Part shown: in pieces, positions 1 to 64,000 of the stretch | How the letters are laid out: each line of letters opens with the position of its first letter | Position numbering within the stretch: the first letter of the stretch is position 1 | Origin: a virus | Taxonomy: Duplodnaviria; Caudoviricetes | Virus record (IMG/VR): IMGVR_UViG_3300005611_000001 | Strand: one strand, 5' to 3' | DNA: 64,000 bases | Notes under the pieces: model-generated | What the model was told of the DNA's origin: nothing | The model's input: only the letters and a program-made list of their open reading frames with translations | Databases searched by the model: none | Position numbers and translations under genes: made by a program

Positions 1-2
1 CC

Positions 3-329
3 GATGGTTCTGAATGCCCCATGTACAAAGAAGTTGTTCAAACTTGGGGCATTCAAAAAATCGATGAGAATACAAATGAGCGCAAAAAAAGAAAAGAAAC
101 AGAAGCGCGCGAAGCTAGAGCAAAGCACGAGCAAAAGAAAAAGTCTGTTGAACTAGAACAGCTTTTCAATCTGAAACTCCAGGCTTTTGAAATCGAAGAA
201 GTAAAAAATTCTGATGATCGTGCTATGAGATCCAAAATTCGTCGAGCAAAAAACGTGATTGAAATGCAAGCTTTGACCTCTATTTTGATTGCAAAAGAAC
301 TTGGTTATTTTGGAGAAAAAAATGAGTGA
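3..329 (+). CDS. Hypothetical protein, 5'-partial (frame open to window edge)
   Basis: Open frame from position 3; charged helical sequence; stop overlaps next ATG. Confidence 0.6.
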   Translation, partial: DGSECPMYKEVVQTWGIQKIDENTNERKKRKETEAREARAKHEQKKKSVELEQLFNLKLQAFEIEEVKNSDDRAMRSKIRRAKNVIEMQALTSILIAKELGYFGEKNE

Positions 330-1059
330 GCCGACTAAAGGTTATGTGATTGTAGCATCAAGAAGAGAAGTTTTTTATGTTTTTGCAATGAATCTTATGG
401 AGTCGATTCTAGAGTTTTATCCTGATGCAAAATTCTGTCTTGTCACCGAAGAACGCTTTCTTGATGGGCGTGAAAAGATGGCGGATAAAGTAATTTTTTG
501 TAATGATCATAAAAGAGCAAAGTTGTGGGGAATGGCGCAATCTCCCTATGATATCACTTTTTATATTGATGCAGACACAGAATGTGAACATGGCGATATC
601 GAACATGTCTTTGACGAACTAGGCGATTATGATGTTCTGTTTACGGGTCTTCCCGAAGAAAGATCGTATTGTTATGCACAGCTTAAATTCCCGGGTGGTC
701 AATTCTATCTTTGTGGAGCAGTTTGTCTCTACGATATGAGAAATCCCCTTGTAAAAGAATTTATGCAAGATTGGTACGATCTTACAGTAAAGCAATATGC
801 GGGAACTTGGTGGCCGACAAAAGAAGACGGTTCTTGGGATGAAGACTTGTATCCAAGATCACTTGCAAGATGGGATCAGTTCACGCTTTGGTGGCTTACG
901 CAGAAAGAACCAAAATACAAAGACCTAAAAGTAGGTGTGTTTGAAGATGATGCTAGGTGGAATTATTTTTCTAGATATAAATATGACCACAATATAAAGC
1001 CAGTGGTTCTCAGACACTGGTCGGCAGCAGATGTTAAGCACATGGAGTTTACGCTATGA
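322..1059 (+). CDS. GT-A fold glycosyltransferase-like protein
   Basis: GGAG RBS before ATG 322; DxD motif in TFYIDADTE; AKL and WDQFTLW segments typical of GT8/nucleotide-diphospho-sugar transferases. Confidence 0.65.
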   Translation: MSEPTKGYVIVASRREVFYVFAMNLMESILEFYPDAKFCLVTEERFLDGREKMADKVIFCNDHKRAKLWGMAQSPYDITFYIDADTECEHGDIEHVFDELGDYDVLFTGLPEERSYCYAQLKFPGGQFYLCGAVCLYDMRNPLVKEFMQDWYDLTVKQYAGTWWPTKEDGSWDEDLYPRSLARWDQFTLWWLTQKEPKYKDLKVGVFEDDARWNYFSRYKYDHNIKPVVLRHWSAADVKHMEFTL

Positions 1060-1754
1060 CAGAAAAATTAGTGCCTCTTATGAGAGATATACCCTTAAAC
1101 GATTTTGCAAAAGACATTCTTAATGAATCTCTTTGGTTTGTGCAAGACGAAAATTATAAAACAGTGCAAATGGCACAAGAGAAAAGATTTACTCCTGAAC
1201 TGGCTGATTGGTACACAAGTCACGAATATTTTGAGAAGATTAAAGCTATGGGTCCAGCACATGCTGGTTTCCCAGAAGTAAATGCTCTTTATTCGTATAC
1301 TTTAGGTCATCTTAGATTTAGCAAAGAAGAGAATCATCAAGCAAAAATCCCGCATGTAACAGAAAAACAAAACGGGTTTTTTGAAAAGATACAAAGAACG
1401 TTTAACTTAAAAAGAAGCGCACTATTTGCAATTTATCATCCAGGTTGCTACATCTCTTGGCATAACAATGCAAACGCTTCTGCATATAATTTTATTTTTA
1501 CATGGTCAGAAACAGGTGATGGCTATTGGGAACACTACGACAATCGAACAAAAGAATTCGTAAAAATTCCTGATAAGCCTGGTTGGCAGTGTAAAGCTGG
1601 ATACTTTGGTGCATATGAAGACGGTGAAGATAAGCTAGTTTATCACACAGCAAGAACATACAGTTCATTACGAATGACTGTCGCATTTATTCTTGATCGA
1701 TCAGAAATGTCTCAAGGCATTCAAGATTGGATTATTGACGATATTCACGCCTAA
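1056..1754 (+). CDS. Jelly-roll (2OG-Fe(II) oxygenase-like) protein, WHNN type
   Basis: YHPGCYISWHNNANA...YHTA...RMTVAF pattern; paralogue of 49119..49745. Confidence 0.55.
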   Translation: MTEKLVPLMRDIPLNDFAKDILNESLWFVQDENYKTVQMAQEKRFTPELADWYTSHEYFEKIKAMGPAHAGFPEVNALYSYTLGHLRFSKEENHQAKIPHVTEKQNGFFEKIQRTFNLKRSALFAIYHPGCYISWHNNANASAYNFIFTWSETGDGYWEHYDNRTKEFVKIPDKPGWQCKAGYFGAYEDGEDKLVYHTARTYSSLRMTVAFILDRSEMSQGIQDWIIDDIHA

Positions 1755-1759
1755 ATTCT

Positions 1760-1767
1760 TATAAATA
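1760..1767 (+). promoter_or_regulatory. T4-type late promoter
   Basis: TATAAATA in intergenic gap before structural genes. Confidence 0.8.
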
Positions 1768-1800
1768 GTGCCATAGGGTTTTTTTCTGGACAGAAGACTT

Positions 1801-2154
1801 ATGGCACGATATGAAGAATTAACAATTGATCAGGGTACAGACGTTTCAATTGATCTGTACCTGACAAACAAAGATGGCTCTGTGAAAGACTTGTCTGGTT
1901 TTTCTGCTGCTGCAAAAATGAGTACGCGGTACGGCACTTCAGATTCAGATAAAGTTGCATTTGCTGCGTATGTCACTGTTCCTCCAACTGATGGTATCGT
2001 GAACTTATCGTTAACAAACGTAGTCACAAATGCGCTAAATACTAGAAAAAGATATGTTTATGATGTTGAAATATCTTATGTAGACAGCGACTCAAACACC
2101 ATCGTAGAAAGGGTACTTGAAGGATTGATTACAGTTAATCCTTCTGTCACATGA
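1801..2154 (+). CDS. Virion structural protein (small baseplate-associated beta-sandwich)
   Basis: LTIDQGTD...DLSGFSAAAKM...YVYDVEI...RVLEGLITVNPSVT pattern common in T4-like marine phage structural modules; follows late promoter. Confidence 0.7.
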   Translation: MARYEELTIDQGTDVSIDLYLTNKDGSVKDLSGFSAAAKMSTRYGTSDSDKVAFAAYVTVPPTDGIVNLSLTNVVTNALNTRKRYVYDVEISYVDSDSNTIVERVLEGLITVNPSVT

Positions 2155-2161
2155 GGTCAGC

Positions 2162-3289
2162 ATGACAGATCAAATAGTACAAGCTGGTAATGTAACGCTA
2201 GTTAGCAAAATAACTTACGGCACTCCTTTGCGTACGGCTGTGATATCTTCTAGTGCTGACATCGATGCTATTGTGGGGCTAAGCACTACTGGTGCTGTTG
2301 ATGGTTCTTTGTTCGTCTACGATTCTGATGCAGGCGAATGGCGCGCTTCTAATATTTTAAACAATCAAATAATCGATGGGCGTGTTTATCCATCTGATTC
2401 TGATCGCGCTCAGATTCTTATTCGTCGTTCTGGTACTCAAGGCGATCCTCTTGTTCTTAGAACAGGAGAGCTAGCGTATTCGTGGCTTCAAGACTCTGGA
2501 AGCCCCGTTGATGGATTTGGTAACGGCGGCGACAGGCTCTTTATTGGTGTAGGCACAGAAACAGATAGTAATGGTGTTGTTTACGCTGAACGCATCGAAG
2601 TTATCGGCGGTAAATACTTTACCGATCTTCTAAATCACGCTCACGGTACACTTACAGCATCTAGCGCTCTGATAGTAGACTCTGCAAAAAGAATAGATGA
2701 GTTTTATGCTGATGCAATCTTCATTGATAGTGCAAGCATCACAAGACTTTATATTAGCGACTCTGCAACTGCTCAAGACCTCAAAGTAACAAATCTTTTC
2801 ATTGCAAATGATATCTTAGCGACTGGCACTTCGACGTTCAACACAATCAATGTAAATCGATTGTCAACGTTCGACTCTGCAGTTACCATTGACGCTGCGC
2901 TTTCTGTTACTGAAACTCTGAATGTTACCGGGTTGACGACGCTTGATTCTGCGAACATCAATCGTCTGCAAGTTGATTCAAGTCTTTCGATTCTTGGTGA
3001 TCTTAGCATTAGTGGTGCAACAACTTTTGATTCTTCTGCGACATTTAACGGCGATATTTTTGTCGGTGATAGAGTTCTTAGAGAATTCATCGACAGCAGT
3101 GTTTTCAATCTTTTGATTGGTGGTCAATCAATCACACTAACATACAATGACTCTGCAAACACTTTGACGGTTGATGCTGATGTTGCTACAGTTTCTTTAC
3201 CTGGTGTTGCTTCTTTTGATTCGTCGCAGTTTTCGATTACTGGAGCTGGGCAAGTGTCTGTCATAGAATTAAATGGTGGGACTTATTAA
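2162..3289 (+). CDS. Tail fibre/virion protein with Mtd_N-like segment
   Basis: ILIRRSGTQGDPLVLRTGELAYS motif; beta-rich; 14 DS dipeptides. Confidence 0.65.
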   Translation: MTDQIVQAGNVTLVSKITYGTPLRTAVISSSADIDAIVGLSTTGAVDGSLFVYDSDAGEWRASNILNNQIIDGRVYPSDSDRAQILIRRSGTQGDPLVLRTGELAYSWLQDSGSPVDGFGNGGDRLFIGVGTETDSNGVVYAERIEVIGGKYFTDLLNHAHGTLTASSALIVDSAKRIDEFYADAIFIDSASITRLYISDSATAQDLKVTNLFIANDILATGTSTFNTINVNRLSTFDSAVTIDAALSVTETLNVTGLTTLDSANINRLQVDSSLSILGDLSISGATTFDSSATFNGDIFVGDRVLREFIDSSVFNLLIGGQSITLTYNDSANTLTVDADVATVSLPGVASFDSSQFSITGAGQVSVIELNGGTY

Positions 3290-3330
3290 AATGCGCACTA
3301 AATATAATATTACCTCAGTAGAGATTTAAA

Positions 3331-5667
3331 ATGGTAGACACAAGATTAATTAATAAACAATCTTCTGTACCTGGTAAAAGACCCGGCATTTCCGATCTGC
3401 AACTTGGTGAAATTGCTATCAATACGCATGATGGCAAAATGTTCATCAAGCAAGACAGAAACGGAAATATCGAAGTTGTTCAGGTCGGTGACGATCCCAC
3501 TGAAAACGTATACTATGTGTCAAAGGGCGGTAAAAAAGGTAATGCGGGAACATCACTTTCAGATGCTTTTGCTACGCTAGATTCTGCAGTAACAACGCTT
3601 CAGACTCTGGAAGCTTTTACTTTTAATGAAGGCACTTGCACTAGAGACCTAGGGCTTATCTTAGATGGTCTTCAATACGACATTGCTTTCGGTACAAACT
3701 ATAATGCAGTGACTTCTGGTCTTGCATATCAGCGCGCGGGCTCTGTAAAAGTAATCGATGAGCAACTGGTAGCTACAAGAAGCGCGTTCAATGAAGTGAA
3801 GGGTGCCATAGCGTCTGACCCTATTGTAAAACTCAGCACAGGCTATGACGGTGCGCTAGAAAGAAGTAATCGGCATTGGTCGGAAGTTGTTGACATTCTT
3901 GTTAATGGCGTACAAAGCACAGAGACTGCAGCAGACGATCTCGTTTTTCCTGCGCCTGCAGTTCTTCCTACTCCAGACGCTGATGATGCTGCAGTTATTC
4001 TACAAAACAACCGTGAATGGTTTAAGACAGAAGTTGTAGAATATATTTCTACAAACGTTCCTGGTCTAGTTTACGACAGTGTAAGATGTCGCCGTGACGT
4101 TGGTTTTATTATCGACGGTCTTACGTTCGATATTCTTTATGGCGGTACGTTTGCAATTGATATAAACACTCGCGCATATTTCTCGTTCGGTTCGAATCAG
4201 CTAGGTGATAGCGCAAACGATCCTGAAGTTGTTGCGACAACACAAACTTATACACACCTTTCTAACATCATAGAAGAAGTTGTTCAGGGCAGTTTGACAT
4301 CGAATCTATCGTCCGGTGCAGACGAAACCGGTAACGGCGGGCAGTATGCTACAGCCACAGAATCTGTTATTCTTGCTAACAACTTCAGTATTCTAATTGA
4401 TGCTGTTACGGCAGGAAATCTTGACAGTGTTCCTGCAGTTGTTTTGCCAAATCTAACTTCTAGAGGTGTTGGATCTGATCTTGTAGCAGCTATCAATTCT
4501 ATAAACGATCAAAGAGATTTGTTTATTCTGCAAGGGGTGAAAAGAGCAACTGCAACTGGCGACGCAACAATTTTCTTGAAGAGCGGCGATTATGTAGTTA
4601 ACAATCCTCTGACACTGCCTGCCAAAACTTCTGTGATTGGTGACAACTTAAGAACAACTACTATTCGCCCGCAAAACGTCGATTCAGATATTTTCTACGT
4701 TAATACAGGTTGCTATATTAGAGACATTACTTTTAGGGATCATCAGAATGGTGCTGCGTGTGTTGCGTTCGATCCCAATGTAGATAGCCCTGGTGCAGGT
4801 CCTTTTATTATTCAGTCACCCTATATTCAAAACTGCACATCTATTACCACAAATGGTACTGGTCTGAAAGTAGATGGATCTAAAGCGACAGGGCTTAGAT
4901 CGATGGTTGCTGATGCATTTACTCAATACAATGCAGCAGGAATTGGGGTTCATATTCTCAATCGGGGTTATGCTCAGCTAGTTTCTATCTTCACAATTTC
5001 TACACAAACTGGAATTCTAGCTGAAGATGGTGGGCAATGCTCACTGACTAACTCTAACTCTAGCTTTGGTGATCGTGGGCTTGTTGCAACAGGTAGTAGT
5101 AAAGTTCTTTATTCTGGTACTTTGGATTCTGATTATTTCATATTTGACGATGTTATGATCGTTAATGAAATTACAAATCTGGATTCTACAGATTACTTAA
5201 ATCCATTTGGTCAGTATAAGCGCCCGAACTATGGTGACGCAATACTTTTCGATTCAGAAAATTATTACTACACAGTTCTTGATGTTGATTCGGTTGCTCC
5301 TGGGAAATATACAATTACATTTGAGCCACCTTTGAATCAGGACAAGTTAAGAAATCAAACGATTTCTTTTAAACAAAGATCAAATATCGTTACAAGTTCT
5401 CACACTTTCGAATTTGTGGGTGCTGGTACGAACACGTTTACAGCAATTCCTCAAAATGGTGGTATACCAGATCAAACAAAAGAAGTTGTTTTTGATTCAG
5501 CAAATAACGAAGGGCTTGTGGTATTCACAAGTACCGACCAACTTGGTGATTTTAGAATTGGTAGTGAATTGACAATTCGTAGACAGCTCGGTCGAATCGA
5601 AGGTGAAACTTTCGAAAGATCGCTGTATCAAATCTTAACTCCGTATATCCTAGCACTTGAGGGTTGA
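3331..5667 (+). CDS. Large virion protein (Mtd_N-like N-terminus, repeats, pectin-lyase-like beta-helix)
   Basis: KQSSVPGKRP...LQLGEIAINTHDGKMF; two C.RD.G.I.DGL..D..GTN/GGT repeats; IFLKSGDY...VIGDNLR beta-helix start. Confidence 0.7.
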   Translation: MVDTRLINKQSSVPGKRPGISDLQLGEIAINTHDGKMFIKQDRNGNIEVVQVGDDPTENVYYVSKGGKKGNAGTSLSDAFATLDSAVTTLQTLEAFTFNEGTCTRDLGLILDGLQYDIAFGTNYNAVTSGLAYQRAGSVKVIDEQLVATRSAFNEVKGAIASDPIVKLSTGYDGALERSNRHWSEVVDILVNGVQSTETAADDLVFPAPAVLPTPDADDAAVILQNNREWFKTEVVEYISTNVPGLVYDSVRCRRDVGFIIDGLTFDILYGGTFAIDINTRAYFSFGSNQLGDSANDPEVVATTQTYTHLSNIIEEVVQGSLTSNLSSGADETGNGGQYATATESVILANNFSILIDAVTAGNLDSVPAVVLPNLTSRGVGSDLVAAINSINDQRDLFILQGVKRATATGDATIFLKSGDYVVNNPLTLPAKTSVIGDNLRTTTIRPQNVDSDIFYVNTGCYIRDITFRDHQNGAACVAFDPNVDSPGAGPFIIQSPYIQNCTSITTNGTGLKVDGSKATGLRSMVADAFTQYNAAGIGVHILNRGYAQLVSIFTISTQTGILAEDGGQCSLTNSNSSFGDRGLVATGSSKVLYSGTLDSDYFIFDDVMIVNEITNLDSTDYLNPFGQYKRPNYGDAILFDSENYYYTVLDVDSVAPGKYTITFEPPLNQDKLRNQTISFKQRSNIVTSSHTFEFVGAGTNTFTAIPQNGGIPDQTKEVVFDSANNEGLVVFTSTDQLGDFRIGSELTIRRQLGRIEGETFERSLYQILTPYILALEG

Positions 5668-5670
5668 TAA

Positions 5671-6039
5671 ATGGCTATTCCATTAAACGTATTTAAAACG
5701 ACAACTGCGGTTATTGCAGAAGAACCCTCTGGTGGGTTCATCGGCGATAGTGATCTTGTATACACTGTGCCTTCTGGAATTACCACAATTGTTCTGATGG
5801 CTCAGGTTGCTAACACTGATAGCGCTGAGCATACAGTTACATTCCAACATTATAATAACGTAAGCCTTGTTGCGACAGAGCTTGTGAAAGATTTTCCTAT
5901 ACCTCCAAAAGATGCAACTGGCTTGATTACAGGAAAATTAATTGTCGAACAAGGCAACAGAGTTCGCGCTTCTGTATCTGCAGGATCTGGCAGCACGATG
6001 AAACTCACATTAAGTTATCTGGAATCTCTAAATGGCTAG
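5671..6039 (+). CDS. Virion structural protein
   Basis: MAIPLNVFKT...YTVPSGITTIVLMAQVAN...LSYLESLNG; tight coupling in late operon. Confidence 0.65.
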   Translation: MAIPLNVFKTTTAVIAEEPSGGFIGDSDLVYTVPSGITTIVLMAQVANTDSAEHTVTFQHYNNVSLVATELVKDFPIPPKDATGLITGKLIVEQGNRVRASVSAGSGSTMKLTLSYLESLNG

Positions 6040-7240
6040 ATTGATAAGGACCCTTAGTGGTCGAGTAAAAAGAACTGATCCAACTCAGTTAGACTCTGGC
6101 AGATTTGAGTATCTAACTCTTGATCAGGCTGAACCGGGCTTAGGTGTTCCTGAGTCAGACGGGGCCGTTCTTATTTCTAATACGGATGGAACACGTTCTT
6201 TTACTAACGAACTTATCATCAAGGGTCTTGCATTTCAATCTGGTCAGCTAGATTCTGCTGATTCTTCAAGTCTTTATGCGTTGTTTGTTAAGGGCAATCC
6301 TTTTGATGCTTCGGTTGATAGCATTGGGTTTCGTCGGATTAGCGACACTATTTTTGAAGCTGACACTCTTGACACAGTAACAAGTCGCGGCGCACAGACA
6401 GGAAATAATATTCAAGTCGGTGGGCTTATTGCTGACAGTGTGTCGATTCTAGGTAATCTTACCGTTCAAGGTACGACTACCACAATCAATTCGACAGTTC
6501 TGACAATCAATGACAAGAATATTGTTATTGCGGATGGTGCAGGAAGCGCAGCAGCAGCAGACAGCGCTGGTATTACCGTTGCGGGCGCAAACGCAAACAT
6601 CTACTATAAAGCAGGTACGAATAGCTGGAATATTGATCGGGCGTTAAATGTAGATTCGAATGTTGTTGTTGGTGGTAAACTTTTTATTAATGTTACTGAA
6701 ACACAGCAAACTTCGCTGGCTCTTTACATCGACGAAGTTACAGGTGAAGTGTACGCAGGAGCTCCTACGGGTGACAGTGCTGGTGAAGCGACATTTGCAA
6801 GACAAATTCAAATTACAAAAACTGATGACAGCGGAACATTCTATCCGCTGTTTGCTGGTGTCAATGCCGGCATTGATAGTGTAAATGCTGATTCGAATTT
6901 CTCTTATGATCCTTCTATTAATCAGCTAACACTTGGTAGACTTGTTCTAAATCAACTTGCAAACTATCCTACAGCAAGTAACTTCCTTGTCATTGACTCA
7001 AGCAACAATGTTGGATTTAGAGACGCAGGAAGCCTTCCGTTCTTAGACTCTGAACAAGACACTCTTGATACAGTAACGACAAGAGGGGACTCTACAAACA
7101 ATGCTATTACAGTGGGTAAAGTTACCACTGTTGACAGCGTGAGTGTAGGCAGCACACTTCAATTTGCAGATCAATTCTTAGATGGTTCGGGTAGAAGATT
7201 GGTAATTTACGATTCTACAGGTTCGGTTCTTTGGGGTTAA
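6032..7240 (+). CDS. Tail fibre-like virion protein
   Basis: Internal repeat DTLDTVT.RG..T.N.I.VG (x2); 16 DS dipeptides. Confidence 0.65.
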   Translation: MARLIRTLSGRVKRTDPTQLDSGRFEYLTLDQAEPGLGVPESDGAVLISNTDGTRSFTNELIIKGLAFQSGQLDSADSSSLYALFVKGNPFDASVDSIGFRRISDTIFEADTLDTVTSRGAQTGNNIQVGGLIADSVSILGNLTVQGTTTTINSTVLTINDKNIVIADGAGSAAAADSAGITVAGANANIYYKAGTNSWNIDRALNVDSNVVVGGKLFINVTETQQTSLALYIDEVTGEVYAGAPTGDSAGEATFARQIQITKTDDSGTFYPLFAGVNAGIDSVNADSNFSYDPSINQLTLGRLVLNQLANYPTASNFLVIDSSNNVGFRDAGSLPFLDSEQDTLDTVTTRGDSTNNAITVGKVTTVDSVSVGSTLQFADQFLDGSGRRLVIYDSTGSVLWG

Positions 7241-7245
7241 AATAA

Positions 7246-8001
7246 ATGGCATCACCAGCATCAAGACAAGAACTGATTGATTTTTGCTTGCGCAGACTCG
7301 GAGAGCCTGTCATTGAAATTAATGTCGATACTGATCAGGTAGAAGATAAAGTAGATGATGCAATTCAAAAATATCAAGAGTTTCACAGCGATGCGACCAT
7401 TCGCACCTATCTGAAATATCAAGTGACTGCGGACGATGTTACGAACGGGTATGTTCCTATTTCGTCGAACATTATTTTTATTTCGAAAGTGTTTCCGTTC
7501 TCTTCTACATTTGGTTCCTCTGGTAATCTGTTTGACATTCGTTATCAGATGTTTTTGAATAACATGGGCGACTTCATTAACTTCGCCGGCGATCTTGCGT
7601 ATCTGTATCAGATGGAGCAATATCTGAGCATGATCGATCTTCAGCTTCACGGGCATCCTACTGTGAAGTTTTCACGCCGTCAGAATCGTCTGTATATTTG
7701 GGGCGACTTTGAAGACAAAGACCTGCAAGCTGGTGACTATCTGGTTGCAGAAGTTTTTCAAACAATCGATCCTGAGACGCACACAAGCATCTACAATGAC
7801 ATGTTTATCAAAGACTACACCACCGCTTTAATCAAGCAGCAATGGGGTGCGAATCTTAGCAAGTTTGAAGGAATGCAATTACCTGGTGGTGTAACGATGA
7901 ATGGTCGTCAAATTTTTGAAGATGCGACCGCTGATATTGAACGTCTAGAAGAGAAGCTGAGAACAGAGCAAGAGCTACCTGTCGACTTCTTCGTGGGTTA
8001 A
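7246..8001 (+). CDS. gp13: Neck protein (head-tail adaptor)
   Basis: RQELIDFCLRRLGEPVIEINV...QQWGANLSKFEGMQLPGGVTMNG signature. Confidence 0.93.
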   Translation: MASPASRQELIDFCLRRLGEPVIEINVDTDQVEDKVDDAIQKYQEFHSDATIRTYLKYQVTADDVTNGYVPISSNIIFISKVFPFSSTFGSSGNLFDIRYQMFLNNMGDFINFAGDLAYLYQMEQYLSMIDLQLHGHPTVKFSRRQNRLYIWGDFEDKDLQAGDYLVAEVFQTIDPETHTSIYNDMFIKDYTTALIKQQWGANLSKFEGMQLPGGVTMNGRQIFEDATADIERLEEKLRTEQELPVDFFVG

Positions 8002-8002
8002 C

Positions 8003-8893
8003 ATGGCTATAAATCGATATTTCAGTCAAGGAACAGCATCAGAACAGCGACTCTACGAAGATATTATAATTGAGTCACTGAAAATCTATGGGCAAGATGT
8101 TTACTATTTACCTCGTGAAATAGTTAATCGCGATACTATTTTTAGCGATGACTCTACTTCTAGATTCAAAGATGCGTATCGTATTGAAATGTACATTGAA
8201 AACGTCGAAGGTTTTGACGGTGAAGGCGATCTGTTTACCAAGTTTGGTGTAGAAATTCGTGATGCTGCTACATTTATTGTAGCGCGTCGTCGATGGAATT
8301 CTAAAGTTGCTTTTTATGAAAACACTGACACTCAGTCATTTTATCGCCCGCGCGAAGGTGACTTGATCTATCTTACTTTGTCAAGGTCTTTCTTTGAGAT
8401 TACAAAAGTCGAAACAGAAAATCCGTTTTATCAATTGAAAGACTTGCCTGTGTTTCGCATTCGCGCAGAGTTGTTTGAGTACAATGATGAAGATTTTGAT
8501 ACGAGTCTCAATCTTGATACCATCGAATCTAATCATGCTTATCAAACAATTCTCACATTTGATTTAGCACAAATGACAGGCAAATTTGAGATTGGTGATA
8601 CAATTACTCAGACAAATCCAAACGGATTTACAATTACAGGTGATGTTGTTAAGACTGACGCAACCGTTTCAAGCGCGTATAAAGTTTATGTTGCTCACGC
8701 TGGAGCGAGCGATGGCGAGTTTCATAACTTTTCGACATTGTACAGAATTGAAAATGAAAATGGAATTGGTGGTAAGCCGTCAGCAGTAGGCGAAGAAGAT
8801 TTGCAAGACAGTCAACAGAATGCAGACTTCGATACTGAAGCAACAAATATCATTGATTTCAGTGAGCAGAATCCCTTTGGAGATCCAGTCTAA
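8003..8893 (+). CDS. gp14: Neck protein (head closure)
   Basis: EDIIIESLKIYGQDVYYLPRE, PREGDLIY, FSEQNPFG signatures. Confidence 0.93.
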   Translation: MAINRYFSQGTASEQRLYEDIIIESLKIYGQDVYYLPREIVNRDTIFSDDSTSRFKDAYRIEMYIENVEGFDGEGDLFTKFGVEIRDAATFIVARRRWNSKVAFYENTDTQSFYRPREGDLIYLTLSRSFFEITKVETENPFYQLKDLPVFRIRAELFEYNDEDFDTSLNLDTIESNHAYQTILTFDLAQMTGKFEIGDTITQTNPNGFTITGDVVKTDATVSSAYKVYVAHAGASDGEFHNFSTLYRIENENGIGGKPSAVGEEDLQDSQQNADFDTEATNIIDFSEQNPFGDPV

Positions 8894-10275
8894 TGTTTGG
8901 CACTTATTTTTATCACCAAAGGATTCGCAAAGCAGTAGCGGTGTTTGGCTCTCTGTTTAATAACATTAATGTTGTTCGAACAAACAGCGCTGGTGCTGTA
9001 ATGAGTCAAGTTAAAGTACCTTTGTCTTACGCACCAAAAAGAGATTTTCTAGCTAGAATCGATGCAACACAAGATGGTGAAGAAGCAGAGCGTCAGGTAG
9101 CAATTAAATTGCCAAGAATGTCTTTTGAAATTACGAATATGCAATATGATCCTGCAAGACAATTGCCTAAGATGAATAAGTGTGTGACTTTTCCCACGAA
9201 CTTCGAAGGTGGTGCGCGAGAGCTTTACACACCCGTTCCTTATCTAATTGGCTTTCAGTTGAATGTTTATGCAAAATCACAAGATGATGCATTACAAATT
9301 GTCGAACAGATTTTACCATATTTTACACCACAGTATACGGTGACTGTCAAGCCTTTATCTGATTTTGATACAAAAGAAGATACGCCAATTTCTTTGGTAG
9401 GTATTACTTTTAGTGATGACTATGAAGGGTTGATTGAGGCAAGAAGATCGATCATCTACACACTTGACTTTGAAATGAAACTCAGTCTCTATAAAAACAT
9501 TGCTGCAACAAGTGCGGTTATTACTTCTGCCGATGTTAATATCTACGACTATGACGACACAGATAATTTATACTCTACAGTCGAAGTTCGAACATTTTCG
9601 AAAGCGGGTCTTTCAGGTTCTCTTCTGTTCGAAGACGGTGGCACAATTACCAATTCCAATTTCAAAATAGATAATGTACCAGCAGAAGTTTCTTCGCTTG
9701 AAATATTGACAGCACCGTCAAACGGTACAGCAACAGCAACTTTGACTACGAACACTACAACAGCGCTTGGTAAAATTACGTCAACAGGCACTTGGACGTA
9801 TACGCCAAACGCAGACTGGTATGGATCAGATTCGTTTGTGATCAAAGCTAATTTTGTTGGTGGTGGATCGATCAATTCTACGATTACTGTCTCTGTACAG
9901 AATCCTGAAAAAGATGCGATCAATGATGCATTTACGTTTGATCTTGCTTTCGACAATTATATTGATTTCAACGTAGCATCAAACGATGATTTTGAAACAA
10001 CAGGCGGTGTTACATATTCTATTTCTGCTGGCGGTTACCCATCGAATGGTTCGGTGCAAGTTTTAAATGCGAATACAGGTGCGTTTAGATACACTCCAAA
10101 CGCAGGATTTACAGGAACAGATACTTTTCTTTACAGGGCAACACCAGCAACGGGTCAATCAGAAACGGGAATTGTTACGATAACAGTTAATGATACCGCA
10201 AGTACTATGATTGCAGAATCTGGTGCATTAATTGCAATAGAACAAGACATTGACACTATTATCGCTTACGAATAG
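8893..10275 (+). CDS. gp15: Tail sheath stabiliser/terminator with C-terminal Ig-like (cadherin/Big_9-type) domains
   Basis: MFGTYFYHQRIRKAVAVFGSLFNNI...VPLSYAPK...EQILPYFTP; C-terminal P.NG...YTPNA.[WF].G.D[ST]F repeats. Confidence 0.9.
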   Translation: MFGTYFYHQRIRKAVAVFGSLFNNINVVRTNSAGAVMSQVKVPLSYAPKRDFLARIDATQDGEEAERQVAIKLPRMSFEITNMQYDPARQLPKMNKCVTFPTNFEGGARELYTPVPYLIGFQLNVYAKSQDDALQIVEQILPYFTPQYTVTVKPLSDFDTKEDTPISLVGITFSDDYEGLIEARRSIIYTLDFEMKLSLYKNIAATSAVITSADVNIYDYDDTDNLYSTVEVRTFSKAGLSGSLLFEDGGTITNSNFKIDNVPAEVSSLEILTAPSNGTATATLTTNTTTALGKITSTGTWTYTPNADWYGSDSFVIKANFVGGGSINSTITVSVQNPEKDAINDAFTFDLAFDNYIDFNVASNDDFETTGGVTYSISAGGYPSNGSVQVLNANTGAFRYTPNAGFTGTDTFLYRATPATGQSETGIVTITVNDTASTMIAESGALIAIEQDIDTIIAYE

Positions 10276-10283
10276 GAACGATC

Positions 10284-10598
10284 ATGCCAACTATAAAAAT
10301 TTCTCAGTTAGACGAGTTTTCTGGAACACCAGATAGTTCTGATTTGCTTCCACTTGTAGATTTAAGTGAAACGCAAACTAAAAGAATCTCAATACGAGAT
10401 TTAGCCTCTTATATGGACAGCGCAGAAAACGCGACTAATGCAATTGTGGCTTTAAGAGCAGACACAACTGAAAATGCAATTTATGTTTCAGGAGACTCGT
10501 CTGGCATCTGGAGTGGTGATCCACCAGAAACTGTAAATGATGCAATTGATAGACTGGCTGCACTTATTCAATCTTTGAATGGTGGTACTGGCGCATAA
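10284..10598 (+). CDS. Small virion protein with KISQL N-terminal module
   Basis: N-terminus shared with 10636, 11344 and 12826. Confidence 0.65.
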   Translation: MPTIKISQLDEFSGTPDSSDLLPLVDLSETQTKRISIRDLASYMDSAENATNAIVALRADTTENAIYVSGDSSGIWSGDPPETVNDAIDRLAALIQSLNGGTGA

Positions 10599-10602
10599 TC
10601 AG

Positions 10603-10610
10603 TATAAATA
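10603..10610 (+). promoter_or_regulatory. T4-type late promoter
   Basis: Intergenic TATAAATA. Confidence 0.8.
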
Positions 10611-10635
10611 AAGAAAACTCTTTTGAGGAATTACG

Positions 10636-11340
10636 ATGGCTATAGCAGGCGTACCAATATCGACTCTTAGGGAACTTGTCATACCCGCGAGCGATGATTA
10701 TCTAGTCATTAATGACCAAAGCACTTTTACAACAAAAAGAATTACATTCGCTAATCTTTTTGCTGATTATGCTAGCAATCTTAGAGATTCTGCTACGGGT
10801 GCGTTCGTCGATAATTTTACAACTAACAGTCTTAACGTAAAAGGAAATGCGTCAGTTACGGGTGATGCTACGATCTTAGGCACAATCAATTTCGAAAATC
10901 TCTATGATGTTGTTGAAGGTATTACGATAAGTAAGTTTGTTGATGAAGCTGATGGTATTGCAAGTAATGATAATGATACTTCGATCCCAACATCAGCAGC
11001 AATAAAAGCATATGTTGACGGAGCTGTTTCTGACTATCGTGCAAAAGAAAACATCAAGCCATTTGGTGAGGCGTTAAAAAAACTAAATGGTATTAAAGCG
11101 TATGAGTACAACCTGATTGCAGAACCTGGCGTCACCGAAGTTGGTTTCATTGCACACGAACTACAAGAAAGATTGCCTACTTTAGTCAATGGCGAAAAAG
11201 ATGCAGTTTACGAAGGTGGTAAGCCGAAATATCAAACAGTGAATTACGCTAAAATGGTTCCCATTTTGTTCACCGCAATTCGTGAACTAGAAAAGCAAGT
11301 AAGAGACTTAAGAGATCAACTTGCAGAGATTAAAGGATAA
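10636..11340 (+). CDS. Short fibre with C-terminal intramolecular chaperone (peptidase S74) domain
   Basis: DYRAKENIK..ALKKL....YEY...GFIAHELQE..P.LV...VNYAKMVPIL..AIREL. Confidence 0.8.
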   Translation: MAIAGVPISTLRELVIPASDDYLVINDQSTFTTKRITFANLFADYASNLRDSATGAFVDNFTTNSLNVKGNASVTGDATILGTINFENLYDVVEGITISKFVDEADGIASNDNDTSIPTSAAIKAYVDGAVSDYRAKENIKPFGEALKKLNGIKAYEYNLIAEPGVTEVGFIAHELQERLPTLVNGEKDAVYEGGKPKYQTVNYAKMVPILFTAIRELEKQVRDLRDQLAEIKG

Positions 11341-11343
11341 ATC

Positions 11344-12798
11344 ATGGCTGGAGTAAAAATAACAGACTTAGATCAGCTGATTGGTCAACCTGCGGATGAT
11401 GATGTTCTTATTGTCGTAGACACAAGTGATAATGTCACAAAACAGATTACTGTTGCTGATCTTATTACTGCAACCGAAGATGCTACGACAGCACAGGTCG
11501 CTGATCAATTTAAAGTTGCCACAGAAAGTACGAATGCTTCTTTTTATGTTACCTTCGTAGCTTCTACTTCTGGGCAAGATTCAGCTAAAGTCGATACAGC
11601 TTTAAGTTATAATCCTGCTACGAATATTCTGACTGCTGGTCAGTTCACTGGAAGTGGTGCTGGGCTTACAAACGTAAATGCTGACAGCGCTCTGAATGCG
11701 GCTAATGCTGTCTTAGCGACCACTGCAATTACTGCTTTAAATGCTCTAGCAGCTGACAGTGCGACCACAGCAACTTCTTCTATTACTGCTTTGCGCGCCA
11801 CTTCTGCAGATAGTGCTACTAATGCCACGAACGCAATTGTTGCCCTTCGCGCGACAACTGCTGACAGTGCAGCAAATGCAACAAATGCATTGTTTGCAAC
11901 TACTGCCACTTCTGCTCTGACTGCTGACAGTGCCACTAACGCCACAAATGCCAATAATGCAATTAGAGCATTGACTGCTGCTGGTGCTGATAGTGCTGCG
12001 TTTGCTACTTCTGCTTTGACTGCTCAGACTGCGCAAATTTCTATTTTTTCTGACAGTGCAGGAAATGCAACCAATGCGCTTCATGCTTTAAATGCTGATG
12101 CTGCTTTGATTGCAGATAGTGCATTTAATGCTGCAAATGCTTTGCTCGCAACTCTTGCTATAGAATCTTTGGGCGATTTGGACAACATTAGAGATTCTGC
12201 TAATGGTGTAACAGCGACTGGTGATCTAACCGTTGATAGCGATCTTATCGTTCGCGGTGTTTTGTTCGGTGATGGTTCAGGTCTAACAGGTGTAACAAGT
12301 ACTTCTGTCGCAACTGCTGCAGAAAAAGTCGATGCGAAAGCTGCGGATTCGACCGGTACACACTATCTTATGTTGCGTACAACGCAAACTGGTTATGATA
12401 GTGTTTCAACTAAAGCTAATTTAACTTATGATCCTGTTACTGGTATTTTAGCGTCTGGTGGATTTTCTGGAGACGGGTCGAACATCAGCAACGTTGCTGC
12501 CGTTAGCGCAACAAATGCGTCAAACGTTGTAATTACAACAGTAGCAGACAGTTCGACATATTTCCCTTTGCTTTCAAGCACATCTTCTGGTAATGATAAT
12601 GTTCATGTTAGTGTGAATATGCAAGTCAATCCGTTTAGGGGAAGATTAAAGCTTAATATTTTTGCCACAGATAATTGGGAAATGTTTGAAAGCGCAAACG
12701 AACTATTCTTCTCATATAACGGAGTTAAGAAAGTTAAATTTGATTCGTCTGGCAATGTGTTCATGACAGGAACCCTTACTCAAAGCGCTTCGTTATAA
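11344..12798 (+). CDS. Tail fibre with Ala/Thr/Asn tripeptide repeats
   Basis: Repeated ADSA-TNA-TNA units; C-terminal LFFSYNGVKKVKFDSSGN fibre tip motif. Confidence 0.7.
   Translation: MAGVKITDLDQLIGQPADDDVLIVVDTSDNVTKQITVADLITATEDATTAQVADQFKVATESTNASFYVTFVASTSGQDSAKVDTALSYNPATNILTAGQFTGSGAGLTNVNADSALNAANAVLATTAITALNALAADSATTATSSITALRATSADSATNATNAIVALRATTADSAANATNALFATTATSALTADSATNATNANNAIRALTAAGADSAAFATSALTAQTAQISIFSDSAGNATNALHALNADAALIADSAFNAANALLATLAIESLGDLDNIRDSANGVTATGDLTVDSDLIVRGVLFGDGSGLTGVTSTSVATAAEKVDAKAADSTGTHYLMLRTTQTGYDSVSTKANLTYDPVTGILASGGFSGDGSNISNVAAVSATNASNVVITTVADSSTYFPLLSSTSSGNDNVHVSVNMQVNPFRGRLKLNIFATDNWEMFESANELFFSYNGVKKVKFDSSGNVFMTGTLTQSASL
11680..12150 (+). repeat. Degenerate coding repeat, DSA units spaced 18-24 aa
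   Basis: DSA spacings 24,18,18,21,21,21,21 aa, all multiples of 3. Confidence 0.8.
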
Positions 12799-12801
12799 AT
12801 A
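12794..12801 (+). promoter_or_regulatory. T4-type late promoter
   Basis: TATAAATA overlapping stop codon of 11344..12798. Confidence 0.75.
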
Positions 12802-12825
12802 TTGCTAGATTGCTGAGGAAACAAA

Positions 12826-13587
12826 ATGGCAGACATTAGAATTTCAGAGTTGTCCGAACTAATAAACATTGCGGCAGACGATGTTCTTGTCGTCAATGAT
12901 GTTTCGGCTGCGACGACGAAAAAAATCACTCGTGCAAACTTCTTAGTCGGTGTAACACAAAACGTTACGGACTCTGGCGATAATGCTGTTGTTGCTCAAG
13001 ATTTAACAGTAAACAATGATCTTTTCGTCGGTGGAAATATTGACACCACTGGTGATGTCAAGTTTGGTTCTTTAACAGATGCTGTTTCCGGTCTGACCGT
13101 AAATCGTATAATCAAAGATACCGATGGTTTGCAGAATCACGATAGCAACGGCGCTCTTCCTACTACTGGCTCTGTGATTGAATACTTAAATTATTACAAC
13201 ACTGACATTAATGTGCGCAATTCTTTTTCAGTGACTACGGCTTCACTTGCAAATAGTGATTCTGCAGAAGCGCTGATTGCTGGATACAAAGGCTACGCTC
13301 TGTACAAAATTCAAACAGACAAAGCTGCTTGGGTAAGAGTTTATACGGACTCGGCTTCAAGAACGGCTGATGAAGGAAGAGCTAAAGGAGTTACACCAGC
13401 AGACCACATAGGTCTTGTCTCTGAAGTTGTGACTTCTGGTGCGCAAACAATTAATCTTGCTCCAGCACCCGTTGGCTTTAATAATTCTTCACCTGTGAAA
13501 AGTTCGATCCCGCTTAAGATCGTGAATCTCAGCGGCTCTACGGACACTGTTCAAGTTACTCTTACGGCTATGAAGCTTGAAGGGTAA
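12826..13587 (+). CDS. Virion structural/fibre-associated protein
   Basis: RISEL N-terminal module; KGYALYKIQT..AAWVRVYTDSASR..D domain typical of marine T4-like virion proteins. Confidence 0.65.
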   Translation: MADIRISELSELINIAADDVLVVNDVSAATTKKITRANFLVGVTQNVTDSGDNAVVAQDLTVNNDLFVGGNIDTTGDVKFGSLTDAVSGLTVNRIIKDTDGLQNHDSNGALPTTGSVIEYLNYYNTDINVRNSFSVTTASLANSDSAEALIAGYKGYALYKIQTDKAAWVRVYTDSASRTADEGRAKGVTPADHIGLVSEVVTSGAQTINLAPAPVGFNNSSPVKSSIPLKIVNLSGSTDTVQVTLTAMKLEG

Positions 13588-13604
13588 AAAACAAGAAGAT
13601 TGTA

Positions 13605-16600
13605 ATGCATAAAGGCTTTCTCGACAAAAGAAGAAGATTCCTTAATCTGCGAGAAATGCAGATCGAAAATGTTTTGCCTGAACATTTTACACAGTCATAT
13701 CCAAAATTTATCAATCTTCTTTCTCGCTACTATGAGTGGCAAGATCAAAACAATCCTAATGAATTATTAAATCATCTTTTTGCGACTCGTGATATTAATG
13801 AAACTGATATCACGCTTCTCTCGTTTATTGAAGATGAGTTTCTTTTAGGCGAAGCATACTTCGAAGGCTTTGGTGACACCGAAGCAGAGAAAAGGGCTGC
13901 TGCAAATTTTTCAAATCAGATGTTTCGTTCAAAAGGCACAAAATTCGCAATCGAATGGTTTTTCAGATCATTCTATGGGCTAGACGCAGAAGTTCGTTAC
14001 ACAAAAGAAAATGTATTTACGCTCAACACACAGTCTTCTCAGATAGGACCAGATTCGCTACGCTATCTTACCAATGACGAACTATATCAGACATTTGCGC
14101 TTCTTGTTCGCGTAGGTGTTCCTATTGCAAAGTGGAGAGATATCTTTAAACTCTTTGCACATCCTGCGGGAATGTATCTCGGTGCTGAAGTTTCTATAAA
14201 TGATGCTGTGACTTCTGCCGTAAATTCTTTGATGCTTGATTCTGCAGTTGAACAAAGAGCCAACGAATCATATACAATTCTTGCAACGCCTGACAGCACA
14301 AACGAAGGCGCTATAATTAATTTTAAAGTTAACGGAACAAACATTCCTAACAATACTGGTTATATTTACTATCATGTTCTTGATCTCACTACAAGCGATT
14401 CAGATTTTGTGGGAACTGTTCCTCGATTAGACAGTTTGCAGTATCTTCCCATAAACGATAGTGCTGGTCAAGCGGTTGGAAGATTTACGATTACCACCAA
14501 GCTTGATAGTGTTGAAGGTGAAGGTGTTCATTCGTTTAATGTTATTTTGCGTGACGATGATTTGAGACCTCGAGGTGTTGAAAGAGTCAACTTAAACGAT
14601 GTTATTTCTTCGTATGTTATGACTCCTACGGCAACTACTATCGCTGAAGGTTCGCCTGTTACTTTTAATGTTGTGGGAACAAATGTCCCAAGCGGCGGTA
14701 GCACAACATTATATTATTATGTACAACACGTTACTACAAGTGATTCTGATTTTAAAGTTGCACCTCCAAGTGCTGCTGCGCCTGCTTCATTTTTTATTCG
14801 AGGAAGTACAGGGTCGTTTTCTATAACGCCTCAAATTGATAATGATCTTGTTGACAGTGACGAACAGTTTAAAGTAATTATTCAGACACTTGACGCTATC
14901 AAAAAAGATTCAGCAACAATTACAGTTTCACAGACCATTCCTCCCTTTGCTGTAAATGCAATTGATTCTGCGATTGAAGGCACGAGTATTGTTGCACCTC
15001 TTACAATTTCAGAACAAGATTTTGGCGACACTTTAACGTGGGCAATTACAGGCGCTGCAGCATCCGATAGTCGACTAGCTTTCAATACTTCAGGCACAAT
15101 TGTAGCGACTTCTGCAAGTCAAAATCTAGTAATACCTTTGGGCACTACTAAAGAATACACAGGTCCAGTTTCGGGAACCCTTACGGTCACAAATTCGAAC
15201 TATACTCCTACACCGTTAAGTACGAACAATACTTTCACGATTTTTGATTCTGCACCTACATATTCTATTCTTATGAATCCTGCAGTTGCTGGAGAAGGCG
15301 ACACCGTAACATTTAAACTAGCTGGCAGAAACATTCAAGACAGCACTTTTTATTTTTATATCGACAATGTAACAACTAACGATTTAGATTTTCTTGGTGG
15401 GCGACCAAAAAACACTAGCAGAGAAGCAGTCTCAGTTGTTAACGACTCTGGTACCACCAATTCAATCACTTTTGCTGACAGTGGTGAAGTTGTAGATCAA
15501 AATTTCATTGCTTACATGTATAATACAGTATCTGGTGGATCGGTGCTTGCGTCGAAGCAATTTACGATTGCGGGCATTACTTATACACTTACACCAAATA
15601 CGAGTTCTGTTAACGAAGGCGGTACAGTAACGTTTACGTTTATTGGTCCGGACGGAACTTATTATTACTGGCTTGAAGGGCAGCGGCTACCAGGACAGAC
15701 TCAGCTTTTCTCACAAGGCGATTTTACTAGTGGTTTTGCAAATATAAACAGTCGTTTGGCATTTAACGTAACCGGAGGCAGTGGATCTTTTTCAGTAACA
15801 CTCGCAAATGATATTCGATCAGAAGGTACAGAAGCTTTCATTGCAAGCGTGTCAACAAGCCCAACAAGCGGAGCTATAGCTGTTTCGCCACAGATTACAA
15901 TTAATGATACTTCTAAGCAAGAATATACGATGACGATTCAAAACATTCTTGAAGGTGACGATTTGCTTGTTAATGTAGCATCAAATGCAGGACCTTCAGA
16001 GCCTTTGTTTTATGAAATTTCTGGGGCGGCCGCGGCTAAATTCAGTTCAACACAAATTTATAGATTATACACTGGGGCTCAGACTTCTTTTAATGTAAAT
16101 CTTGGAACTTCGACAACAAACTCAGCTTTTGATGGTGTGTTATCTGGTACTGTAACACTGTCGCGTGGCGGTTATGTTGGAAGCGGCGGTACACTAATCG
16201 ACACCGCGAACTTTACTTTAAGCGATCTTGCTGCTACGTTTACGCTTGCTGCAAGCACAACTACACCAAACGAAGGCGGAACTATTACTTGGACTGTAGG
16301 CGGCTCAAGTATTGAAGACGGCACTTACTATTATAGAGTATCTGATGTTAAAAGAGCATCAGTATCTTCGGCTGTTTCATCCGGAACTTCTGTTATTAAT
16401 CTTGCAAGCACAGCTGGAATTACAGTTGGCATGGCATGCGATAACGCTTCAATATCTGGGACAGTCACAGGTGTTTGGGATACTCAAGTTACAATGAGTT
16501 CACCAGTCACATCTACGATAGGCGCAGGAACAATTTTGAATTTTGCAAATCAATCGGTGTTTGATGATTTTACAAGTGGCTATGCAGGATCAGTCAGTGT

Positions 16601-17687
16601 GACATCGAATGCAGGTGCTTTCAACACTGTCACTGCAATTAACGCAGACACTAAGAACGATGCGTATACGATGGGATTATACACCACATCAACTGGTGCT
16701 TCTCCTGTAGCGTCTGTAGGATTTACGACAACAGATGCAACTCCAGCTTCGATAGTTAATATTCTTATCGATGCTGGTAAAGACTTTGTTTACGATATTA
16801 ATCCTGATCCACCTGCGTATGATGCGGGCGTGGCAAGATCGATTATCAGATTTGAAAACGATGGTAAAGTATATGCTATTGGCAGCGAGAATCCAGGAGG
16901 AGGTGACCGCAGCAGTGGCGAGTTGATTGGCACTTGGGTGTCTAGTGGGCCCGTTGGTAACTTTAACATATCAGCACAGGTCGTTTCAGGACCTACACCA
17001 AAAGGCACGTTTATTGGTTCTACAGGAACGCAATTGTCTCTGTCGACGAACAGAGGCTGGTATCTTGAAGTGCCAGCGCCGACATCTGGTAGCAATGAAG
17101 GAACGTTAAGAGTTGACATTACAATTACAGACGTAGAAGATCCTTCGAACACAGACACACAACGCTTTGAGCTATATGCCGTTGCGAATGCTTTGCCTGT
17201 AACAGCACCTGTTGATCCGCCTCCTCCAGGCTCAAGTAGTCAGCTTGACGAAGACTGTTTTACAGAAAATTCTTTTGTCACGTTAACTGATGGAACTAGA
17301 AAAGAAATTCGATTAATTGAAGTTGGTGATAAAGTACTTGGTGCAGACAAGTCGATCAATGAAGTTACGCGCAATCATTCTATCGAAAAAACTTCTGCTC
17401 TGTATGGATGGGGCAGCACAGTACCGTTTGTGACTGGCGCTCATCCATTCTTAACAACACAAGGTTGGAAATGTTTTAATTTAGAAGCAGGGCGTAAACT
17501 ACATCCTGAGCTTGACCTGACAGAAATACAAGAAAACGATAAATTAATTGTTTGGAATGGAACAGAATATACGACTTCGACAGTTCAAAATATTGCCATT
17601 GAAATCAAAAACGTTAAAATCAATAGCTTGAGTGTGACGGGTAATGACACTTACATTGCGAATGGATTTGTTGTTCACAACAAATAA
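13605..17687 (+). CDS. Baseplate wedge subunit (gp7-like N-terminus) with Calx-beta/Ig-like repeats and C-terminal Hint domain
   Basis: ENVLPEHF...PKFINLL..YYEW, YRSKGT-like FRSKGT, HPAGMY; EG..VTF repeats; Hint CFT...HPF...VHNK at 17256-17684. Confidence 0.75.
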   Translation: MHKGFLDKRRRFLNLREMQIENVLPEHFTQSYPKFINLLSRYYEWQDQNNPNELLNHLFATRDINETDITLLSFIEDEFLLGEAYFEGFGDTEAEKRAAANFSNQMFRSKGTKFAIEWFFRSFYGLDAEVRYTKENVFTLNTQSSQIGPDSLRYLTNDELYQTFALLVRVGVPIAKWRDIFKLFAHPAGMYLGAEVSINDAVTSAVNSLMLDSAVEQRANESYTILATPDSTNEGAIINFKVNGTNIPNNTGYIYYHVLDLTTSDSDFVGTVPRLDSLQYLPINDSAGQAVGRFTITTKLDSVEGEGVHSFNVILRDDDLRPRGVERVNLNDVISSYVMTPTATTIAEGSPVTFNVVGTNVPSGGSTTLYYYVQHVTTSDSDFKVAPPSAAAPASFFIRGSTGSFSITPQIDNDLVDSDEQFKVIIQTLDAIKKDSATITVSQTIPPFAVNAIDSAIEGTSIVAPLTISEQDFGDTLTWAITGAAASDSRLAFNTSGTIVATSASQNLVIPLGTTKEYTGPVSGTLTVTNSNYTPTPLSTNNTFTIFDSAPTYSILMNPAVAGEGDTVTFKLAGRNIQDSTFYFYIDNVTTNDLDFLGGRPKNTSREAVSVVNDSGTTNSITFADSGEVVDQNFIAYMYNTVSGGSVLASKQFTIAGITYTLTPNTSSVNEGGTVTFTFIGPDGTYYYWLEGQRLPGQTQLFSQGDFTSGFANINSRLAFNVTGGSGSFSVTLANDIRSEGTEAFIASVSTSPTSGAIAVSPQITINDTSKQEYTMTIQNILEGDDLLVNVASNAGPSEPLFYEISGAAAAKFSSTQIYRLYTGAQTSFNVNLGTSTTNSAFDGVLSGTVTLSRGGYVGSGGTLIDTANFTLSDLAATFTLAASTTTPNEGGTITWTVGGSSIEDGTYYYRVSDVKRASVSSAVSSGTSVINLASTAGITVGMACDNASISGTVTGVWDTQVTMSSPVTSTIGAGTILNFANQSVFDDFTSGYAGSVSVTSNAGAFNTVTAINADTKNDAYTMGLYTTSTGASPVASVGFTTTDATPASIVNILIDAGKDFVYDINPDPPAYDAGVARSIIRFENDGKVYAIGSENPGGGDRSSGELIGTWVSSGPVGNFNISAQVVSGPTPKGTFIGSTGTQLSLSTNRGWYLEVPAPTSGSNEGTLRVDITITDVEDPSNTDTQRFELYAVANALPVTAPVDPPPPGSSSQLDEDCFTENSFVTLTDGTRKEIRLIEVGDKVLGADKSINEVTRNHSIEKTSALYGWGSTVPFVTGAHPFLTTQGWKCFNLEAGRKLHPELDLTEIQENDKLIVWNGTEYTTSTVQNIAIEIKNVKINSLSVTGNDTYIANGFVVHNK

Positions 17688-17694
17688 CGGTTAG

Positions 17695-17702
17695 TATAAA
17701 TA
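17695..17702 (+). promoter_or_regulatory. T4-type late promoter
   Basis: Intergenic TATAAATA before terminase genes. Confidence 0.8.
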
Positions 17703-17707
17703 ACAGT

Positions 17708-18064
17708 ATGAAAGATGATGATCCGAATATCAAGTCAGACTACGATTATTCCCGCGCAACCTATTACGAACTAATAGACAAGGGAAGAGAGTCACTTGAT
17801 CTGATGATTGAAGTCGCTCGCGAATCAGAACATCCTCGCGCGTTCGAAGTTCTTTCGAACATGATCAAAAACATCTCTGATGTTAATGATAAGCTTATGG
17901 AGCTTAACAAAAAGACGCGAGAAGTTACTCAACACGAAAAGAAACAAGACCAAAAGGCAATCACCAATAACAATGTGTTTATTGGCAGCACTACTGACTT
18001 GCAAAGATTATTAATGAAACATGATGATGAAAAGGTGATTGATGTTAGCCCTGCGGATGAATGA
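17708..18064 (+). CDS. gp16: Terminase small subunit
   Basis: DYDYSR...SEHPRAFEV...NNNVFIGSTTDLQ; precedes large terminase. Confidence 0.88.
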   Translation: MKDDDPNIKSDYDYSRATYYELIDKGRESLDLMIEVARESEHPRAFEVLSNMIKNISDVNDKLMELNKKTREVTQHEKKQDQKAITNNNVFIGSTTDLQRLLMKHDDEKVIDVSPADE

Positions 18065-19658
18065 TCAAAGACACTACTTAGGCAATATCAATGTAAAAGC
18101 GGACGGTGTTCAACAGCAATGGACTGAACACGAAGTTCGTGAGTATGCGAAGTGTATGCGTGATCCTGCATATTTTGCAAGAAATTATGTAAAGATTATA
18201 TCACTTGACAATGGTCTTGTCAATTTCAACTTGTATCCTTACCAAGAAAAGATGTTCGATCACTTCAACGGTAATCGATTCTCTATTGTTCTTGCTTGTC
18301 GTCAGTCTGGTAAATCTATCTCTTCTGTTGTCTATCTGCTTTGGTATGCAATCTTTCACCCCGAAAAAACTATCGCCGTGTTAGCAAACAAAGGTGCTAC
18401 TGCGAGGGAGATGCTTGCTCGTGTTACATTGGCTCTGGAAAACTTACCCTTCTTTTTGCAACCAGGTTGTAGGGCTCTTAACAAAGGTAGTATTGAGTTT
18501 TCAAATAATTCTCGGATTATTGCTGCTGCTACTTCTGGCAGTTCTATTCGTGGTATGTCTGTTAACTTACTATTTCTTGATGAGTTTGCTTTTGTTGAGC
18601 GAGCAAATGAGTTTTATACTTCGACGTATCCCGTTATATCGGCGGGTAGAGACACCAAAGTTATTATCACATCTACGGCGAACGGAATAGGTAATACTTT
18701 TCACAAGATTTGGGAAGGTGCGGTTCAGAAGACAAACGAATACAAAGCGTTTACAGTCAACTGGTGGGACGTACCTGGAAGAGACGAAGAGTGGAAGCGT
18801 CAAACAATCGCGAACACTTCACAAATGCAGTTTGACCAAGAGTTTGGTAACACCTTCTTTGGGACAGGCGATACTCTGATCAATGCAGAAACTCTGCTTG
18901 GTCTGAGAGCAAAACCACCTAAGAAAATTCTTGAAGGGGGTGATGTAAAAATCTACGAAGAGACCAAAGAGAAGCACGAATATCTCATGATGGTCGACGT
19001 AGCGAAAGGAAGAGGACAGGACTATTCGACATTTAATGTCATCGATATATCTGAGCGACCTTTTAAACAGGTAGCAGTGTATCGGAATAACCGTATCTCT
19101 CCAATACTCTTCCCTGATATTATCTATAAGTTTGCGAAAGTCTACAATAATGCATATGTGATCATTGAGTCAAACGATCAAGGTTCCGTAGTGTGTAATG
19201 GATTGTATTACGACCTTGAATATGAGAATGTTCACGTTGAGTCTGCTGTCAAAGCAAACGCAATTGGTATTGAAATGAATCGTAAAGTCAAGCGGCTTGG
19301 TTGCTCAGGTATTAAAGACTTACTTGAAGAACAGAAACTTGATATATGTGACGAGGAAACTATTCTAGAAGTCTCTACTTTCGTCTCGAAAGGGCAATCA
19401 TACGAAGCAAGTGATGGCAACCATGACGATCTGATGATGAATCTTGTCATGCTTGGTTATTTTGTCGCCACTCAAATGTTTGCAGATATGACAGACATCA
19501 ATCTAAAACAAATGATGTTTGAAAACCAAATGAGAGAAATTGAAGACGCAATCGTGCCTTTTGGTTTTGTTGATGACGGAAGCGATGCGATAAAAGAAAT
19601 TGAAGAGCAGGATAAAATGAAATACGATCCATGGCAAATATGGGAAGATGTGTACTGA
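18057..19658 (+). CDS. gp17: Terminase large subunit
   Basis: Walker A ACRQSGKS, Walker B LFLDEFAF, ITSTANG, nuclease MVDVAKGRGQDYS and HDDLMM. Confidence 0.97.
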   Translation: MNDQRHYLGNINVKADGVQQQWTEHEVREYAKCMRDPAYFARNYVKIISLDNGLVNFNLYPYQEKMFDHFNGNRFSIVLACRQSGKSISSVVYLLWYAIFHPEKTIAVLANKGATAREMLARVTLALENLPFFLQPGCRALNKGSIEFSNNSRIIAAATSGSSIRGMSVNLLFLDEFAFVERANEFYTSTYPVISAGRDTKVIITSTANGIGNTFHKIWEGAVQKTNEYKAFTVNWWDVPGRDEEWKRQTIANTSQMQFDQEFGNTFFGTGDTLINAETLLGLRAKPPKKILEGGDVKIYEETKEKHEYLMMVDVAKGRGQDYSTFNVIDISERPFKQVAVYRNNRISPILFPDIIYKFAKVYNNAYVIIESNDQGSVVCNGLYYDLEYENVHVESAVKANAIGIEMNRKVKRLGCSGIKDLLEEQKLDICDEETILEVSTFVSKGQSYEASDGNHDDLMMNLVMLGYFVATQMFADMTDINLKQMMFENQMREIEDAIVPFGFVDDGSDAIKEIEEQDKMKYDPWQIWEDVY

Positions 19659-19670
19659 AAACATACATTT

Positions 19671-19678
19671 TATAAATA
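19671..19678 (+). promoter_or_regulatory. T4-type late promoter
   Basis: Intergenic TATAAATA before tail sheath gene. Confidence 0.85.
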
Positions 19679-19740
19679 AATAATGTGAATCTTCCGTATT
19701 ATGTTCTCTTATCATATGTTAACGAAAAAAGGACACGACC

Positions 19741-21465
19741 ATGGCATTAATACCATCTGAGTCTCCCAACATTATCGTAAAGGAATTCGACCTGTCAGGT
19801 GTTGTGCCGGCAGTGACAACCACTACGGGCGCGTTGGTAGGAGACTTCAATTGGGGTCCTGTTGAACAGCCTATTCGTATAGGTAACGAAGCAGAGCTTG
19901 TTTCAACTTTTGGATCTCCTTCTACAGATTCTGCAGCAGATGTCTCTGACTTTCTGTCTGCGGCTATGTTCCTCAAATATTCTGGCAGTTCTTTTGTCAC
20001 TCGCGTAATCGGCGATTCTGACACCAATGCGTGTGCTGCTGGTTCTGCACCTGTTGTCAGGAATCTTGATAACTGGAACGCTCAGACTCTGACGGCTAAC
20101 AAGATTGTTGCTAAGTATCCTGGCACACTAGGAAACAGCATCAAGGTTTCTATCTGCCCGCAGTCTACAAGCGACAGCGCGTTTGAAAACTGGACTGTCG
20201 ACGGTGTGAATATGTTTGCACTCTTTGATGGTGCACCATCAACATCTTCTTATGTGTCTGCGCTTAGCTCTGCTACAGCATACGACGAAGTTCACGCAGT
20301 TGTTTACGACGAAGACGGTAAAATCACAGGTACTCCTGGCACGATTCTTGAAACGTTCCCTTACCTGTCTCTCGCAACTGACGCGAAAAAATCAGATGGT
20401 TCTACAAACTATATTTTGGATGTTCTGAACAACCAATCTGATTATGTTTGGGGAGCTAGTCTCGCGACTGAGTTTACGGGCATTACTGGAGCTGCTTCTT
20501 TTAGTGGGCCTGGTTCTACAAATGTTCAAAACTACTCGCTGGGCGGTGGTGTTCATGTTGCACTAGATGTTGGCGATTATCAAACTGGTTTTGATCTGTA
20601 CAATGATCCCGATAACATTCAGGTAGATTTCTTGATTGCTCCTGGTTTGCAAGCAGACGCTGATCAAACAACGATAATTAACTATCTTGCTACAATCGCT
20701 AGCACTCAGAGAAAAGACTGCGTGGTGGTAGCATCGCCTTCTCGTAACATTGTCGTGAATCAGACAAATACTAATACACTTGTGACAAACACGAAGACAT
20801 GGTCTAGCACAATAAATTCTTCTTCATATGTTATTCTAGACAATAATTACATTAAAGTCTATGATAAGTATAGAGACCAATATGTGTTTATCCCTGCTGC
20901 TCCCGCAACTGCTGGTATTATGGCTGCTTCTGACAACAGTAGCGCACCATGGTTCTCGCCTGCAGGTCAGCGTCGTGGGCAATACTTCGGTGTAACTTCG
21001 CTTGCGTACAATGCTTCTAAGTCTCAAAGAGACACGCTGTACAAAGCGGGGGTCAACCCGATTGTGAATCTGCCTGGTCAGGGTATTCTGCTATTTGGTG
21101 ATAAGACTAAACTTGGTCGCCCATCTGCATTTGATCGCATCAACGTTCGTCGCCTGTTCTTGGTGATGGAACGCGCAATCAAAGCAGCTGCACAGAATGT
21201 TATGTTCGAATTTAATGATGAATTCACAAGAGCAGAGTTCGTTAACATTGTCGAGCCTTTCTTGAGAGAGATTAAGGGTCGACGCGGTATCACTGATTTC
21301 CGTGTGGTGTGTGATGAAACAAACAACACACCGAATATCATTGATAACAACCAATTTGTCGCTTCGGTCTTCGTGAAGCCTGCACGTTCTATCAACTACG
21401 TTACTTTGAACTTCGTAGCGGTTAGAACTGGCGTAGACTTCGATGAAGTCGTCGGGATTGTTTAA
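19741..21465 (+). CDS. gp18: Contractile tail sheath protein
   Basis: SP.IIVKEFDLS, WFSPAGQRRG, SAFDRINVRRLF, KPARSINYVTLNFVAVRTGV. Confidence 0.97.
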   Translation: MALIPSESPNIIVKEFDLSGVVPAVTTTTGALVGDFNWGPVEQPIRIGNEAELVSTFGSPSTDSAADVSDFLSAAMFLKYSGSSFVTRVIGDSDTNACAAGSAPVVRNLDNWNAQTLTANKIVAKYPGTLGNSIKVSICPQSTSDSAFENWTVDGVNMFALFDGAPSTSSYVSALSSATAYDEVHAVVYDEDGKITGTPGTILETFPYLSLATDAKKSDGSTNYILDVLNNQSDYVWGASLATEFTGITGAASFSGPGSTNVQNYSLGGGVHVALDVGDYQTGFDLYNDPDNIQVDFLIAPGLQADADQTTIINYLATIASTQRKDCVVVASPSRNIVVNQTNTNTLVTNTKTWSSTINSSSYVILDNNYIKVYDKYRDQYVFIPAAPATAGIMAASDNSSAPWFSPAGQRRGQYFGVTSLAYNASKSQRDTLYKAGVNPIVNLPGQGILLFGDKTKLGRPSAFDRINVRRLFLVMERAIKAAAQNVMFEFNDEFTRAEFVNIVEPFLREIKGRRGITDFRVVCDETNNTPNIIDNNQFVASVFVKPARSINYVTLNFVAVRTGVDFDEVVGIV

Positions 21466-21484
21466 GCGCACAGGAGTATAAGAA

Positions 21485-22012
21485 ATGGCATTACTAGGAA
21501 TTGATGATTTTAAATCAAAGCTGAGAGGTGGTGGTGCGCGCCCGAACATGTTCAAGGCGACCATCAACTTTCCAGCATATGCGGGGGGCGATGTCGAATT
21601 GACATCGTTCCTTTGCAAAACTGCTCAGCTTCCGCAATCTCAGACTAACTCTTTTCCCGTACCGTTTCGCGGTCGTGAACTGAAGGTAGCAGGAGATCGC
21701 ACGTTCGAAGATTGGACAGTCACCATCATTAACGATACTGACTTCGAAGTTCGTGACGCAATGGAGCGCTGGATGAATGGTATCAATGCTCACGCAGCAA
21801 ATACCGGTCTGACGAATCCGATTGACTATCAAGCGGACCTGCTTGTTGATCAACTGGATCGTGACGAGTCTGTAATCAAGCGTTACACTTTCAGAGGTGC
21901 ATTCCCGACCACTGTTGGTACTATCGCTCTTGACTATGACACTCGTGATCAGATCGAAGTTTTTGATGTTACGTTTGCTTACCAGTATTGGGAAAGCAAT
22001 ACCACATCTTAA
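21485..22012 (+). CDS. gp19: Tail tube protein
   Basis: GGARPNMF, FRGRELKVAGDRTFEDWTVTIIND, FDVTFAYQYW. Confidence 0.96.
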   Translation: MALLGIDDFKSKLRGGGARPNMFKATINFPAYAGGDVELTSFLCKTAQLPQSQTNSFPVPFRGRELKVAGDRTFEDWTVTIINDTDFEVRDAMERWMNGINAHAANTGLTNPIDYQADLLVDQLDRDESVIKRYTFRGAFPTTVGTIALDYDTRDQIEVFDVTFAYQYWESNTTS

Positions 22013-22023
22013 GGTCGGTCTAA

Positions 22024-22062
22024 ATACTGAGGAGTCTTCACGGGCTCCTCAGTATATTTTTT
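22024..22062 (+). terminator. Intrinsic terminator after gp19
   Basis: atactgaggagtc-loop-ggctcctcagtat stem followed by T-run. Confidence 0.75.
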
Positions 22063-22072
22063 AGGGAAAATC

Positions 22073-23659
22073 ATGGCAGAATACGATAATGGTATAAGAC
22101 TCTTTGGTTTTGAAATCAAAAGAGCGAAAAAAGATGATAAGGGCAAACAGGAGCTCCAATCTGTCGTGCCCCCAACTGACCCAGACGGTTCTGGATATGT
22201 CACTGCGACAGCCGGACACTTTGGGCAGTATATTAATATGGAAGGTGATGAGGCGAAAGATAACCATCATCTAATTTCGCGTTATCGTGGTGTTGCAATG
22301 CATCCCGAAGTCGATATGGCTATCGACGAAATTGTAAACGAAACTATTTCGGCATCTGAACTTCAGTCATCTGTAGAAATTTCTCTTGACGATATCGAAG
22401 CAGGCGAAAAGATTAAAGATCAAATTCGCGAAGAATTTGAAACCATTGTAGGTATGCTTCGCTTTAATGAAATTGGTCACGAGATTTTTAGATCGTGGTA
22501 TGTTGATGGAAGAATCTATCACCATCTGCTTGTTAACGAAGCAAGCCCCAAAGCGGGTATTCAAGAAATTCGTAACATTGATTCTGTCAAGATTCGTAAG
22601 GTTCGCCAAGTCAAGTACAAAAAAGATCCGCAAACTGGTGTAAAGATTGTTGACAGTGTTGATGAGTATTATATCTACGAAGACAAGCCTGGTCAGACAC
22701 AGACAGGTGTTAAGCTGTCGAACGATTCGATTAGCTATGTAACTTCTGGTCTTCTAGACGAAACTAAAAAGAAAGTTGTCTCGCATCTGCACAAAGCGCT
22801 GAAGCCTATTAACCAGCTTCGCATGATGGAAGACTCCTTGGTCATCTATCGTCTTGCTCGCGCACCCGAGCGTCGTATCTTCTATATTGATGTCGGTAAC
22901 TTGCCTCGCGGTAAAGCTGAGCAGTACATGAAAGATATCATGACTCAGTATCGCAATAAGCTTGTGTATGACGCGACGACTGGTCAGATTAAAGATGATC
23001 GCAAGCACATGTCAATGCTTGAAGACTTCTGGCTACCTCGCCGTGAGAACGGGCGTGGCACTGAGATTAGCACACTGCCTGGTGGTGAAAATCTTGGGCA
23101 GATTGATGACATCATTTATTTCCAGAAAAGATTATATCGTTCTTTGAATGTGCCTGTCAATAGGCTAGAGCAAGAAGCCCAGTTTTCGCTTGGTCGTTCT
23201 ACTGAAATTAGCAGAGACGAAGTAAAGTTCCAGAAATTTGTTGATAGACTTCGTAGACGATTCTCATGGGTTTTCCTTGGAATTCTTAAGAAGCAACTTA
23301 TTCTCAAGGGTGTTATCACTGAGCAAGACTGGGAAGAGTGGAAAGATAACATCTATATCGACTTCATAAAAGACAATCACTTTACTGAGTTGAAAGAGAT
23401 GGAAATTCTTCGTGAGCGTATTGGTGTGATGAACGAAATCACACAATATGTTGGCGAATACTACTCAAAAGATTGGGTAATGAGAAATGTTATGCGACTG
23501 TCTGACGAAGACATCGATAACATGAAAAAAGAAATAGACAAAGAAATGAAGTCTGGTGAAATCCCAGACGAAGAAGAGAAGGCGCAGCAAGCGGCTCCAC
23601 CCGAGCCCAAGCCTGTTCCCGTTCAAGTAGTACCTGATGATAACAAAAAAGAGGAATAG
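22073..23659 (+). CDS. gp20: Portal vertex protein
   Basis: WYVDGRIY, MMEDSLVIYRLARAPERRIFYIDVGNLP, MLEDFWLPRRENGRGTEISTLPGG. Confidence 0.98.
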   Translation: MAEYDNGIRLFGFEIKRAKKDDKGKQELQSVVPPTDPDGSGYVTATAGHFGQYINMEGDEAKDNHHLISRYRGVAMHPEVDMAIDEIVNETISASELQSSVEISLDDIEAGEKIKDQIREEFETIVGMLRFNEIGHEIFRSWYVDGRIYHHLLVNEASPKAGIQEIRNIDSVKIRKVRQVKYKKDPQTGVKIVDSVDEYYIYEDKPGQTQTGVKLSNDSISYVTSGLLDETKKKVVSHLHKALKPINQLRMMEDSLVIYRLARAPERRIFYIDVGNLPRGKAEQYMKDIMTQYRNKLVYDATTGQIKDDRKHMSMLEDFWLPRRENGRGTEISTLPGGENLGQIDDIIYFQKRLYRSLNVPVNRLEQEAQFSLGRSTEISRDEVKFQKFVDRLRRRFSWVFLGILKKQLILKGVITEQDWEEWKDNIYIDFIKDNHFTELKEMEILRERIGVMNEITQYVGEYYSKDWVMRNVMRLSDEDIDNMKKEIDKEMKSGEIPDEEEKAQQAAPPEPKPVPVQVVPDDNKKEE

Positions 23660-23661
23660 TT

Positions 23662-23973
23662 ATGAGTGAAGCACAAGATACTGTAATTGATGAACTTGAG
23701 GCAGAGCCTATCCAAACCGATTCGCAACCAATTGCTGATCTAATAAAAGCAATTGAAGATCAAAATTTTACACAAGCTGAGCGTCATTTTAACGATGTCG
23801 TTGGCGACCGTTTGCAAGATACGCTTGATCAAGCAAAATCAAGAATTGCCGCTTCACTGGGTCAAGAACCTGAAGAAGCGTCTGCTGATGAGTATGAAGT
23901 TGAAAATGATGACGAAGAAATCGATCTTGATGATGAAGACTTCGACGACGAAGAAGAAGACACTGAAAAATAA
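23662..23973 (+). CDS. Prohead core protein (gp67-like, acidic tail)
   Basis: Position after portal; highly acidic C-terminus. Confidence 0.7.
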   Translation: MSEAQDTVIDELEAEPIQTDSQPIADLIKAIEDQNFTQAERHFNDVVGDRLQDTLDQAKSRIAASLGQEPEEASADEYEVENDDEEIDLDDEDFDDEEEDTEK

Positions 23974-23978
23974 ATTTT

Positions 23979-23986
23979 TATAAATA
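23979..23986 (+). promoter_or_regulatory. T4-type late promoter
   Basis: Intergenic TATAAATA. Confidence 0.75.
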
Positions 23987-23998
23987 ATTAATAACATT

Positions 23999-24646
23999 AT
24001 GAATATAGATGAAAAATTTATAACTAAAGTTGCCAATGCTCATATGTACGAAGTTATGGCAAATAAAAGTCGGTATCTTGAGCCCGACAACTTTAGTACA
24101 GTTCAATATATGAATCCTCGTGTACATATTGATCTGATTAAATTTAAAGAAATGGTAATTAGAACGTTACATAAATTTGACAAGGCGGGGGCTTACTTAA
24201 ATATAGGTAGTGCAGCAGGTCATTTAGAATATGTGAACAATCTAATTCCTTCTGCTCCTCACAGAGCTTCAAGAATTATCATGAGTTCTGTTGAGTGGGT
24301 TGATCAGTATGATTGTTGTAAAGCAATCAGAGAGCAACTTGGGGTAGATATACATTACATTTGCAATGACGTTTTACAAGACGATTTTGAAATTTTCAAT
24401 TGTAAAACTTATTTTGATAATGTAATTTTAGAAAGATTTTTTCCTGTGTATAGAAGTATGACTTATCACAGGATAGAAGAAGTTTTAAGAAAGTTTGTGC
24501 CATATGGAAGAAATGCAGTTGTAGTCGAAAGTGAAGGTAATTTGAGCAAAGATCAAGTAAATTACTTTAACAGAATTGCAACAGACAAAATGCATATTTC
24601 TGGAAAATGGCATTGTTTTGTAGTTAAACTGGAACAATTTAAATGA
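23999..24646 (+). CDS. Class I SAM-dependent methyltransferase-like protein
   Basis: YLNIGSAAGHLE motif I-like, SSVEW, FDNVILER; AT-rich insert in head operon. Confidence 0.5.
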   Translation: MNIDEKFITKVANAHMYEVMANKSRYLEPDNFSTVQYMNPRVHIDLIKFKEMVIRTLHKFDKAGAYLNIGSAAGHLEYVNNLIPSAPHRASRIIMSSVEWVDQYDCCKAIREQLGVDIHYICNDVLQDDFEIFNCKTYFDNVILERFFPVYRSMTYHRIEEVLRKFVPYGRNAVVVESEGNLSKDQVNYFNRIATDKMHISGKWHCFVVKLEQFK

Positions 24647-24849
24647 AGACATTTAAACAACTTCGCGAAGCAAAGGGCAAAATGCCGCCAGGCGAACATG
24701 TCTTCGATAAAAAAGTGAATCGTCATTCTGTGATGGTTCACAAAGATAGTAAAGGATTCACTGTTTATATTGACGGTGACAAACTGGACACCTATCGTTC
24801 TCAAAAAGAAGCAGAGAAGATGGGTGTGGCTTTTGCAAAGGAAATGTAG
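24643..24849 (+). CDS. Small prohead core/internal protein (gp68 position)
   Basis: MKTFKQLRE N-terminus resembling T4 capsid-targeting sequence; immediately before gp21. Confidence 0.7.
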   Translation: MKTFKQLREAKGKMPPGEHVFDKKVNRHSVMVHKDSKGFTVYIDGDKLDTYRSQKEAEKMGVAFAKEM

Positions 24850-25515
24850 ATGAAACTCATTGCTGAATACATTGACAACGGACTAGAAGTTATTACCGAA
24901 GCGAAGAGCGACGGTACTAAGTCCTATATGATTGAAGGCATCTTTGCACAAGCGGAACAAAAGAATCGTAACGGTCGTGTATACCCTCGCACAATCATGG
25001 AGCGAGCAGTAGAAAAATACATGACCGATCAAGTTGCTAAAAAGCGTTCGGTGGGTGAGTTGAATCACCCCGACGGACCTACTATCAACTTGGACAAAGT
25101 TTCTCACCTCATCACTGGGCTTCAATGGGAAGGCAATGATGTGGTTGGAAAGGCACAAATATTGGATACTCCAATGGGTAAGATTGTAAAAGGTCTACTT
25201 GATGGCGGTGTTCAACTAGGTGTGTCAACTCGTGGTATGGGTAGTCTTGAGCAAAGAAATGGCACTATGTATGTGCGTGACGACTTTATTTTAAATACTG
25301 TCGATATCGTACAAGATCCTTCTGCACCTGCAGCCTTTGTTAATGGAATTATGGAAGGTGTCGAATGGGTATGGAATAACGGTGTCATTCAAGCACAAGA
25401 AATTGAGAAGATGGAGACTGAAATTAAAGCCGCTCCGAAAAAGCATCTCTACGAGACGCAAGTTCGCGAGTACAAGAATTTCCTCTCACAGCTCAAATCA
25501 AACTTTAAGGAGTAA
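24850..25515 (+). CDS. gp21: Prohead protease
   Basis: KNRNGRVY, GELNHP, GVSTRGMGS, DIVQDPSAP.AFV. Confidence 0.97.
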   Translation: MKLIAEYIDNGLEVITEAKSDGTKSYMIEGIFAQAEQKNRNGRVYPRTIMERAVEKYMTDQVAKKRSVGELNHPDGPTINLDKVSHLITGLQWEGNDVVGKAQILDTPMGKIVKGLLDGGVQLGVSTRGMGSLEQRNGTMYVRDDFILNTVDIVQDPSAPAAFVNGIMEGVEWVWNNGVIQAQEIEKMETEIKAAPKKHLYETQVREYKNFLSQLKSNFKE

Positions 25516-25520
25516 AACAT

Positions 25521-26549
25521 ATGTCTGATCAAGACCAACATGTTGAGCTTCCGGTCGATGAGTCTATCGAGGAAGCTAGTGCTGCGAAGATGCCTGTAGG
25601 TACTGAGGCAGATTCAATTGCGTCTGTAGACAAGACGGATACTACTAAGAAGGCTCCCGCTCGTAAAGGGGATACCGGAAAGCAAGATCCGATGCCGAAG
25701 ACCAAAGCAGGAATGCTCAACGCTATGTATGGCAAGATGGCTGGTATGAAAAAAGACCAACTGACTGCTATGTACAGCAAGATGCAAGAAGAAGTCGATC
25801 TGGATGACGAAGAAGCCATTGAGCTTCCTGAGTTCTCTTACACCGACGAGCTTGATGCACTTGTTGAAAGCGAAGCAACATTGTCTGATGAGTTCAAAGC
25901 GAAGACTGCTGTGATCTTTGAAACGGCTATTCGTTCTAAGCTGTCTGAAGAAATTCAGCGCTTGGAAGATGAATATCAAACTCGCCTCGACGAAGAACTG
26001 GACGCTACGCGCACAGACCTTGTTGAGAAAGTTGATAGCTACCTCAACTACGTTGTTGAAAATTGGATGGAGCAAAACAAACTCGCTGTTGAGACTGGTC
26101 TGCGCACTGAAATCGCTGAAGATTTCATGGGCAAACTGAAGGACCTGTTCCTTGAGTCTTACATCGAAGTGCCTGAGTCCAAGATTGACCTAGTTGATGA
26201 ACTTGCTGAGCAAGTTGAAGAGCTTGAAGAAAAACTCAATGCTCAAACTGCTGACGTTCTTGCAATGAACGAAACGCTTGAGGCTTACATGCGCGAAGCT
26301 GTAATCCGTGAAGCTGCTCGTGACCTTGCAGAAACTCAAGTAGAAAAACTCAAGTCTCTTGTTGAGTCTCTTGACTTTGAAGACGAAGAAACTTTCGCAC
26401 AAAAGGTGAAAACTGTGAAAGAGTCTTACTTCAAGAAAGAAGTGAAGAGTGAAGAAGAGATTGTTGAAGATTGGGAAGCAGATCAATCGCGCGAAGTTTC
26501 TAGCGTGATGGATATGTACCTTAACGCAATTAAGAAATCCAATAAGTAA
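25521..26549 (+). CDS. gp22: Prohead core scaffolding protein
   Basis: LSDEFKAKTAVIFE, KVDSYLNYVVENW, GLRTEIAEDF; acidic coiled coil. Confidence 0.93.
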   Translation: MSDQDQHVELPVDESIEEASAAKMPVGTEADSIASVDKTDTTKKAPARKGDTGKQDPMPKTKAGMLNAMYGKMAGMKKDQLTAMYSKMQEEVDLDDEEAIELPEFSYTDELDALVESEATLSDEFKAKTAVIFETAIRSKLSEEIQRLEDEYQTRLDEELDATRTDLVEKVDSYLNYVVENWMEQNKLAVETGLRTEIAEDFMGKLKDLFLESYIEVPESKIDLVDELAEQVEELEEKLNAQTADVLAMNETLEAYMREAVIREAARDLAETQVEKLKSLVESLDFEDEETFAQKVKTVKESYFKKEVKSEEEIVEDWEADQSREVSSVMDMYLNAIKKSNK

Positions 26550-26560
26550 GGAGTACAACA

Positions 26561-27943
26561 ATGACTGTACAAGTGTCTTATGACAAACTGATGGAGAAGT
26601 GGGCTCCCGTTCTGAACGAAGAGTCTGCTGGCGCCATCAAAGATAACCATCGTCGCGCTGTGACGGCTGCTATTCTTGAGAACCAAGAAATGGCATTCCG
26701 TGAAGAAGCCGGCATGCTGGCCGAAGCCCCCACCAACACCAACTTCACCGCTACTGGTGCTGCTGCTGGCGTGACGGGTGCTAACTGGAACCCCGTGCTT
26801 ATCGCCCTCGTGCGTCGCGCTATGCCTAACCTCATGGCTTATGACCTCGCTGGTGTGCAGCCGATGACGGGTCCGACTGGTCTTATCTTCGCAATGAAGA
26901 GCCGTTACAAGACGACTCGTGGCGGTGCAACTGACGGTGCAGAAGCACTTGGTCTCCAAGAGCCTCACACTCCGTTCTCTGGCGACTCTTCTGTGTCGCA
27001 AGATTCTCAGTTTGCTTCCGGCAACAAGGGTCCTTCTGGTCTCTCTGGTGTGACCGACACAGACGACGATTCTTCTATCGTTGACTCTGGTTCGACTTAT
27101 GTGCCTGGCGTGGGCGGTGGTATGCCTACTGCTGACGCAGAAGCACTCGGTTCGACCGGTTCTGCATTCGCAGAAATGGGCTTCACCATTGAGAAAGCAA
27201 CTGTGACTGCTAAGAGCCGCGCTCTGAAAGCAGAATACAGCCTTGAGCTTGCTCAAGACCTCAAAGCAATCCACGGGCTTGACGCCGAGACGGAACTTGC
27301 GAACATTCTCAGCACAGAAATTCTTGCTGAAATCAACCGTGAGATCGTCCGTACGATCAATGCTCAAGCTAAGATCGGTTGCCGGACTGCAAACGTTCAA
27401 ACTCAAGGTATCTTCGACCTCAGCACCGACGCTGATGGCCGTTGGTCCGTTGAGAAGTTCAAGGGTCTCCTCGTGCAACTTGAGCGTGAAGCCAATGTTA
27501 TCGCGAAAGAAACTCGTCGCGGTAAGGGCAACATCGTGGTTTGCTCCTCGGATGTTGCTACGGCTCTCGTGGCTGCTGGCATGCTCGACTATTCGCCTGC
27601 TCTCAGCACGAACCTGCAAGTGGACGACACAGGCAACACCTTTGCTGGTGTGCTGAATGGTCGTACTCGTGTGTACATCGACCCCTATGCAGTTGCAGAC
27701 TATGTGACTGTGGGCTACAAGGGCACGAACCCTTACGACGCCGGTGTGTTCTACTGCCCCTATGTGCCGCTCCAAATGGTGCGCGCTGTGGGCGAGAACG
27801 ACTTCCAGCCTCGCATCGGGTTCAAGACTCGCTACGGCATGGCTTCCAACCCCTTCGTTGGTTCCACTCCCGCAGACGGTCTTGCCACGAACCGCACGAA
27901 CCAGTACTATCGCATCTTCCGCGTGGACAACATCCTCGCCTAA
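26561..27943 (+). CDS. gp23: Major capsid protein
   Basis: LVRRAMPNLMAYDLAGVQPMTGPTGLIFAM, KSRALKAEYSLELAQDL, FQPRIGFKTRYGM. Confidence 0.99.
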   Translation: MTVQVSYDKLMEKWAPVLNEESAGAIKDNHRRAVTAAILENQEMAFREEAGMLAEAPTNTNFTATGAAAGVTGANWNPVLIALVRRAMPNLMAYDLAGVQPMTGPTGLIFAMKSRYKTTRGGATDGAEALGLQEPHTPFSGDSSVSQDSQFASGNKGPSGLSGVTDTDDDSSIVDSGSTYVPGVGGGMPTADAEALGSTGSAFAEMGFTIEKATVTAKSRALKAEYSLELAQDLKAIHGLDAETELANILSTEILAEINREIVRTINAQAKIGCRTANVQTQGIFDLSTDADGRWSVEKFKGLLVQLEREANVIAKETRRGKGNIVVCSSDVATALVAAGMLDYSPALSTNLQVDDTGNTFAGVLNGRTRVYIDPYAVADYVTVGYKGTNPYDAGVFYCPYVPLQMVRAVGENDFQPRIGFKTRYGMASNPFVGSTPADGLATNRTNQYYRIFRVDNILA

Positions 27944-27980
27944 GCGATATAAAAAGAGCGAGGTTCACTCGCCACTTTCA

Positions 27981-28005
27981 AGGGGCTCTTCGGAGCCCCT
28001 TTTTT
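27981..28005 (+). terminator. Intrinsic terminator with cUUCGg tetraloop after gp23
   Basis: aggggctc-ttcg-gagcccct followed by T-run. Confidence 0.92.
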
Positions 28006-28011
28006 GTGCAG

Positions 28012-28019
28012 TATAAATA
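28012..28019 (+). promoter_or_regulatory. T4-type late promoter
   Basis: TATAAATA directly after terminator. Confidence 0.85.
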
Positions 28020-28049
28020 CAGTCATCACTTTCTTATTGGTGTTTTAAA

Positions 28050-28559
28050 ATGGCAGACTTTACATGCGATCCGACATATCTTGCTCCTACAGGATTTAAA
28101 ATTCTCATTGATAGAGAAAATTATCCTAACATACAATTTTTTGCGCAGCAAGTTTTACACCCTTCTATGGATATTAATCCGTCTGAACAGAATTATAGAA
28201 GAGTTGGTTCGGTTGTCACACCAGGCGATACAATCACTTTTGGCACAGTCACCATGGACGTTCTTATGGACGAAAACATGAATGTCTATCAAGAAATGTA
28301 TGATTGGATAAAAAGACTTGTAGAAACGAATCATCGTCAAAATACAGGCAGACTGTACACTCGTGATACTGATGCTTTAGCGTCTTATTCTGATATTACT
28401 GTCTCTGTATTGACAAGCCACAACAACGTTTCTAGATCGTTCAAATATGTCAATGCGCTACCTGTTTCTTTGGGCGATATAACCTTTGCTGCAACTCAAG
28501 ATGCACAATACATAACATTCCCGGTGTCTTTTAGGTTTGACTATTTTGATTTCGTTTGA
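28050..28559 (+). CDS. gp3: Tail tube terminator/completion protein
   Basis: YLAPTGFK, TPGDTITFG...LMDENM.VYQEMYDW, FPVSFRFDYF. Confidence 0.85.
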   Translation: MADFTCDPTYLAPTGFKILIDRENYPNIQFFAQQVLHPSMDINPSEQNYRRVGSVVTPGDTITFGTVTMDVLMDENMNVYQEMYDWIKRLVETNHRQNTGRLYTRDTDALASYSDITVSVLTSHNNVSRSFKYVNALPVSLGDITFAATQDAQYITFPVSFRFDYFDFV

Positions 28560-28600
28560 TATACTATATTAGATTATGAATTTAAATTATGGAGTGTACT

Positions 28601-29044
28601 ATGAACTTGGACGATATTTTAAACGAATGGAAAAAAGATTCGCACATCGAATTTAATAAGCTTGATGTTACTTCTCAAGAGACTCCTAAGCTACATGCTA
28701 AGTATCTTGAAATGTATACTAATGCAAAGCTAAAGCTGAAAGATGCAGAGTTTAAGCAGAAAATTTTACTCAAAGATAAATGGCTATATTACAACGGTAA
28801 GATGCCAATAGAAACTGTTATAGAAAAAGGCTGGAATCCTGATCCGTTTGATGGCCTTAAAATTCTCAAAGGTGAAATGGACTACTACTATAATAGCGAT
28901 CCAGAAATAATTTCTAGTGAAGCAAAAATTGCTTATGTAAAAGAAGTTGTTGATACGCTGAAAGAAATTATGGATCACATCAAGTGGAGACATTCTACGA
29001 TCAAAAACATGATCGACTGGAAAAAATTTGAAGCTGGATTTTAA
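28601..29044 (+). CDS. uvsY: Recombination mediator
   Basis: GGAG RBS; EWKKDSHI, PKLHAKYL, WNPDPF, IKNMIDWKKF. Confidence 0.9.
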   Translation: MNLDDILNEWKKDSHIEFNKLDVTSQETPKLHAKYLEMYTNAKLKLKDAEFKQKILLKDKWLYYNGKMPIETVIEKGWNPDPFDGLKILKGEMDYYYNSDPEIISSEAKIAYVKEVVDTLKEIMDHIKWRHSTIKNMIDWKKFEAGF

Positions 29045-30519
29045 TGGAAATAATCAAATTCAAAATGAAAGATCATGCGTTTCTTCAGTTAACGGAATGC
29101 TCACCACATGTCGTCGCTGAAATGTCACAGCATTTTACTTTCGAAGTGCCTGGTGCTAAGTTCATGCCTGCTGTTAAGAAAAGACTGTGGGATGGTAAGA
29201 TTCGCATGCTGGATCGTAACACTGGGCAAATCAATGCGGGCTTATACTGGGCGATTAAAAAGTTCGCGATGGAGCGTGGCTACGGCGTCAAGGTAGAAGA
29301 GAGTGAGTACGGCTATCCATATGATAAAAACAAAGTCAATCACATGGAGACGATGCAGTGGCTTGAAACGCTAGACGCGCCCTACAAGCCTCGCGACTAT
29401 CAGTACGATGCGTTTACGCACGGTGTAGAAAATAAGCGTTCTATTCTACTCTCTCCTACAGGTTCTGGTAAATCTTTTATCATCTATCTACTCATGCGAT
29501 GGTATCTACAGAATCATGACGATAAAGTGCTTGTCATCGTGCCCACAACATCTCTGGTAGAGCAGCTATATTCAGACTTCGAAGACTACGGTTTTGATGT
29601 CGAACAAAACTGTCATCGAATTTATTCAGGCAAAGACAAAGAGACTGAGAAGCGCATCATCATATCAACTTGGCAGTCCATCTACAAGTTACACCCCAAT
29701 TGGTTCTGGCAGTTTGGCGCAATTTTTGGTGACGAAGTGCATGGCTTCAAGTCGAAATCTCTTTCGTCGATCATGAACAAAGCAAAGAACGCAGAGTATC
29801 GATGGGGAACGACTGGTACGCTTGACGGTACGCAAGTTCACAAACTTGTGCTTGAGGGTCTGTTCGGTCCTGTGAAGCGCGTGACTACAACTCATGAACT
29901 ACAGCAAGAAGATACCCTTGCTAAACTGAAGATAAATATTATACTGCTAGAGTATGCTAAAGAAATTTGTAAGTCAATGGAAGGTAAATCATATCATGAC
30001 GAAATCGACTTCATTGTCTCAAACGAAAAACGAAACAAGTTCATCGCAAACCTCGCTGTTGACAGAACTGGAAATACGCTTGTTCTATTCAACTTGGTGG
30101 ATCGTCATGGCAAGGTGCTTCGGGATTTAATTCAAGATAGATTAAAAGAAGGGCAACGTCTATTTTATGTTAGCGGTGAAACTAAAACAAGTGATCGAGA
30201 GCAAATACGAAACATTGTTGAGAATCAAAAAAACTCTATTATTCTCGCTAGTCTGGGTACTTTTTCCACTGGCATTAATATCAAAAACATTCACAACATT
30301 ATATTTGCATCTCCTTCGAAGAGTCAAATACGAGTGCTACAGTCCATCGGCAGAGGCTTAAGAAAGTCAGACGATGGTAGCGACACAATATTGTACGATA
30401 TAGCAGACGATTTACATGTAGGTGGAAAGAAGAATTTTACACTACTACATAGTGGTGAGAGAATACGAATATATAATAATGAGAAGTTTCCTTACCATAT
30501 TATTAAAATTGGGATGTAA
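29044..30519 (+). CDS. uvsW: SF2 DNA helicase
   Basis: LLSPTGSGKS, GDEVHGF, GTTGT, QSIGRGLR. Confidence 0.96.
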   Translation: MEIIKFKMKDHAFLQLTECSPHVVAEMSQHFTFEVPGAKFMPAVKKRLWDGKIRMLDRNTGQINAGLYWAIKKFAMERGYGVKVEESEYGYPYDKNKVNHMETMQWLETLDAPYKPRDYQYDAFTHGVENKRSILLSPTGSGKSFIIYLLMRWYLQNHDDKVLVIVPTTSLVEQLYSDFEDYGFDVEQNCHRIYSGKDKETEKRIIISTWQSIYKLHPNWFWQFGAIFGDEVHGFKSKSLSSIMNKAKNAEYRWGTTGTLDGTQVHKLVLEGLFGPVKRVTTTHELQQEDTLAKLKINIILLEYAKEICKSMEGKSYHDEIDFIVSNEKRNKFIANLAVDRTGNTLVLFNLVDRHGKVLRDLIQDRLKEGQRLFYVSGETKTSDREQIRNIVENQKNSIILASLGTFSTGINIKNIHNIIFASPSKSQIRVLQSIGRGLRKSDDGSDTILYDIADDLHVGGKKNFTLLHSGERIRIYNNEKFPYHIIKIGM

Positions 30520-30521
30520 TT

Positions 30522-30974
30522 ATGCATGTACACGATTTAGCACAATTTAAATTTAGTAGTGGTCAGGAAATTGTTTGTGAAGTTATGGAATGGCCTACCG
30601 ATGGTGAAAAAGATATTATAGTGCGAAACGCTATGTCTATAGTGATGGGCGAAACTTCTGATGGTGAAAGAATTTATGTTTTTAAGCCTTGGGTACATTT
30701 TCTTGCAAAGAACGATGAATATATTGTAATTAATTCATTTCATGTTGTAAGTCAAAATCGCCCCAACGAACATCTGATTACAGAATATATTTACGCTGTA
30801 AAAGAAATGCACAATCAAGCAATTGAACGTGACGAAGACTATAAAAACGACGAGAGAGAAAAACTCAATAAAATACAAAACGCCTTAAATTTATATACCA
30901 AGCAGAAAGTTAGTTACGATAGCGCTGAGTCGAATGTAGTACGCTTCCCTCGCAAAGATGATACTCTACATTAA
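30522..30974 (+). CDS. Conserved hypothetical protein (Sm-like fold possible)
   Basis: QFKFSSGQEIVCEV N-terminus; conserved position between uvsW and gp55. Confidence 0.7.
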   Translation: MHVHDLAQFKFSSGQEIVCEVMEWPTDGEKDIIVRNAMSIVMGETSDGERIYVFKPWVHFLAKNDEYIVINSFHVVSQNRPNEHLITEYIYAVKEMHNQAIERDEDYKNDEREKLNKIQNALNLYTKQKVSYDSAESNVVRFPRKDDTLH

Positions 30975-31004
30975 TATTCTCTGTTCCCTGGCGCGTGGAG
31001 TTTT

Positions 31005-31033
31005 ATTTTAGCACGAATTTTTTGATTTGTCAA
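31005..31033 (-). promoter_or_regulatory. Minus-strand sigma70-type promoter
   Basis: TTGACA-17 nt-TAAAAT with extended TG on minus strand. Confidence 0.6.
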
Positions 31034-31083
31034 TATGTTTTTGATTTTAATTTTAGTTTATAATGTAAACCGAAAGTTAACTA

Positions 31084-31680
31084 ATGAGTAATATTATGAA
31101 AGAAGAAAAGCCACACTACGTCAACAATGCACAGTTTTCTCAAGCGGTTGTCAATTATGTCGAACATGCTAGCCGAGAAGTCGCTGCAGGTCGTGACAAG
31201 CCTATCATACCAGATTATGTGGCTATGTGCTTTTTGCGGATCGCAGAAGGATTATCTCACAAAGCAAACTTCGTTCGCTACACCTATCGCGAAGAGATGG
31301 TGATGGATGCTGTGGAAAACTGTCTCAAAGCCATTGAGAATTATAATCTAGAAACAGCGACTCGCACAGGCAAACCTAACGCATTTGCATACTTCACACA
31401 GATTGCATGGTACGCTTTTCTTCGTCGTATCGAAAAAGAAAAGAAGCAGCAAGATGTCAAACTGAAGTTCATTGCTGAAGCAGGCATTGAACACTTCTTT
31501 GATACATCTTCGCCCGAAGACTTCGATGACGCATCTGCCCTCCCCTTCCTTGATGAGTTGCGCGGTCGCATCGATCTTGTGAAAGAAAATGATCGCACGT
31601 TCAAAGAGTACTACAAGAAAGAAAAGCGTCGCCGCAAAGCAAAAGTTGATTCTGATCTATCAGAGTTTCTTGAAGATTGA
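31084..31680 (+). CDS. gp55: Late-transcription sigma factor
   Basis: HYVNN, LSHKANF..YTYREEMVMDAVENC, NAFAYFTQIAW.AFLRRIEKEK. Confidence 0.96.
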   Translation: MSNIMKEEKPHYVNNAQFSQAVVNYVEHASREVAAGRDKPIIPDYVAMCFLRIAEGLSHKANFVRYTYREEMVMDAVENCLKAIENYNLETATRTGKPNAFAYFTQIAWYAFLRRIEKEKKQQDVKLKFIAEAGIEHFFDTSSPEDFDDASALPFLDELRGRIDLVKENDRTFKEYYKKEKRRRKAKVDSDLSEFLED

Positions 31681-31727
31681 TGTTGGTTTGTGTATAATAC
31701 ACATTAAACCACAACTATAGGTTTATT

Positions 31728-32801
31728 ATGAAAGTAGCAATACTGAATGATACGCATTGCGGAATTCGCAATTCTGCTGAGATTATGATGCAGTATCAAG
31801 AGCGCTTCTATTCTGAAGTGTTCTTTCCACACCTGCTGAAGAATGGTATCACCAAGATTCTACACCTTGGTGACTACTATGACAATCGCAAGTTCATCAA
31901 CTTCAAAGCGCTAGAACACAATCGCAAAATCTTTTTAGAGAAACTGCGTGAACATAAGATTCACATGGATATCATTCCAGGTAACCATGATGTGTTCTAT
32001 AAGAATACCAATGACCTAAACGCTTTGAAAGAACTGCTCGGTCACTACATGGCAGAAGTTCGAATCATCGAAAAACCTACTGTCGTAGACTATGACGGCA
32101 TGCCTATGGCTCTCGTTCCCTGGATCAATGACGAGAATGAGAAAGAAACTTACGAGTTTCTGTCAAAGTGTAAAGCGTCAATTGTTGGCGCGCATCTAGA
32201 ACTAGAAGGCTTTGAAATGCAAGCAGGCATTCCATGTACGCATGGCATGAGTTCTGATATCTTCAAGCGATTCGACATGGTGCTGACTGGTCACTTCCAT
32301 TCAAAGTCGAACATGGGCAACATTCACTATCTTGGTTCGCAGATGGAGTTTTTCTGGTCAGACGCGCACGAACCAAAATACTTCCATGTACTTGATACGA
32401 ATACTCGCGAACTGACTGCAGTTCACAATCCCATCACATTGTTCCAGCGACTCTACTATGATGATACCGTAGAGAAAGCAGAGTATAAGTACCGCACTGG
32501 GCAGCTACCAGATATCACTGACAAGTTTGTGAAAGTCGTGGTTGTTAACAAATCGAATCCTAAACTGTTTGATCATTGGCTAGACCGCATTCAATCAAAG
32601 CGCATTCATGAGCTTAAGATTGCTGAGAACTTCGAAGAGTTTGTGGGTACATCAGTCGAAGATGAAAAAGTTTCTGTTGAATCTACAGAACAACTTCTCG
32701 CTAGTTATATCGATGCAGTTGAAACACCGTTAGACAAAGCGCGTATCAAAAACATGATGCACGAATTAATGATTGAAGCACAGACAATGGATATTGTATG
32801 A
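31728..32801 (+). CDS. gp47: Recombination endonuclease subunit (Mre11/SbcD-like)
   Basis: DTH, HLGDYYD, PGNHD, GAHLE, TGHFH. Confidence 0.96.
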   Translation: MKVAILNDTHCGIRNSAEIMMQYQERFYSEVFFPHLLKNGITKILHLGDYYDNRKFINFKALEHNRKIFLEKLREHKIHMDIIPGNHDVFYKNTNDLNALKELLGHYMAEVRIIEKPTVVDYDGMPMALVPWINDENEKETYEFLSKCKASIVGAHLELEGFEMQAGIPCTHGMSSDIFKRFDMVLTGHFHSKSNMGNIHYLGSQMEFFWSDAHEPKYFHVLDTNTRELTAVHNPITLFQRLYYDDTVEKAEYKYRTGQLPDITDKFVKVVVVNKSNPKLFDHWLDRIQSKRIHELKIAENFEEFVGTSVEDEKVSVESTEQLLASYIDAVETPLDKARIKNMMHELMIEAQTMDIV

Positions 32802-33346
32802 CATGGTATGACTCTAAGTTTCCAAAACCGGAAATGACTGAAGAAGAATTTCAATTTCTCACAGCAAACTTTACCAAAGACGATGTGGTAATCGAATACG
32901 GTAGCGGGCATTCTACACCAAATTTAGCACCTCTAGTCGGTGAGCTTTGGACTGTTGATCATCACGAGCAATGGTACAACAAGGTAAAAGACATGTGTTC
33001 TGGTTTTACTAATGTCAGACACATCCATGTACCTTTCGACGCGCCACGCCGCCCACCAGCCGTCTGGCGACGCAATCCAGAGGCAGTGTACGGATTTCCT
33101 ACGCCCTTTGAGTGCGTCAAATCTTACTCAACCTGGATACTGACTCAAGAACAGAAGTTTGATAAAGTGTTTCTTGACGGTCGAGGAAGACAATGGGTGG
33201 CTCAGATGATTATTAACAATCTCAAAGAAGATCATGAACTGTTTGTACATGACTACATTGACCGCAAAAGATACTTTACAATTGAACGCTTCTATGATAA
33301 GATAGAGGTCGTTGGTTCTATGGCAAAGTTTAAGTGTAAAATATGA
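32798..33346 (+). CDS. Class I SAM-dependent methyltransferase-like protein
   Basis: VIEYGSGHST, WTVDH, KFDKVFLDGR. Confidence 0.75.
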   Translation: MTWYDSKFPKPEMTEEEFQFLTANFTKDDVVIEYGSGHSTPNLAPLVGELWTVDHHEQWYNKVKDMCSGFTNVRHIHVPFDAPRRPPAVWRRNPEAVYGFPTPFECVKSYSTWILTQEQKFDKVFLDGRGRQWVAQMIINNLKEDHELFVHDYIDRKRYFTIERFYDKIEVVGSMAKFKCKI

Positions 33347-35058
33347 TCGTATTTAAAAATCTGCGGTACCGTAACTTTCTAAGTACGGGCGATAACTTCA
33401 CAGAAATTGCGCTGAACAAGTCCCGCTCTACGCTGATTATAGGTCAGAATGGTGCGGGCAAGTCAACCATGCTTGACGCGCTATCGTTCGCGTTATTTGG
33501 TAAAGCACACCGTAATATCAATAAGAACCAGTTGATCAACTCTATCAATAACAAAGCAATGCTTGTCGAAGTAGAGTTTGATATTGGTCCCGCTTCGTAT
33601 AAGATTGTGCGTGGTGTGAAGCCCAACAAGTTTGAGATTTGGAAAGATGGTAATCTGATTAATCAAGATAGCCACAATAAAGAATATCAAAAGGTTTTAG
33701 AGCAGAACATTTTAAAACTAAATCACAAATCGTTTCATCAGATTGTTGTATTGGGTAGCAGCAGTTTTATTCCGTTTATGCAACTGCCTGCACAGCACCG
33801 TCGCGAGGTGATCGAAGACCTACTAGACATCAATGTGTTCTCTAAGATGAATCAGATTCTCAAAGAGAAAGCATCGGTGCTCAAGGAGAATCTAAAACAA
33901 AATGAACACTTTATCGAACTTGTCGAAACAAGACTCCTCTCTCAATCTAAGTATCTCCGTGACATACAGGCGATCAATACGGCGCAGCGAGAAGAAAAGA
34001 GATCCGAAATTGCCAAGGCTCAAGAGGAGTGCGCGGCGCTCAGTGCTGAAGTTGAAATCTTGGAACAACAAGTACACCTCCTTCTACCAAGTGCCGAGGC
34101 TGCACTCAACTCCGCCCGAAAACAAATCGAAAAAATTAAAGAGTATGAAACGGCATTTAAAACAAAAGCAAAGTCTATTGCGAAAGAGGTCAAGTTTTTT
34201 GCGGAAAATACGGATTGTCCTACCTGCGGGCAGCATATCGAGGATTCGCTTCGTAGACAGAAGACTGATCTGGGTACCGAGAAAGCAAAGGAACTTAACG
34301 AAGCCATCGCCAAAGCGAGTGATGCGAAACGCGCTCTGGAAAATTCAGAAACCGAAGCGTTATCTGAGATCCAACAAGTATCTGATTGGCATAATCAGAC
34401 ACTGGTAAAGAATCAGGTCATTTCTAGACTGCAGAGCAGCGTGGCAAAACTGCAGAAAGAAATCGAAGAAATGGACAATACTGGTACTGATCTTGAAGAA
34501 GCGCAACGCCAGTTAGAGCAATTGCAAGAAGAAAAGAACAATCTTTTCGAAGCAAAGCATGAGCAAAACGAGCAGTTTTCTTATCACATGATTTGCTCTG
34601 AGTTGCTGAAAGATACGGGTATCAAGACCAAGATCATCAAGCAGTATCTACCTGTGATCAATAATCTTGTAAACAAGTATCTACAAGTGCTAGACTTCTA
34701 TGTGTCGTTTCATCTGGACGATACTTTCAAAGAGTCTATTCGCTCGCGCTATCGTGATGAGTTTTCATACGATTCGTTCAGCGAAGGTGAGAAACAGCGG
34801 ATTGACCTTGCGCTACTGTTTACATGGCGCATGGTAGCGAAGATGAAGAATAGCATTGCAACCAATCTGCTGATTCTTGACGAAACCTTTGATAGTAGTC
34901 TAGACGCTGATGGCGTGGACAATCTAACGAAAATTCTCGAAACACTTGATGATGAGACCCGCGTCTTTATAATTTCTCACAAAGGAGACTTGCTTGACGG
35001 TAAATTTGATGATAAGATAGAATTTGTGAAACACAAAAACTTTAGCAAAATTGCTTGA
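33343..35058 (+). CDS. gp46: Recombination ATPase subunit (Rad50/SbcC-like)
   Basis: GQNGAGKST, zinc hook CPTCGQ, FSEGEKQRIDL, LILDETFD. Confidence 0.97.
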   Translation: MIVFKNLRYRNFLSTGDNFTEIALNKSRSTLIIGQNGAGKSTMLDALSFALFGKAHRNINKNQLINSINNKAMLVEVEFDIGPASYKIVRGVKPNKFEIWKDGNLINQDSHNKEYQKVLEQNILKLNHKSFHQIVVLGSSSFIPFMQLPAQHRREVIEDLLDINVFSKMNQILKEKASVLKENLKQNEHFIELVETRLLSQSKYLRDIQAINTAQREEKRSEIAKAQEECAALSAEVEILEQQVHLLLPSAEAALNSARKQIEKIKEYETAFKTKAKSIAKEVKFFAENTDCPTCGQHIEDSLRRQKTDLGTEKAKELNEAIAKASDAKRALENSETEALSEIQQVSDWHNQTLVKNQVISRLQSSVAKLQKEIEEMDNTGTDLEEAQRQLEQLQEEKNNLFEAKHEQNEQFSYHMICSELLKDTGIKTKIIKQYLPVINNLVNKYLQVLDFYVSFHLDDTFKESIRSRYRDEFSYDSFSEGEKQRIDLALLFTWRMVAKMKNSIATNLLILDETFDSSLDADGVDNLTKILETLDDETRVFIISHKGDLLDGKFDDKIEFVKHKNFSKIA

Positions 35059-35118
35059 CTTAATGGGTACTTCGTGATACCTTATCTACACTTTATGTAA
35101 CTTGAAGGGTACATTATT

Positions 35119-35796
35119 ATGGAACTATCTGAAAAAGCGTCGACCGTTCTCAAGAACTTTGCGACGATCAATCCCAACATTGTACTTACCAAAGGCAACA
35201 CTATCAAGACCATCTCGGAAGCAAAGAATGTCCTTGCTACTGCGACCCTTGATGTTGAGTTTCCAAAGACTGTCGGTGTCTATGATCTGAACGAATTTCT
35301 TAGTGTTCTGTCTTTGATCGATAGCCCTACGCTGTCTTTCTCGGACGACAACTTTGTGACGATTAGCGATTCGTCTTTGCGTACTAATGTTAAGTACTTT
35401 TATTCTGATATAAGTATGCTTACTGTTCCTAACAAAGACATTGTAATGCCCGAAGCTGAAGTGACTTTTACTCTTGATCGTGATACACTTTCGCGCGTCA
35501 AGCGAGCCGCTTCTGTTCTTGGTCATACTGAAATGTCTCTGTCTGTAGTGGACGGTGCATTAGAACTGCGTGTCATTGATCATAATGATCCTACTTCGAA
35601 TGCATATTCGACTCTGGTTCAAGGCACGTTTAAAGATCCAAACTTCAACTTTGTTTTCAATATTTCAAACTTGAAGATGGTAGAAGGCGATTATCAAGTT
35701 GATATTTCGTCGAAGCTGATTTCTCAGTTCACCAATGAAACTGCAGGAATTAAATACTGGGTTGCACTTGAAAAAAACAGTAAATACGGAGAATAG
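35119..35796 (+). CDS. gp45: Sliding clamp
   Basis: LKNFATINPNI, GVYDLNEFLSVL, YWVALE. Confidence 0.95.
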   Translation: MELSEKASTVLKNFATINPNIVLTKGNTIKTISEAKNVLATATLDVEFPKTVGVYDLNEFLSVLSLIDSPTLSFSDDNFVTISDSSLRTNVKYFYSDISMLTVPNKDIVMPEAEVTFTLDRDTLSRVKRAASVLGHTEMSLSVVDGALELRVIDHNDPTSNAYSTLVQGTFKDPNFNFVFNISNLKMVEGDYQVDISSKLISQFTNETAGIKYWVALEKNSKYGE

Positions 35797-35798
35797 TA

Positions 35799-35990
35799 AT
35801 GGCAAATAATGAAATGGTCGATCTGACAAATCGTGTTACGCGAAGCACGGTCGCTGTAATTGACACTGTAACTTCTCGTGGTGGTTTCCGCGGCGAAGAA
35901 CTTTCTACGATTGGGCAACTGCGTGATCAATGCATTCAATTAATCCAATTGGTTGAACAAGCACAATCCGAAGCTGAATCTGAGTCGTAA
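35799..35990 (+). CDS. Small conserved hypothetical protein
   Basis: GGAG RBS; RGGFRGEELSTIGQLRD. Confidence 0.7.
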   Translation: MANNEMVDLTNRVTRSTVAVIDTVTSRGGFRGEELSTIGQLRDQCIQLIQLVEQAQSEAESES

Positions 35991-36010
35991 GTGTGATATA
36001 ATCTACTCCA

Positions 36011-36172
36011 ATGAAACGCATATGGACTGTATGGAAATATGCTATTGGCAGTTATAGCGACGAAAAAACTGCCGACTATGATGATGTAGTTGCGATTATT
36101 CGATCAGTATTTGTGACTGTGAACTTTGTGACATGTTTCTTTATTATGTCCAATATCATTCACAACTGGTAA
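36011..36172 (+). CDS. Small membrane protein (53 aa, below ORF-track cutoff)
   Basis: MKRIWTVWKYAIGSYSDEKTADYDDVVAIIRSVFVTVNFVTCFFIMSNIIHNW; fills the gap exactly. Confidence 0.75.
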   Translation: MKRIWTVWKYAIGSYSDEKTADYDDVVAIIRSVFVTVNFVTCFFIMSNIIHNW

Positions 36173-36193
36173 CTTTATTATGTGGAGTAAATT

Positions 36194-37132
36194 ATGTCAA
36201 ACGATTTTCTGTGGGTCGAGAAGTATCGCCCGCGCAAGGTAGAAGATGCTATTCTACCGAAGCCTCTCAAAGAAGTCTTTACCAAGATCGTGCAGTCTGG
36301 TGAATTGCCTAACATGCTTTTCACTGGCACTGCAGGTCTTGGCAAGACTACAGTCGCGCGCGCTCTGTGTGACGAATTGGGATACGATTACATTGTGATC
36401 AATGGCTCTGAAGAGGGCAACATTGATACTTTGCGAGGCAAGATCAAGCGCTTCGCTTCTACTGTTTCTCTCAGTGGTGATCTGAAGGTTGTCATTCTAG
36501 ATGAAGCAGATTACTTGAATCCACAATCGACTCAGCCTGCTCTTCGTGGCTTCATCGAAGAGTTTTCGAACAACTGTCGGTTCATTCTGACCTGTAACTT
36601 CAAGAATCGTATCATTGAACCTCTACACTCTCGCTGTGGTGTGTACGAGTTTAATACGACCAAGAAAGAGATGCAGGCTCTCTGCGCAGATTTCTTTGTC
36701 CGTCTCATTCATATTCTTGAAAGTGAAGGCGTATCCTTTAATAAAGACCTGATCGCTCAATTGATCATGAAGCATGCGCCTGACTGGCGCCGTGTGATCA
36801 ATGAGTGTCAGCGCTACTCTATTGGCGGGCAACTAGAAACTACAGTTCTCAATAATGACGTTTCGGGCAACTATAGTGTTCTTTTCAAGGCTCTGAAAGA
36901 CAAAGACTTTAAAAAGATGCGTAGTTGGGTTGCGCAGAATGTTGATGTCGATGTTTCTGCAATTTTTCGACATATATACGATAGTATGTACGATTGTGTT
37001 TCACCTTCGTCCATACCACAGTTAATATTAATCCTTGCAGATTATCAGTACAAAAACGCATTTGTTGCTGATCACGAACTAAACGTGGTTGCGTGTATGA
37101 CTGAAATAATGGCAAATGTGGAGTTTACATGA
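36194..37132 (+). CDS. gp44: Clamp loader large subunit
   Basis: WVEKYRP, GTAGLGKTT, VILDEAD, IIEPLHSRC. Confidence 0.97.
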   Translation: MSNDFLWVEKYRPRKVEDAILPKPLKEVFTKIVQSGELPNMLFTGTAGLGKTTVARALCDELGYDYIVINGSEEGNIDTLRGKIKRFASTVSLSGDLKVVILDEADYLNPQSTQPALRGFIEEFSNNCRFILTCNFKNRIIEPLHSRCGVYEFNTTKKEMQALCADFFVRLIHILESEGVSFNKDLIAQLIMKHAPDWRRVINECQRYSIGGQLETTVLNNDVSGNYSVLFKALKDKDFKKMRSWVAQNVDVDVSAIFRHIYDSMYDCVSPSSIPQLILILADYQYKNAFVADHELNVVACMTEIMANVEFT

Positions 37133-37135
37133 CAA

Positions 37136-37930
37136 ATGTATCGCGACAATATTTTCTATTTTAATGGATATAGAAAAGAGTTTATAGATTTTAGAACTTG
37201 CCCAAAAAATGGATCAACTTCGATCAAAGAACTTTATTTAAAAACTTTGAGCCCTAAAGAATTGTATAATTATGAAAATTATGTAAAAACAAGCACGCAC
37301 GAGCCGCTGAATTGGAGACAAAGATTGATCTGGTTTTACGCTGATCAATTTGATATGCCTTTTCGCAAAAATTCAATTCGTTTTGCAATAAGAAGAGATC
37401 CTCTAGATAGATTTAAGTCCGCAGTTGAAATGTTACAGGCCCAATCAAAAATTGCAAAAGTTGATCCTGATATCAATGTCGATGGTTTTGACAAATCGTA
37501 TAAAGGCTATTCATCAGTAAAAGAAGTCTTAGACAAACTAGAATCAAATGAAATTGTAAATGCTCATTTTTGGACTCAGACATATTATATGGGTCATCCT
37601 TCTCAATATGATTATGTTTATGATATTTCAGAAATGGGCGCTTGTTTGACGCATGTGACGAATTTTGTTAGCTTGCGAGATTTACAGCTTGACAAATACC
37701 CAATCCACTTGCTGATGTCAAATAATTCTTCTGATGAAGATTTGGCAAAAGTAAAGTCGGAAGAATACAATTTTAAGAAGCGCATGGGTACACATTTTGA
37801 TTTTGTGAAAATATCAGAAGAAGAAAAAATAACAAGGCATATGACATCAATGGATTATGCAAGAGTCCGTAAACTTTACAAAATCGACTACGAAAATGGT
37901 TGGGGAATTCCCGCAAATGTATATCGTTGA
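37136..37930 (+). CDS. Sulfotransferase (family 2-like)
   Basis: 5'-PSB CPKNGSTS, 3'-PB FAIRRDPLDRFKSA, HFWTQ. Confidence 0.8.
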   Translation: MYRDNIFYFNGYRKEFIDFRTCPKNGSTSIKELYLKTLSPKELYNYENYVKTSTHEPLNWRQRLIWFYADQFDMPFRKNSIRFAIRRDPLDRFKSAVEMLQAQSKIAKVDPDINVDGFDKSYKGYSSVKEVLDKLESNEIVNAHFWTQTYYMGHPSQYDYVYDISEMGACLTHVTNFVSLRDLQLDKYPIHLLMSNNSSDEDLAKVKSEEYNFKKRMGTHFDFVKISEEEKITRHMTSMDYARVRKLYKIDYENGWGIPANVYR

Positions 37931-38540
37931 AAAAACAACTCCCTGGCCTCATTGGGTAATAGACGATTTTTTGCCCAAGCACGAATTTGAATATCTTCAG
38001 ATGCTCACAAAAAATTGGCCAAAACCTAGGGACACAATCGATAAGTTGAATTGCAGATTAGATTGGTTTAAATTCTATGATCAAACTTATAAATTCGATG
38101 ACGAAGCTATTGAAGTTCGAAAAATTTTAAAACGGTCTGCAAAAAGACTAGAAAAAAGATTCGATATAAAGAATAAGTACAAGTCTTTGCATCTTGAATA
38201 TGCAAACTGTGGGCGCGATTATTATTACAGGGTGCATGTTGATGCACAAACAAAGTTCATGAGCAATGTTCTTTATGTCTCTCCTGACGGTGATGGCACC
38301 AGACTTTTTTCAGATAAAAACATGAATGATGTTGTATATGTTGACTGGAAGCCAAATCGTTTAGTATCATTCTTGGTAGACGATTACAAATATCATGACT
38401 ATTACTCTACAGTTGATGATAGAATTACGTTTAATATTTGCTTTATGAATAGCAGTATAAACTCAAAAAATCCACCGAAAAGATTTGAAGGTGGTGATGT
38501 TTTAACTTTGAGGGACATCTATAATAATGAATCCATTTGA
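37917..38540 (+). CDS. 2OG-Fe(II) oxygenase (prolyl-hydroxylase-like)
   Basis: PWPHWVIDDFL, HVD, GTRLF, WKPNRL, YH...RITFN. Confidence 0.8.
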   Translation: MYIVEKTTPWPHWVIDDFLPKHEFEYLQMLTKNWPKPRDTIDKLNCRLDWFKFYDQTYKFDDEAIEVRKILKRSAKRLEKRFDIKNKYKSLHLEYANCGRDYYYRVHVDAQTKFMSNVLYVSPDGDGTRLFSDKNMNDVVYVDWKPNRLVSFLVDDYKYHDYYSTVDDRITFNICFMNSSINSKNPPKRFEGGDVLTLRDIYNNESI

Positions 38541-38904
38541 TTATGTAAACGCGATCAATTACGACAAAAAAGACATCATGAAAGACGATCTTGACGAAAA
38601 AGCATACAACACTTTTTTGACCAATCGTTCTCTATCTTATTTTCCTGACACCGTGGCTGCAGCCAATGCAATCAATCAGTATCATCATCTTGATAAAAAA
38701 CTGCAATTCCATTTTTTACTAAATATAGTAAGAAAGCGAAAGCGCTTCTCTAAATGGGAAAAGCCAGAAGTTTTCGATGATGTGACCGCGGTAAAGGAGT
38801 ATTATGGATACAGCAACGAAAAAGCACGTTCTGCTTTGTCCCTCCTTTCACCAGATCAAATAGAAGAATTAAAAAGAAGGATCTATAAAGGTGGAAGAAA
38901 ATAA
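38527..38904 (+). CDS. gp62: Clamp loader small subunit
   Basis: NPFDYVNAIN, NRSLSYFPDT, RKRKRFSKW, YYGYSNEKA. Confidence 0.93.
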   Translation: MNPFDYVNAINYDKKDIMKDDLDEKAYNTFLTNRSLSYFPDTVAAANAINQYHHLDKKLQFHFLLNIVRKRKRFSKWEKPEVFDDVTAVKEYYGYSNEKARSALSLLSPDQIEELKRRIYKGGRK

Positions 38905-39298
38905 AGTTTGGAAGTCTACAGATATGTTGGAGATCGTCTTGAACGAGCCAGACGATTTCCTAAAAGTGCGTGAAACGCTAACACGAATGGGCGTCGCTTC
39001 GCGCAGAGAAAATAAACTTTTTCAGTCCTGTCATATTTTACACAAACAAGGTCGATATTTTATCGTTCATTTTAAAGAGCTATTTCTCCTTGATGGTAAA
39101 AAATCTAATCTTGAAGAAGCTGATGTATTAAGAAGAAATACGATTGCTACTTTGCTTGCAGACTGGGGCTTGATAAAAATCATCGATAAAACAAAAGTGG
39201 CAGAATGTGCGCCATTGCGTCAAGTCAAGATCATTTCTCACAAAGAAAAAGATCAGTGGGAACTTTGCCCCAAATATAATATCGGTAATAAGTCTTGA
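38891..39298 (+). CDS. regA: Translational repressor
   Basis: PDDFLKVRETLTRMGVASR...LFQSCHILHKQGRYFIVHFKELF. Confidence 0.98.
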   Translation: MEENKVWKSTDMLEIVLNEPDDFLKVRETLTRMGVASRRENKLFQSCHILHKQGRYFIVHFKELFLLDGKKSNLEEADVLRRNTIATLLADWGLIKIIDKTKVAECAPLRQVKIISHKEKDQWELCPKYNIGNKS

Positions 39299-39317
39299 TA
39301 TTGTAGGTCATATAGTG

Positions 39318-39325
39318 TATAAATA
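39318..39325 (+). promoter_or_regulatory. T4-type late promoter before hsp20
   Basis: TATAAATA. Confidence 0.8.
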
Positions 39326-39386
39326 GATGTGCGATGCGGATGGTCCGGTCGCACTTCAATCTTGCTTAATTTAAGGAGATACACTC

Positions 39387-39818
39387 ATGACTACTCATGA
39401 AATCGTGCCTTTTGGCGCTGCACTGCCTCGTTTTGTTGGTTTCGATAATCTGTTCCGCGACATGGAGCTGTTGACGAAACCTTCGAATCAACAGAACTAT
39501 CCCCCTCATAATATCGTCAAGTACGACGATGAAACTTATCAATTAGAAATCGCTGCTGCTGGCTTTGCGAAAGACGAGCTAAAAGTTGAACATCACAATA
39601 CTGATCTAGTGGTCAGTGGTGAACAACACGGCGCTCGTGATGACGAGCCTTTGACATTCATTCACAAGGGTATTTCGTCTAAGAAGTTTCAGAAAGCGTT
39701 CAAGATTGCAGAGCATATGAATGTCGTCAGTGCTTCTTACACTGATGGTATTCTGTACATTCTTCTGAAGCTTGAACTTCCTGAAGAGAAAAAGCCAAAA
39801 GTGGTTTCGATTCAGTAA
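39387..39818 (+). CDS. hsp20: Small heat-shock protein (IbpA/Hsp20)
   Basis: VGFD, NYPPHNI, LEIAAAGF, HKGIS...F...F, DGIL. Confidence 0.95.
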   Translation: MTTHEIVPFGAALPRFVGFDNLFRDMELLTKPSNQQNYPPHNIVKYDDETYQLEIAAAGFAKDELKVEHHNTDLVVSGEQHGARDDEPLTFIHKGISSKKFQKAFKIAEHMNVVSASYTDGILYILLKLELPEEKKPKVVSIQ

Positions 39819-39869
39819 TAAATAAAAGGGTTCGCGGGCACCCTAAGCCCGCATTTAGAGGTAACGTGT

Positions 39870-40019
39870 ATGAACAGAAATCTTGTAAAGGGGTTTGCAG
39901 AAATGATCAAATTTATAGGCGACAAGGTAAAAGATTTCTTTATGGGTTTGACACATGTTCAAGCTGGCTGGGTCACAGTTGCTACTGTTTCCGTTATTGT
40001 GCTTCTAGCAATCGTTTAA
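39870..40019 (+). CDS. Small membrane protein (49 aa)
   Basis: GAGG RBS; MNRNLVKGFAEMIKFIGDKVKDFFMGLTHVQAGWVTVATVSVIVLLAIV with hydrophobic C-terminus. Confidence 0.6.
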   Translation: MNRNLVKGFAEMIKFIGDKVKDFFMGLTHVQAGWVTVATVSVIVLLAIV

Positions 40020-40031
40020 AGAAATTTTGTT

Positions 40032-40763
40032 ATGATTAAAGCCATAATGCAAATTGATCTCAATAATGCTTTGGCTTTAAGATATCACGAAGTTGCATTA
40101 AAATCTTTTGAAAGAGTCTCAGACATATTTGAGATTGAAGTGGTGCAATGTGTTTTGCCCACCACTCTTCTTCCTGAACTAAAAGACATACCTAATGCAT
40201 TGACGAAAAGATCGCCGCAAGAGTTAGCATCACTACACTCTAATTATCGCATGGCAAAAAGAATTTCAGAAGGCGAAAGATTCTGGGTTCTTGAACATGA
40301 TGCGTATCTTCGCCCACAACACGAAGACGTTTTTCGCATGATTATGTCCAAGTGGCTCACAAAAGATTCTACTTTTCAACTAGGTATGGCAAACGAATTT
40401 TGGACTACCGTACCTGCAATTGCAAAGATGTATTGTGAGCAAGTGCAAAAAGGATGGGACATTGGCCCTATGTCGCTTTTGCATCGTGTCACAGACGCAT
40501 ACTGCAGAACAAAAAAACACAATCATCGAGACACCTATTGGCCCATGAATCGATTTAAAAATCCAGAATGGCGCAACAAAACAGGTGTAGACATTAACGT
40601 AAGTATAGCGTATAATAGACCCAGCATTGTCATTGACTCTCCTATCACTCAAATTTTGGATGAGAAATATGGCGGCACTGTACGCGACAGAAAACGCCCA
40701 AATAAAATATATGTCAGGGAAGCACACCCTGACGTTGAATGGATAAAACTTGATAACGAATGA
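40032..40763 (+). CDS. Glycosyltransferase (GT25-like)
   Basis: [12 protein letters not shown]...[10 protein letters not shown] resembles GT25 C..SH..W...vlEDD motif. Confidence 0.6.
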
Positions 40764-43195
40764 AATTCTATACTAATGTTCTTCGATATGGTAACAAAAT
40801 CCTCTATCGCGGCTACGAAGATGGCGTAGCAGTCGCGCGTAAAATTCCTTATGCTCCTACTCTCTTCGTAGAGAGCCCGAAAGCTACAGGCAAATATCAC
40901 ACACTCTTTGGCAAAGCTGTCGAGCCCATGAAGTTTGACAGCATGTCGGACGCTGCTGACTTCATGAAACAGTACGAAGGTGTGCCTAACTTCTCTGTTC
41001 ATGGGCAGACGAACTATGTGACTCAGTTTATTGGTGAAGCCTTTCCTCGTGATATCAAATTCAATCGTGATCAGATTAATGTCTGTACGATTGACATCGA
41101 GGTCGCTTCTGACGCTGGCTTTCCAAAGCCAAACGAAGCAAAGCATCCCGTAATCTCAATTGCCGTCAAGTCGAACCAGTCGATGCTCTATCATGTATGG
41201 GGCATGGGTGAGTACGATCCGACTCTGAACGATCACCACATTCAATACTATCACTGCTCAGACGAAGAGAATCTGCTGCAGTCTTTCATGTTCTGGTGGG
41301 CAAAGAACTATCCCGATGTGCTGACTGGCTGGAATAGCAAGATGTTCGATATTCCATATCTGGTCAATCGGGCTCAGCAAGTACTAGGCTTTGAAGCGAT
41401 CAAGAAGTTCTCGCCGTGGGGGCTCGTGCGCGAGCGCGAGATTCGTATGATCAACGGCACTGAAATTGCCTATGATCTTGAAGGCATTTCGCAATTAGAC
41501 TATCTGGATCTTTTCAAAAAGTTTGGTAAGCAGACCTGGGGCGAGCAAGAATCATATAAACTTGACCACATTGCACATGTTGTGCTGGGTGAGCGCAAGC
41601 TATCATATGATGAATACGGTTCGCTTCATTCTCTGTACAAGCATGATTTTCAAAAGTTTATTGACTATAACATCAAAGACGTTGAGTTAGTAGATCGTTT
41701 CGAAGAGAAGATGGGTCTGATTTCTCTAGCAATGACCATGGCGTATCAAGCGAAGACCAATTATCAAGAAACGTTTGGCACGACCGCAATCTGGGATTCT
41801 ATTATCTACAACCAGTTGATCCAAAAGAATATCGTGATCCCTGGTAAGCCACCGATTGATCACGATGCTGGTAAGATTGTCGGCGGCTATGTGAAAGACC
41901 CTATGGTCGGTGCACATGACTGGGTGCTTTCGTTTGACTTAAACTCTCTGTACCCAAACATCATCGTGCAATATAACATGTCGCCCGAGACGATGTGCTA
42001 TGAAGAGAATGCAGACACGACCAAGTGCGCGAATGGTGCTATGTTCCGAAAAGATTTCGAAGGCATTATTCCAAATGTCATTCGTAAGTTCTACGACGAC
42101 CGTGTAAGCATCAAGCGAAGCATGCTTGATGCCAAGCAGCAGTACGAGAATGCACCTACAAAGAAACTAGAGAATGAAATTGCTACGCTTGATAATCAGC
42201 AGATGGCAATTAAGATTCTTATGAACAGCCTCTACGGTGCGCTAGCGAACAAATACTTCCGCTACTTCGATCAGAAGATTGCTGAGGGTGTGACCACAAA
42301 CGGGCAGCGGGCGATCAAGGCTGCAGAGAAAGCAGTGAACGATGAAATGCAGGAGATTCTTGGCACCAAAGACGACTATGTGATTGCAATCGATACCGAT
42401 TCGGTATACATTAACTTCGCACCGCTAGTTACTCTGCACAAGCCAGCTAATCCTGTTAACTTTCTGAGTAAAGTCGCAGAACACTTTGAGCAAAAGATTG
42501 CCGACGCATATGCAAAGCTAGCGAAAGACACCAACGCATACGAGAATCGCATGGTGATGAAGCGAGAAGCAATCGCTGATCGTGGTATCTGGATGGCGAA
42601 GAAGCGCTACATTCTAAACGTCCACGATAACGAAGGCGTTCGCTATGCTACGCCTAAGCTGAAGATGATGGGCATTGAGGCGATCAAGTCGAGTACGCCT
42701 CAAGTTGTTCGTGATAAGTTCAAAGAGGTGTTCCAGGTTATCATCGAAGGCACCGAAGCAGATACTCAGAAGTTTATTGCAAACTTCAAGAGTGAGTTTA
42801 AGACTCTCACACCCGAAGACATTGCGTTTCCTCGGGGTGTCTCTGAGATTACGAAGTGGAAAGATCGACACACGATCTACAGCAAAGGCACTCCGATCCA
42901 TGTTCGTGGTTCTCTGCTATATAATCATTATGTAAAACAAGAAGCACTGCAAGATAAGTATGAATCGATTCAAGATGGCGAAAAGATTAAGTTTCTCTAT
43001 CTCAAGCAGCCAAATCGGATCAAAGAAAATGTTATCGCATTTCCTGGTCAGTTGCCAAAAGAGCTTGGCTTGCACAATGCTGTAGATTATGATAATATGT
43101 TCGTTAAGACATTTCTTGATCCATTAGAACCAATTCTTGCTGCTGTTGGCTGGTCAGCAGAACCTAGAGCATCACTTGAGGACTTTTTTGGATGA
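40760..43195 (+). CDS. gp43: Family B DNA polymerase
   Basis: Exo DIEV, SYKLD; Pol [22 protein letters not shown]. Confidence 0.99.
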
Positions 43196-43815
43196 AACTA
43201 GATCATCTTTCTTTTCCTGATATTGGGTGGGGATATATGCCTGCCACAGAAGAAATATATTCTGCATTTAATTGGTGCCAAGAAAGAATTAACCCTAAGC
43301 ATGTTTTAGAAATCGGCTATCACATGGGACATTCTACGACATATCAATTAGAAATATTTAAAAACGCACACGTTCTTTCTATTTCTCCTTATAACGATCT
43401 TTCGGGTAGAAAAGCAGGTGATCGCGTTGATCAATCTGATCGACACAGAATGGCAATTACGTTAAAAGAAATATATGGTAATAGATGGGATTGGCTTCCG
43501 GGAAGAACAAAACATCTAAAAGATTGTCTTATAGAGTATAATGATCAGCAGAAAGTTAAATTTGATTTTGCATTAGTTGATGGAAATCATTCAGAAGCTA
43601 ATGCTACGCTTGATATACAAACATGTATTGATTTGGGAATCAGGTTTATGCTGATTGATAACCACGAACTTAAAACTGTTCAAAGAGCGGTCAAAAGTTT
43701 TTCAGAAATTGTTCCAGTTAAACCTTTTTATTATGAACAAACGTTTAAAGGCAAGAAAAATAATGGTGAAATTCTTTTAGCCCAGGTTAGAAATCCTCAA
43801 AAAAATATGCTATAA
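43192..43815 (+). CDS. Class I SAM-dependent methyltransferase (Methyltransf_24-like)
   Basis: [22 protein letters not shown]. Confidence 0.8.
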
Positions 43816-43825
43816 TATCTTCATT

Positions 43826-44752
43826 ATGAAAACTGAACTGACGATTTTCAAGAATCGATTCGACAACAAAACTCACAAGCAAGTCTCCCTGAAGTCATGG
43901 TCTGATTTCAAAGACTTGCTTTATTCGCTGTCGAAAATTCCTGAAACAAAAAAGACTGCTTCTCTAATCAGCCCAGCGATATATACTACTGGCACAACCC
44001 GTTCAAATGATAATGTTGAATATTGGGGCAAGTGGGCTGCTGTCGATGTAGATGATTTCGACACGGGAGGATATCCTCTAGATGAGCTACTTGTTTCTAA
44101 GTTTCACAATTATAATTATGTTTGTTATTCTACAGCAAGCAGTACAGTCGACCTACCGAAGTTTCGAATCGTCTTCGAACTTACACGCCGAGTTGAGAGA
44201 GAAGAGATACGACACTTCTGGCATGCCCTCAATACAGAACTTGGAGAAATCGGAGATCAACAAACTAAAGATTTATCACGAATGTATTATGTGCCTGCGG
44301 CGTACATTGACGCTCACAATTTTATCTTTTCTAACACTGGCGAGCCTGTTGATCCTGACTATCTAAAAGCAAAGCATCCTTACAAAGAAAAAGAAGGCAA
44401 GAACTTTCTTGATCGTCTGCCGCCCGAACTACAAGCAGCAGTGATTCAGCATCGTAAGGAATCGCTAGATAAGACTAACGTTTCTTGGACAGATTATACA
44501 AACTGCCCTTTCTGGCCAAGAATGTTGGCCGTTCAGTACAAGACTATTAGTGAAACTGGATGGTATCATAAGATGTATCAGATTATGGTTGCAACTGCGG
44601 GCAATGCAATAAAATGTGGATATCCAATCACAGCAAATCAAATTGCGGAACTTTGCAGAAAATTTGACATTGACAATGGAAATTGGTATACTAATCGTCC
44701 GTTAGAGAAAGAAGCGGACCGTGCAGTTGAATATGCTTATCGTAACATTTAG
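43826..44752 (+). CDS. Primase-polymerase (AEP-like) protein
   Basis: AAVDVDD acidic motif, YSTAS...PKFRIV, DLSRMYYVP, helical C-terminal domain. Confidence 0.65.
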   Translation: MKTELTIFKNRFDNKTHKQVSLKSWSDFKDLLYSLSKIPETKKTASLISPAIYTTGTTRSNDNVEYWGKWAAVDVDDFDTGGYPLDELLVSKFHNYNYVCYSTASSTVDLPKFRIVFELTRRVEREEIRHFWHALNTELGEIGDQQTKDLSRMYYVPAAYIDAHNFIFSNTGEPVDPDYLKAKHPYKEKEGKNFLDRLPPELQAAVIQHRKESLDKTNVSWTDYTNCPFWPRMLAVQYKTISETGWYHKMYQIMVATAGNAIKCGYPITANQIAELCRKFDIDNGNWYTNRPLEKEADRAVEYAYRNI

Positions 44753-44758
44753 GAGAAA

Positions 44759-45682
44759 ATGATGAGTGAAAAAGAAAAAGTGATTGAATTAGAGAATGCA
44801 AAGGTAATTCAACCTGACGATGCTGACTCTGAAAAACAATCTGCAGCACCACCTCCCGGCGCAGTTGCTAAGTTTCGTGTCGGAATTATTGGTGATAATG
44901 CACTAGGTCGTGCCGCTGATGTGGCTTTTAATACCAAGACGACCGAACGCAAAATGGTTTCCGGTTTTCAAGACGTTGATGAACTGATCGCATGGAAGCC
45001 TCAGATTGCAATTATCTGCGCTGACGTGCCTCTTCTGAAAAACGATACTCTTGATGACGCTGAGCTTCTTGATACCGTCAACAAGCTTATTCGTCAAATT
45101 GAGTGTGCTGTCTGCATTCGTTCGACGATGAATATCGAAACAATTGAGCGCATGATTCTTTCTATGGGTCCTCAAGCATTTGATGCTAAAGTGATCTACA
45201 TGCCCGAAGTTGCTGATCCCAACAATCTGGGAAGTGTTCTGTCTGCTGATTACGCTCTGATTGGTGGTGCAGAAAAAACAATTCCTGCATTTTTGAAGAT
45301 CATTCGTGATACAAGTCAGCTATCTGCACAAGAAGTTGTGGCGGGTACTGTTTTCGAAGTTGCGTATGCGAAGCTTGGTATCGCTGGTTTTAAAGCTGTA
45401 AAACAAACCTACTTTAATCAACTATATGATACGATTCTTGATGTTAAGAATGCTAATCCCATCAACGTTCGTCGCATGATGGAAAAGTCTTCTGAATTGA
45501 CTGATCGTACTACAATGGTGCCTACATTTATTCGTGCGCAGGCTGAAGAAGGTGTGACCTATAAGCAAGCGAGAGCTTACTCGGGCGAATATCTTAATGA
45601 TGATGCCCGACTACTTATCGGTATGACCGATAAACTGCCTGTTCTTGACGAGTGTGTTAACTTCAAAAACCTGAAGGACTAG
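44759..45682 (+). CDS. Degenerate UDP-glucose dehydrogenase-like protein
   Basis: RVGIIG Rossmann start, IRSTM, YMPE, IGG, YAKL...FKAVKQTYFNQ; catalytic GGxCFPKD replaced by GEYLNDD. Confidence 0.65.
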   Translation: MMSEKEKVIELENAKVIQPDDADSEKQSAAPPPGAVAKFRVGIIGDNALGRAADVAFNTKTTERKMVSGFQDVDELIAWKPQIAIICADVPLLKNDTLDDAELLDTVNKLIRQIECAVCIRSTMNIETIERMILSMGPQAFDAKVIYMPEVADPNNLGSVLSADYALIGGAEKTIPAFLKIIRDTSQLSAQEVVAGTVFEVAYAKLGIAGFKAVKQTYFNQLYDTILDVKNANPINVRRMMEKSSELTDRTTMVPTFIRAQAEEGVTYKQARAYSGEYLNDDARLLIGMTDKLPVLDECVNFKNLKD

Positions 45683-45688
45683 TATAAT

Positions 45689-46738
45689 ATGTCTGTTATG
45701 AATAAACTCAAAAAGAATTCGAAAGTCAAGTTTACTGCTGTGCTTTCTGATTCTGAGTTTTTCCAAGAGCGCGAGATTACCAGAATGGACGTTCCCCTGC
45801 TGAATGTCGCGCTGTCTGGTAGTTTGAAAGGAGGGCTAGCATCTGGTCTGACAGTGCTAGCTGGTCCTTCGAAGCACTTCAAGACTTCGTTTGCGCTCAA
45901 GATGGCAGCAGAGTTTCTGAAGTCTGATCCAGAAGCTGTAATGTTGTTCTATGATTCTGAGTTTGGTTCGCCTCAAGCATACTTCGAAACATTTGGTATT
46001 GATGTGTCTCGTGTGCTGCACACACCTATCACCAATGTCGAAGAATTAAAGTTTGATCTGATTGGTCAGCTAGAGCAGCTAGACAAAGAAGACAAGGTAA
46101 TTATTGTCATTGACTCTATCGGCAATCTTGCGTCAAAGAAAGAGCTTGAAGACGCGCTAGACGAAAAGTCTGTGGCTGATATGTCACGAGCAAAAGCACT
46201 CAAGGGCTTGTTCCGTATGGCGACTCCATATCTGACCATGAAGAACATTCCTCTGCTTGCAATCAATCACACTTACAAAGAGATTGGTCTGTTTCCGAAA
46301 GATATCGTCGGTGGTGGTACTGGTATCTACTATTCTGCTGATAATATCTGGATTCTTGGTCGTCGTCAGAACAAGACTGGCACTGAGGTAACTGGTTATG
46401 ATTTCATCATCAATGTTGAGAAGTCTAGATTTGTTAAAGAGAAGTCTAAGATCCCTATTAGTGTTTCTTGGGACGGTGGCATTGAGCGTTTTAGCGGTTT
46501 ACTTGACATTGGCCTTGCTTCTGGTTTTGTTACTAAGCCTTCCAATGGTTGGTATCAGCGTGTTGACACTAGCACTGGCGAAGTCATTGGAAACAAAATC
46601 AGAGAAAAAGACACTCTGAGCGAAGACTTCTGGGCAGACATTCTGTCTGATGCTAGGTTTCAAGAGTTTGTTGAGAAGCAATACAAGATTGGTGCAGGCA
46701 GTACCGGCATTGAACTTGAACTTGAAATGGAAGAATAA
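45689..46738 (+). CDS. uvsX: RecA-like recombinase
   Basis: LAGPSKHFKTS, FYDSEFG, IDSIGNL, ADMSRAK, INHTY. Confidence 0.97.
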   Translation: MSVMNKLKKNSKVKFTAVLSDSEFFQEREITRMDVPLLNVALSGSLKGGLASGLTVLAGPSKHFKTSFALKMAAEFLKSDPEAVMLFYDSEFGSPQAYFETFGIDVSRVLHTPITNVEELKFDLIGQLEQLDKEDKVIIVIDSIGNLASKKELEDALDEKSVADMSRAKALKGLFRMATPYLTMKNIPLLAINHTYKEIGLFPKDIVGGGTGIYYSADNIWILGRRQNKTGTEVTGYDFIINVEKSRFVKEKSKIPISVSWDGGIERFSGLLDIGLASGFVTKPSNGWYQRVDTSTGEVIGNKIREKDTLSEDFWADILSDARFQEFVEKQYKIGAGSTGIELELEMEE

Positions 46739-47055
46739 TGGATAGAATGATCGAAGGGCAAGACTACGCGCTGGTTCCGGCTAGCGCTGTAGAAAATGAT
46801 CAAGCTTGGGATGTGCGTATTCTTGAGGGCAATTTTGCAGAGACTGTAATTCGATTTGGTAACATTGCATTTGATGGAGAAAGCGATTGCTTGACATTCA
46901 ATTTTGTGATAGTATCAACTCCTGACGGTGAATTAACTACCGAATCTGTTGAACTGCAAAACCGTGCTGCTGATATTCTTGCAAGTGTGCTAGAAGAAGC
47001 AGCAGCATCTGGCTCTCTCGTATTAGGCGATCCCGAGGAAAAAAGTGAAGATTGA
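46738..47055 (+). CDS. Head vertex assembly chaperone-like protein (gp40 position)
   Basis: Between uvsX and gp41; ETVIRFGNI.F...LTFNF. Confidence 0.6.
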   Translation: MDRMIEGQDYALVPASAVENDQAWDVRILEGNFAETVIRFGNIAFDGESDCLTFNFVIVSTPDGELTTESVELQNRAADILASVLEEAAASGSLVLGDPEEKSED

Positions 47056-48418
47056 TCTAGAACAAATCATTCTGCGTAATCTATTAACGAACGAGCCTTA
47101 CATGCGTAAGGTCGTTCCGTTTCTTAAGAAAGAATATTTTGAGGGTGTCTACCAACATATCTTTACCGAAGTAACTAAGTTTGTTCAGAAGTACAATAAA
47201 CTGCCTACGCTTGAAGCATTTAAAATTGAGATTGATCAGTCTGATCGAATCAGTGATCAGATGTACACTCATGCTATGGATATTCTCCCTAATATTTTCG
47301 AAAGAAAAGAAGAGAATGATCAATGGCTGCTTGATACTACAGAAAAGTGGTGTCAGGACCGCGCAGTCTATCGTGCAATCATGGAGTCTATCTCCATCAT
47401 TGACGGCAAGCACGAGAAGCTTACAAAGAATGCGCTGCCTGACATACTGCAGAATGCACTAGCCGTATCGTTTGATACCAACATCGGGCACGACTACCTT
47501 GAAAATGTTGATGAGCGATACGCTTTCTATCATGCACAAGAAGAGCGCATACCCTTTGATCTTGATTACTTCAATCGGATCACAAAAGGCGGGCTACCAA
47601 ATAAGACCCTTAATATTGCGCTCGCTGGTACAGGCGTCGGTAAGTCGCTGTTCATGTGCCACGTTGCGGCTAGTGCCCTATCGCAGGGTCGTAATGTTCT
47701 GTACATTACGATGGAGATGGCAGAGGAGCGCATTGCTGAACGCATTGACGCAAATCTGCTGAATGTGCCAATCGATCAGTTAGAGAATATGTCGAAAGAT
47801 ATGTTTTCGAACCGTGTGCGTAAGATTGCAGAAAGCACAAATGGTAAGCTGATCATCAAGGAGTACCCGACCGGGCAAGCACACTCTGGTCATTTTCGGG
47901 CGTTGCTAATGGAACTGAAGTTAAAGAAGAAGTTTGTTCCTGAATTGATATTCATTGATTATCTGAATATCTGTGCATCCTCGCGAATGAAATCCATGGG
48001 TGGTGCCATCAACTCTTACACCTATATCAAAGCGATTGCTGAAGAGCTTCGCGGTTTGGCTGTAGAGTTTGATGTTCCGATTGTGTCAGCGACACAGACT
48101 ACTCGGTCGGGGTATGGCAATTCTGATCCTGGGCTTGAAGACACTTCGGAGTCTTTCGGCCTTCCTGCAACCGCTGATCTGATGTTTGCTCTGGTGTCAA
48201 ACGATGAACTGAGCAGCCTTGGTCAGATTATGGTCAAGCAGCTAAAGAATCGCTATAACGATCCTAATGTTGATAAAAGATTCGTCATAGGGGTTGACAG
48301 GTCGAAGATGAAGCTGTATGATGTAGATGAGTCGCAGCAAGACCTTGTTGATGACGATGTGCCAGTCTTTGATAAATCGACTTCTGGCGAAAAGCTGAAA
48401 GGCATTAAAATCTTCTAG
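47045..48418 (+). CDS. gp41: Replicative DNA helicase
   Basis: LAGTGVGKS, ITMEMAEE, IFIDYLNI, SESFGLPATAD, KQLKNRY. Confidence 0.97.
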   Translation: MKIDLEQIILRNLLTNEPYMRKVVPFLKKEYFEGVYQHIFTEVTKFVQKYNKLPTLEAFKIEIDQSDRISDQMYTHAMDILPNIFERKEENDQWLLDTTEKWCQDRAVYRAIMESISIIDGKHEKLTKNALPDILQNALAVSFDTNIGHDYLENVDERYAFYHAQEERIPFDLDYFNRITKGGLPNKTLNIALAGTGVGKSLFMCHVAASALSQGRNVLYITMEMAEERIAERIDANLLNVPIDQLENMSKDMFSNRVRKIAESTNGKLIIKEYPTGQAHSGHFRALLMELKLKKKFVPELIFIDYLNICASSRMKSMGGAINSYTYIKAIAEELRGLAVEFDVPIVSATQTTRSGYGNSDPGLEDTSESFGLPATADLMFALVSNDELSSLGQIMVKQLKNRYNDPNVDKRFVIGVDRSKMKLYDVDESQQDLVDDDVPVFDKSTSGEKLKGIKIF

Positions 48419-48426
48419 GAATTGAC

Positions 48427-48630
48427 ATGGATGCAACTACGCATACAATTCTATCGACCGCTCTGCTCTTCGTAGCATACAAGGTCGGTAGACACTTTGG
48501 CTATCGTGACGGGCTTATCGATGTCTGGATTACGCTGCTGAATGTCTTCGATGCTAAGAAGATGATCATCAATGATAATGGCGAGTTGATTATTATAGAC
48601 AAAAATGGTAATGAGAGGAAAATTAATTGA
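48427..48630 (+). CDS. Small membrane-anchored hypothetical protein
   Basis: RBS AGGA; N-terminal hydrophobic helix; overlaps next gene by 4 nt. Confidence 0.65.
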   Translation: MDATTHTILSTALLFVAYKVGRHFGYRDGLIDVWITLLNVFDAKKMIINDNGELIIIDKNGNERKIN

Positions 48631-48905
48631 CAGTTAAGTATAAGTTTCGTGAAGACGAGTTGTTGAAAGAGTTTAAAGAATATATCGACTCTACCTATAG
48701 TGGTCATTATGGGCAAGGCGGGCTGCAGTCTGCTGAAGTCATTGTTGACCGTGGGCATGGTTTGGGATTCTTCTCTGGCAATGTCGATAAGTACAACGGT
48801 CGCTACGGCAAGAAAGGCGAGCCTAGCGAGCATCGCAAAGACATTCTGAAGATCATTCACTATGGGTTTCTCATGCTATATGAGCATGACAGGTTGCACA
48901 GCTAA
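48627..48905 (+). CDS. DUF3310-like protein
   Basis: TYSGHY, GNVDKY..RYGKKG, DILKIIHY. Confidence 0.7.
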   Translation: MTVKYKFREDELLKEFKEYIDSTYSGHYGQGGLQSAEVIVDRGHGLGFFSGNVDKYNGRYGKKGEPSEHRKDILKIIHYGFLMLYEHDRLHS

Positions 48906-49138
48906 TGGCTTTTAATGCGAAGATAGCAAAGACTGCTGTCAGCGACACCATAGTTGCAACACCGATCAATCTTGTGTTAAACTATGTTCTGTTGAAAATC
49001 TTTCTACCATTCGAACTGAGCGCAGAGGTGATGACAATCGTCTTTACCTCTGTGTTTTTTGTTGTAGCATGTGTAAGAAAATACATTGTGTTTTCGTATT
49101 TTACTAGGAAACAAAACAATGCAACTTTACGCAATTAA
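48905..49138 (+). CDS. Small two-helix membrane protein
   Basis: Two hydrophobic segments; coupled start and stop. Confidence 0.65.
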   Translation: MAFNAKIAKTAVSDTIVATPINLVLNYVLLKIFLPFELSAEVMTIVFTSVFFVVACVRKYIVFSYFTRKQNNATLRN

Positions 49139-49745
49139 CAATAAAAAGATTCTTGACATATTAGAGGAAATTCGTTACACTTTTCTTGAAAAATATGACA
49201 TAGCTGAAATATTAAAACTTGAAGGCTATGAAAAATACAATGATCTTTGTACGTCTGATGATTATCTTAAAAAAATAATCTCTCTAAACAAAGATCATGT
49301 TGGATTACCAAATTTATTTTATGGGTATCAAGCAAAAACTTTCAAAGACAATAATTCAGAATATAAAAAAGATTTCTCAAATCTGACGAACAAAATGAGT
49401 GTTTTTCTTAATAGTGCTAGGTCTGCTTTATGGGCAATTTATCCTCCAAAAGGTTATATCGACTGGCATAATAATGCTAATGCCCCTGGTTATAATATTA
49501 TTTTTACATACAGCGAAACTGGAGAAGGATGTTTTAAATATTATCACGGAAGCGCAGAGCAAAAAGTAACTATTCATGATAAAAAAGGGTGGTCTTTTAA
49601 AGCAGGTTATTTTGGTAGTTATGAAGACAAAAAACCGCTGTATCATTGCGCTTCAACAGATTGTTGGAGAATCACAATTTCTCACGTTATAAAAGATGTT
49701 TCAACCTGGAACAAAATAATACAATTAATTAATCAAGGAGAGTAA
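49119..49745 (+). CDS. Jelly-roll (2OG-Fe(II) oxygenase-like) protein, WHNN type
   Basis: YPPKGYIDWHNNANAPGYNIIFTYSETGEG...KAGYFG.YED...YHCA...RITI; paralogue of 1056..1754. Confidence 0.6.
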   Translation: MQLYAINNKKILDILEEIRYTFLEKYDIAEILKLEGYEKYNDLCTSDDYLKKIISLNKDHVGLPNLFYGYQAKTFKDNNSEYKKDFSNLTNKMSVFLNSARSALWAIYPPKGYIDWHNNANAPGYNIIFTYSETGEGCFKYYHGSAEQKVTIHDKKGWSFKAGYFGSYEDKKPLYHCASTDCWRITISHVIKDVSTWNKIIQLINQGE

Positions 49746-49746
49746 A

Positions 49747-50277
49747 ATGAGTACGCATGAACCTGTTCCGTTTGTAACTTTTAAGACTCGCGTTCGCGAC
49801 GAGTCTGTCGGTGGCGATAATCCTTATCGCTGGCAAGATGTGACCACTGACGATCTGTTCAGTGGCAAGCGCGTGGTTGTCTTCTCGCTGCCTGGTGCGT
49901 TTACGCCTACCTGCTCTACTATGCAGCTGCCTGGCTTTGAAGAGAACGCACAGAAGTTCTATGACGCAGGCATTGACGAGATTTACTGCATTTCTGTTAA
50001 TGACTCGTTTGTGATGAACGCATGGGCGAAGGCTCAGAATCTTAAGCATGTTAAAGTGATTCCTGATGGTTCGGGTTACTTCACTGACGACATGGGCATG
50101 CTTGTCAATAAAGACAATCTCGGCTTTGGTAAGCGCTCTTGGCGCTATGCAATGGTCGTAGACAACGGCATCGTCGAAAAGTACTTTGTCGAGCCTGGGC
50201 GTAAAAATGATTGCGCCGATGATCCCTACGGCGAGACGACTCCCGAAAAAATCATGGCTTACTTAGGTATTGAATAA
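49747..50277 (+). CDS. Peroxiredoxin (Prx5 family)
   Basis: FSLPGAFTPTCS, SVNDSFVMNAW, PDGSG, RSWRYAMVV. Confidence 0.95.
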   Translation: MSTHEPVPFVTFKTRVRDESVGGDNPYRWQDVTTDDLFSGKRVVVFSLPGAFTPTCSTMQLPGFEENAQKFYDAGIDEIYCISVNDSFVMNAWAKAQNLKHVKVIPDGSGYFTDDMGMLVNKDNLGFGKRSWRYAMVVDNGIVEKYFVEPGRKNDCADDPYGETTPEKIMAYLGIE

Positions 50278-50594
50278 TGGCTGTTGAGCATGAGTTTATG
50301 CTGACCTGGGTCGAGCGTATCAAGCAGTGGCATCATGATCGCAACTTGATCGATGGTGCTACTGACAAAGATCAGGTCTGCAAGTTGATCCAAGAAGTTG
50401 GTGAGTTGAGCGATAATGTTTGCAAGAATCGTGACATCCGTGACGACATTGGGGACATTATCGTGGTCCTAATTAATATTGTTGAGAGGCACAATCTAAG
50501 CTTGACAGAGTGTCTTGAAGTAGCATATAATGATATCAAAGATCGGAAAGGTCGAATGGTCGACGGTATTTTTGTGAAAGAGGATGATTTATAA
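50277..50594 (+). CDS. mazG: MazG-like NTP pyrophosphohydrolase
   Basis: KLIQEVGEL, DDIGD, AYNDIKDRKG. Confidence 0.88.
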   Translation: MAVEHEFMLTWVERIKQWHHDRNLIDGATDKDQVCKLIQEVGELSDNVCKNRDIRDDIGDIIVVLINIVERHNLSLTECLEVAYNDIKDRKGRMVDGIFVKEDDL

Positions 50595-50863
50595 TGAGTA
50601 TGAAGGGCTTTCTCGCTGCTGCTCGCGCTGGCGTTGTGACTGTCGAGTTTCGTAAGGTCAAGACTGGTGAGTTTCGCCGTATGCCTTGCACTCTTAATAA
50701 TGTCTTAAGTGAAGGTAATGTTCCTGAAATTTTACCGAACGATCTAAACGAAGAAGGTTCACACTTCGCAGTGTGGGCAGTAGATGTCAAAGGTTGGCGT
50801 TCGTTCCGTCTTGATACGGTTGAGCGTTGGTATGTTGGCTACCCGGAGGTACAAGACGAATGA
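50594..50863 (+). CDS. SH3-like/WYL_2-like (DUF2693-like) protein
   Basis: VTVEFRKVKTGE.R.M.CTL, VWAVDVKGWRSFR. Confidence 0.75.
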   Translation: MSMKGFLAAARAGVVTVEFRKVKTGEFRRMPCTLNNVLSEGNVPEILPNDLNEEGSHFAVWAVDVKGWRSFRLDTVERWYVGYPEVQDE

Positions 50864-51066
50864 AAGAGTTTAGAGACGAAATGCTTCAGGTTGCAAAGGC
50901 ACACTTCGAAGCACACATTCACAAGCATCGCATGAATATCGAAGTGTTTCTGAATAACACCGTTGGTGTTGCAGAGCATCCCGATATCATGGAAACGATT
51001 GAAAAAGAACTAAGTGAGATGGCACACTATCATGATCTTCTTGAGGCTCTTGAAACTTACTTCTAG
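50860..51066 (+). CDS. Conserved hypothetical protein
   Basis: GGAGG RBS; NIEVFLNNTVGVAEHPDIMETIEKEL. Confidence 0.7.
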   Translation: MKEFRDEMLQVAKAHFEAHIHKHRMNIEVFLNNTVGVAEHPDIMETIEKELSEMAHYHDLLEALETYF

Positions 51067-51214
51067 TCTTGCTATACTTGCGGGCTGTACAAGTGTTCCA
51101 CCTGATGAGTGCGAGCAGGCTCTAGAATTTCCTCTAGAACTGACCGCCTACATACAAGGCATCGGCGGTATTGTCGATGCCGATATGTTACCCTCAATCT
51201 GTTTGGACAAGTGA
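51050..51214 (+). CDS. Small lipoprotein
   Basis: GAGG RBS and TTG start; lipobox LAGC. Confidence 0.55.
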   Translation: MKLTSSLAILAGCTSVPPDECEQALEFPLELTAYIQGIGGIVDADMLPSICLDK

Positions 51215-51215
51215 T

Positions 51216-51419
51216 ATGTTTATTTCAAAACTTTGGAACAAGGCAATTGATTCTGCGAAGAGCGCAAACTACAAGCGTAGTTTGAAAGTCGCTCTTGTAC
51301 TAGCACCCTTGGTGGTCTGGGAAGTGTTCTTTTATCTTGTGCAGAAGCTGATGGCTGTTTCTGTTTTTGTTGATGATAAGATTGCGCAATTTCTGCGCGA
51401 TTTCGTGGAGAATAACTAA
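51216..51419 (+). CDS. Small membrane protein
   Basis: Central hydrophobic helix; coupled to next gene. Confidence 0.55.
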   Translation: MFISKLWNKAIDSAKSANYKRSLKVALVLAPLVVWEVFFYLVQKLMAVSVFVDDKIAQFLRDFVENN

Positions 51420-52195
51420 TGACTACGATTGTAGTTGCGGGTCTTGGTCCTGTTGGTACTGCTGTATCTACAGCGCTTAAGAATCATCCCGATGTAGAAG
51501 TGTTTCTTGACGATCCCTACAAAGGGCATGCGTTTCCCGATGATCGCGTCGAGACTGTCGATGCTGTTGTGGTCTGTGTTGCTACTCCCATGGACGAAGA
51601 CGGCTCTTGTTATACTCAAAACATTTCTGATGTTTTTCGTAAGTATGGCAATGTGAAGTATCTGGTGAAGTCTACGACTAATCCGCTGTTCTTCCGCCAC
51701 TACAATCATCTTGATATCACCTTCAGCCCTGAGTATCTGCGTGGTACGACTGGTGCTGATCCGACTCAGGAGTTTATTCACTCTGAGTTTGCAGTGTATG
51801 GTGGCGGTTCTATGCGCTGGTGGCACGAAGTTTTCGTACCTGTGCTGCCTAATCTAAAAGATGTGCGCTTCATGACTGCAGAGCAGGCTGCGTTTGCAAA
51901 GTATTTCATGAACTGCTTCCTTGCGACTAAGGTGACTTTCTTTAACCAAGCATTTGAGATTTACTCTAAGTGCGGTGGCAAAGACTTCGATATTGTGATC
52001 GACGGGCTGTGTCTTGATCCTCGTGTGGGGCGTTCACATACGCAAGTGCCTGGTCCTGATGGCGCGTTTGGTTTTGGGGGTCACTGCTTTCCGAAAGACA
52101 TGAATGCTCTGATGCGTCTTGGCGAGAAAGCTGGTGCAAATGTTGACTTTATGAAAGCGACGCTTGAGACAAATGAACGACAGCGAAACTCGTAG
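51419..52195 (+). CDS. UDP-glucose/GDP-mannose dehydrogenase (short form)
   Basis: VAGLGPVG, VCVATP, VKST, SPEYL, AKYFMNCFLATKVTFFN, GPDG.FGFGGHCFPKD. Confidence 0.9.
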   Translation: MTTIVVAGLGPVGTAVSTALKNHPDVEVFLDDPYKGHAFPDDRVETVDAVVVCVATPMDEDGSCYTQNISDVFRKYGNVKYLVKSTTNPLFFRHYNHLDITFSPEYLRGTTGADPTQEFIHSEFAVYGGGSMRWWHEVFVPVLPNLKDVRFMTAEQAAFAKYFMNCFLATKVTFFNQAFEIYSKCGGKDFDIVIDGLCLDPRVGRSHTQVPGPDGAFGFGGHCFPKDMNALMRLGEKAGANVDFMKATLETNERQRNS

Positions 52196-52343
52196 TTACA
52201 CTCTAGAAGTTCAAGAAGATTCTGACGGGCAATTTCTAGTTCTGCCCGAAGAAGAACTGAAAGCGCTTGACTGGAAAGAGGGTGATGAGATAGAATGGAT
52301 TGATAATTCAAACGGTACATGGACTCTTCGTAAAAAGGTATAA
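52173..52343 (+). CDS. AbrB/MazE-like DNA-binding protein (56 aa, below cutoff)
   Basis: FLVLPEEELKALDWKEGDEIEWIDNSNGTWTLRK. Confidence 0.75.
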   Translation: MNDSETRSYTLEVQEDSDGQFLVLPEEELKALDWKEGDEIEWIDNSNGTWTLRKKV

Positions 52344-52346
52344 GTT

Positions 52347-52571
52347 ATGAGCGATACAAGCGATTACAGTTTGAGAGTTACTTGGGATCAAGTTGATCAT
52401 ATTATCACCAGCGAACTTCGCTGGTCTTATGATAGCATGAAGGCCGATCTTGAAAGGCGTCGAGAAGGTGGAGGTACAGCGATCTTCCATACTGATCTTG
52501 AGCAAGATGTCAAAGCAATAGAAGAGCATGTTCATGCGCTGAAACTTATTCTTGATTGGTTTGGTGGTTAA
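52347..52571 (+). CDS. Hypothetical protein
   Basis: Fills operon gap. Confidence 0.6.
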   Translation: MSDTSDYSLRVTWDQVDHIITSELRWSYDSMKADLERRREGGGTAIFHTDLEQDVKAIEEHVHALKLILDWFGG

Positions 52572-52573
52572 AA

Positions 52574-52581
52574 TATAAATA
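52574..52581 (+). promoter_or_regulatory. T4-type late promoter overlapped by RBS-occluding hairpin
   Basis: TATAAATA; inverted repeat 52578-52608. Confidence 0.75.
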
Positions 52582-52610
52582 GTCTTAAGTTCTTCACTTA
52601 AGGCTGTTCT

Positions 52611-53201
52611 ATGTCTATTGCAGATTTTTTTGAAAAAAATAGATATGCTTATATCAAAAATGCCCTGCCTTTACATAAGTGTGATCAGTATGTAAAGGCA
52701 TTGTGGGCTTCAAAATCAATGAAAAATTGTGCTCAATGTCCAGGCTCTACATCATCATATACCGAGTGGCCGTTGGCTAGAGTACACTACAAAATGGTTC
52801 CTGAACTATCAAGCATTTTAGGCATTGATCTTGCACCAACATACGTTTTTTCTAGAATATATAAAAAGGGCTCTGATTTGGAAAAACACAAAGACCGCCC
52901 TTCTTGTGAGATATCTACAACTTTGACTTTGGGTGTTTCAAATCCAAATTCAAATTGGCCAATATACTTTCAAACAAAAGACGGCAACAAGGCATTTAAT
53001 ATTTCTGTCGGTGATATGGTCGCGTACAGAGGAGAAGAATTGTGGCATTGGCGCGATCCATTACAAGATGATTGGCAAGTACAAGTCTTTTTTCATTTCA
53101 TTGACAAGAACGGTCCTCATTATCCAAAATTTTTAAATGATCGAGGAAGAAACGATAGAATGTATGAATTGGTTGCTGAAAGTTTAAAATTAAATACTTG
53201 A
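52611..53201 (+). CDS. 2OG-Fe(II) oxygenase
   Basis: RIYKKGSDLEKHKDRPSCEISTTL, GDMVAYRG...HWR, QVFFH. Confidence 0.85.
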   Translation: MSIADFFEKNRYAYIKNALPLHKCDQYVKALWASKSMKNCAQCPGSTSSYTEWPLARVHYKMVPELSSILGIDLAPTYVFSRIYKKGSDLEKHKDRPSCEISTTLTLGVSNPNSNWPIYFQTKDGNKAFNISVGDMVAYRGEELWHWRDPLQDDWQVQVFFHFIDKNGPHYPKFLNDRGRNDRMYELVAESLKLNT

Positions 53202-53217
53202 AAAGAGATGGATTGAT

Positions 53218-53475
53218 ATGGCGATTAGTGAACATGAAAGTGCAAATTATCATGCAATTACTGATGCGATAGTATCTCGTCGTTCTAAAATTAAATGGTT
53301 ATTAAAAATTCATAATGATAATGCATCGAAGTATTTTGATAGTCTTCTTTCTTATGAGTTTCGAAATGAGTTACAAGAGTACGCTGAAGAAATAAAAGAA
53401 TTAGAGATCCTTCTTTGGAAATTTGAATTGCCCTTACCTCCGGAAAAAATTAATCCAGTGGGATACGAAGCTTAA
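53218..53475 (+). CDS. Hypothetical protein
   Basis: RBS and plausible ORF. Confidence 0.55.
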   Translation: MAISEHESANYHAITDAIVSRRSKIKWLLKIHNDNASKYFDSLLSYEFRNELQEYAEEIKELEILLWKFELPLPPEKINPVGYEA

Positions 53476-53499
53476 TCTTTTTTAACATGGAAATAAATT

Positions 53500-53571
53500 A
53501 TGAAAGCAGGTAAAGTTTGGGGTACTACTGATGACATTGTTCGGAGAACCGTTGGACAAAAAATCGATTGA
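53500..53571 (+). pseudogene. Truncated cupin-like gene remnant (MKAGKVWGTT...)
   Basis: Good RBS; N-terminus recalled from marine phage cupin proteins; frame closes after 23 aa. Confidence 0.45.
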
Positions 53572-53800
53572 CTCTGATCTAAAAGCCCTGTACTCTTCTG
53601 TGCAGGGCAAAGTTGATCGTCATCTAGTCGAAGCGCTGGCTGATATTCGAAATGGTAAAGACCCCGAGGTTGTGCTGCGTAAGTTCAGCCGACTTGCAAC
53701 AAACACTCTTATTCATGGCCCCACAAAAGTAATTCGCGATCAAGACAATCCTGAACTGATCAAAAAAATCATAGGTATTGAAAATGAAGATAAATCATAG
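53531..53800 (+). CDS. Stand-alone glutamyl-tRNA reductase dimerisation-like domain
   Basis: EALADIRNGKDPEVVLRKFSRLATNTLIHGPTKVIR matches HemA C-terminal L..G.DP..VL...A..LTNKLLH.PT..L. Confidence 0.65.
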   Translation: MTLFGEPLDKKSIDSDLKALYSSVQGKVDRHLVEALADIRNGKDPEVVLRKFSRLATNTLIHGPTKVIRDQDNPELIKKIIGIENEDKS

Positions 53801-54077
53801 TAATGCAATTTTTGACCTTGAGCAAGAATTTATTAACTGCTGGGAAATCATCGATGATGTGAAAATGATTACAGATTACTTCACAGATGATCCGAAGTGG
53901 AAAGAGATGGATCCTGTTCTTGCAGATGCTCTGATGAATAAATACTATGGGCTTGCAGAAGTCTATGAACTTAGAATGCAGAAAGCATGGAACACCTTTG
54001 AAACTGTCTGCCGTGAATATCACGCAGCCAGACGCGCATCAAAACAAACTTACGGAGTCGAGCATGAAAGCGATTAA
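53784..54077 (+). CDS. Conserved hypothetical protein
   Basis: FDLEQEFINCWEIIDD...YELRMQKAW. Confidence 0.7.
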   Translation: MKINHSNAIFDLEQEFINCWEIIDDVKMITDYFTDDPKWKEMDPVLADALMNKYYGLAEVYELRMQKAWNTFETVCREYHAARRASKQTYGVEHESD

Positions 54078-54276
54078 GAACTATTTCAAGACCCTCTTTC
54101 TTGAAGAGTATCAGGTTGTCATTTGGAATGACGGCGCTGATGATCGCACCATTTATGCTCTGAAAAAGATTGAGAAGATCGATTCGAACAATCTGGTCGG
54201 CGTTCTCACCACCGGTGAAAGATTCGAAATGTGTGTCCAAACACCTTTCAATTTCACCGTTAAAAAGATTCATTGA
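54064..54276 (+). CDS. Hypothetical protein
   Basis: GGAG RBS before ATG 54064. Confidence 0.6.
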   Translation: MKAIKNYFKTLFLEEYQVVIWNDGADDRTIYALKKIEKIDSNNLVGVLTTGERFEMCVQTPFNFTVKKIH

Positions 54277-54418
54277 TATCGATATATCAAAATATTCTAA
54301 ACTTTTTTATGAATATTTCATGAAAGTCTAAGACAACCTTTATACATAATTGCGTGTAGAAAAGTAACACTACACACCGCCATCCCCCACAAACAAATAT
54401 TTTTGGAGAATTTTTCAA

Positions 54419-54619
54419 ATGAAAAATCTAGTTGCGTTCGTCTGTCTTTTTGCCTCTGCTGGTGCTCTTGCTGTCACTGATTCTTATGTTGCTCGCCTGA
54501 ATGACCAAGGTGAGTACTGCGCTAAAATTAATGTTGGTATCGTTACCCCCTACTTCAAGACCAAGTGCTATACGCTTGAGCAGTGGGAAGAGAACGGTTT
54601 CACGGTCGAAGTTAAATAA
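54419..54619 (+). CDS. Small secreted protein with two Cys
   Basis: GGAGA RBS; signal peptide MKNLVAFVCLFASAGALA; YCAK...TKC.TLEQWE. Confidence 0.75.
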   Translation: MKNLVAFVCLFASAGALAVTDSYVARLNDQGEYCAKINVGIVTPYFKTKCYTLEQWEENGFTVEVK

Positions 54620-54640
54620 GAGGTTGCGATCAGATAATCA

Positions 54641-54874
54641 ATGGCAAACACATTTAAGTTTTATCTTCCTTTAATAGTAATTTTTGCTCTTTGCGTTTTC
54701 GGTCTGTTCGCGCCTGTAATCTACAGCGATGTGTACGGTGAGATTCTGAACAACTCACCAACGCTTTACATGCCGATGGTGAATGTTGATTATCTGACCA
54801 ATGAAATGTGCAATGATCCCACCAAACTGCACTATGTTCTTTGCGGTCTTGATGACTTGAATACTGTAGCATAA
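54641..54874 (+). CDS. Small membrane-anchored protein
   Basis: N-terminal hydrophobic helix. Confidence 0.6.
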   Translation: MANTFKFYLPLIVIFALCVFGLFAPVIYSDVYGEILNNSPTLYMPMVNVDYLTNEMCNDPTKLHYVLCGLDDLNTVA

Positions 54875-54884
54875 TCGGTTATAC

Positions 54885-55008
54885 TATATACTATAGAACG
54901 CACTGCTTTGATCTAGAAGTGGCAAAGGCTACAATCAGACTAAGATCCCTCCATTAGGAGGGTACGCGGGGGAGGATCCCGCAGGCAGTGCGTCTCTTTA
55001 GAGTATAG
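54885..55008 (+). ncRNA. Unassigned multi-stem structured element 1
   Basis: Closing stem acgcactgc(54898-906)/gcagtgcgt(54985-993); inner hairpins gtggc-aaag-gctac, ccctcc-atta-ggaggg, gcggg-ggaggat-cccgc. Confidence 0.55.
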
Positions 55009-55102
55009 ATTGGGCAGAGCGAACATAACTTGGAACATAAACTCGTTGCTTCCAAGTGACTGACCGATTCCTAAGCGAGGTGCGGAATCCTAGCAATCTA
55101 TA
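55004..55102 (+). ncRNA. Unassigned structured element 2 (junction with possible kissing loops)
   Basis: Closing stem tatagattg/caatctata; hairpins acttggaa/ttccaagt and gattcc/ggaatc; loops ctcgtt and agcgag complementary. Confidence 0.55.
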
Positions 55103-55104
55103 AA

Positions 55105-55197
55105 GTCCTAAGGATTTAAAATCCTGGGCAGATTAATCACCGTGCGTGAAACTCGTTTCGGTTTGATTAGCAGCGGGTGGAAGCCCCGCACCTTTTT
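55105..55197 (+). ncRNA. Unassigned structured element 3
   Basis: gtcc-aggat/atcct-gggc hairpin, taatca/tgatta arm, gcggg-tggaagc-cccgc T-arm-like hairpin followed by T-run. Confidence 0.4.
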
Positions 55198-55272
55198 AGA
55201 ATAGGCACTGAGTATGCTTAAGCATCAGTTAGTCCTGTAGAGTCGCAATCTTGGGCAACAGTGTCTGTTCTA
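55197..55272 (+). ncRNA. Unassigned structured element 4 (76 nt)
   Basis: 14-bp closing stem tagaataggcactg/cagtgtctgttcta with G-U pairs; inner atgc-ttaa-gcat and gtcc/gggc arms. Confidence 0.5.
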
Positions 55273-55274
55273 AT

Positions 55275-55580
55275 TTATTCGATGAAGCGGAGAGAAAGGT
55301 GATCTGGACAGAGGTTCAACTCCTCTCACCTCCACCAAAAGCACATACGCTGGATATGCAGATAGCATATTGAGACATAAGAAACATCAGGTATGTGCTT
55401 TTGATGGGGGTGTACTGGTTTCGACAGGTGCTAAGTATCAAAGTGGAGAATCGTCAAGCGCTGACGCTAAACAGAGCAACCTAAAATAAACGCAAACGAT
55501 GACGTTTATACCGAGGACTTTGCGCTAGCAGCGTAAACCTCGCGGGGTTCGCCGGAGCCTTGTTACCCAAGTCCGGCACT
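55275..55580 (+). ncRNA. ssrA: Circularly permuted (two-piece) tmRNA
   Basis: T-arm agagg-TTCAACT-cctct and CACCUCC-A-CCA end at 55337; hairpin intervening segment; 5' end GGGGGUG at 55406 giving G3-U70; pk1; tag ANDDVYTEDFALAA* at 55492-55536. Confidence 0.93.
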
Positions 55581-55599
55581 AATTCGGAGAAATCTACAA

Positions 55600-55866
55600 A
55601 TGAAACCATTCAGTCAATACATTACAGAGTATAATGATGAAACTCTTGTGAAGAAGATAAAGCACCCTAGTGGGACCGTTTTAATGATCTCTCGCTACAA
55701 GAACGGACCCGATGAAGGTAAGTACATTGTTCGTGTATCCAAGAGTAATTATGAACGTGGAAAGCAGAATCGCACGATGCGAGCTATACACGATAAGCCT
55801 CTCGATGCAGAAGCAGCCGTCGCCCTTTTTAATAAAAGAAAGAAATCGATCTGGAAGAAAAAATGA
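55600..55866 (+). CDS. Basic protein with capsid-targeting-like N-terminus (putative internal head protein)
   Basis: GGAGA RBS; MKPFSQYITE resembles T4 IP leader MKTYQEFIAE; Lys/Arg-rich. Confidence 0.6.
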   Translation: MKPFSQYITEYNDETLVKKIKHPSGTVLMISRYKNGPDEGKYIVRVSKSNYERGKQNRTMRAIHDKPLDAEAAVALFNKRKKSIWKKK

Positions 55867-55880
55867 AATCATTTCGACAG

Positions 55881-55929
55881 TTCTTCGCCTGGCGGCGTAA
55901 ACTTCGCGGGGTCGGCACTAATTCGGAGA
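55881..55929 (+). repeat. Degenerate, internally deleted second copy of tmRNA tag end and 3' tail
   Basis: gcgtaaac[c/t]tcgcggggt and cggcactaattcggaga repeat 55531-55548 and 55574-55590. Confidence 0.9.
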
Positions 55930-55935
55930 GAGTGA

Positions 55936-56625
55936 GTGCGAACATTACTGATTAGTGATGTACATATTGGGTTCAAGTTTTCTAGAGCCAAAGATGCAGT
56001 GACTGTTCTTGAAAAAGAAAAGTTTGACAGACTGATATTAGTTGGTGACATTTTTGATATTCAAAATATGATGCATCGTGCATACTGGGATGAACATCAC
56101 ACTGCCTTCCTTAAGAAAATCCTCAAACTGGCTAAGAAAAAAGAAGTCATTTATGTAATTGGCAATCACGATTATCCTCTCTATCATCTACAAGAATACA
56201 CCAAGAAAATAGCAGGCATTCATCTATGCCGAGAGTACACTTACACTTCGGGTGACAAGACAATTCACTGTGTTCACGGTGACCAGTTTGATTCTGTCTC
56301 GCGCAAGATTCAAGTTCTTGGTGATTTCTTCTATAATATGCTTCTGCATCTAAATCGTTTGATTGGCAGAATTCAGACACTGTTCGGATTCAAGTATCGC
56401 TCTTTTAGCAAGTGGTGCAAAGACAAGGTTAAGAACACGATCAGCAAAGCATTCTCAATTGAAGAGAAACTGCATGCAATAGATAATGTTGATGTTGTGA
56501 TTTACGGGCATACTCATATGCCTTATATTAGCGACACTCTTATCAACACGGGCACCTTTGTTGAGATTGCAACTTATGTCATTGAAGAGAACGGTGTGTT
56601 CGAACTAAAGGATTTGGATAAATGA
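55936..56625 (+). CDS. Metallophosphoesterase, PlcP/LpxH-like
   Basis: ISDVHIG, LVGDIFD, YW...H, IGNHD, HGDQFD, YGHTH. Confidence 0.85.
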   Translation: MRTLLISDVHIGFKFSRAKDAVTVLEKEKFDRLILVGDIFDIQNMMHRAYWDEHHTAFLKKILKLAKKKEVIYVIGNHDYPLYHLQEYTKKIAGIHLCREYTYTSGDKTIHCVHGDQFDSVSRKIQVLGDFFYNMLLHLNRLIGRIQTLFGFKYRSFSKWCKDKVKNTISKAFSIEEKLHAIDNVDVVIYGHTHMPYISDTLINTGTFVEIATYVIEENGVFELKDLDK

Positions 56626-57335
56626 AAGATTTGGTGACTATTGTAGTCCCTTGTAAGAACGAAGAAAAGTATATTCAATACTTGCTGTGTCATTTAGCCT
56701 CACAAGAAGATGCAAAGGGTGTTCGGATTATCATTGCGGATGCTTCGACCGATTCTACGCGTAGAATCATAAAAGAGTACGGTAAACTGTACGAGTTGAA
56801 TTATGAGATTATCGAAGGCGGTCCTGTGTCTGTCGCGAAGAATAATGGTGCTGCGCTGGTCAAGACTCCATATACTTTGTTTATCGACGCTGATGTACAA
56901 TTCTTTTCAAGAACAGTAATCAAAGATACTATTGCTCAGATGATCGACGAAGACCTTGATTTAATTGGTCTGAATATCAAATGCTACGATAAAGACATTG
57001 TGGCTAAGATTGGATTCTTCTCTTTCAATATCGTCAATCGTATTATGTCGAACTTTATTCCGTTCGCAGTAGGCGCTTACTTTCTTACGAAAACATCAAA
57101 GTTCCGTGAACTAGGTGGATTCCCAAATAAGTATGTTACGAGCGAAGATTTCTTTTTAAGTAAGATGTACGATCATAAACGATTTAGAATCGCAAAACAT
57201 TATTTTGGGCAAGATAGTAGGCGATTCAAGAAGATGGGATATTTTGGTATGCTAGGATATCTTATCCAAAACTTCTTGAATCGCAACAATAAAAAGTATT
57301 GGGAAGAGAAAGACTTCTCTAAGTACTGGGACTAA
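56622..57335 (+). CDS. Glycosyltransferase family 2
   Basis: TIVVPCKNEE, ADASTD, AKNNGA, LFIDADV, FRELGGF, SEDFFLS. Confidence 0.92.
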   Translation: MKDLVTIVVPCKNEEKYIQYLLCHLASQEDAKGVRIIIADASTDSTRRIIKEYGKLYELNYEIIEGGPVSVAKNNGAALVKTPYTLFIDADVQFFSRTVIKDTIAQMIDEDLDLIGLNIKCYDKDIVAKIGFFSFNIVNRIMSNFIPFAVGAYFLTKTSKFRELGGFPNKYVTSEDFFLSKMYDHKRFRIAKHYFGQDSRRFKKMGYFGMLGYLIQNFLNRNNKKYWEEKDFSKYWD

Positions 57336-57641
57336 CTATTTGAGATAAGTTACTTGCTCAACTCTACACATTTGAGTTTCGCCATTTACGCTCATTTCGA
57401 AATGTGCATTCTTATGAACTCTGCTTTGCTTAATGCCAAACTTCGTTCTTTCATCAAAAACGATTGACACAGAAGCACCTTCTAAGTTATGATTGTTGCA
57501 TGTATGATCAATTTCCCACGCAGCATTTCGATCCGAAACATATATCTTTTCTGATCCAACTTGCCAAGTTTGCGATTGTTTTACGGGAAAGTTTGCATAT
57601 GCGCACGGTGTTAAGAGTAATATAAGTAGTAATGCTTTCAT
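57336..57641 (-). CDS. Secreted protein (only confident minus-strand gene)
   Basis: GGAG RBS; signal peptide MKALLLILLLTPCAYA; two Cys. Confidence 0.7.
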   Translation of the reverse strand: MKALLLILLLTPCAYANFPVKQSQTWQVGSEKIYVSDRNAAWEIDHTCNNHNLEGASVSIVFDERTKFGIKQSRVHKNAHFEMSVNGETQMCRVEQVTYLK

Positions 57642-57699
57642 GGTTATACTCCATATTAACTGAGTGTATATAGTATATATACGAAATGAGACTTTCATA

Positions 57700-57855
57700 A
57701 TGCATAAAAAAGAAAAAAATGACCAATTACTGGTCAAGATCAATAAAGAGACGAAGAAGAAGTTTATCGAACTTTGTGAGAAAGACGATACTACTGCGAG
57801 CCGAGAAGTTCGAAAGTTTATCGAACGATACATTGAAGGCTTTATTGACGAATGA
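57700..57855 (+). CDS. Ribbon-helix-helix (CopG-like) regulator
   Basis: QLLVKINKETKKKFIELCEKDDTTASREVRKFIERY. Confidence 0.75.
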   Translation: MHKKEKNDQLLVKINKETKKKFIELCEKDDTTASREVRKFIERYIEGFIDE

Positions 57856-58079
57856 CTTTAGAGCAACTGATCGAAATAGCCAAAGAAGTCGAGGTTGCTG
57901 ATCCCTTTGACTGGGCGGATGTGGCTATCGGCGAAGACGAAGCGTACCGTCTCATGGCGATGAATTTGATAGGCGAAGACTTGACACCAGAGATCATGCT
58001 TGCTACAATTGTGAAGTTGTGTGTTGAGAACCTTGTGCTGAATCTGAGACTGTTGCAAAATGAAACCAAAGTTCCTTAA
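57852..58079 (+). CDS. Hypothetical protein
   Basis: Coupled ATGA overlap. Confidence 0.65.
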   Translation: MTLEQLIEIAKEVEVADPFDWADVAIGEDEAYRLMAMNLIGEDLTPEIMLATIVKLCVENLVLNLRLLQNETKVP

Positions 58080-58545
58080 TGCTTTTATGGATACCGCGCA
58101 TCGCTTTGCGCAACTGAGTACTGCTCGCCGCGCCAAAGTCGGCGCTATTATCGTCAAAGACTCTCGGATCATATCCATCGGCTACAACGGCATGCCTGCA
58201 GGCTGGGACAACAACTGCGAGCATGAAGACTGGCCAGACTGGATCGAAAACAACCCCAAAGCACTCCGTGACCCGGCTTACCTGCGTCTCCAGACGAAGG
58301 ACGAGGTACTTCATGCTGAGACTAATGCTATTGCAAAGGTAGCGCGTAGCGCTGAATCCTGTGAGGGTGCGACGATGTTCTGCACTCACCTACCCTGCAT
58401 TCAGTGTGCCAAACTGATCTACCAGAGCGGCATCGCATGTGTCTATTATGATAACGATTATCATTCAGCGGTAGGTGTCGGCAAAGAGTTTCTGCTACGC
58501 TCAGGCGTACGCACGATCCACTGGCCAATGAAATCAATGACTTAG
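58060..58545 (+). CDS. cd: dCMP deaminase
   Basis: KVGAIIVKD.RIISIGYNG, HAETNAI, PCIQC. Confidence 0.95.
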   Translation: MKPKFLNAFMDTAHRFAQLSTARRAKVGAIIVKDSRIISIGYNGMPAGWDNNCEHEDWPDWIENNPKALRDPAYLRLQTKDEVLHAETNAIAKVARSAESCEGATMFCTHLPCIQCAKLIYQSGIACVYYDNDYHSAVGVGKEFLLRSGVRTIHWPMKSMT

Positions 58546-58593
58546 CGGGCTGACGAACGGGCATTGACAATCCATGGTCGGATATGAGATAAT
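58531..58593 (+). promoter_or_regulatory. Early sigma70-type promoter with upstream AAATCAAnnACTTAGC motif
   Basis: TTGACA 58564-69, TG-n-GATAAT 58588-93. Confidence 0.7.
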
Positions 58594-58620
58594 TCTCATG
58601 TATTTGGTCTGGAGATACCT

Positions 58621-59061
58621 ATGATCGATATCACCATTCAAGGTCGGATCAAGAACAAGTCTCTTGTCCGATTCTATATCGAATCCCTCATTCACGAGCT
58701 TGGCATGGGTAAGATGCGCAAGCCTGAGATTCTGGTCAAGTTTCGTACTAACGCTGGTGGCGCGTTCGGGCTGTGTGACGGCGCGAAGGGTGAGTACGCT
58801 GTCATCCACATCGCTCGTACCTGCCCTATCACTCAGCGCAAGCTTGGCTTTCTTGAAATGATGCAGACTCTCGCCCACGAAATGGTGCATGCGCGCCAGT
58901 TCATTCGTGGTGAGTTAAAGAACGAGTGTGGCTGGGCATGGAAGGGGCGCAGGGCTGACGGCTACAACTATGACAATCAGCCCTGGGAAAAAGAAGCGTT
59001 TCGTCTTGAAAAGAAACTATTCATGAAGTGCTTCCCTCACTTTGCAGACTTCACTAACTAA
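58621..59061 (+). CDS. HEXXH zinc metallopeptidase-like protein
   Basis: TLAHEMVHARQ, PWEKEA. Confidence 0.75.
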   Translation: MIDITIQGRIKNKSLVRFYIESLIHELGMGKMRKPEILVKFRTNAGGAFGLCDGAKGEYAVIHIARTCPITQRKLGFLEMMQTLAHEMVHARQFIRGELKNECGWAWKGRRADGYNYDNQPWEKEAFRLEKKLFMKCFPHFADFTN

Positions 59062-59369
59062 TGCTCTATCACACCAACACCACCAGTTATGACTACAGCG
59101 GGCGTAAGCGTAAGAAGCGTAAAGCAAAGGGCGAAGTGTACGAGAAGTTCACACCGTCGTTTCGCCCTCTCACCAAGCCGCTGTACAGTTATCGTAGCAA
59201 TCGCGACCAGTATCAGTCGTTTGATAGTGGCAAAATGAATGTTGAAAAGAAAGAGAATACCAAGTATACTGGTACTCTAGTCAAGGGCATTTCGACTCTT
59301 CACAAGTCTAATGCTGTGCCCATCATTGATGAGCGAGAAGCAAAAGAACATGCAAGCATGCGGAGATAA
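59061..59369 (+). CDS. Conserved basic hypothetical protein
   Basis: YTGTLVKGISTLHKSNAVPI. Confidence 0.7.
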   Translation: MLYHTNTTSYDYSGRKRKKRKAKGEVYEKFTPSFRPLTKPLYSYRSNRDQYQSFDSGKMNVEKKENTKYTGTLVKGISTLHKSNAVPIIDEREAKEHASMRR

Positions 59370-59371
59370 TT

Positions 59372-59617
59372 ATGGCTGAGCGATATCGTCAAGAAATTAC
59401 TGAGTGGGGCTGTGCGAATCACATATATATTACTGAAGGCCGAGTGCTTTTAGGCTATATACCGCGCGGTTCTAATCAAGAGATTCGATTCATGGCTCCC
59501 AAGAAGCAATGGTCTCCCTCTCATCGTAAGTTCCGCGATCTTTCTAAAACTGAAGTGAGACAGATTAAGGATACTTTCGATGTACGAATACAGGAGCAAA
59601 CTTTTAAAAGTAATTGA
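59372..59617 (+). CDS. Hypothetical protein
   Basis: EITEW...NHIY...W....RKFR. Confidence 0.6.
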   Translation: MAERYRQEITEWGCANHIYITEGRVLLGYIPRGSNQEIRFMAPKKQWSPSHRKFRDLSKTEVRQIKDTFDVRIQEQTFKSN

Positions 59618-60065
59618 CGGTGACACCGTTGATGTGGATATCGAACTAGGCTTTGGCATTGTTCTAGCCAATGAGCGCGTTCGAATCATGGGGATTGACA
59701 CACCCGAGTCTAGAACATCTGACAAGGTAGAGAAGCTGTTTGGGCTTGCTGCAAAGAATCGGCTCAAACAGCTTCTTGGGAAGAATCCCGTTCTCAAGAC
59801 GCAAATTGCTAAAGACGGCGAAGACATGAAGGGTAAGTTCGGGCGAGTGCTTGGTGACTTTGATGTCTATGACGCTAAGAATGACGCCTGGCGCCCAGTC
59901 ACGGATGTCATGATCGAAGAGGGTCACTGCGTACCTTACTTTGGCGGTAGCAAAGAAGAGGTTCAAGCGAAGCACATGGTGAATCGTGAGAAACTGCTCC
60001 GCGAAGGCGTGGTTGACCGTGCTGAGTACGACAAGGCTGTCGCTCTTCTGGAAAAGCGTAAGTGA
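59580..60065 (+). CDS. Thermonuclease (SNase-like) family nuclease
   Basis: KVIDGDTVDV, RVRIMGIDTPE, GKFGRVLG. Confidence 0.9.
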   Translation: MYEYRSKLLKVIDGDTVDVDIELGFGIVLANERVRIMGIDTPESRTSDKVEKLFGLAAKNRLKQLLGKNPVLKTQIAKDGEDMKGKFGRVLGDFDVYDAKNDAWRPVTDVMIEEGHCVPYFGGSKEEVQAKHMVNREKLLREGVVDRAEYDKAVALLEKRK

Positions 60066-60129
60066 TTCAATAAGTTATAAGCTTATAACAAAATATTCTA
60101 AAAACGTTCTATTTTTTTCTCAAAACATC

Positions 60130-60158
60130 TTGTGGTCCTCTCTCGGCTGTGATACCAT
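60130..60158 (+). promoter_or_regulatory. Early sigma70-type promoter
   Basis: TTGTGG-17-TACCAT with extended TG and AT-rich upstream region. Confidence 0.55.
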
Positions 60159-60185
60159 TGTATTGTAGCTGAGAGAGGACACTAC

Positions 60186-60788
60186 ATGAAAGACCATGTA
60201 CTTTACTCCAACTATCTAGTTCGCCATCGCCTCAAGCAAAACAGAGGTTCTCTCGGGCAACGCGATAGTGAAATGACCAAGACCTATCGTGCCGAGTGGG
60301 TTGCTCAAGCCGACATGCGTATGATGGATCTCTATCCCACCTTTTCTGATATCAAAGAAGCGCAGCGCTTCACGAAGAAAGTCTGTCGGTCCAAGACCTG
60401 GGCTAAACTCTACGAAGAGAATCGTGCTTCCAAGCCTACGAGTGAACTGCCCGTGCGTCTCAAGATGACGGGGCACGGTCGTAAGACTGCAGGCTTCACC
60501 AACGGGCGCCGTATTGTGCTTGACCCTCACTCTGGTATGAATGTCTATGTGCTGCTGCACGAGATGACTCACTGCCTTGGGCATATGCACCATGGTCGGT
60601 CGTTCCGCCGTGACCTGCTGAAGCTGGTGAGTCGCTTCATGGGTCGCCCTCAAGCGAATGCTCTGAAGAATGCATTCAAGGCACACAAGCTGCCCTGCGG
60701 CGATGCTCGCAAGCCTCTGACCTTCGAACAGTGGAAAGCGGCTCGTGATCGCATGGTAAATGCTCGCAAAAAAATGCTTGACTGTTAG
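60186..60788 (+). CDS. SprT-like/HEXXH metallopeptidase-like protein
   Basis: VLLHEMTHCLGHMHHGRSF. Confidence 0.7.
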   Translation: MKDHVLYSNYLVRHRLKQNRGSLGQRDSEMTKTYRAEWVAQADMRMMDLYPTFSDIKEAQRFTKKVCRSKTWAKLYEENRASKPTSELPVRLKMTGHGRKTAGFTNGRRIVLDPHSGMNVYVLLHEMTHCLGHMHHGRSFRRDLLKLVSRFMGRPQANALKNAFKAHKLPCGDARKPLTFEQWKAARDRMVNARKKMLDC

Positions 60789-60806
60789 ATTAAAATAGAT
60801 TAAGCT
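60778..60806 (+). promoter_or_regulatory. Early sigma70-type promoter
   Basis: TTGACT-17-TAAGCT. Confidence 0.6.
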
Positions 60807-60894
60807 TTACTCGTAACGTTGTGTTACACCTAATCGAGGCGTTGATGCCTCACAACCAAGAGTCGTAGATGACTCACACTAAGGAGAAGTAACT

Positions 60895-62301
60895 ATGATT
60901 TTCAATACCGAAAAGAAGTACACCTACTCGTCCCTCCCTGGCGCTGAGCGTTCCGTCACTATCCGTGACTTTCTGTTCAACTATCTGCCTACCATTAATT
61001 GCATTCCCGAAGGTCAGCGCCTTGAGACTGAACCCAATATGATTGGTATCAGCCAGCCTTCGAAGGCGCAGGGCATCATCCAGTCTCTGTTTATGGGCAT
61101 GGATCTTGGTACTATCGTTCTTTGTCAGTCTCAGGACGGTAAATGGTCTTTTGATTCCGTAGACGGCGGTCACCGCAAGCGAGCCATCAAGGCGTTCATC
61201 AACAACGAATTTCCCATGTTCAGCGACGGTCGCTACTTCCGAGACCTGACTGAGGAAGAGCGAGCCCGTTTCCTTTCGTCCGAGCTAACCGTGATCGTCT
61301 ATGAAGGACTGACTCCCGAAGATATCGCCTTTATCTTCCAGTCCTTGAACAAGACTACTGACGTTAATCACATGGAGATGCTCAACTCATACAACGTGAT
61401 TCCCGTTGCAAAGATCATTCGCGAAACAGCGCGAGTAGTCTACGGCGTGAATAACGACTGCCATCCTCTCTTTGGAAATTACGAAAAGAATGGCACAGTC
61501 AAGTATGATTATCTCAACTTCGATAACGCTCGGTTGAAGATTGACAAGAAAGTGGCTCGTATCTTCTATCGCTACTATAATGGCGGCGGCCTTGGTCCGT
61601 GCGCTGAAGAAAATCTTGAAGAAATGTACAATGCATATCCTGACCTTCAGACTATGCTCAATCTGAAAAAGAAAGTAAACAAGTGTCTGTCTTTCATTCG
61701 CGATATGGCTGAGGTAGTCAACAAGACCTTGAGGCGTGGGCTGACAGAGAAAGAGTTTCGTATCTTCGAACGGCTCTACATGTTCATGGAAACTGAGTTT
61801 GGCGATTTTAAGATCAATGATAAGACTGAGTTCGGTAAAGCAGTCATTTCCGCTTACCTGCCGTTCTTCAAGATGCCGTACGATTCACAGATTCCAGCGC
61901 TTCTTAAGAAGAGCCCGTTCGACAGCACGAAGACCATCGGCAAGCAGTTTAATGATGCTCTGAACGTATACGACACTCTAGAACACGTTGAGTTTCCGAT
62001 TGTCGAATTGATCAAGCGTCCAGAACTGAAGATTGAGCAACTGATCACGATCAAAGACAAGAATCGCTTGTTCAGCCGTACTGATCGTGAAGCCAAGCTT
62101 GCTGAGCAGGGATTTGTCTGCGCCATCGATGGCAAGCCGCTGTCTTTCGAAGAAGCTGAAGCTGCACACATCATCGCACACAGCGTTGGCGGCCGTACCG
62201 TCTACAAGAACCTTGCGATGGTGCGAGCCAAGTACAATAAGATGATGGGCTCTATGTCAGTAGACGATTTTAAGAAAGTGTATATGCCTGTAGCTGCTTA
62301 G
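60895..62301 (+). CDS. GmrSD-like protein (DUF262 ParB-like domain plus C-terminal HNH)
   Basis: IIQSLF.G, SVDGGHR, IFQSLNKT, C-terminal HIIAHSVGG.T..KNL...AKYN. Confidence 0.8.
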   Translation: MIFNTEKKYTYSSLPGAERSVTIRDFLFNYLPTINCIPEGQRLETEPNMIGISQPSKAQGIIQSLFMGMDLGTIVLCQSQDGKWSFDSVDGGHRKRAIKAFINNEFPMFSDGRYFRDLTEEERARFLSSELTVIVYEGLTPEDIAFIFQSLNKTTDVNHMEMLNSYNVIPVAKIIRETARVVYGVNNDCHPLFGNYEKNGTVKYDYLNFDNARLKIDKKVARIFYRYYNGGGLGPCAEENLEEMYNAYPDLQTMLNLKKKVNKCLSFIRDMAEVVNKTLRRGLTEKEFRIFERLYMFMETEFGDFKINDKTEFGKAVISAYLPFFKMPYDSQIPALLKKSPFDSTKTIGKQFNDALNVYDTLEHVEFPIVELIKRPELKIEQLITIKDKNRLFSRTDREAKLAEQGFVCAIDGKPLSFEEAEAAHIIAHSVGGRTVYKNLAMVRAKYNKMMGSMSVDDFKKVYMPVAA

Positions 62302-62324
62302 AACAAAATGTTCTGAAAAAGTTC

Positions 62325-62353
62325 TTGTATTTTGTTTCGAAATCGTTTATTCT
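62325..62353 (+). promoter_or_regulatory. Early sigma70-type promoter
   Basis: TTGTAT-17-TATTCT; leader hairpin ggtggggag/ctccccacc at 62365-62387. Confidence 0.55.
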
Positions 62354-62409
62354 GGTACTTGTCAGGTGGGGAGAAGCGCTCCCCACCACTTCAAACTCGG
62401 AGATATATC

Positions 62410-63357
62410 ATGGCACATATGGTTGAAACGATGGCTTACGCAGGTGAGCTTCCCTGGCACGGTCTCGGTACGAAAGTGCCCGCTGACCTCACCCCTCGTC
62501 AGATGATGGACAAAGCTGGTGTTGACTGGCGCGTCAATCTGGTACCCACTTACGCTGATGTGAACGGGTCGAAAGTTTCGACTGGTCAGAAGGCTCTCGT
62601 GCGCGAGACTGACAATCGTGTACTGACCAACGTCGGTGGCAACTGGAACCCCGTGCAGAACGAAGAAGCGTTTGACTTCTTCACTGAGTACTGCCTTGCA
62701 GGTGATATGGAAATGCACACTGCTGGCTCTCTTGCTGACGGCAAGATCGTCTGGGCTCTCGCTAAAGTGAACGAGTCGTTTGATGTGCTTGGCGAAGACC
62801 GTGTAGACTCTTACCTGCTCTTCTCTAACCCGCACCAGTACGGCAAGTCGCTGAACGTGCGCTTCACGCCCATCCGTGTGGTGTGCAACAACACGCTGAC
62901 TCTCTCGCTGAGCCAGAGCGCTAAGAACGAGGTGACGCTGAATCACCGTCGGGCGTTCGATCCTCAGATGGTCAAAGATCAGCTTGGCATCGCCCACGAG
63001 AAGTTCGCTATGTACCGCGAAATGGCTCGGTTCCTGTCTAAGAAGCGCGCCAAGAATGGTGATGTGATTGCGTACTTCAACAATGTCTTCCCGCTGGCGA
63101 ACAGCAAGACCGAGGTGCGTGACTACGCTGACCTCTCTCGCACCGCTAAGCAAGCGTATGATGTGCTTGAGACGCAGCCTGGCGCTGACATGGCGATGGG
63201 CACGTGGTGGAACGCAGTGAACGCTGTGACCTACCTGACCGATCACCAGCTGGGTCGCTCTGCTGACACTCGGATGCAGTCTGCATGGTTCGGTGCGAAC
63301 CAAGCGAAGAAAGTCCGTGCAATGAACCTTGCTGTGGAGATGGCCGAAGCCGCGTAA
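62410..63357 (+). CDS. DUF932 family phage/plasmid protein
   Basis: MAHMVETMAY.GELPWHGLG, PVQNEEAFDFF, HTAGSL.DG..VW.LA, FTPIRVVCNNTL. Confidence 0.9.
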   Translation: MAHMVETMAYAGELPWHGLGTKVPADLTPRQMMDKAGVDWRVNLVPTYADVNGSKVSTGQKALVRETDNRVLTNVGGNWNPVQNEEAFDFFTEYCLAGDMEMHTAGSLADGKIVWALAKVNESFDVLGEDRVDSYLLFSNPHQYGKSLNVRFTPIRVVCNNTLTLSLSQSAKNEVTLNHRRAFDPQMVKDQLGIAHEKFAMYREMARFLSKKRAKNGDVIAYFNNVFPLANSKTEVRDYADLSRTAKQAYDVLETQPGADMAMGTWWNAVNAVTYLTDHQLGRSADTRMQSAWFGANQAKKVRAMNLAVEMAEAA

Positions 63358-63365
63358 GCGGCTTC
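63346..63365 (+). terminator. GC-rich hairpin spanning the stop codon
   Basis: gaagccgc-gtaa-gcggcttc (GNRA loop); weak T-tract. Confidence 0.45.
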
Positions 63366-63374
63366 ACCTCTTAT

Positions 63375-63447
63375 AAATCAACCACTTAGCCGAGCCGACA
63401 GCCGGTAGTTTTTAGGGGTTGACAGTAGTGCTGGATCGTGGTATTAT
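63375..63447 (+). promoter_or_regulatory. Early sigma70-type promoter with upstream AAATCAAnnACTTAGC motif
   Basis: TTGACA 63419-24, 17 nt, TATTAT 63442-47, extended TG. Confidence 0.75.
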
Positions 63448-63478
63448 ACGCTTGTCAACTGAGAAGAGAGATAGAAAT

Positions 63479-63847
63479 ATGGCTTATGTTACGCAAGAAG
63501 AGAAGAAAGAAATCGCTCCGGTCGTCAAAAGCATCCTCGCTGAGTACGGTCTCAAGGGTACGCTTGGCATCAACAACCACAGCACTCTTGTTCTCAAGAT
63601 CAAGAACGCTGTTGCGATGTTCGCCCCTTACTTCCGCGATGACTTCGACCGTAAGTGGGGTCTTGATGTCAATGAGTACTGGATTGACCGTGACTACGCT
63701 GACAATCCGACCATTGTCGAAATGCTGACCCGTGTGGCTGACGCCATGAAGGGCAAGAACTACTTCAACAACGATGATTTCATGACCGACTACTTCCATC
63801 GTAAGCACTACATCGACATCAAAGTTCTTGGTGAAGAGGGCAAGTAA
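63479..63847 (+). CDS. Conserved early hypothetical protein
   Basis: MAYVTQEEKKEIAP...NNHSTLV...VNEYW...DDFMTDYFH. Confidence 0.75.
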   Translation: MAYVTQEEKKEIAPVVKSILAEYGLKGTLGINNHSTLVLKIKNAVAMFAPYFRDDFDRKWGLDVNEYWIDRDYADNPTIVEMLTRVADAMKGKNYFNNDDFMTDYFHRKHYIDIKVLGEEGK

Positions 63848-63872
63848 AAGATAGACCTCAAAGCAGTACCTT

Positions 63873-63880
63873 TATAAATA
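63873..63880 (+). promoter_or_regulatory. T4-type late promoter overlapped by RBS-occluding hairpin
   Basis: TATAAATA; 13-bp perfect inverted repeat 63876-63914. Confidence 0.8.
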
Positions 63881-63917
63881 CCCATACATTAGTCATTCTT
63901 TTGTATGGGTATTTGCT

Positions 63918-64000
63918 ATGCGTAAAATATTATTCTTTGCTTTGTTTGCACTGAGCTATGCTGCTCAAGCTGCTGAAGTGGGTCCGATCATCACTGAAGC
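63918..64000 (+). CDS. Secreted/exported protein, 3'-partial
   Basis: Signal peptide MRKILFFALFALSYAAQA. Confidence 0.65.
   Translation, partial: MRKILFFALFALSYAAQAAEVGPIITE

Follow-up and report, generated by a model that had tools for sequence, protein, structure and literature searches.

The closest described counterpart of the protein analyzed here is the major capsid protein gp23 of phage T4, for which several structures have been solved (PDB 7VS5, 5VF3, 6UZC). Its insertion (I) domain juts out from the capsid surface and rests on a neighbouring subunit, and the protein is cleaved after residue 65 (PMC9546572). A flexible, solvent-exposed loop of the I domain at G201/A202 accepted nine inserted Asp/Glu residues, and in the resulting engineered '9DE' capsid (PDB 8GMO) these form an acidic ring on each capsomer (PMC10229621). 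The corresponding segment of gp23 is the variable one (PMC4360716).

The capsid proteins of four marine T4-like phages, Phage C48C1, Pelagibacter phage HTVC008M, Methylophilales phage Melnitz and Synechococcus phage S-SSM7, are 57-68% identical to the protein analyzed here. Gene order is shared with these phages, as is the short, variable I-domain segment, but their capsid proteins lack the motifs F-S-G-D-S and D-S-[ST]-I. The capsid protein of C48C1 has D-A at the first of these sites and a single, unrelated DS pair.

The capsid gene and its I-domain-equivalent segment

The analysis covered a window of 64 kb of phage DNA. The features that identify the capsid gene in this window are the following.

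26561..27943, + strand: major capsid protein of the gp23 family, 460 aa (Pfam Gp23, T4 gp23 chains, AF2 model)
26561..26725, + strand: predicted propeptide, aa 1-55 (alignment with T4 gp23, phmmer)
23979..23986, + strand: closest T4-type late promoter box on the upstream side, TATAAATA (motif count)

The Pfam Gp23 profile (PF07068) matched the capsid ORF at E = 3.6e-147 with 491 bits (cut-off 24.4), and the match covered profile positions 2-376 of 376, which corresponds to the whole mature region. Chains of T4 gp23 matched at E = 4e-85 in phmmer, with approximately 40% identity in the core. The AF2 model of the protein (mean pLDDT 71) aligned over 337 aa with T4 gp23 chain 6uzc_C (Z = 25.2) and reached Z = 24.7 with 5vf3_A, as compared to a Z of about 14 for HK97 itself, so that the model matches the HK97-like fold of the solved gp23 structures. 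A megablast search of 50,697 phage records with the capsid gene as query gave no match, and its relatives were reached at the protein level. No gp24 paralogue was found in the 64-kb window.

A Shine-Dalgarno sequence, AAGGAG, is located 7 nt upstream of the ORF, and a protease gene, identified by its synteny with C48C1, is located further upstream at 24850-25515. The prohead protease would cut the capsid protein after L-A-E55, given that the L-A-E55/A56 context aligns with the T4 cleavage site. We counted 11 late promoter boxes of the T4 type, all on the + strand, as compared to 2.6 expected. The box at 23979..23986 probably drives a prohead operon in which the capsid gene would be the last gene.

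Four features within the capsid gene are considered below.

26984..27118, + strand: segment equivalent to the I domain, aa 142-186 (flanked by the conserved anchors F-S-G at aa 139-141 and G-M-x-T at aa 187-190)
26984..27088, + strand: stretch with four Asp-Ser (DS) pairs, D142-S143, D148-S149, D170-S171 and D175-S176 (sequence)
27032..27043, + strand: P-S-G-L, aa 158-161, the loop motif with the strongest conservation (alignment of near relatives)
27056..27085, + strand: acidic core D166-T-D-D-D-S-S-I-V-D175, following G163/V164 (alignment)

The segment occupies the same position as in T4, where the anchors F-S-G and G-M-x-T bracket the whole I domain, and it may thus have the same topological role, that of an outer arm on the neighbouring subunit. 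It is found at the place expected of a long-linker I domain, the E-loop position, but remained unaligned in the phmmer match to T4 gp23, and the MAFFT alignment gave it a length of 45 aa, as compared to 70 aa in T4. In addition to being 25 aa shorter, it lacks the sequence of the T4 I-domain beta-strands. AF2 predicted the segment as coil with no regular secondary structure (pLDDT 57-75), apart from a helical turn of three residues (aa 174-176) that comes just past S172. The segment also differs from that of T4 in being rich in Ser, Gly and Asp and in bearing most of the net charge; the loop at aa 141-183 accounts for -6 of the net charge of -8 of the mature protein.

The residues G163/V164 align with G201/A202 of T4, with some uncertainty in the fine alignment inside the variable segment. 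Because the T4 I domain protrudes and the segment aligns beside the exposed G201/A202 loop, a location of the DS stretch on the capsid exterior is well supported by homology. The alignment also puts the acidic run at the exposed loop that carries the insertion in the '9DE' capsid. However, the acidic run in the window is natural and shorter (D-T-D-D-D plus D175), has Ser interspersed, and keeps its positions within a clade.

The segment is variable among the homologues that we compared. The mean frequency of the most common residue was 0.52 for aa 141-183 versus 0.83 elsewhere in the capsid protein, and the loop length ranged from 7 to 56 aa. An earlier note on this DNA had described a variable surface loop of gp23 with four DS pairs inside 35 aa and none elsewhere in the 460 aa. 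All of this description agrees with our results, including the coordinates, since nt 26984 is the first base of D142 and nt 27088 the last base of S176; the variability also agrees with the literature on gp23 (PMC4360716).

Chance and conservation of the Asp-Ser pairs

The capsid protein contains four DS pairs (aa 142, 148, 170 and 175) and one SD pair. The count of four is unremarkable in itself, because 1.65 pairs are expected and the probability of at least four is 0.074. Their location within 35 aa was rarely reproduced when the whole protein was shuffled (P = 0.0003). The loop, however, contains 12 Ser and 7 Asp in 47 aa, and shuffling the loop only gave a mean of 1.78 DS pairs and a probability of 0.058 for at least four. 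Thus, the clustering is mainly an effect of composition, with a directional bias. The direction is seen in the capsid loop of the window, with four DS versus no SD pairs (P = 0.006 in the loop-only shuffle), and in the loops of 81 homologues, with 168 DS and 60 SD pairs at a composition expectation of 76 in sequences that are not independent of each other.

These numbers bear on an explanation by pure composition or chance, in which a low-complexity Ser/Asp/Gly loop happens to hold four unconstrained DS pairs. The loop-only shuffle and the wide range of loop lengths are consistent with it, and so is the near deletion of the loop in one relative (L046), but the absence of SD pairs from the loop is not. 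We divided the homologues into 62 near relatives, all uncultured and at least 70% identical to the capsid protein, and 19 far relatives.

Three of the four DS sites were conserved by position, in the near relatives only; the sites are absent from the more distant relatives. At the first site, D142 and S143 were each kept in 53/62 near relatives, and kept together, while the adjacent positions 144-150 varied freely; where the pair was exchanged, both residues changed jointly, to T-Q or T-K. The second site was not conserved (D148 in 13/62, S149 in 16/62), as pure chance would have it. At the third site D170 was kept in 45/62 and S171 in 35/62, and at the fourth site D175 in 44/62 and S176 in 26/62. 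Alongside D170 and D175, the positions between them were conserved as S/T172 (Ser or Thr in 55 of the 62) and I/L/V173. Inside the loop, the P-S-G-L motif was the most conserved, with S159 in 60/62, G160 in 61/62 and L161 in 54/62. The near relatives are not near-clonal in this segment (70-93% identity), and the positional conservation disfavours pure composition or chance, an explanation to which we ascribe a very low probability.

The serines of the conserved pairs were exchanged for G, N, A, P, D, E or Q. Position 171 was Ser in 35, Gly in 11, Asn in 5 and Ala in 2 of the near relatives and Pro in 10/19 far relatives, and position 176 was Ser in 26, Asp in 15, Glu in 6, Gln in 4, Ala in 3 and Thr in 2. 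Thr thus took the place of Ser in 2/62 sequences, both times at position 176, and was not seen at 143 or 171. The far clade kept D166 in 16/19 and D170 in 13/19, and Asp also occupies the aligned positions in T4, which suggests that the Asp residues predate the Ser residues.

The fibre module and the glycosyltransferase-like genes

DS pairs are also abundant in the fibre genes of the window, and the earlier note had proposed that the capsid loop carries the same sequon as the fibres. In its broader form, this explanation holds that phage enzymes with the DS-rich fibres as further substrates attach O-glycans or other groups, such as sulfate, to one or more of the loop serines in the cytoplasm, which would give a capsid-wide coat. 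The genes concerned are the following.

2162..17687, + strand: fibre and baseplate module with DS excess (DS counts, PHROG tail-fibre matches)
2162-3289, 3331-5667, 6032-7240, 11344-12798 and 13605-17687, + strand: DS-rich ORFs of the fibre module (DS counts)
289..1059, + strand: protein remotely similar to nucleotide-sugar transferases, GT8 / Nucleotid_trans-like (Atlas features, score 0.97 against Nucleotid_trans/GT8 clusters)
40032..40763, + strand: GT25-like protein just ahead of the DNA polymerase gene (Atlas features, score 0.96 against clusters that contain GT25)

The nine ORFs of the fibre module (1801 to 17687, neck genes excluded) contained 84 DS pairs versus 29 expected and 29 SD pairs versus 29 expected, and the neck genes located between the DS-rich ORFs displayed no DS excess. 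An excess of DS over SD is thus common to the fibres and the capsid loop, and together with the exterior location of the loop and its three conserved DS sites it speaks for modification. The residues that follow the pairs differ, however. Ala follows 31 of the 84 fibre pairs, which is 3.9 times the background, but it follows none of the four capsid pairs, the contexts of which are DSS, DSQ, DSS and DSG. DT pairs are depleted in the fibres (21 versus 33), and Ser and Thr were almost never interchanged at the DS serines of the capsid loop, which also speaks against modification. The exchange of Ser171 for Pro in the far clade and for Gly or Asn in near relatives likewise argues against a modified residue. 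The proposed identity of the capsid and fibre sequons was therefore not borne out.

Two genes in the 64 kb covered are GT-A-like by language-model features alone (scores 0.96-0.97), and a sulfotransferase-like gene is also present in the window, but none of its genes reached the curated Pfam threshold for a glycosyltransferase. ORF 289-1059 had no Pfam or PHROG match at threshold, with GT2 at E = 0.042 only, and nothing at E <= 1 among the sequences of solved structures; homologues were found in relatives G001 and G014 and in C48C1. No Pfam or PHROG match was obtained for ORF 40032-40763, which has weak homologues in G001, G005 and C48C1. The genes common only to the window and G001, which is also of the DS type, are ORF 32798-33346, a dCMP deaminase (58060-58545) and two tiny ORFs, with no evident protein-modifying enzyme among them.

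Neither the DS-rich fibres nor the DS capsid loop followed the presence of the glycosyltransferase-like genes. C48C1 has homologues of both glycosyltransferase-like genes, yet no DS excess in either capsid loop or fibres, and relative G003 has a GT8 match but no DS loop. L038/G008 encodes an extremely DS-rich fibre (35 versus 11) without the first and third capsid DS pairs. The comparison of glycosyltransferase genes with the DS loop comprised approximately 18 records, mostly fragments, with C48C1 as the one discordant complete genome, and carries no statistics. A single clade combines DS-rich fibres with a DS capsid loop, even though BLAST detected no homology between the DS-rich fibres of the window and those of G001; both traits are lacking in C48C1 and nearly so in the far clade. 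This co-occurrence is consistent with modification but constitutes a single evolutionary contrast.

We also compared the capsid pairs with known modification systems. The general O-glycosylation sequon of Bacteroidetes, which Fletcher et al. reportedly described in 2009, is said to be D-(S/T)-(A/I/L/V/M/T). None of the residues allowed at its third position follows a capsid pair, and the sequon fits 48/84 fibre pairs at a background of 0.44. Glycosylation of this type takes place in the periplasm on exported proteins, whereas the N-terminus of the capsid protein is a gp23 propeptide with no signal peptide, and gp23 is assembled in the cytoplasm. The staphylococcal enzymes SdgA and SdgB glycosylate SDR proteins, in which the acceptor is a long tandem (Ser-Asp)n repeat; the capsid protein has four isolated DS pairs spaced 4-20 residues apart. 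To our knowledge, the only citable established case of major capsid protein glycosylation encoded by a phage is that of the cluster F1 mycobacteriophages. The capsid glycans of Che8 and Rita in this cluster were shown by experiment, according to the account of Freeman et al. 2023 in PMC11256854. They provide a precedent for phage enzymes acting on a capsid and a functional analogue of the proposed glycosylation, but these phages belong to an unrelated virus family with an unrelated host, and the modification established there is only a proposal for the capsid protein in the window.

Taken together, these results do not favour the glycosylation sites proposed in the earlier note, of which the identity, variability and exterior location of the gp23 segment stand. 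The loop is probably not a tag for a modifying enzyme, and we consider a modification of its serines by phage enzymes shared with the fibres, and with it a capsid-wide coat, very unlikely. We give equally little credence to the more specific idea that Asp-Ser sites in both the fibres and the capsid I-loop of the clade serve as marks for a Ser-modifying enzyme of the phage, such as a glycosyltransferase or sulfotransferase; it stays alive because of one piece of evidence, the co-occurrence of DS-rich fibres and DS capsid loop in this clade. If it were true, the "hundreds of sites" of the earlier note would be an underestimate, with four sites on each of presumably about 775 capsid copies (assuming T=13), and each particle would be coated with glycans or anionic groups at thousands of modified sites. 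The loop would then represent a second case, unrelated to that of the mycobacteriophages, in abundant ocean phages, and views of the phage surface, its stickiness, and grazing or immune recognition would change.

The acidic core and the role of the loop

The acidic core D166-x-D168-x-D170-S-S-I-x-D175 resembles the Dx[DN]xDG loops surveyed by Rigden et al. 2011 (PMC3123361), in which Asp is the first, third and fifth of six loop residues, with a further acidic residue downstream, and which have evolved convergently many times. The core may bind Ca2+ or Mg2+ from sea water and staple the arm to the neighbouring subunit, with the DS pairs at 170 and 175 as ligand positions. D166, D168 and D170 occupy positions 1, 3 and 5 of the motif. 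In the near relatives D166 was kept in 48/62, D170 and D175 at the frequencies given above, and position 168 was D, N or S in 52/62. The exact motif was present in the same segment of 7/81 homologues, about five of them at the aligned position as read from the alignment, and only three times elsewhere in all 81 proteins; the relaxed form D-x-[DNS]-x-D-[SGN] was present in 26 further homologues, the window included. However, every metal-binding example in the survey had Gly at position 6 (PMC3123361), where the protein in the window has S171 and only 11/62 near relatives have Gly. Neither form of the motif was matched by 48/81 homologues, and the first DS pair is left unexplained. We regard a cation site as unlikely. 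An EF-hand at D166-G177 was considered and dropped, since positions 6, 9 and 12 misfit the PROSITE pattern.

The pattern of conservation is most consistent with a structural, physico-chemical role, in which the DS pairs serve as turn or cap positions in an acidic surface loop; we estimate the probability of this reading at roughly 60%. The DS stretch would be the tip of a reduced I domain, the E-loop-equivalent arm of a gp23-type capsid protein, located outside the shell and atop a neighbouring subunit of the same capsomer. In an uncultured aquatic clade of T4-like phages, the I domain appears to have shrunk to about 45 residues of Ser/Gly/Asp-rich coil that bears most of the negative charge of the mature capsid protein. 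The DS positions conserved in this clade, F-S-G-D-S, D-S-[ST]-[ILV] and x-D-S, behave as would be expected of turns or helix caps, with Asp kept and Ser swappable with Gly, Asn, Pro or Asp, and the pair at aa 148 is probably a by-product of composition. The individual residues of such a loop may well be exposed. A hydrophilic and strongly acidic loop could both shape and anchor the arm and would make the capsid exterior negative.

If the structural reading is right, the loop represents an ordinary, tidy case of how marine T4-like phages have pared back the gp23 insertion domain and given it a new surface, with a natural acidic loop where T4 engineers put an artificial one. It would be useful for the modelling and engineering of capsid surfaces, and for the interpretation of g23 marker-gene diversity.

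Some observations run against a structural role. The loops favour DS over SD. The presence of DS-rich fibres and a DS capsid loop in the same clade leaves room for a shared cause. Finally, the loop is nearly gone in L046, and it may thus be structurally dispensable.

Capsid protein and clustering of the Asp-Ser pairs

The window comes from an uncultured T4-like phage. Its genes run in the order neck, terminase, sheath, tube, portal, protease, scaffold, capsid, UvsY, UvsW, gp46/47, clamp, clamp loader and DNA polymerase, as they do in Phage C48C1 (Kyanoviridae). Its capsid gene was identified as follows:

26561-27943, + strand: major capsid protein, gp23 family, 460 aa (Pfam Gp23, E = 3.6e-147; T4 gp23 chains, E = 4e-85)

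When compared with T4 gp23, the AlphaFold2 model of the protein (74 sequences, mean pLDDT 71) matched over 337 residues with a Z-score of 25.2. Among deposited phage proteins, that of C48C1 is nearest to the window protein (67.5% identity), followed by Pelagibacter phage, Methylophilales phage and cyanophage proteins at 57-59%. IMG/VR contains at least 80 relatives with identities of 61-93%. A 430-aa antisense ORF overlapping the capsid gene (26483-27775, - strand) was read as an artefact of the composition of that gene. Eleven T4-type late promoter boxes (TATAAATA) were found across the window, all on the + strand, as compared to 2.6 expected by chance; none is located directly 5' of the capsid gene, the nearest upstream box being at 23979.

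Asp-Ser (DS) pairs occur in the capsid protein only at residues 142, 148, 170 and 175, corresponding exactly to nucleotides 26984-27088, which confirms the clustering described in the earlier note. Their number is not unusual by itself (4 vs 1.65 expected, P = 0.074); four pairs inside 35 residues had a probability of 0.0003 when the whole protein was shuffled. The loop is rich in both residues (12 Ser and 7 Asp in 47 aa), and shuffling of the loop only yielded four DS pairs with P = 0.058, or P = 0.006 if Ser-Asp pairs were also required to be absent. Thus, the cluster is mostly an effect of composition, with a directional bias.

Position of the loop on the capsid

The phmmer alignment to T4 gp23 is broken at the loop, with residues 8-147 of the window protein aligned to T4 7-162 and residues 184-436 to T4 224-488. 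MAFFT placed the loop between two anchors, F-S-G (window 139-141, T4 154-156) and G-M-x-T (window 187-190, T4 227-230), which are separated by 70 residues in T4 and 45 in the window. The interval is the T4 insertion domain together with the ends of its linkers. Judged from the alignments, the bracketing by both anchors is certain, unlike the fine alignment within the loop. The bracketing places the segment on the outer capsid surface, a location proposed in the earlier note and well supported by homology, for the segment rather than for each serine; the T4 insertion domain is partly buried against the neighbouring subunit.

Insertion of nine Asp/Glu residues between G201 and A202 of T4 gp23 left the phage unharmed (PMC10229621). 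MAFFT paired A-G201-A202-T-D of T4 with S-G163-V164-T-D166, the fine alignment being uncertain inside the variable region, so that the acidic run D-T-D-D-D-S-S-I-V-D-S would begin two residues past the equivalent of the T4 insertion point. Residues 141-183 account for -6 of the net charge of -8 of the predicted mature protein. Residues 117-189 were modelled as coil (pLDDT 57-75), with three-residue helical turns only at 137-139 and 174-176.

Conservation of the loop in relatives

The loop is a variable segment of gp23, as had been claimed, with a mean top-residue frequency of 0.52 vs 0.83 in the rest of the protein and a length of 7-56 aa; the variability is, however, not uniform. Among the 62 near relatives (identity of 70% or more), G141 never varies. 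D142 is kept in 53 of them and S143 likewise in 53, the two giving way jointly to T-Q or T-K in 7; for S159, G160 and L161 the counts are 60, 61 and 54, respectively. D166 is found in 48, D170 in 45 and D175 in 44 of these sequences. Position 171 is occupied by S (35), G (11), N (5) or A (2), position 172 by S (28) or T (27), position 173 by I, L or V (53/62), and position 176 by S (26), D (15), E (6), Q (4), A (3) or T (2). The second pair is unconserved (D148 13/62, S149 16/62). The 19 far relatives (below 70% identity) have practically no DS; 16 of them retain D166 and 13 retain D170, which is followed by Pro in 10. The DS-loop motifs were not found in T4, C48C1, Melnitz, HTVC008M or S-SSM7 in the MAFFT alignment. 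This pattern indicates that three of the four DS pairs are clade-specific features conserved by position.

Ser/Thr exchange would be likely at an O-glycosylation acceptor. At the DS sites of the 62 near relatives, Ser was replaced by Thr only twice, both at position 176, and the two residues exchange freely only at position 172, outside any DS pair. The observed substitutes Gly, Asn, Pro and Asp would be expected of a turn or cap position rather than of an acceptor. The best explanation, to which we assign a probability of roughly 0.6, is that the segment would be a reduced insertion-domain loop, acidic and Ser/Gly-rich, with the DS pairs at clade-conserved turn or cap positions.

A minor alternative is binding of a divalent cation by D166-x-D168-x-D170 followed by D175, a spacing reminiscent of the Dx[DN]xDG calcium loop. 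Of 81 homologues, 7 have the exact motif in the segment, 26 others a relaxed form and 48 neither; moreover, all metal-binding examples surveyed carry Gly at position 6 (PMC3123361), where the window has Ser.

In a relative at 77% identity (L046:2054-3298) the loop is down to about 8 residues from F-S-G to G-M-x-T. If this gene works, the loop would be dispensable for capsid assembly.

Fibre proteins and glycosyltransferase-like genes

The earlier note had also proposed that the loop carries the sequon of the fibres, by which hundreds of sites would coat the whole capsid. In the window's fibre and baseplate proteins, 84 DS pairs were counted vs 29 expected (SD 29 vs 29; DT 21 vs 33). In the fibre motif, D-S is preceded by a hydrophobic residue and followed by Ala (31/84, 3.9 times the background), but Ala follows Ser at none of the four capsid sites, and the shared sequon was not borne out. 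We scanned 18 records for ORFs with DS excess (at least 6 DS, observed/expected at least 2.5, Poisson P < 0.01). These were found, at three- to four-fold excess, in the window and four relatives' genome records, all of them from the capsid clade whose gp23 identity is 70% or more:

2162-17687: window
119628-132844: G001 (L092-L093)
541-3984: G008 (L121)
125-2251: G007 (L118)
9705-10502: G011 (L127)

The same scan found none in C48C1, G002, G004, G006, G012 or G013, and one weak case in G003; among the more distant relatives covered, such ORFs are all but absent. The co-occurrence of DS-rich fibres and a DS capsid loop is compatible with a shared cause, but comes from one clade and so counts as one evolutionary contrast. 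One fibre of G008 has 35 DS vs 11 expected, yet the capsid protein of that record (L038) is without D142-S143 and D170-S171. BLAST detected no homologue of the window's DS-rich fibres in G001, though that genome has its own DS-rich cluster at 119.6-132.8 kb, and in the gene-content comparison none of the genes common only to these two resembles a protein-modifying enzyme. ORF 32798-33346 (182 aa), between the gp47-like and gp46-like nuclease genes, is without Pfam or PHROG match and has a homologue only in G001 among four genomes compared.

No ORF of the window had a curated glycosyltransferase match (Pfam, PHROG). Two glycosyltransferase-like ORFs and a sulfotransferase-like ORF are present:

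289-1059: Nucleotid_trans/GT8-like ORF (language-model features only, score 0.97)
40032-40763: GT25-like ORF (language-model features only, score 0.96)
37136-37930: sulfotransferase-like ORF (PHROG galactose-3-O-sulfotransferase, E = 2e-5; Pfam Sulfotransfer_2, E = 0.004, below cut-off)

Homologues of the first two are present both in G001, which has the DS-type loop, and in the complete genome of C48C1, which has D-A at the first site and no DS excess in any protein; G003 has a GT8 match above cut-off, yet no DS loop. Thus, the DS traits are not simply tied to the presence of these glycosyltransferase-like genes. With several tests against it, glycosylation of the loop appears improbable.

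The sulfotransferase-like ORF, not found in four compared genomes, overlaps a 2OG-Fe(II) oxygenase-like ORF (37857-38540; weak partial match in G003 only among the four), both inserted after the clamp-loader gene. ORF 44759-45682 (307 aa), between primase and UvsX, matches PHROG 'UDP-glucose dehydrogenase' (E = 1e-12) and has no Pfam match; at the equivalent place C48C1 has an annotated epimerase and UDP-glucose dehydrogenase. The sugar-nucleotide genes of the window may act in remodelling lipids and not in decorating the virion.

The Ala-rich fibre protein 11344-12798 contains repeats of about 18 residues beginning A-D-S-A-x-N-A, and its residues 307-324 match the Chlorovirus glycoprotein repeat (PF06598; 29 bits vs cut-off 27). 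The gp15-like tail sheath stabiliser (8893-10275) is extended at its C-terminus by ~230 aa that include Big_9 and cadherin-like Ig domains, an extension that the C48C1 homologue (7499-8275) is without. The 1360-aa baseplate-wedge-like protein (13605-17687) ends in a Hint/intein-like module (aa 1215-1360) that begins with Cys and ends V-V-H-N-K (Pfam Hint, E = 7e-5; Hom_end_hint, E = 7e-4; both below threshold), and its C-terminus may be self-cleaving.

Follow-up and report, generated by a model that had tools for sequence, protein, structure and literature searches.

The window, by which we mean the whole 64 kb stretch of viral DNA analyzed here, derives from an uncultured aquatic T4-like myovirus. 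It has a GC content of about 40% and all of its large genes are located on the + strand. Among these are the genes for the gp23 capsid protein, the scaffold, gp15, the tail sheath, UvsW, UvsX, the clamp loader, the gp43 polymerase, the gp41 helicase and gp46/47. The DNA polymerase of the phage shares 56% identity with that of Phage C48C1 (Kyanoviridae) and about 49% with those of cyanomyoviruses. The stretch of the window was detected in 14 DNA metagenomes from 12 studies with word shares of 0.28–0.40, and the habitat labels of these metagenomes are aquatic, freshwater, estuary, marsh and marine.

The ORF that is the subject of this work encodes a stand-alone homologue of the C-terminal dimerisation domain of glutamyl-tRNA reductase (GluTR, HemA) and lies inside a long co-directional run of small genes (Table 1). 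A scan of this run for promoters and terminators found such sites no more frequently than in shuffled sequence. The block of small genes is flanked by genes for a peroxiredoxin and a dCMP deaminase, both of which are ordinary auxiliary genes of T4-like phages. A second shortened host-type enzyme is encoded in the same block as the ORF, namely a protein resembling UDP-glucose/GDP-mannose dehydrogenases: its match to the central domain is strong, that to the N-terminal NAD domain is faint and the C-terminal domain is absent, and the same length is kept in three relatives (L001, L091 and L092). The window also carries a phage-encoded tmRNA, which matches the Rfam models tmRNA_permuted with 113.9 bits and beta_tmRNA with 81.9 bits. 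The region of the ORF and its downstream flank are covered by contigs from four environmental runs, two of DNA and two of RNA. Two metatranscriptome libraries thereby yield contigs over the ORF, although contigs cannot prove transcription, as carry-over of DNA is possible.

Table 1. Features at and around the ORF; positions are those of the window unless another locus is named.
Feature	Position	Strand	Details
Peroxiredoxin (Redoxin/AhpC-TSA)	49747..50277	+	flank of the small-gene block
UDP-glucose/GDP-mannose dehydrogenase-like protein	51419..52195	+	258 aa
Protein labelled 'ferrochelatase'	52611..53201	+	196 aa, phrog_2954
Cupin gene remnant	53500..53571	+	23 codons and stop; in-frame deletion of 294 bp
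Stand-alone GluTR (HemA) C-terminal dimerisation domain homologue	53531..53800	+	89 aa, ATG start, TAG stop
Conserved downstream gene	53778..54077	+	97–101 aa, probable ATG start at 53784
tmRNA, phage-encoded	55201..55627	+	two-piece; ARAGORN tag ANDDVYTEDFALAA
dCMP deaminase	58060..58545	+	flank of the small-gene block
TRTIIH-type domain alleles	L093 804..1037; L095 439..672		compared with window 53531..54077

An earlier note on this DNA had described the 89-aa ORF as resembling the C-terminal helices of HemA, had quoted the motif G.DP..VL ... TN.LIHGPT..IR and had proposed a Pfam search for GlutR_dimer (PF00745) as a check. That search gave a match of 32.4 bits, above the gathering cut-off of 22.9, with an E-value of 1.2e-7, which spans residues 4–72 of the ORF and positions 13–84 of the 99 positions of the profile. 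In BLASTP residues 11–89 correspond to residues 335–418 of the 434-aa HemA of Microbulbifer sp. HZ11 with 36% identity (E 1e-14), and the described resemblance is thus borne out. The alignment is collinear and reaches the terminal IIG-x-x-x-ED-x-S, with a deletion of six residues before the last helix of the phage protein. With the HemA encoded by an uncultured Pseudomonadales MAG, identity in the core is 62% over 39 residues. The quoted motif is present and represents the conserved core that the phage protein has in common with HemA, G-x-DPE-x-VL and TN-x-LIH-x-PT; the residues A35, G42, E46, V48, S53, T57, N58, L60, H62, P64 and T65 are invariant in phage proteins and HemA. A profile built from the phage sequences together with HemA fragments matches the GluTR of M. 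kandleri (1gpj) with an E-value of 3.7e-5 and, more weakly, the recombinant dimerisation domain of Arabidopsis (4yvq). GlutR_dimer clusters were also the nearest entries in a language-model look-up (0.92). The resemblance of the ORF to HemA is therefore far beyond chance.

The AF2 model of the protein shows three helices at residues 10–40, 45–71 and 74–81 with a mean pLDDT of 77.6, and three helices are what this domain would lead one to expect. Structure searches with this monomer model, using Foldseek (PDB) and VIA-align (wide), returned generic helical hairpins and no GluTR chains, which speaks neither for nor against the fold. A phmmer search of the single sequence against the PDB gave chance helical matches only, and among the PHROGs the ORF has no family. 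In some relatives the gene is called from an alternative TTG start, located at 53552 in the window, giving a form of 82 aa. Natural forms of 77–82 aa do without the first 7–14 residues, a stretch that the model likewise predicts with low confidence, and the functional core is therefore approximately residues 17–85.

The earlier note had also stated that the catalytic and NADPH domains are missing, and this agrees with our results. PF00745 is the sole Pfam family matched by the 89-aa ORF. When four full-length HemAs were searched against the 64 kb window by tblastn, only the ORF was found and the remaining matches had E-values > 1; the window therefore holds no remnant of the catalytic or NADPH domain of hemA. 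The public name 'glutamyl-tRNA reductase' is consequently a misnomer: the ORF has neither the N-terminal catalytic domain nor the Shikimate_DH-type NADPH domain, and it is a GlutR_dimer domain, not a glutamyl-tRNA reductase.

We determined how widely the stand-alone form of the domain occurs. An index of 5.8 billion proteins contains 24 clusters of stand-alone homologues of 81–91 aa with 79–100% identity, and an exhaustive scan and a profile search added three distant homologues, P0025 (54%) as well as P0034 and P0035 (53–58%). This gives 27 clusters with lengths of 77–91 aa from several lineages of uncultured aquatic T4-like phages, all of them on phage-like contigs with the same small-gene neighbors. 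A match to PF00745 is precomputed for all homologues, and the divergent P0025 reaches 34.7 bits. Among 50,697 deposited phage genomes neither tblastn nor megablast obtained a match, and the gene is therefore absent from cultured phages. Longer, fused forms of the ORF were not found by a word-indexed search, which is weak evidence on this point. In bacterial loci the domain is the C-terminus of a full-length hemA in 69 of 69 cases parsed and free-standing in none, and prfA follows hemA in both bacterial loci that were read downstream (L010 and L011). Several candidates were discarded. The 89-aa bacterial 'stand-alone' match P0029 turned out to be part of a full-length hemA, and P0032 and P0033 are probably hemA fragments likewise. 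P0026, P0027, P0030 and P0031, from a scan of 1.84 billion proteins, are spurious matches to giant repetitive proteins with unrelated Pfam domains.

The reading frame is intact in 25 or more loci. Pairwise dN/dS ranges from 0.06 to 0.34 across comparisons, with values of 0.115 between the window and L007 (at a dS of 1.04), 0.13–0.17 between the window and L093/L095 and 0.31 between the window and L005. As judged by these substitution ratios, the ORF is a gene under purifying selection and not debris.

Directly upstream of the domain gene lies the remnant of a cupin gene. DNA alignment with L001, L002 and L004 reveals that the window has suffered a deletion here, the junction of which falls at about 53528–53531 and shows CTGA microhomology. 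The ATG of the domain ORF is situated at the junction and the ORF itself is untouched. The intact cupin is a metal-binding protein of 121 aa that matches Cupin_2 and phrog_7851. The remnant shares its last 41 nt, read in a different frame, with the start of the GlutR_dimer ORF, and an intact cupin with an overlap of 41–47 nt is found directly upstream of the domain gene in 17 related loci, including those of the divergent L005 lineage. Contigs of the four environmental runs continue into an intact cupin at 53528 and 53531, and the sequence of the deletion junction is absent from both contig collections (viral_contigs and metagenome_contigs), so that the deletion is a rare variant. In L007 and L093–L095 the domain gene is present without any cupin, and its function is therefore independent of the cupin.

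Downstream, the 3' end of the ORF is overlapped by 17–23 nt by a conserved gene. A homologue of this gene follows the domain gene in all loci with enough sequence except L007, which makes it the most constant neighbor. Its product of 97–101 aa received no assignment from Pfam or PHROG, and the nearest Atlas clusters are viral hypothetical proteins. On the other side of the cupin remnant lies a gene whose product bears the label 'ferrochelatase' in many cyanophage and pelagiphage records. We rejected this assignment, as the protein is too short, has no Pfam match and has 2OG-Fe(II) oxygenases as its nearest named clusters; from these comparisons the label looks like a propagated misannotation of a 2OG-Fe(II)-oxygenase-like protein. 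Neither alaS, hemO nor other tetrapyrrole genes were found in the 64 kb window.

The phylogeny unites the phage sequences in a single clade with a support of 100/100; the stem of this clade is very long and is placed beside the Halieaceae with a support of only 51/65. Over its length the phage protein shows 30–36% identity to any sampled HemA. The best cellular matches, in unbiased as well as pattern-based searches, are HemAs of Gamma- and Betaproteobacteria, with sources including Microbulbifer, Halieaceae, uncultured Pseudomonadales, Vibrionaceae and Burkholderiaceae. The earlier note had taken the gene as a hint to a host outside the Alphaproteobacteria. The nearest cellular relatives are in line with this, but the donor of a gene and its present host may be different organisms. 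The reading we favor is that an ancestor of these aquatic T4-like phages took up from a proteobacterial-type hemA only the final ~85 codons, those for the three-helix dimerisation domain, and that the phages have since maintained them as a gene of its own.

Within the signature motif L-T-N-K-L-[IL]-H-x-P-T the window protein has kept T, N, L, I, H, P and T, and Lys is replaced by Thr. Every phage member carries Thr at this position, in the form TNTLIH or, in L093 and L095, TRTIIH. The earlier note had mentioned neither this family-wide exchange nor the overlapping cupin gene and its deletion in the window. Lys was present in 80 of 80 bacterial matches, the scan pattern having allowed only Thr or Lys there, and the GluTR of M. 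kandleri has Arg. The two allele types, TNT-LIH and TRT-IIH, are deeply diverged and yet occur in closely related backbones. In a comparison of the window with L093, the domain gene is saturated (dS > 2) and its amino acid identity is about 55%, whereas the gene directly downstream shows a dS of 0.3 and 93% identity. The presence of a TRTIIH allele beside a downstream gene of 93% identity indicates a cassette-like replacement of alleles by recombination. In the L005 lineage the cupin is 88% identical and the adjoining domain gene 54% identical.

We next consider what such a protein could do. HemA dimerises via the three helices that each monomer contributes from this domain, which results in a V-shaped homodimer (PMC6399207). 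It has been proposed that a dimer of HemL sits inside the V, where the unstable product is handed over to it (PMC6399207). The rate of the pathway is limited by ALA formation (PMC13564367), and the isolated dimerisation domain of plant GluTR has been obtained as a stable recombinant protein (PMC4726326). Our preferred reading, to which we tentatively assign a probability of a little under 0.4, is that the ORF encodes a host-derived, microProtein-like partner that pairs with host HemA and disturbs it. Pairing is suggested because nearly all residues of the domain that are invariant in HemA have been kept. The helices of the phage domain would thus still be packed against those of another GluTR dimerisation domain. 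In the infected cell the partner would be a monomer of host HemA, and the V-shaped homodimer would give way to one-armed heterodimers, which would fail to cradle the dimer of HemL (GSAM) or would be less stable. The flux into 5-aminolevulinate, from which haem and the other tetrapyrroles are made, would fall or at least come under control of the phage. The Lys-to-Thr change in TNKLIH may belong to this changed behavior. A more specific version, in which the virus microProtein breaks up or takes over the HemA dimer together with the HemA-HemL channelling complex and the TNT and TRT alleles are matched to hosts, appears rather doubtful to us. If it applied, the first committed step of tetrapyrrole synthesis would be subject to a post-translational switch operated by the phage.

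The microProtein reading is favored by the properties of the gene, which stands alone, is selected, occurs in several lineages and survives the loss of the overlapping cupin. Genes that interact with the host typically show a shuffling of old alleles among close backbones, and we counted the TNT/TRT pattern, which is of this kind, in favor of an action on HemA. We also predicted the complex of residues 290–425 of the Microbulbifer HemA (28-row alignment) with the phage protein (7-row alignment), the former serving as a stand-in for the HemA of the host. The predicted heterodimer reached an ipSAE of 0.60 as the median of three runs compared to 0.00 for the best control, a result graded as 'weak support'. 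Agreement of contacts between the runs was at least 79% and the pLDDT of the partner at least 65. In the benchmark the ipSAE mark is reached by 58 of 80 solved complexes and by 2 of 110 mismatched pairs; scores of 0.60 or under were obtained by only 7 of those 80 solved complexes and by both mismatches that passed. Solved GluTR structures include 1GPJ of M. kandleri as well as 4N7R, 5CHE and, for the isolated domain, 4YVQ of Arabidopsis. Since GluTR homodimers have been solved and the HemA used was a stand-in, the result speaks for likeness more than for binding, and the pass may reflect the solved homodimers known to the prediction model. The proposal of the earlier note that the protein acts as a dominant-negative decoy on HemA is plausible and gains weak support from the predicted heterodimer, with the same proviso.

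Several points stand against binding to HemA. The branch of the phage proteins is very long and a fit of the interface with a given host is not assured. Replacement of the Lys in the motif could equally mean that the ancestral interaction has been lost. A HemA dimer that has lost one arm might still be catalytically active. Finally, the tight overlap with phage genes allows for a partner encoded by the phage itself.

With regard to the benefit, control of the tetrapyrrole/haem pool is more likely than sparing of Glu-tRNA. Tetrapyrrole synthesis consumes, by a rough estimate, about 1% or less of the Glu-tRNA used in translation, which makes Glu-tRNA sparing an unlikely driver; the benefit that the earlier note had named, saving Glu-tRNA for translation of the phage, is therefore quantitatively weak. 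For the phage ALA synthase vAlaS, a published hypothesis already invokes the uncoupling of Glu-tRNA and tetrapyrrole synthesis (PMC11480375).

The gene arrangement also fits a different role, in which the domain has been exapted as a dimerisation or adaptor module that pairs with itself or with the products of the overlapped genes, i.e. the cupin and the 97–101-aa protein, and not with HemA, its function having nothing to do with tetrapyrroles. The overlap with the cupin at the start of the ORF, conserved in 17 loci up to the L005 lineage, and that with the downstream gene at its end, found in all lineages but L007, suggest coupled translation, and the long branch and the Lys-to-Thr change can be read as a departure from the constraints acting on HemA. 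However, there are three independent settings in which the ORF is retained although the cupin is missing, and in L007 it is retained although the downstream gene is missing; overlaps between genes are common throughout T4-like genomes, and a purely phage-internal role does not sit well with the retention of nearly all HemA-invariant residues. We regard such a module as possible but on the unlikely side.

Still less probable is that the protein forms a homodimeric mimic, which would titrate a factor recognizing the domain, FLU-like in nature, or a protease or adaptor, so that the supply of ALA and haem to haem-consuming enzymes of the phage would be raised or sustained. In plants the repressor FLU indeed docks on the dimerisation domain and is bound by this domain in isolation (PMC4726326), and phages with hemO and a bilin reductase are thought to need a sustained supply of tetrapyrroles (PMC11480375). 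Nothing in the window, however, supports such a titration. We also know of no regulator in proteobacteria that binds the HemA dimerisation domain, which we count against it.

A fusion of cupin and domain by +1 ribosomal frameshifting in the 41–89 nt where both frames are open, by which the domain would dimerise the cupin enzyme, is very improbable. The frame of the domain is indeed +1 relative to that of the cupin, in L001 and L008 it is free of stops over the approximately 16 codons that precede the ATG, and the arrangement is conserved across lineages, but no slippery or stimulatory motif is evident and the ATG is conserved as the start codon. In L007 and L093–L095 the gene starts on its own in the absence of a cupin, and in the window it is preceded by only 23 cupin codons. 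The idea that the ORF is a non-functional hemA fragment left over from illegitimate recombination, to which its location in a hyperplastic region of small genes and the plain label glutamyl-tRNA reductase in some database sources might lead, is hardly credible and was rejected because of the dN/dS values, which are far below 1 at saturating dS, and it is further contradicted by the frame being intact, by the retention of the ORF through the neighboring deletion and by the maintenance of distinct old alleles.

Returning to the microProtein-like partner of HemA, we compared the phage protein with known systems. With the domain of bacterial HemA/GtrR (residues 335–418 of Microbulbifer HZ11 HemA) it shares homology over its full length, three predicted helices and the conserved core. 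It differs from it in being encoded by a separate gene of 77–91 aa without catalytic and NADPH domains, in the Thr that replaces Lys, in a loop before the last helix that is shorter by six residues and in its very long branch. MicroProteins such as Arabidopsis miP1a/b draw their parent protein into non-productive complexes (PMC4807768, PMC9638782). The phage protein resembles them in consisting of one small domain whose counterpart is the interaction domain of a larger homologous protein, the other functional domains being absent. In contrast to the putative case of a virus protein directed against a host metabolic enzyme, the known microProteins are encoded in the same genome as their target and mostly act on transcription factors.

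Phages are known to carry tetrapyrrole genes, namely vAlaS, hemO, pcyA/pcyX and pebS (PMC11480375), which resemble the ORF in their aquatic setting, their host origin and their relation to the ALA/haem/bilin pathway. Those genes encode complete, active enzymes that add flux, whereas the ORF encodes a non-catalytic fragment that could act only by binding. Control of ALA synthesis via contact on the GluTR dimerisation domain is also exerted by FLU in plants (PMC4726326), although FLU, a TPR protein, attaches to the domain from outside and the phage protein is a copy of the domain. Our literature search found no paper linking the GluTR dimerisation domain with phages.

In summary, auxiliary metabolic genes of phages are as a rule interpreted as complete enzymes that increase flux, and fragments of host enzymes are mostly discarded as debris or misnamed. 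Here the bare interaction domain of a rate-limiting enzyme is maintained by selection in several phage lineages. If the protein does not bind HemA, it still clearly illustrates the exaptation of a host domain by a phage. If HemA is bound, phages would control host metabolism by dominant-negative mimicry of a domain, which would be a first for tetrapyrrole synthesis, and the protein would provide a small, genetically encoded tool for modulation of the C5 pathway. In that case other ORFs in viromes that encode fragments of enzymes would be worth re-examining.

Follow-up and report, generated by a model that had tools for sequence, protein, structure and literature searches.

A shuffled, structured RNA module in the RNA islands of uncultured T4-like phages

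The window analysed here, a stretch of 64,000 nucleotides, is a contig of an uncultured aquatic T4-like myovirus that encodes a tail sheath, a portal, a gp43-type DNA polymerase and a DnaB-type helicase. The DNA polymerases of its closest cultured relatives are 49–56% identical to that of the window phage. A nucleotide search with the 725-nt RNA island and the 10 kb around it against 50,697 GenBank phages gave no match. The island lies in a 720-nt gap between the stop of a small gene at 54874 and the start of the next gene at 55600. Open reading frames (ORFs) of at least 40 aa are absent from both strands of 54875–55250, and none overlaps the 99-nt element studied here, which we call E2.

The RNA transcription unit of the island is headed by a σ70-type promoter, whose hexamers and spacer are kept in contigs L001, L009, L012, L013, L015, L016 and L022. 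Four separately closed RNA domains, in the order E1, E2, E3 and L, lie between this promoter and a permuted two-piece tmRNA gene (Table 1). The tmRNA occupies the 3' half of the gap; it scored 113.9 bits with RF04321 (tmRNA_permuted) over 55277–55536 and 81.9 bits with beta_tmRNA, and the 3' end given for it is an approximate estimate of the 3' end of the coding piece. Orthologues of E1 are 94–100% identical, with a compensatory change of GCGGG/CCCGC to GUGGG/CCCAC in L012. The sequence of L is found in L013 and L015 as the intervening segment within the tmRNA gene.

Table 1. Features of the RNA island, in coordinates of the window
Feature	Coordinates	Strand	Basis
σ70-type promoter TTGAAT-17-TATACT, heading the RNA transcription unit	54857–54885	+	consensus scan
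E1, four-way-junction RNA module, separate from E2	54893–55000	+	folds as closed domain
Ancestral outer terminal helix of E2, 5' half left without its partner, cTTTAGAg	54996–55003	+	alignment of E2 copies
E2 closing stem, 5' strand tatagattg	55004–55012	+	pair probability 0.66–1.00
P2 inner helix, 5' strand GGCAG, within the UGGGCAGA block common to E3	55013–55017	+	minimum free energy (MFE) fold; probability 0.83
Hairpin 1, 8-bp stem 55028–55035/55050–55057, loop with AAACUCGUU	55028–55057	+	MFE fold, pair probability
P2 inner helix, 3' strand CUGACC	55060–55065	+	MFE fold, pair probability
Hairpin 2, 6-bp stem 55066–55071/55084–55089, 12-nt loop UAAGCGAGGUGC	55066–55089	+	sequence, MFE fold, pair probability
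E2 closing stem, 3' strand caatctata	55094–55102	+	nine perfect pairs with 55004–55012
E3, partly paralogous to E2, with terminator-like hairpin 55173–55189 followed by a U-run	55104–55198	+	terminator scan
L module, cassette with shared terminal helix TTTAGAATAGGCACTG...CAGTGTCTGTTCTAA	55195–55274	+	closed domain
Permuted two-piece tmRNA gene, tag ANDDVYTEDFALAA	55277–55590	+	Rfam RF04321, ARAGORN

E2 (55004–55102) folds as a three-way junction closed by a terminal helix. The closing stem and the two inner hairpins reported in the preliminary description are present, the stem with nine perfect pairs, and the hairpins are thermodynamically well defined in the ensemble fold. In the ensemble, hairpins 1 and 2 and the closing stem have pair probabilities of 0.95 or more, apart from the outermost pair of the stem (0.66), and the GGCAG/CUGACC helix (P2) reaches 0.83. 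The MFE of the 99-nt element is −26.3 kcal/mol (z = −2.0), and 5 of 200 shuffled sequences fold equally well.

The preliminary description had further proposed that the hairpin loops kiss to give a compact tertiary fold. Six pairs (five Watson–Crick and one G·U) can indeed form between the loop hexamers ctcgtt (55042–55047) and agcgag (55074–55079), both of which are largely unpaired in the ensemble. The kiss duplex has an energy of −8.1 kcal/mol, which is matched by 4.1% of loop shuffles, and at least six contiguous pairs between the loops arise in 11.6% of them; taken alone, the loop–loop complementarity is not beyond chance. The arms that carry the two loops are unequal, one having ~13–15 bp plus an internal loop and the other 6 bp. 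A covariation check of the nested structure and the kiss in nine sequences found nothing beyond shuffles, since the orthologues (96–100% identical) are too uniform for covariation. Five of the six kiss pairs never vary in the nine sequences, but the central pair, 55045–55076, is broken in L022 by G55045U with no compensating change. The complementarity stands, but the fold, nested structure included, cannot be confirmed by comparison, and the kiss is mildly disfavoured.

A second pairing had been put forward as a link between E2 and E3. The sequence aggtgcgg at 55078–55085 (AGGUGCGG) is the exact complement of ccgcacct at 55186–55193, the 3' end of E3, and the overall E2–E3 duplex energy is attained by 10.7% of shuffles. 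However, E2 occurs without E3 in L014, L019, L022 and X15, and E3 occurs without E2 in L034 and L035, indicating that this 8-bp pairing is not obligatory. Nor is there a fixed expression platform downstream of E2, which has seven different right-hand neighbours among its copies.

E3 shows signs of kinship with E2. The UGGGCAGA and AAACUCGUU blocks follow one another in E3 as they do in E2, and two such colinear shared 8-mers or longer are beyond chance (p ~0.0016). The 9-mer in the loop of hairpin 1 recurs in a hairpin loop of E3 at 55149–55157. This E3 loop holds CUCGUU, and AGCGGG lies downstream, giving a self-pairing potential of 7 bp; the last U of CUCGUU is C in L012, L016 and L035, uncompensated. 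Local alignments of E2 with E3, E1 and L were each non-significant individually. E3 also contains pieces of phage tRNAs: its first hairpin agrees with the phage tRNA-Leu(UAA) anticodon arm in 15 of 16 nt, a match reached by 1 of 400 shuffles, and the two strands of the anticodon stem of tRNA-Ser(GCU) occur in swapped order (p ~0.002). The 3' strand of E3 is equally conserved where E2 is absent.

E2 is a discrete structured RNA module with the fold and genomic setting described above, and it is shuffled between contexts. Scanning IMG/VR and JGI metagenomes with exact patterns turned up E2 in eight more phage contigs of distinct sequence, L012, L014, L015, L016, L017, L019, L020 and L022, four of which have duplicates (L021, L023, L024 and L025). 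E2 was also present in contigs of two metatranscriptome libraries, one of which is X15. Each contig has one copy, and in every case E2 is encoded on the same strand as the neighbouring tmRNA or tRNA genes. At least seven different left neighbours were observed, including E1, the promoter, an abiF motif, L, an unknown large RNA and one other; on the right, E2 is followed by E3, hairpin H, hairpin H2, an abiF motif, L, tmRNA or an ORF (Table 2). Linkers between island modules are 0–12 nt long, and every module has a terminal helix of its own that closes it. In X15, the tmRNA acceptor piece follows 12 nt downstream of E2, and an ~80-nt hairpin separates E2 from E3 in L016 and L017.

Table 2. Neighbours of E2 in each copy
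Copy	Left neighbour	Right neighbour
Window	E1	E3
L012	E1	hairpin H (duplicate of the tmRNA intervening segment), then E3
L014	contig end	small ORF, tmRNA
L015	promoter	E3
L016	abiF motif	H2, E3, tRNAs
L017 (within a 23-tRNA array)	tRNA-Tyr, L	H2, E3, tRNAs
L019	unknown large RNA	abiF, tmRNA
L020	other module	L, H3, E3, terminator
L022	abiF	abiF, tmRNA
X15 (RNA-library contig)	E1	tmRNA

The placement of E2 in an RNA polycistron, as first suggested, is supported by the conserved promoter upstream, the tmRNA downstream and the copies within tRNA arrays. The RNA-library contigs are assemblies that include the upstream ORF as well, and DNA carry-over or read-through may therefore account for them. 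Their ends (54994–54997 and 55102) and uncovered parts were considered as RNA ends and set aside, as they reflect other module arrangements. In relatives, one or two abiF RNA motifs (RF03085, 41–57 bits) occupy equivalent slots, between the promoter or E2 and the tmRNA. L013 has the same tmRNA type without these modules and carries just an abiF motif. An Abi_2 gene was not found on five sibling fragments bearing abiF motifs. A hammerhead-like motif is seen 5' of tRNA-Tyr in L017 and L035.

The copies of E2 are 96–100% identical, and in the same contigs the flanking ORFs are 70–80% and the tmRNA acceptor piece 84–89% identical. Five sites vary: G/A at 55003, U55031C, G55045U, an indel patch at 55056–55059 and A55096G. 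Position 55096 is G in most orthologues, turning a U-A pair of the closing stem into U·G; U55031C, found in L012 and independently in X15, makes a C·A mismatch in hairpin 1. The 15-nt junction and the 12–13-nt loops are invariant among the copies. The tmRNA intervening segment is likewise 100% identical where present, and elsewhere it is replaced outright.

In most copies, the terminal helix extends to 16 bp (TTTAGAATATAGATTG/CAGTCTATATTCTAAA). The cTTTAGAg segment pairs with TTCTAAA just 3' of E2 in L012, L016, L019, L020 and L022 to give this helix, which has a GU mismatch in L017 and lacks the outer 5' half in L014. A full-length orthologue with the 16-bp helix has an MFE of −36.9 kcal/mol (z = −4.5), and none of 200 shuffles folds equally well. 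In the window and L015, the 3' TTCTAAA was lost at the fusion of E2 to E3, leaving 9 bp in the window copy. The outer 8–9 bp of the helix are common to L-type and other cassettes of 72–173 nt, which lie between tRNAs, a few nucleotides away, in L035, L034, L017 and L020.

Within 231 kb of related loci, a covariance model built from the nine E2 copies (R1) picked up these copies, their duplicates and nothing more, missing E3 even at E ≤ 10. Three further anchored patterns, in which stems or loops were left free, returned the same IMG/VR contigs and no diverged E2. Among the genomes of 185,579 species of bacteria and archaea, a three-block E2/E3 pattern had no match; a two-loop pattern had eight, in unrelated taxa and below a rough chance estimate of ~28, and none was confirmed by the covariance model.

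E2 was also compared with known RNA classes. In a search of the window with Rfam 15 (4227 models) at gathering thresholds, tmRNA_permuted was the sole match, and at E ≤ 10 over 54700–55700 nothing overlapped 55004–55102. As a tRNA or tRNA-like element, E2 received no ARAGORN call at default and 80% thresholds and only inconsistent calls at 60%; RF00005 did not match it, and a T-arm-like reading of 55076–55093 has a pair probability of 0.00. Its similarity to 23 phage tRNAs is non-significant (51 of 400 shuffles score as high), and as a permuted tRNA-Ser anticodon arm it has only 6-mers in common, which is chance level. The abiF model RF03085, with 37 positions, is unmatched in the window. The strings AAGUCC...GGGCAG of E2 recall conserved region I of RNase P RNA, but an RNase P kinship was set aside since no Rfam RNase P model matches at E ≤ 10. 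Loop 1 (CUCGUUGC) is complementary over 8 nt to the conserved 1100 region of 16S rRNA; a match of 8 nt is within chance, and it is absent from E3. Judged by sequence comparison, E2 is a narrowly distributed, highly conserved and apparently previously undescribed phage RNA module.

With about an even chance, in our estimate, E2 is an autonomous stable-RNA cassette that is excised from a polycistronic precursor and acts in trans. It would be transcribed from the early σ70-type promoter in a polycistronic stable-RNA precursor together with the two-piece tmRNA, or with tRNA arrays in sibling phages, and endonucleolytic cutting at or next to the terminal helix would separate it from its neighbours. 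Host RNase III, acting on the shared 16-bp helix, would be the most likely cutting enzyme. E2 would then persist as a small stable RNA of ~100 nt acting in trans. Several observations weigh against this reading: the high identity of E2 may stem from a recent spread by recombination and not from selection, covariation backs none of the helices, the window copy is without half of the helix that the RNase III step needs, and the RNA-library contigs are open to the explanations given above.

Our best guess for the target of E2 is a host protein or RNase that it may bind or decoy. The decoy idea was prompted by the abiF antitoxin-type RNA motifs that fill the same slots in sibling phages, which suggest that the islands carry trans-acting, host-directed RNAs. 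The abiF-motif RNA has been shown experimentally to be the antitoxin of the AbiF toxin (bioRxiv 10.1101/2025.04.15.648962). The idea derives from the neighbourhood of E2, and the scans of bacterial and archaeal genomes, which gave no confirmed E2-like sequence, speak against it. In a bolder and quite improbable extension, E2 would be the founder of a class of interchangeable, trans-acting RNA cassettes that phages load into tmRNA/tRNA islands behind a common terminal helix, each neutralising an RNA-targeting host defence or sensing a cellular signal; in E2, the kiss would be a switch that gates the E3 terminator as well.

The main rival to an autonomous cassette is that E2 is palindromic DNA of a selfish or neutral kind. 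It would be either MITE-like or left over from scrambled tRNA genes, spreading or persisting in non-coding islands as the sole tolerant places of a tightly packed phage genome, and its fold would be a by-product with no function at the RNA level. We regard this as unlikely. Terminal inverted repeats of 16 bp are found in most copies and are partly common to other cassettes, segments are near-identical or replaced outright in a mosaic distribution, the dispensable tmRNA intervening segment is as uniform as E2, the sister module E3 holds pieces of phage tRNAs, and T4-type phages are known to shuffle modules at short repeats (PMC2839356, PMC4122927). However, E2 is single-copy per contig and its flanks are without visible target-site duplications, that is, without direct repeats. 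The core keeps one orientation relative to the RNA genes in every context, and it is intact in the window and L015 despite the loss of half the inverted repeat; the tRNA similarity of E2 itself is at the level of shuffles. A function confined to cis, with E2 serving as punctuation or an insulator, namely a self-contained folding unit and nuclease entry site for the folding and maturation of neighbouring tmRNA and tRNA, is very unlikely in our view; tRNA-like t-elements and rRNA processing stalks would be comparable devices. The closure of every island module by its own helix with short linkers, the recurrence of the same terminal helix in several cassettes and the short distance to the tmRNA in X15 are all consistent with such a role, and the hammerhead-like motif 5' of tRNA-Tyr in two relatives makes dedicated processing devices plausible in this lineage. 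By contrast, a mere spacer would need neither an invariant 15-nt junction nor invariant 12–13-nt loops, L013 matures the same tmRNA type with an abiF motif only, and E2 often does not adjoin any tRNA or tmRNA.

The preliminary description also suggested a switch or a ribozyme. As a switch, a three-way junction locked by CUCGUU/AGCGAG would alternate with a state in which loop 2 (AGGUGCGG) pairs with the 3' strand of the terminator hairpin in E3, tuning read-through into the tmRNA or tRNAs, possibly through a ligand or protein. Both complementarities exist and overlap by 2 nt, which makes them mutually exclusive. A terminator-like hairpin with a U-run does stand in E3 between the promoter and the tmRNA, E3 retains CUCGUU in a hairpin loop and AGCGGG downstream, the two colinear E2–E3 blocks are beyond chance, the junction and loops of E2 are invariant, and in phage Melnitz a riboswitch is reported to precede the tmRNA (PMC9004378). 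We nevertheless consider a switch quite unlikely: E2 and E3 each occur alone or with a hairpin in between (L016, L017), the E3 3' strand is conserved just as well without E2, changes in the kiss (G55045U in L022) and in the E3 motif (U to C in L012 and L035) are uncompensated, the loop complementarity is within chance between arms of unequal length, and no Rfam riboswitch matches. It is highly improbable that E2 cuts the polycistronic precursor as a self-cleaving ribozyme whose class has yet to be described. It is highly conserved, junction included, theta ribozymes beside phage tRNAs are known (PMC10879173), and sibling islands carry a hammerhead-like motif. Yet no Rfam ribozyme family matches at E ≤ 10, and inspection by eye revealed neither a hammerhead core nor HDV topology. 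The sequence CUGACCGA at 55060–55067 fails the CUGANGA core (position 8 is C, not G) and its GAAA partner is absent; the helices are simply nested (closing stem, P2, hairpin 1, hairpin 2), unlike the double pseudoknot of HDV-like and theta ribozymes. Moreover, the position of E2 relative to functional RNAs varies, so no consistent cleavage product can be defined.

An autonomous cassette of this kind can be set beside several known systems. Structured ribozymes embedded in phage tRNA arrays process precursors (PMC10879173), but E2 lacks the theta and hammerhead cores and has no fixed position relative to tRNAs. Purine-riboswitch aptamers resemble E2 in that a P1 helix closes them, the loops of their two hairpins are complementary and the junction is invariant; E2 differs in its very unequal arms, its variable context without a fixed expression platform, and the absence of covariation and of an Rfam match. 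Like E2, the PeSL cassettes and the Correia and ERIC MITEs have short repeats or inverted repeats at module borders and undergo shuffling (PMC2839356, PMC4122927). PeSLs, however, are promoter plus stem-loop units flanking protein genes, whereas E2 is single-copy, with a fixed orientation, no target duplication and a complex conserved core. Transcribed MITE hairpins can be substrates of RNase III. The abiF RNA motif is likewise a short structured RNA and takes the same slots in sibling phages, but it is a single hairpin with a large loop, whereas E2 is a three-way junction.

Closest in setting are rnaC and rnaD (species 1 and 2) of T4, annotated as small stable RNAs at the end of the T4 tRNA cluster; like E2, they are small structured RNAs (119–139 nt) within or beside tRNA genes of a T4-type phage. 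E2 lies on the same strand as the stable-RNA genes around it, in the tmRNA leader of the window and inside the tRNA arrays of L016 and L017. Compared by inspection only, they have no sequence or fold resemblance to E2, and rnaC ends in a canonical T-arm-like GGGUUCGAAUCCC hairpin, which E2 is without. We know of no function assigned to these T4 RNAs since their description in the 1970s. E2 is notable mainly for the cassette architecture that it reveals: this phage lineage displays a set of such RNAs (E1, E2, E3, L and others) as exchangeable cassettes, mixed with abiF antitoxin-type RNA, tRNAs, tmRNA and a hammerhead-like motif. Should these RNAs be debris, the locus is a record of tRNA arrays producing and reshuffling structured junk that precursors tolerate. 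Should E2 and its neighbours act in trans, the shared terminal helix would be a simple handle for finding more cassettes, and the RNA islands would be the RNA counterpart of phage protein anti-defence islands.

A 14-16-bp terminal helix, TTAGAATAG(A/G)CA(C/T)T...AGTGTCTATTCTAA, is common to a family of RNA cassettes whose cargo varies (72-173 nt), and tRNA genes lie only a few nucleotides away from these cassettes. The family includes the L module, which stands downstream of E2 and E3 in the leader of the window tmRNA. In two related phage contigs, L013 and L015, the L module itself lies within the two-piece tmRNA gene as its intervening segment. Conversely, the window-type intervening hairpin occurs a second time in L012 (about 6083-6141, minus strand), between E2 and E3; the stem of this extra copy is shortened by 2 bp in a compensatory manner.

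Coordinates of cassettes and motifs in the window and related phage contigs
Feature	Contig	Position	Strand	Remark
Terminal-helix cassettes	L035	2475-2630, 4077-4249, 5882-5960, 6082-6153		
Terminal-helix cassette	L034	162-320		
Terminal-helix cassette	L017	4158-4236		
Terminal-helix cassette	L020	985-1063		
Terminal-helix cassette (L module)	window	55195-55274		
Hammerhead-like motif	L017	about 4329-4390	-	last base 3 nt upstream of tRNA-Tyr
Hammerhead-like motif	L035	2723-2775	-	last base 3 nt upstream of tRNA-Tyr
abiF RNA motif	L009	5582-5618	-	RF03085
abiF RNA motif	L013	7820-7857	+	RF03085
abiF RNA motif	L015	2617-2654	-	RF03085
abiF RNA motif	L016	673-709	-	RF03085
abiF RNA motif	L019	1797-1833	-	RF03085
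abiF RNA motifs, two	L022	1714-1750 and 1873-1909	-	RF03085
abiF RNA motif	L020	713-744	+	RF03085

The first hairpin of E3 (window 55109-55124), which has the 7-nt loop UUUAAAA, matches the anticodon stem-loop of phage tRNA-Leu(UAA) at 15 of 16 nt. E3 also contains the anticodon stem of tRNA-Ser(GCU) (window 55149-55181): its two strands are both there, together with their flanks, but in swapped order. Because of these two matches, E3 looks either tRNA-derived or like a mimic of an anticodon arm. Within the phage tRNA array of L017, ARAGORN predicted a tRNA whose anticodon loop has 8 nt and whose anticodon has four bases, cagt (4504-4588, minus strand).

Upstream of the more distant phage tmRNA genes of L003, L004 and L011, a different conserved module, closed by GGATCTGA...TC(T/G)GATCC, forms the leader, suggesting that structured leaders commonly precede phage two-piece tmRNAs. 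Long non-coding stretches that adjoin E2 or E3 follow strong σ70-type promoters (TTGACT or TTGACA, 17 nt, TATAAT) in L019 (about 1953-2230, minus strand) and L020 (about 1150-1900, plus strand). Neither stretch matched an Rfam family at gathering score, so each may represent a further large structured RNA.

The hammerhead-like motifs of L017 and L035 share the layout CUGAUGAG, stem II, CGAAA, long stem III and NUA. The score against Rfam Hammerhead_1 was low, at 18 bits (E = 0.28), but from one contig to the other a pair in stem III changes from C-G to U-A and a pair in stem I from G.U to G-C. The abiF RNA motifs (41-57 bits) of sibling lytic-type T4-like contigs adjoin E2 or stand immediately 5' of the phage tmRNA; the window itself has no RF03085 match. 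No Abi_2 gene was detected on five of the sibling fragments bearing the motif, and the abiF motifs of these phages are possibly orphan antitoxin mimics serving counter-defence.

Follow-up and report, generated by a model that had tools for sequence, protein, structure and literature searches.

The gene described here lies in a stretch of viral DNA of 64,000 nucleotides (the window), which belongs to an uncultured, aquatic, T4-like myovirus. The window encodes a T4-type portal, a major head protein, a tail sheath and tail fibres, as well as a gp43-type DNA polymerase, UvsW-like and DnaB-like helicases and an SbcC-like nuclease, and nearly all of its genes are on the + strand. The DNA polymerase is nearest to that of the Kyanoviridae record Phage C48C1 (56% amino acid identity); those of cyanomyophages are about 49% identical. 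Flanked by phage genes, a complete, circularly permuted ssrA gene extends from about 55277 to 55590; its product, tmRNA, is an RNA that frees stalled ribosomes. Its neighbours encode a phosphoesterase, a glycosyltransferase, a dCMP deaminase, SprT-like and SNase-like proteins and small ORFs without known function. Among the genes near the tmRNA gene, none points to a link with toxins or defence. The features of the locus are as follows.

55173 to 55198, + strand: terminator-like hairpin followed by a U-run, found by a pattern scan, about 80 nt upstream of the tmRNA gene
55277 to 55337, + strand: acceptor piece (61 nt), from the RF04321 alignment and ARAGORN
55277 to 55306, + strand: 5' strand of P2, within the acceptor piece
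55310 to 55326, + strand: T-arm (AGAGG at 55310-14, loop UUCAACU, CCUCU at 55322-26)
55327 to 55333, + strand: acceptor 3' strand CACCUCC, which pairs with GGGGGUG at 55406-12
55334 to 55337, + strand: discriminator A and CCA (ACCA), encoded directly after the acceptor 3' strand
55338 to 55405, + strand: intervening segment (spacer) of 68 nt between the CCA and the acceptor 5' strand, presumed to be excised
55406 to 55590, + strand: coding piece (about 185 nt), from the full-length RF01850 alignment
55406 to 55412, + strand: acceptor 5' strand GGGGGUG, the start of the coding piece
55413 to 55424, + strand: D-loop-like segment UACUGGUUUCGA of the coding piece
55425 to 55451, + strand: 3' strand of P2, in the coding piece
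55452 to 55466, + strand: hairpin CGUCA/UGACG at the PK1 position (5 bp, 55452-56 with 55462-66; 5-nt loop)
55492 to 55536, + strand: tag reading frame called by ARAGORN, 14 codons encoding ANDDVYTEDFALAA (resume codon GCA at 55492, stop codon UAA at 55534-36)
55512 to 55542, + strand: helix 5 around the tag end and stop codon (CGAGG/CCUCG outer, UUUGCGCU/AGCGUAAA inner)
55543 to 55577, + strand: 3' hairpin GCCGGA/UCCGGC (55551-56 with 55572-77), whose 15-nt loop contains CCUUGUUACC; it matches an element of beta_tmRNA
55543 to 55548 with 55557 to 55562, + strand: candidate 3' pseudoknot stem, CGGGGU with the loop bases GCCUUG
55889 to 55929, + strand: degenerate second copy of the tmRNA 3' end, defined by the direct repeats D1 (88% identical) and D2 (17/17)

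Two detectors recognize the gene. ARAGORN calls a 'Permuted' tmRNA at 55245-55627, with the 3' part of the tRNA domain at 55299-55337 and the 5' part at 55406-55432, and reads the tag ANDDVYTEDFALAA, which is outside its set of known tags. The Rfam family RF04321 (tmRNA_permuted) is matched along the whole model (positions 1-213) at 55277-55536, with 113.9 bits (E = 2e-21; the gathering score is 47), and is the sole Rfam family to exceed its own cut-off across the window. The limits of the gene are taken from relatives and environmental variants. On the 5' side, the conserved block begins at 55275-55277 in the relatives, and an environmental deletion joint gives the same start; identity blocks of the relatives and repeat D2 set the 3' limit. 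The initial annotation had placed a permuted two-piece tmRNA at 55275-55580, with a T-arm and ACCA upstream of the GGGGGUG that opens the coding piece, a G3-U70 pair, a 68-nt segment that folds back between the pieces, and the same tag peptide as ARAGORN reads. All of these are found in the sequence at the coordinates given there, except that the 3' end lies slightly further on, at about 55590.

The two pieces together carry a tRNA-like domain with its hallmarks: a 7-nt T-loop, a D-loop-like segment and no anticodon arm, aligned to the covariance model with high posterior probability. The acceptor stem resembles that of a tRNA-Ala, with the G3.U70 pair (G55408.U55331), the discriminator A73 and an encoded CCA end. 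Following P2, the coding piece has a hairpin, the tag frame, helix 5, the candidate 3' pseudoknot and the 3' hairpin, and the tail CACUAAUUCGGAGA, in this order. The sequence supports a phage-borne permuted tmRNA gene that has every sequence feature required for alanine charging and tagging.

Between the two pieces, the spacer and the last two bases of the encoded CCA (C55336 and A55337) form a stem of 13 bp (55336-48 with 55391-55403), which in the precursor continues the acceptor stem. Folded together, acceptor stem and spacer make a single long hairpin of -40.7 kcal/mol, compared with -17.0 +/- 3.5 kcal/mol for 200 shuffled sequences (z = -6.9). The spacer is too short for any ORF. In most relatives it is just 34-51% identical in sequence, and the pairing of its stem is nonetheless kept.

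At the PK1 position the result is divided. The initial annotation stated that PK1 is present, and a 5-bp hairpin is indeed found at its position and covaries (CAUCA/UGAUG in the related contigs L148 and L199, CAGUC/GACUG in L146). The crossing second stem that would make it a pseudoknot is not found: when all helices of at least 4 bp were enumerated in five members of the family, no conserved crossing stem was among them. One candidate, AGUG/C(G/A)CU, was rejected, since it conflicts with P2 and no loop remains to bridge the other stem. In E. coli tmRNA, PK1 is replaceable by a stable hairpin, so that a missing second stem need not impair function. Near the 3' end, the bases of the candidate pseudoknot stem are paired in all 71 of 71 cells. 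The stem is invariant, and covariation therefore lends it no support. The tail is conserved and leads directly into the ribosome-binding site of the next ORF, which is served by the GGAG within it.

The tag frame opens with a resume codon for alanine and closes with a hydrophobic ...LAA degron, and its stop codon is enclosed by helix 5. It is the most conserved segment of the gene, being 96-100% identical in all relatives, including those whose scaffold is just 34-66% identical. In L148 and L150, for example, the P2 strand is 34% and the PK1 region 66% identical to the window, and the tag frame is still 96-100% identical. The variable sites within it are synonymous third positions (ACC/ACU, GCA/GCC, and UAU/UAC) and the stop codon (UAA/UAG). 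The sole indel among the relatives is one additional GCA, in frame. Note that the synonymous ACC/ACU change is compensated across helix 5 by CCUCG/CCUCA after the stop codon. Recent exchange between phages, beyond selection alone, could account for part of the near invariance of this module at the nucleotide level.

The relatives were collected in two ways. A 20-mer scan of IMG/VR gave 35 viral contigs, 14 of them with tmRNAs that ARAGORN calls permuted, and a degenerate pattern of the tag gave eight viral and eight metagenome contigs, all with the same tag. After removal of duplicates, 12 distinct sequences from uncultured viral and metagenome contigs were aligned, and pairs were counted in helices defined in window coordinates. 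In the acceptor stem (P1) all 84 cells are paired, two of the seven pairs show compensatory change, and the third pair is G.U in each of the 12 sequences. The T-arm is also paired throughout (60/60), with compensatory change in four of five pairs. The spacer stem is paired in 147 of 156 cells (compensatory in 8 of 13 pairs), the four segments of P2 are 89-100% paired (5 of 16), helix 5 is paired in 60/60 and 94/96 cells (1 of 13), and the 3' hairpin in 62 of 72 (5 of 6). As a control, the 3' partner of each helix was shifted by one or two columns. This gives 0-82% paired cells, mostly 20-70%, and falls below the observed value in every case. RNAalifold, applied to nine sequences, independently recovers the tRNA-like domain and the spacer stem with 16 compensated pairs.

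The covariation together with a tag frame that changes only synonymously indicates a tmRNA gene under selection. Judged from these alignments, purifying selection acts on the RNA structure and the encoded peptide alike, which makes a working tmRNA more probable than a relic or a mere decoy. The locus is best explained as a functional ssrA gene that is circularly permuted, is encoded by the phage and belongs to the betaproteobacterial two-piece type, with a probability of roughly 0.8; its function is predicted. Points that speak against this are a score slightly below the cut-off of the beta_tmRNA model, the missing second stem of PK1, the lack of an SmpB match in the window and the lack of a convincing promoter immediately upstream.

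The type follows from profile scores. These were chosen over a tree because the three subtypes align unreliably outside the tRNA-like domain, and the Rfam model served as the source for the published beta-type structure. Within the Rfam clan, RF01850 (beta_tmRNA) scores best, with 81.9 bits (E = 4e-25) over a full-length alignment at 55201-55595, against a cut-off of 84. L148, a relative with the same tag, is above the cut-off at 117 bits. To the same model, the other viral permuted tmRNAs from the 20-mer scan score 93-139 bits; for cellular beta-type genes the range is 212-323 bits. A viral permuted tmRNA of the cyanophage type is assigned to cyano_tmRNA. Because the relatives had been fished with a word from the beta consensus, independent nhmmer profiles were built from 66 bacterial beta-type and 29 alpha-type genes. 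The window scores 87.0 bits to the beta profile vs 13.8 bits to the alpha profile. With the shared 23-mer taken out, the coding piece minus its tRNA-like part still scores 26.9 bits to the beta profile (E = 1e-10) and the acceptor piece 20.8 bits (E = 7.5e-9), and neither piece matches the alpha profile. In addition, the 10-mer CCUUGUUACC in the loop of the 3' hairpin is common to many tmRNAs of Rhodocyclaceae (Azonexus, Dechloromonas, and Thauera). These sequence comparisons place the RNA in the two-piece lineage of Betaproteobacteria and outside the alpha and cyano lineages. Of the two origins left open in the initial annotation, host-derived or independent, membership in this lineage implies that the permutation was inherited, not acquired independently.

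Within the lineage, the gene stands apart from its cellular counterparts. Cellular relatives were sought in 93 genome contigs that share the 23-mer and in 401 genomes sampled from the order that holds a beta-type lake MAG; they yielded only matches in the tRNA-like domain, plus one match of 73% over 108 nt. On this evidence, none of the cellular genes searched is a recent source of the phage gene, which is far from all cellular tmRNAs reached.

The cellular beta type, found in Rhodocyclaceae (Azonexus/Dechloromonas, Thauera, and Accumulibacter), has the same gene order. Further features in common are the sequence GGGGGUGUACUGGUUUCGACAGG of acceptor strand and D-loop, a hairpin where PK1 would lie, a tag that begins with AND... 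and ends with ...FALAA, and the 3' hairpin with the CCUUGUUACC loop. Besides the lower score to RF01850 here, the differences are a spacer of 68 nt vs about 30 nt in the consensus of the beta model, a different pairing in the middle of P2, and a missing GC-rich terminator hairpin, which ends the beta model and is largely deleted in the alignment. The tag differs as well. Cellular beta tags seen have 10 residues (ANDE[RQNH]FA[LIVM]AA), while the one here has 14. In the Rfam alignment, 12 nt are inserted in the tag relative to the beta model, and the four extra residues, DVYT/VYTE, lie between the AND... and ...FALAA ends. Sampled alpha tags have 10-13 residues (one of 22) and begin with ANDN (one with ANNN). 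The tag ANDDVYTEDFALAA is not found in the searchable literature.

The initial annotation regarded only one-piece tmRNAs as established in phages. This does not hold. Buchholz et al. 2022 (PMC9004378) described a two-piece ssrA in Melnitz, a phage of OM43 (Methylophilales). By ARAGORN they found 133 unique tmRNAs in 18,146 phage genomes, 53 of them two-piece and 50 of these 53 from marine or aquatic phages. Their Table S1 includes HTVC008M, Mosig, phiCbK-like Caulobacter phages, roseophages and several cyanomyophages. A 2025 tmRNA database paper (PMC11915505), the source of the Rfam model RF04321, has 79 bacteriophage sequences. A two-piece tmRNA in a phage is therefore already published, and the gene described here does not open a new category. 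Melnitz-type phages resemble the present virus in several ways: they likewise carry a circularly permuted ssrA gene in a lytic aquatic phage, mostly T4-like myophages; the distribution is patchy there too ('common but not defining'); and a protein gene directly follows ssrA, as here. The differences are that Melnitz and pelagimyophages carry an alpha-type gene (PMC9004378) whereas the type here is beta, that the glutamine riboswitch is not present here (Rfam has no glnA-type match in 54600-55900), and that the tag here is different from and longer than those of Melnitz-type phages. One-piece tmRNAs of the mycobacteriophage Bxz1 group and Bacillus phage G (PMC4131195) are also phage-borne ssrA genes and presumably use host SmpB, but their gene order is standard, they have four pseudoknots, and neither their sequences nor their hosts are related to those here.

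Other beta-like two-piece tmRNAs of uncultured viruses are found in seven contigs from IMG/VR (L005, L011, L019, L025, L008, L024, and L013); these are of the same Rfam subtype (93-139 bits) and have the same architecture. Their spacers are also closed by a stem, some being far longer. Their tags, in contrast, have 10 residues (ANDEVFALAA, ANDEKFALAA, ANDDNYALAA, and others), and the PK1 region is different. A blastn search of GenBank phages gives no match with E <= 1e-5, and with E <= 1 gives just two 35-nt matches to the T-arm, so that no isolate carries a relative. What is new is modest: a beta-type family without a relative among GenBank phages, without a glutamine riboswitch and with its own 14-residue tag. 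To the known two-piece tmRNAs of phages it adds 12 or more distinct sequences, each of them from an uncultured aquatic virus. The family has been evolving within phages for so long that it no longer closely resembles any of the cellular genes searched, and has nonetheless retained every helix and the 14-residue tag. It offers a natural test case for what a phage gains from a tmRNA and for which parts of a tmRNA are dispensable, since a hairpin stands where PK1 would be and only one candidate pseudoknot lies on the 3' side.

If the gene is functional, we infer from what is established for tRNAs and tmRNAs that it would work as follows. A single precursor would be transcribed, with its acceptor stem capped by the 13-bp spacer stem. 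In this precursor the CCA end would be buried in the spacer stem, and aminoacylation would therefore require excision of 55338-55405. Host tRNA-processing enzymes may excise this 68-nt spacer. RNase P would recognize the 12-bp stack of acceptor stem and T-stem (7 + 5 bp) and cut 5' of G55406, and an endonuclease and 3' exonucleases would trim the other side to the encoded CCA at 55337. The products would be the 61-nt acceptor piece and the coding piece of about 185 nt, which would stay joined through pairing in the acceptor stem and in helix P2. Host AlaRS would charge the acceptor piece via G3.U70 and A73. Searching the 64-kb window by tblastn with two bacterial SmpB proteins gives no match, so that SmpB would have to be that of the host, and host SmpB would have to accept the tRNA-like domain. 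Together with host EF-Tu, it would deliver the charged tmRNA, in the infected cell, to ribosomes that have stalled on broken mRNAs. Translation would resume at GCA 55492 and stop at the UAA within helix 5, appending ANDDVYTEDFALAA, and the rescued chain would end in ...FALAA, a degron of the ClpXP type. The likely benefit is that ribosomes are kept free and truncated proteins are recycled while mRNA is degraded during infection. Extra rescue capacity amid mRNA destruction is the simplest reading of what the phage gains, and was also proposed for phage Melnitz (PMC9004378). The role in counter-defence suggested in the initial annotation is possible, but none of the neighbouring genes supports it.

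The distribution of the gene is patchy. Contig L023 has a tmRNA gene 98% identical to that of the window, adjoining the same phosphoesterase gene (83%); L026 has upstream ORFs that are 89% and a tmRNA that is 86% identical; and L195 has the same tmRNA within a tRNA cluster. In 15 contigs with relatives of the neighbouring phosphoesterase gene, no tmRNA is found in the flank examined. C48C1, the nearest complete genome by DNA polymerase, is also without a tmRNA. Some of the relatives are mosaics. L146 has a spacer 100% and an upstream leader 94% identical to the window and a PK1 region of a different viral type, and L199 combines a P2 of the L148 type with an acceptor stem of the window type. 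Such mosaic segments point to recombination between phage tmRNA genes.

The 3' end of the gene also varies in its surroundings. The degenerate second copy holds the tag end, stop codon and tail, without the 25-nt 3' hairpin, and the true tail and this copy bracket an ORF of 88 codons (55600-55866). L023 and one environmental contig are without the stretch from about 55574-55591 to 55912. The genes that follow the conserved tail differ between relatives.

These observations allow a bolder reading, which extends the rescue function and is improbable. The tag module (resume context, 14 codons, and helix 5) would be mobile as a unit between diverged phage tmRNA scaffolds and encode a phage-specific, lengthened degradation tag that alters the treatment of rescued proteins by host adaptors and proteases, and the tmRNA 3' tail would be a recombination point for swapped small downstream gene cassettes. 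If so, phage tmRNA would be a tuned takeover tool and a cassette dock, beyond extra rescue capacity.

Another reading holds that the altered tag is the main value of the gene, its four extra residues changing how adaptors and proteases handle tagged proteins, for example by faster SspB/ClpXP delivery for amino-acid recycling or by diversion from host pathways. This reading refines the best explanation and does not compete with it, and as the principal reason for the gene it is unlikely. The contrast between the 10 residues of all cellular beta-type tags seen and the 14 of the phage family speaks for it, as do the near invariance of the tag at the nucleotide level across diverged scaffolds and its absence from ARAGORN's tags and the searchable literature. 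In E. coli, delivery by the adaptor improves when a longer linker separates the SspB determinant of the tag from that of ClpX, and a tag of 14 residues also occurs in Caulobacter. Other phage beta-like tmRNAs, however, have ordinary 10-residue tags, and the invariance may stem from the constraints of helix 5 and recent exchange.

Slightly less probable still is that the RNA is a decoy or inhibitor that binds host SmpB, AlaRS or ribosomes to block or out-compete trans-translation of the host, tagging being incidental. It would then resemble the molecule of mycobacteriophage DS6A that consists of the tRNA-like domain only, and a molecule of this kind strongly inhibits tmRNA (Hudson et al. 2014, PMC4131195). 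The intact tRNA-like domain, the missing second stem of PK1 and the lack of a phage SmpB match in the window would all suit such a role. A decoy, however, would have no need of the resume-codon context and helix 5, which are kept in 12 of 12 relatives, nor of a tag frame that is the most conserved part of the gene, with synonymous change only and a single indel in frame. The least probable reading, a passenger or structural element (a captured host gene without present function, or a processing or recombination site heading the downstream operon), draws on the duplicated tail around the inserted ORF, on the tail's GGAG serving the downstream ORF and the same tail preceding different genes in relatives, and on the absence of the gene from C48C1 and most relatives located via the neighbouring gene, but a decaying gene would not retain all helices by compensatory change and its tag frame by synonymous change, no close cellular donor was found among those searched, and the virus is T4-like, with no integrase in the subset of window ORFs scanned.

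Upstream of the tmRNA gene, the hairpin at 55173-55198 marks the end of the preceding non-coding unit. In a scan for sigma-70-like promoters between this terminator and 55277, no candidate passed. By eye, TGGTATAAT is seen upstream of the gene in L148 and L150 and is absent from the window. The words shared with sequencing runs are few (shares of 0.13-0.37), and the habitat is named no further than 'aquatic'. Three metatranscriptome libraries contain fragments of the relatives' tmRNA genes together with upstream ORFs, as assembled contigs that carry no information on ends, strand or level. One metatranscriptome contig covers the acceptor piece, the spacer and the start of the coding piece, and represents either the precursor or DNA carry-over.

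Mosaic tmRNA genes are found in two of the uncultured contigs whose tmRNA encodes the same tag as that of the window.

L146:5530-5980, mosaic tmRNA gene
L199:420-776, mosaic tmRNA gene

In L146, the spacer between the acceptor and coding pieces is 100% identical to the window spacer, and the upstream leader is near-identical (94%). Its PK1 region is longer and resembles that of L005-type viral tmRNAs, which have a different, 10-residue tag. The L199 tmRNA joins a P2 of the type found in L148, another same-tag contig, to a window-type acceptor stem. Because both genes are mosaic, their sequences suggest that modules have been exchanged between phage tmRNA genes.

The tmRNA gene is preceded by a stretch free of ORFs, in which Rfam gave no family match.

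54875-55276, ORF-free stretch of about 400 nt upstream of the tmRNA
55173-55198, terminator-like hairpin
about 55199-55273, long hairpin adjoining the tmRNA start

Both hairpins come from the fold of 54990-55276 (287 nt), which contains several hairpins (z = -2.6). The last part before the tmRNA, 55230-55276, is common to the window and L146 only (94%); most relatives have unrelated sequence in its place. One metatranscriptome contig skips 55103-55275.

Further upstream are protein-coding genes.

52611-53201 and 53531-53800, ferrochelatase-like protein and small ORFs

The ferrochelatase-like protein matches PHROG 2954 (E = 1e-44), and the small ORFs that follow its gene have no family matches. 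No photosynthesis genes were seen within the 64-kb window. The ferrochelatase-like gene is a haem-related auxiliary gene of the phage.

Comparison within the window shows that the 3' end of the tmRNA is repeated.

55525-55590 and 55889-55929, direct repeat of the tmRNA 3' end

The second copy, about 340-365 nt downstream, consists of the tag end, stop codon and 3' tail. Identity is 88% over 24 nt and then 17/17 nt, and the 25-nt 3' hairpin is absent from this copy. The two copies flank an 88-codon ORF (55600-55866), which the close relative L023 and one environmental contig do not have. Genes 3' of the conserved tail differ among relatives. Small gene cassettes appear to be inserted or exchanged at the tmRNA tail.

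Genomic context also differs in the metagenome contig L195, where a same-tag tmRNA is embedded in a six-gene tRNA cluster (Arg, Ile, Ala, Thr, Pro, Arg; L195:3617-7140). Intervening segments far longer than the 68 nt of the window are found in two other viral beta-like two-piece tmRNAs.

L019:3107-3593, intervening segment of about 200 nt
L025:2201-2624, intervening segment of about 120 nt
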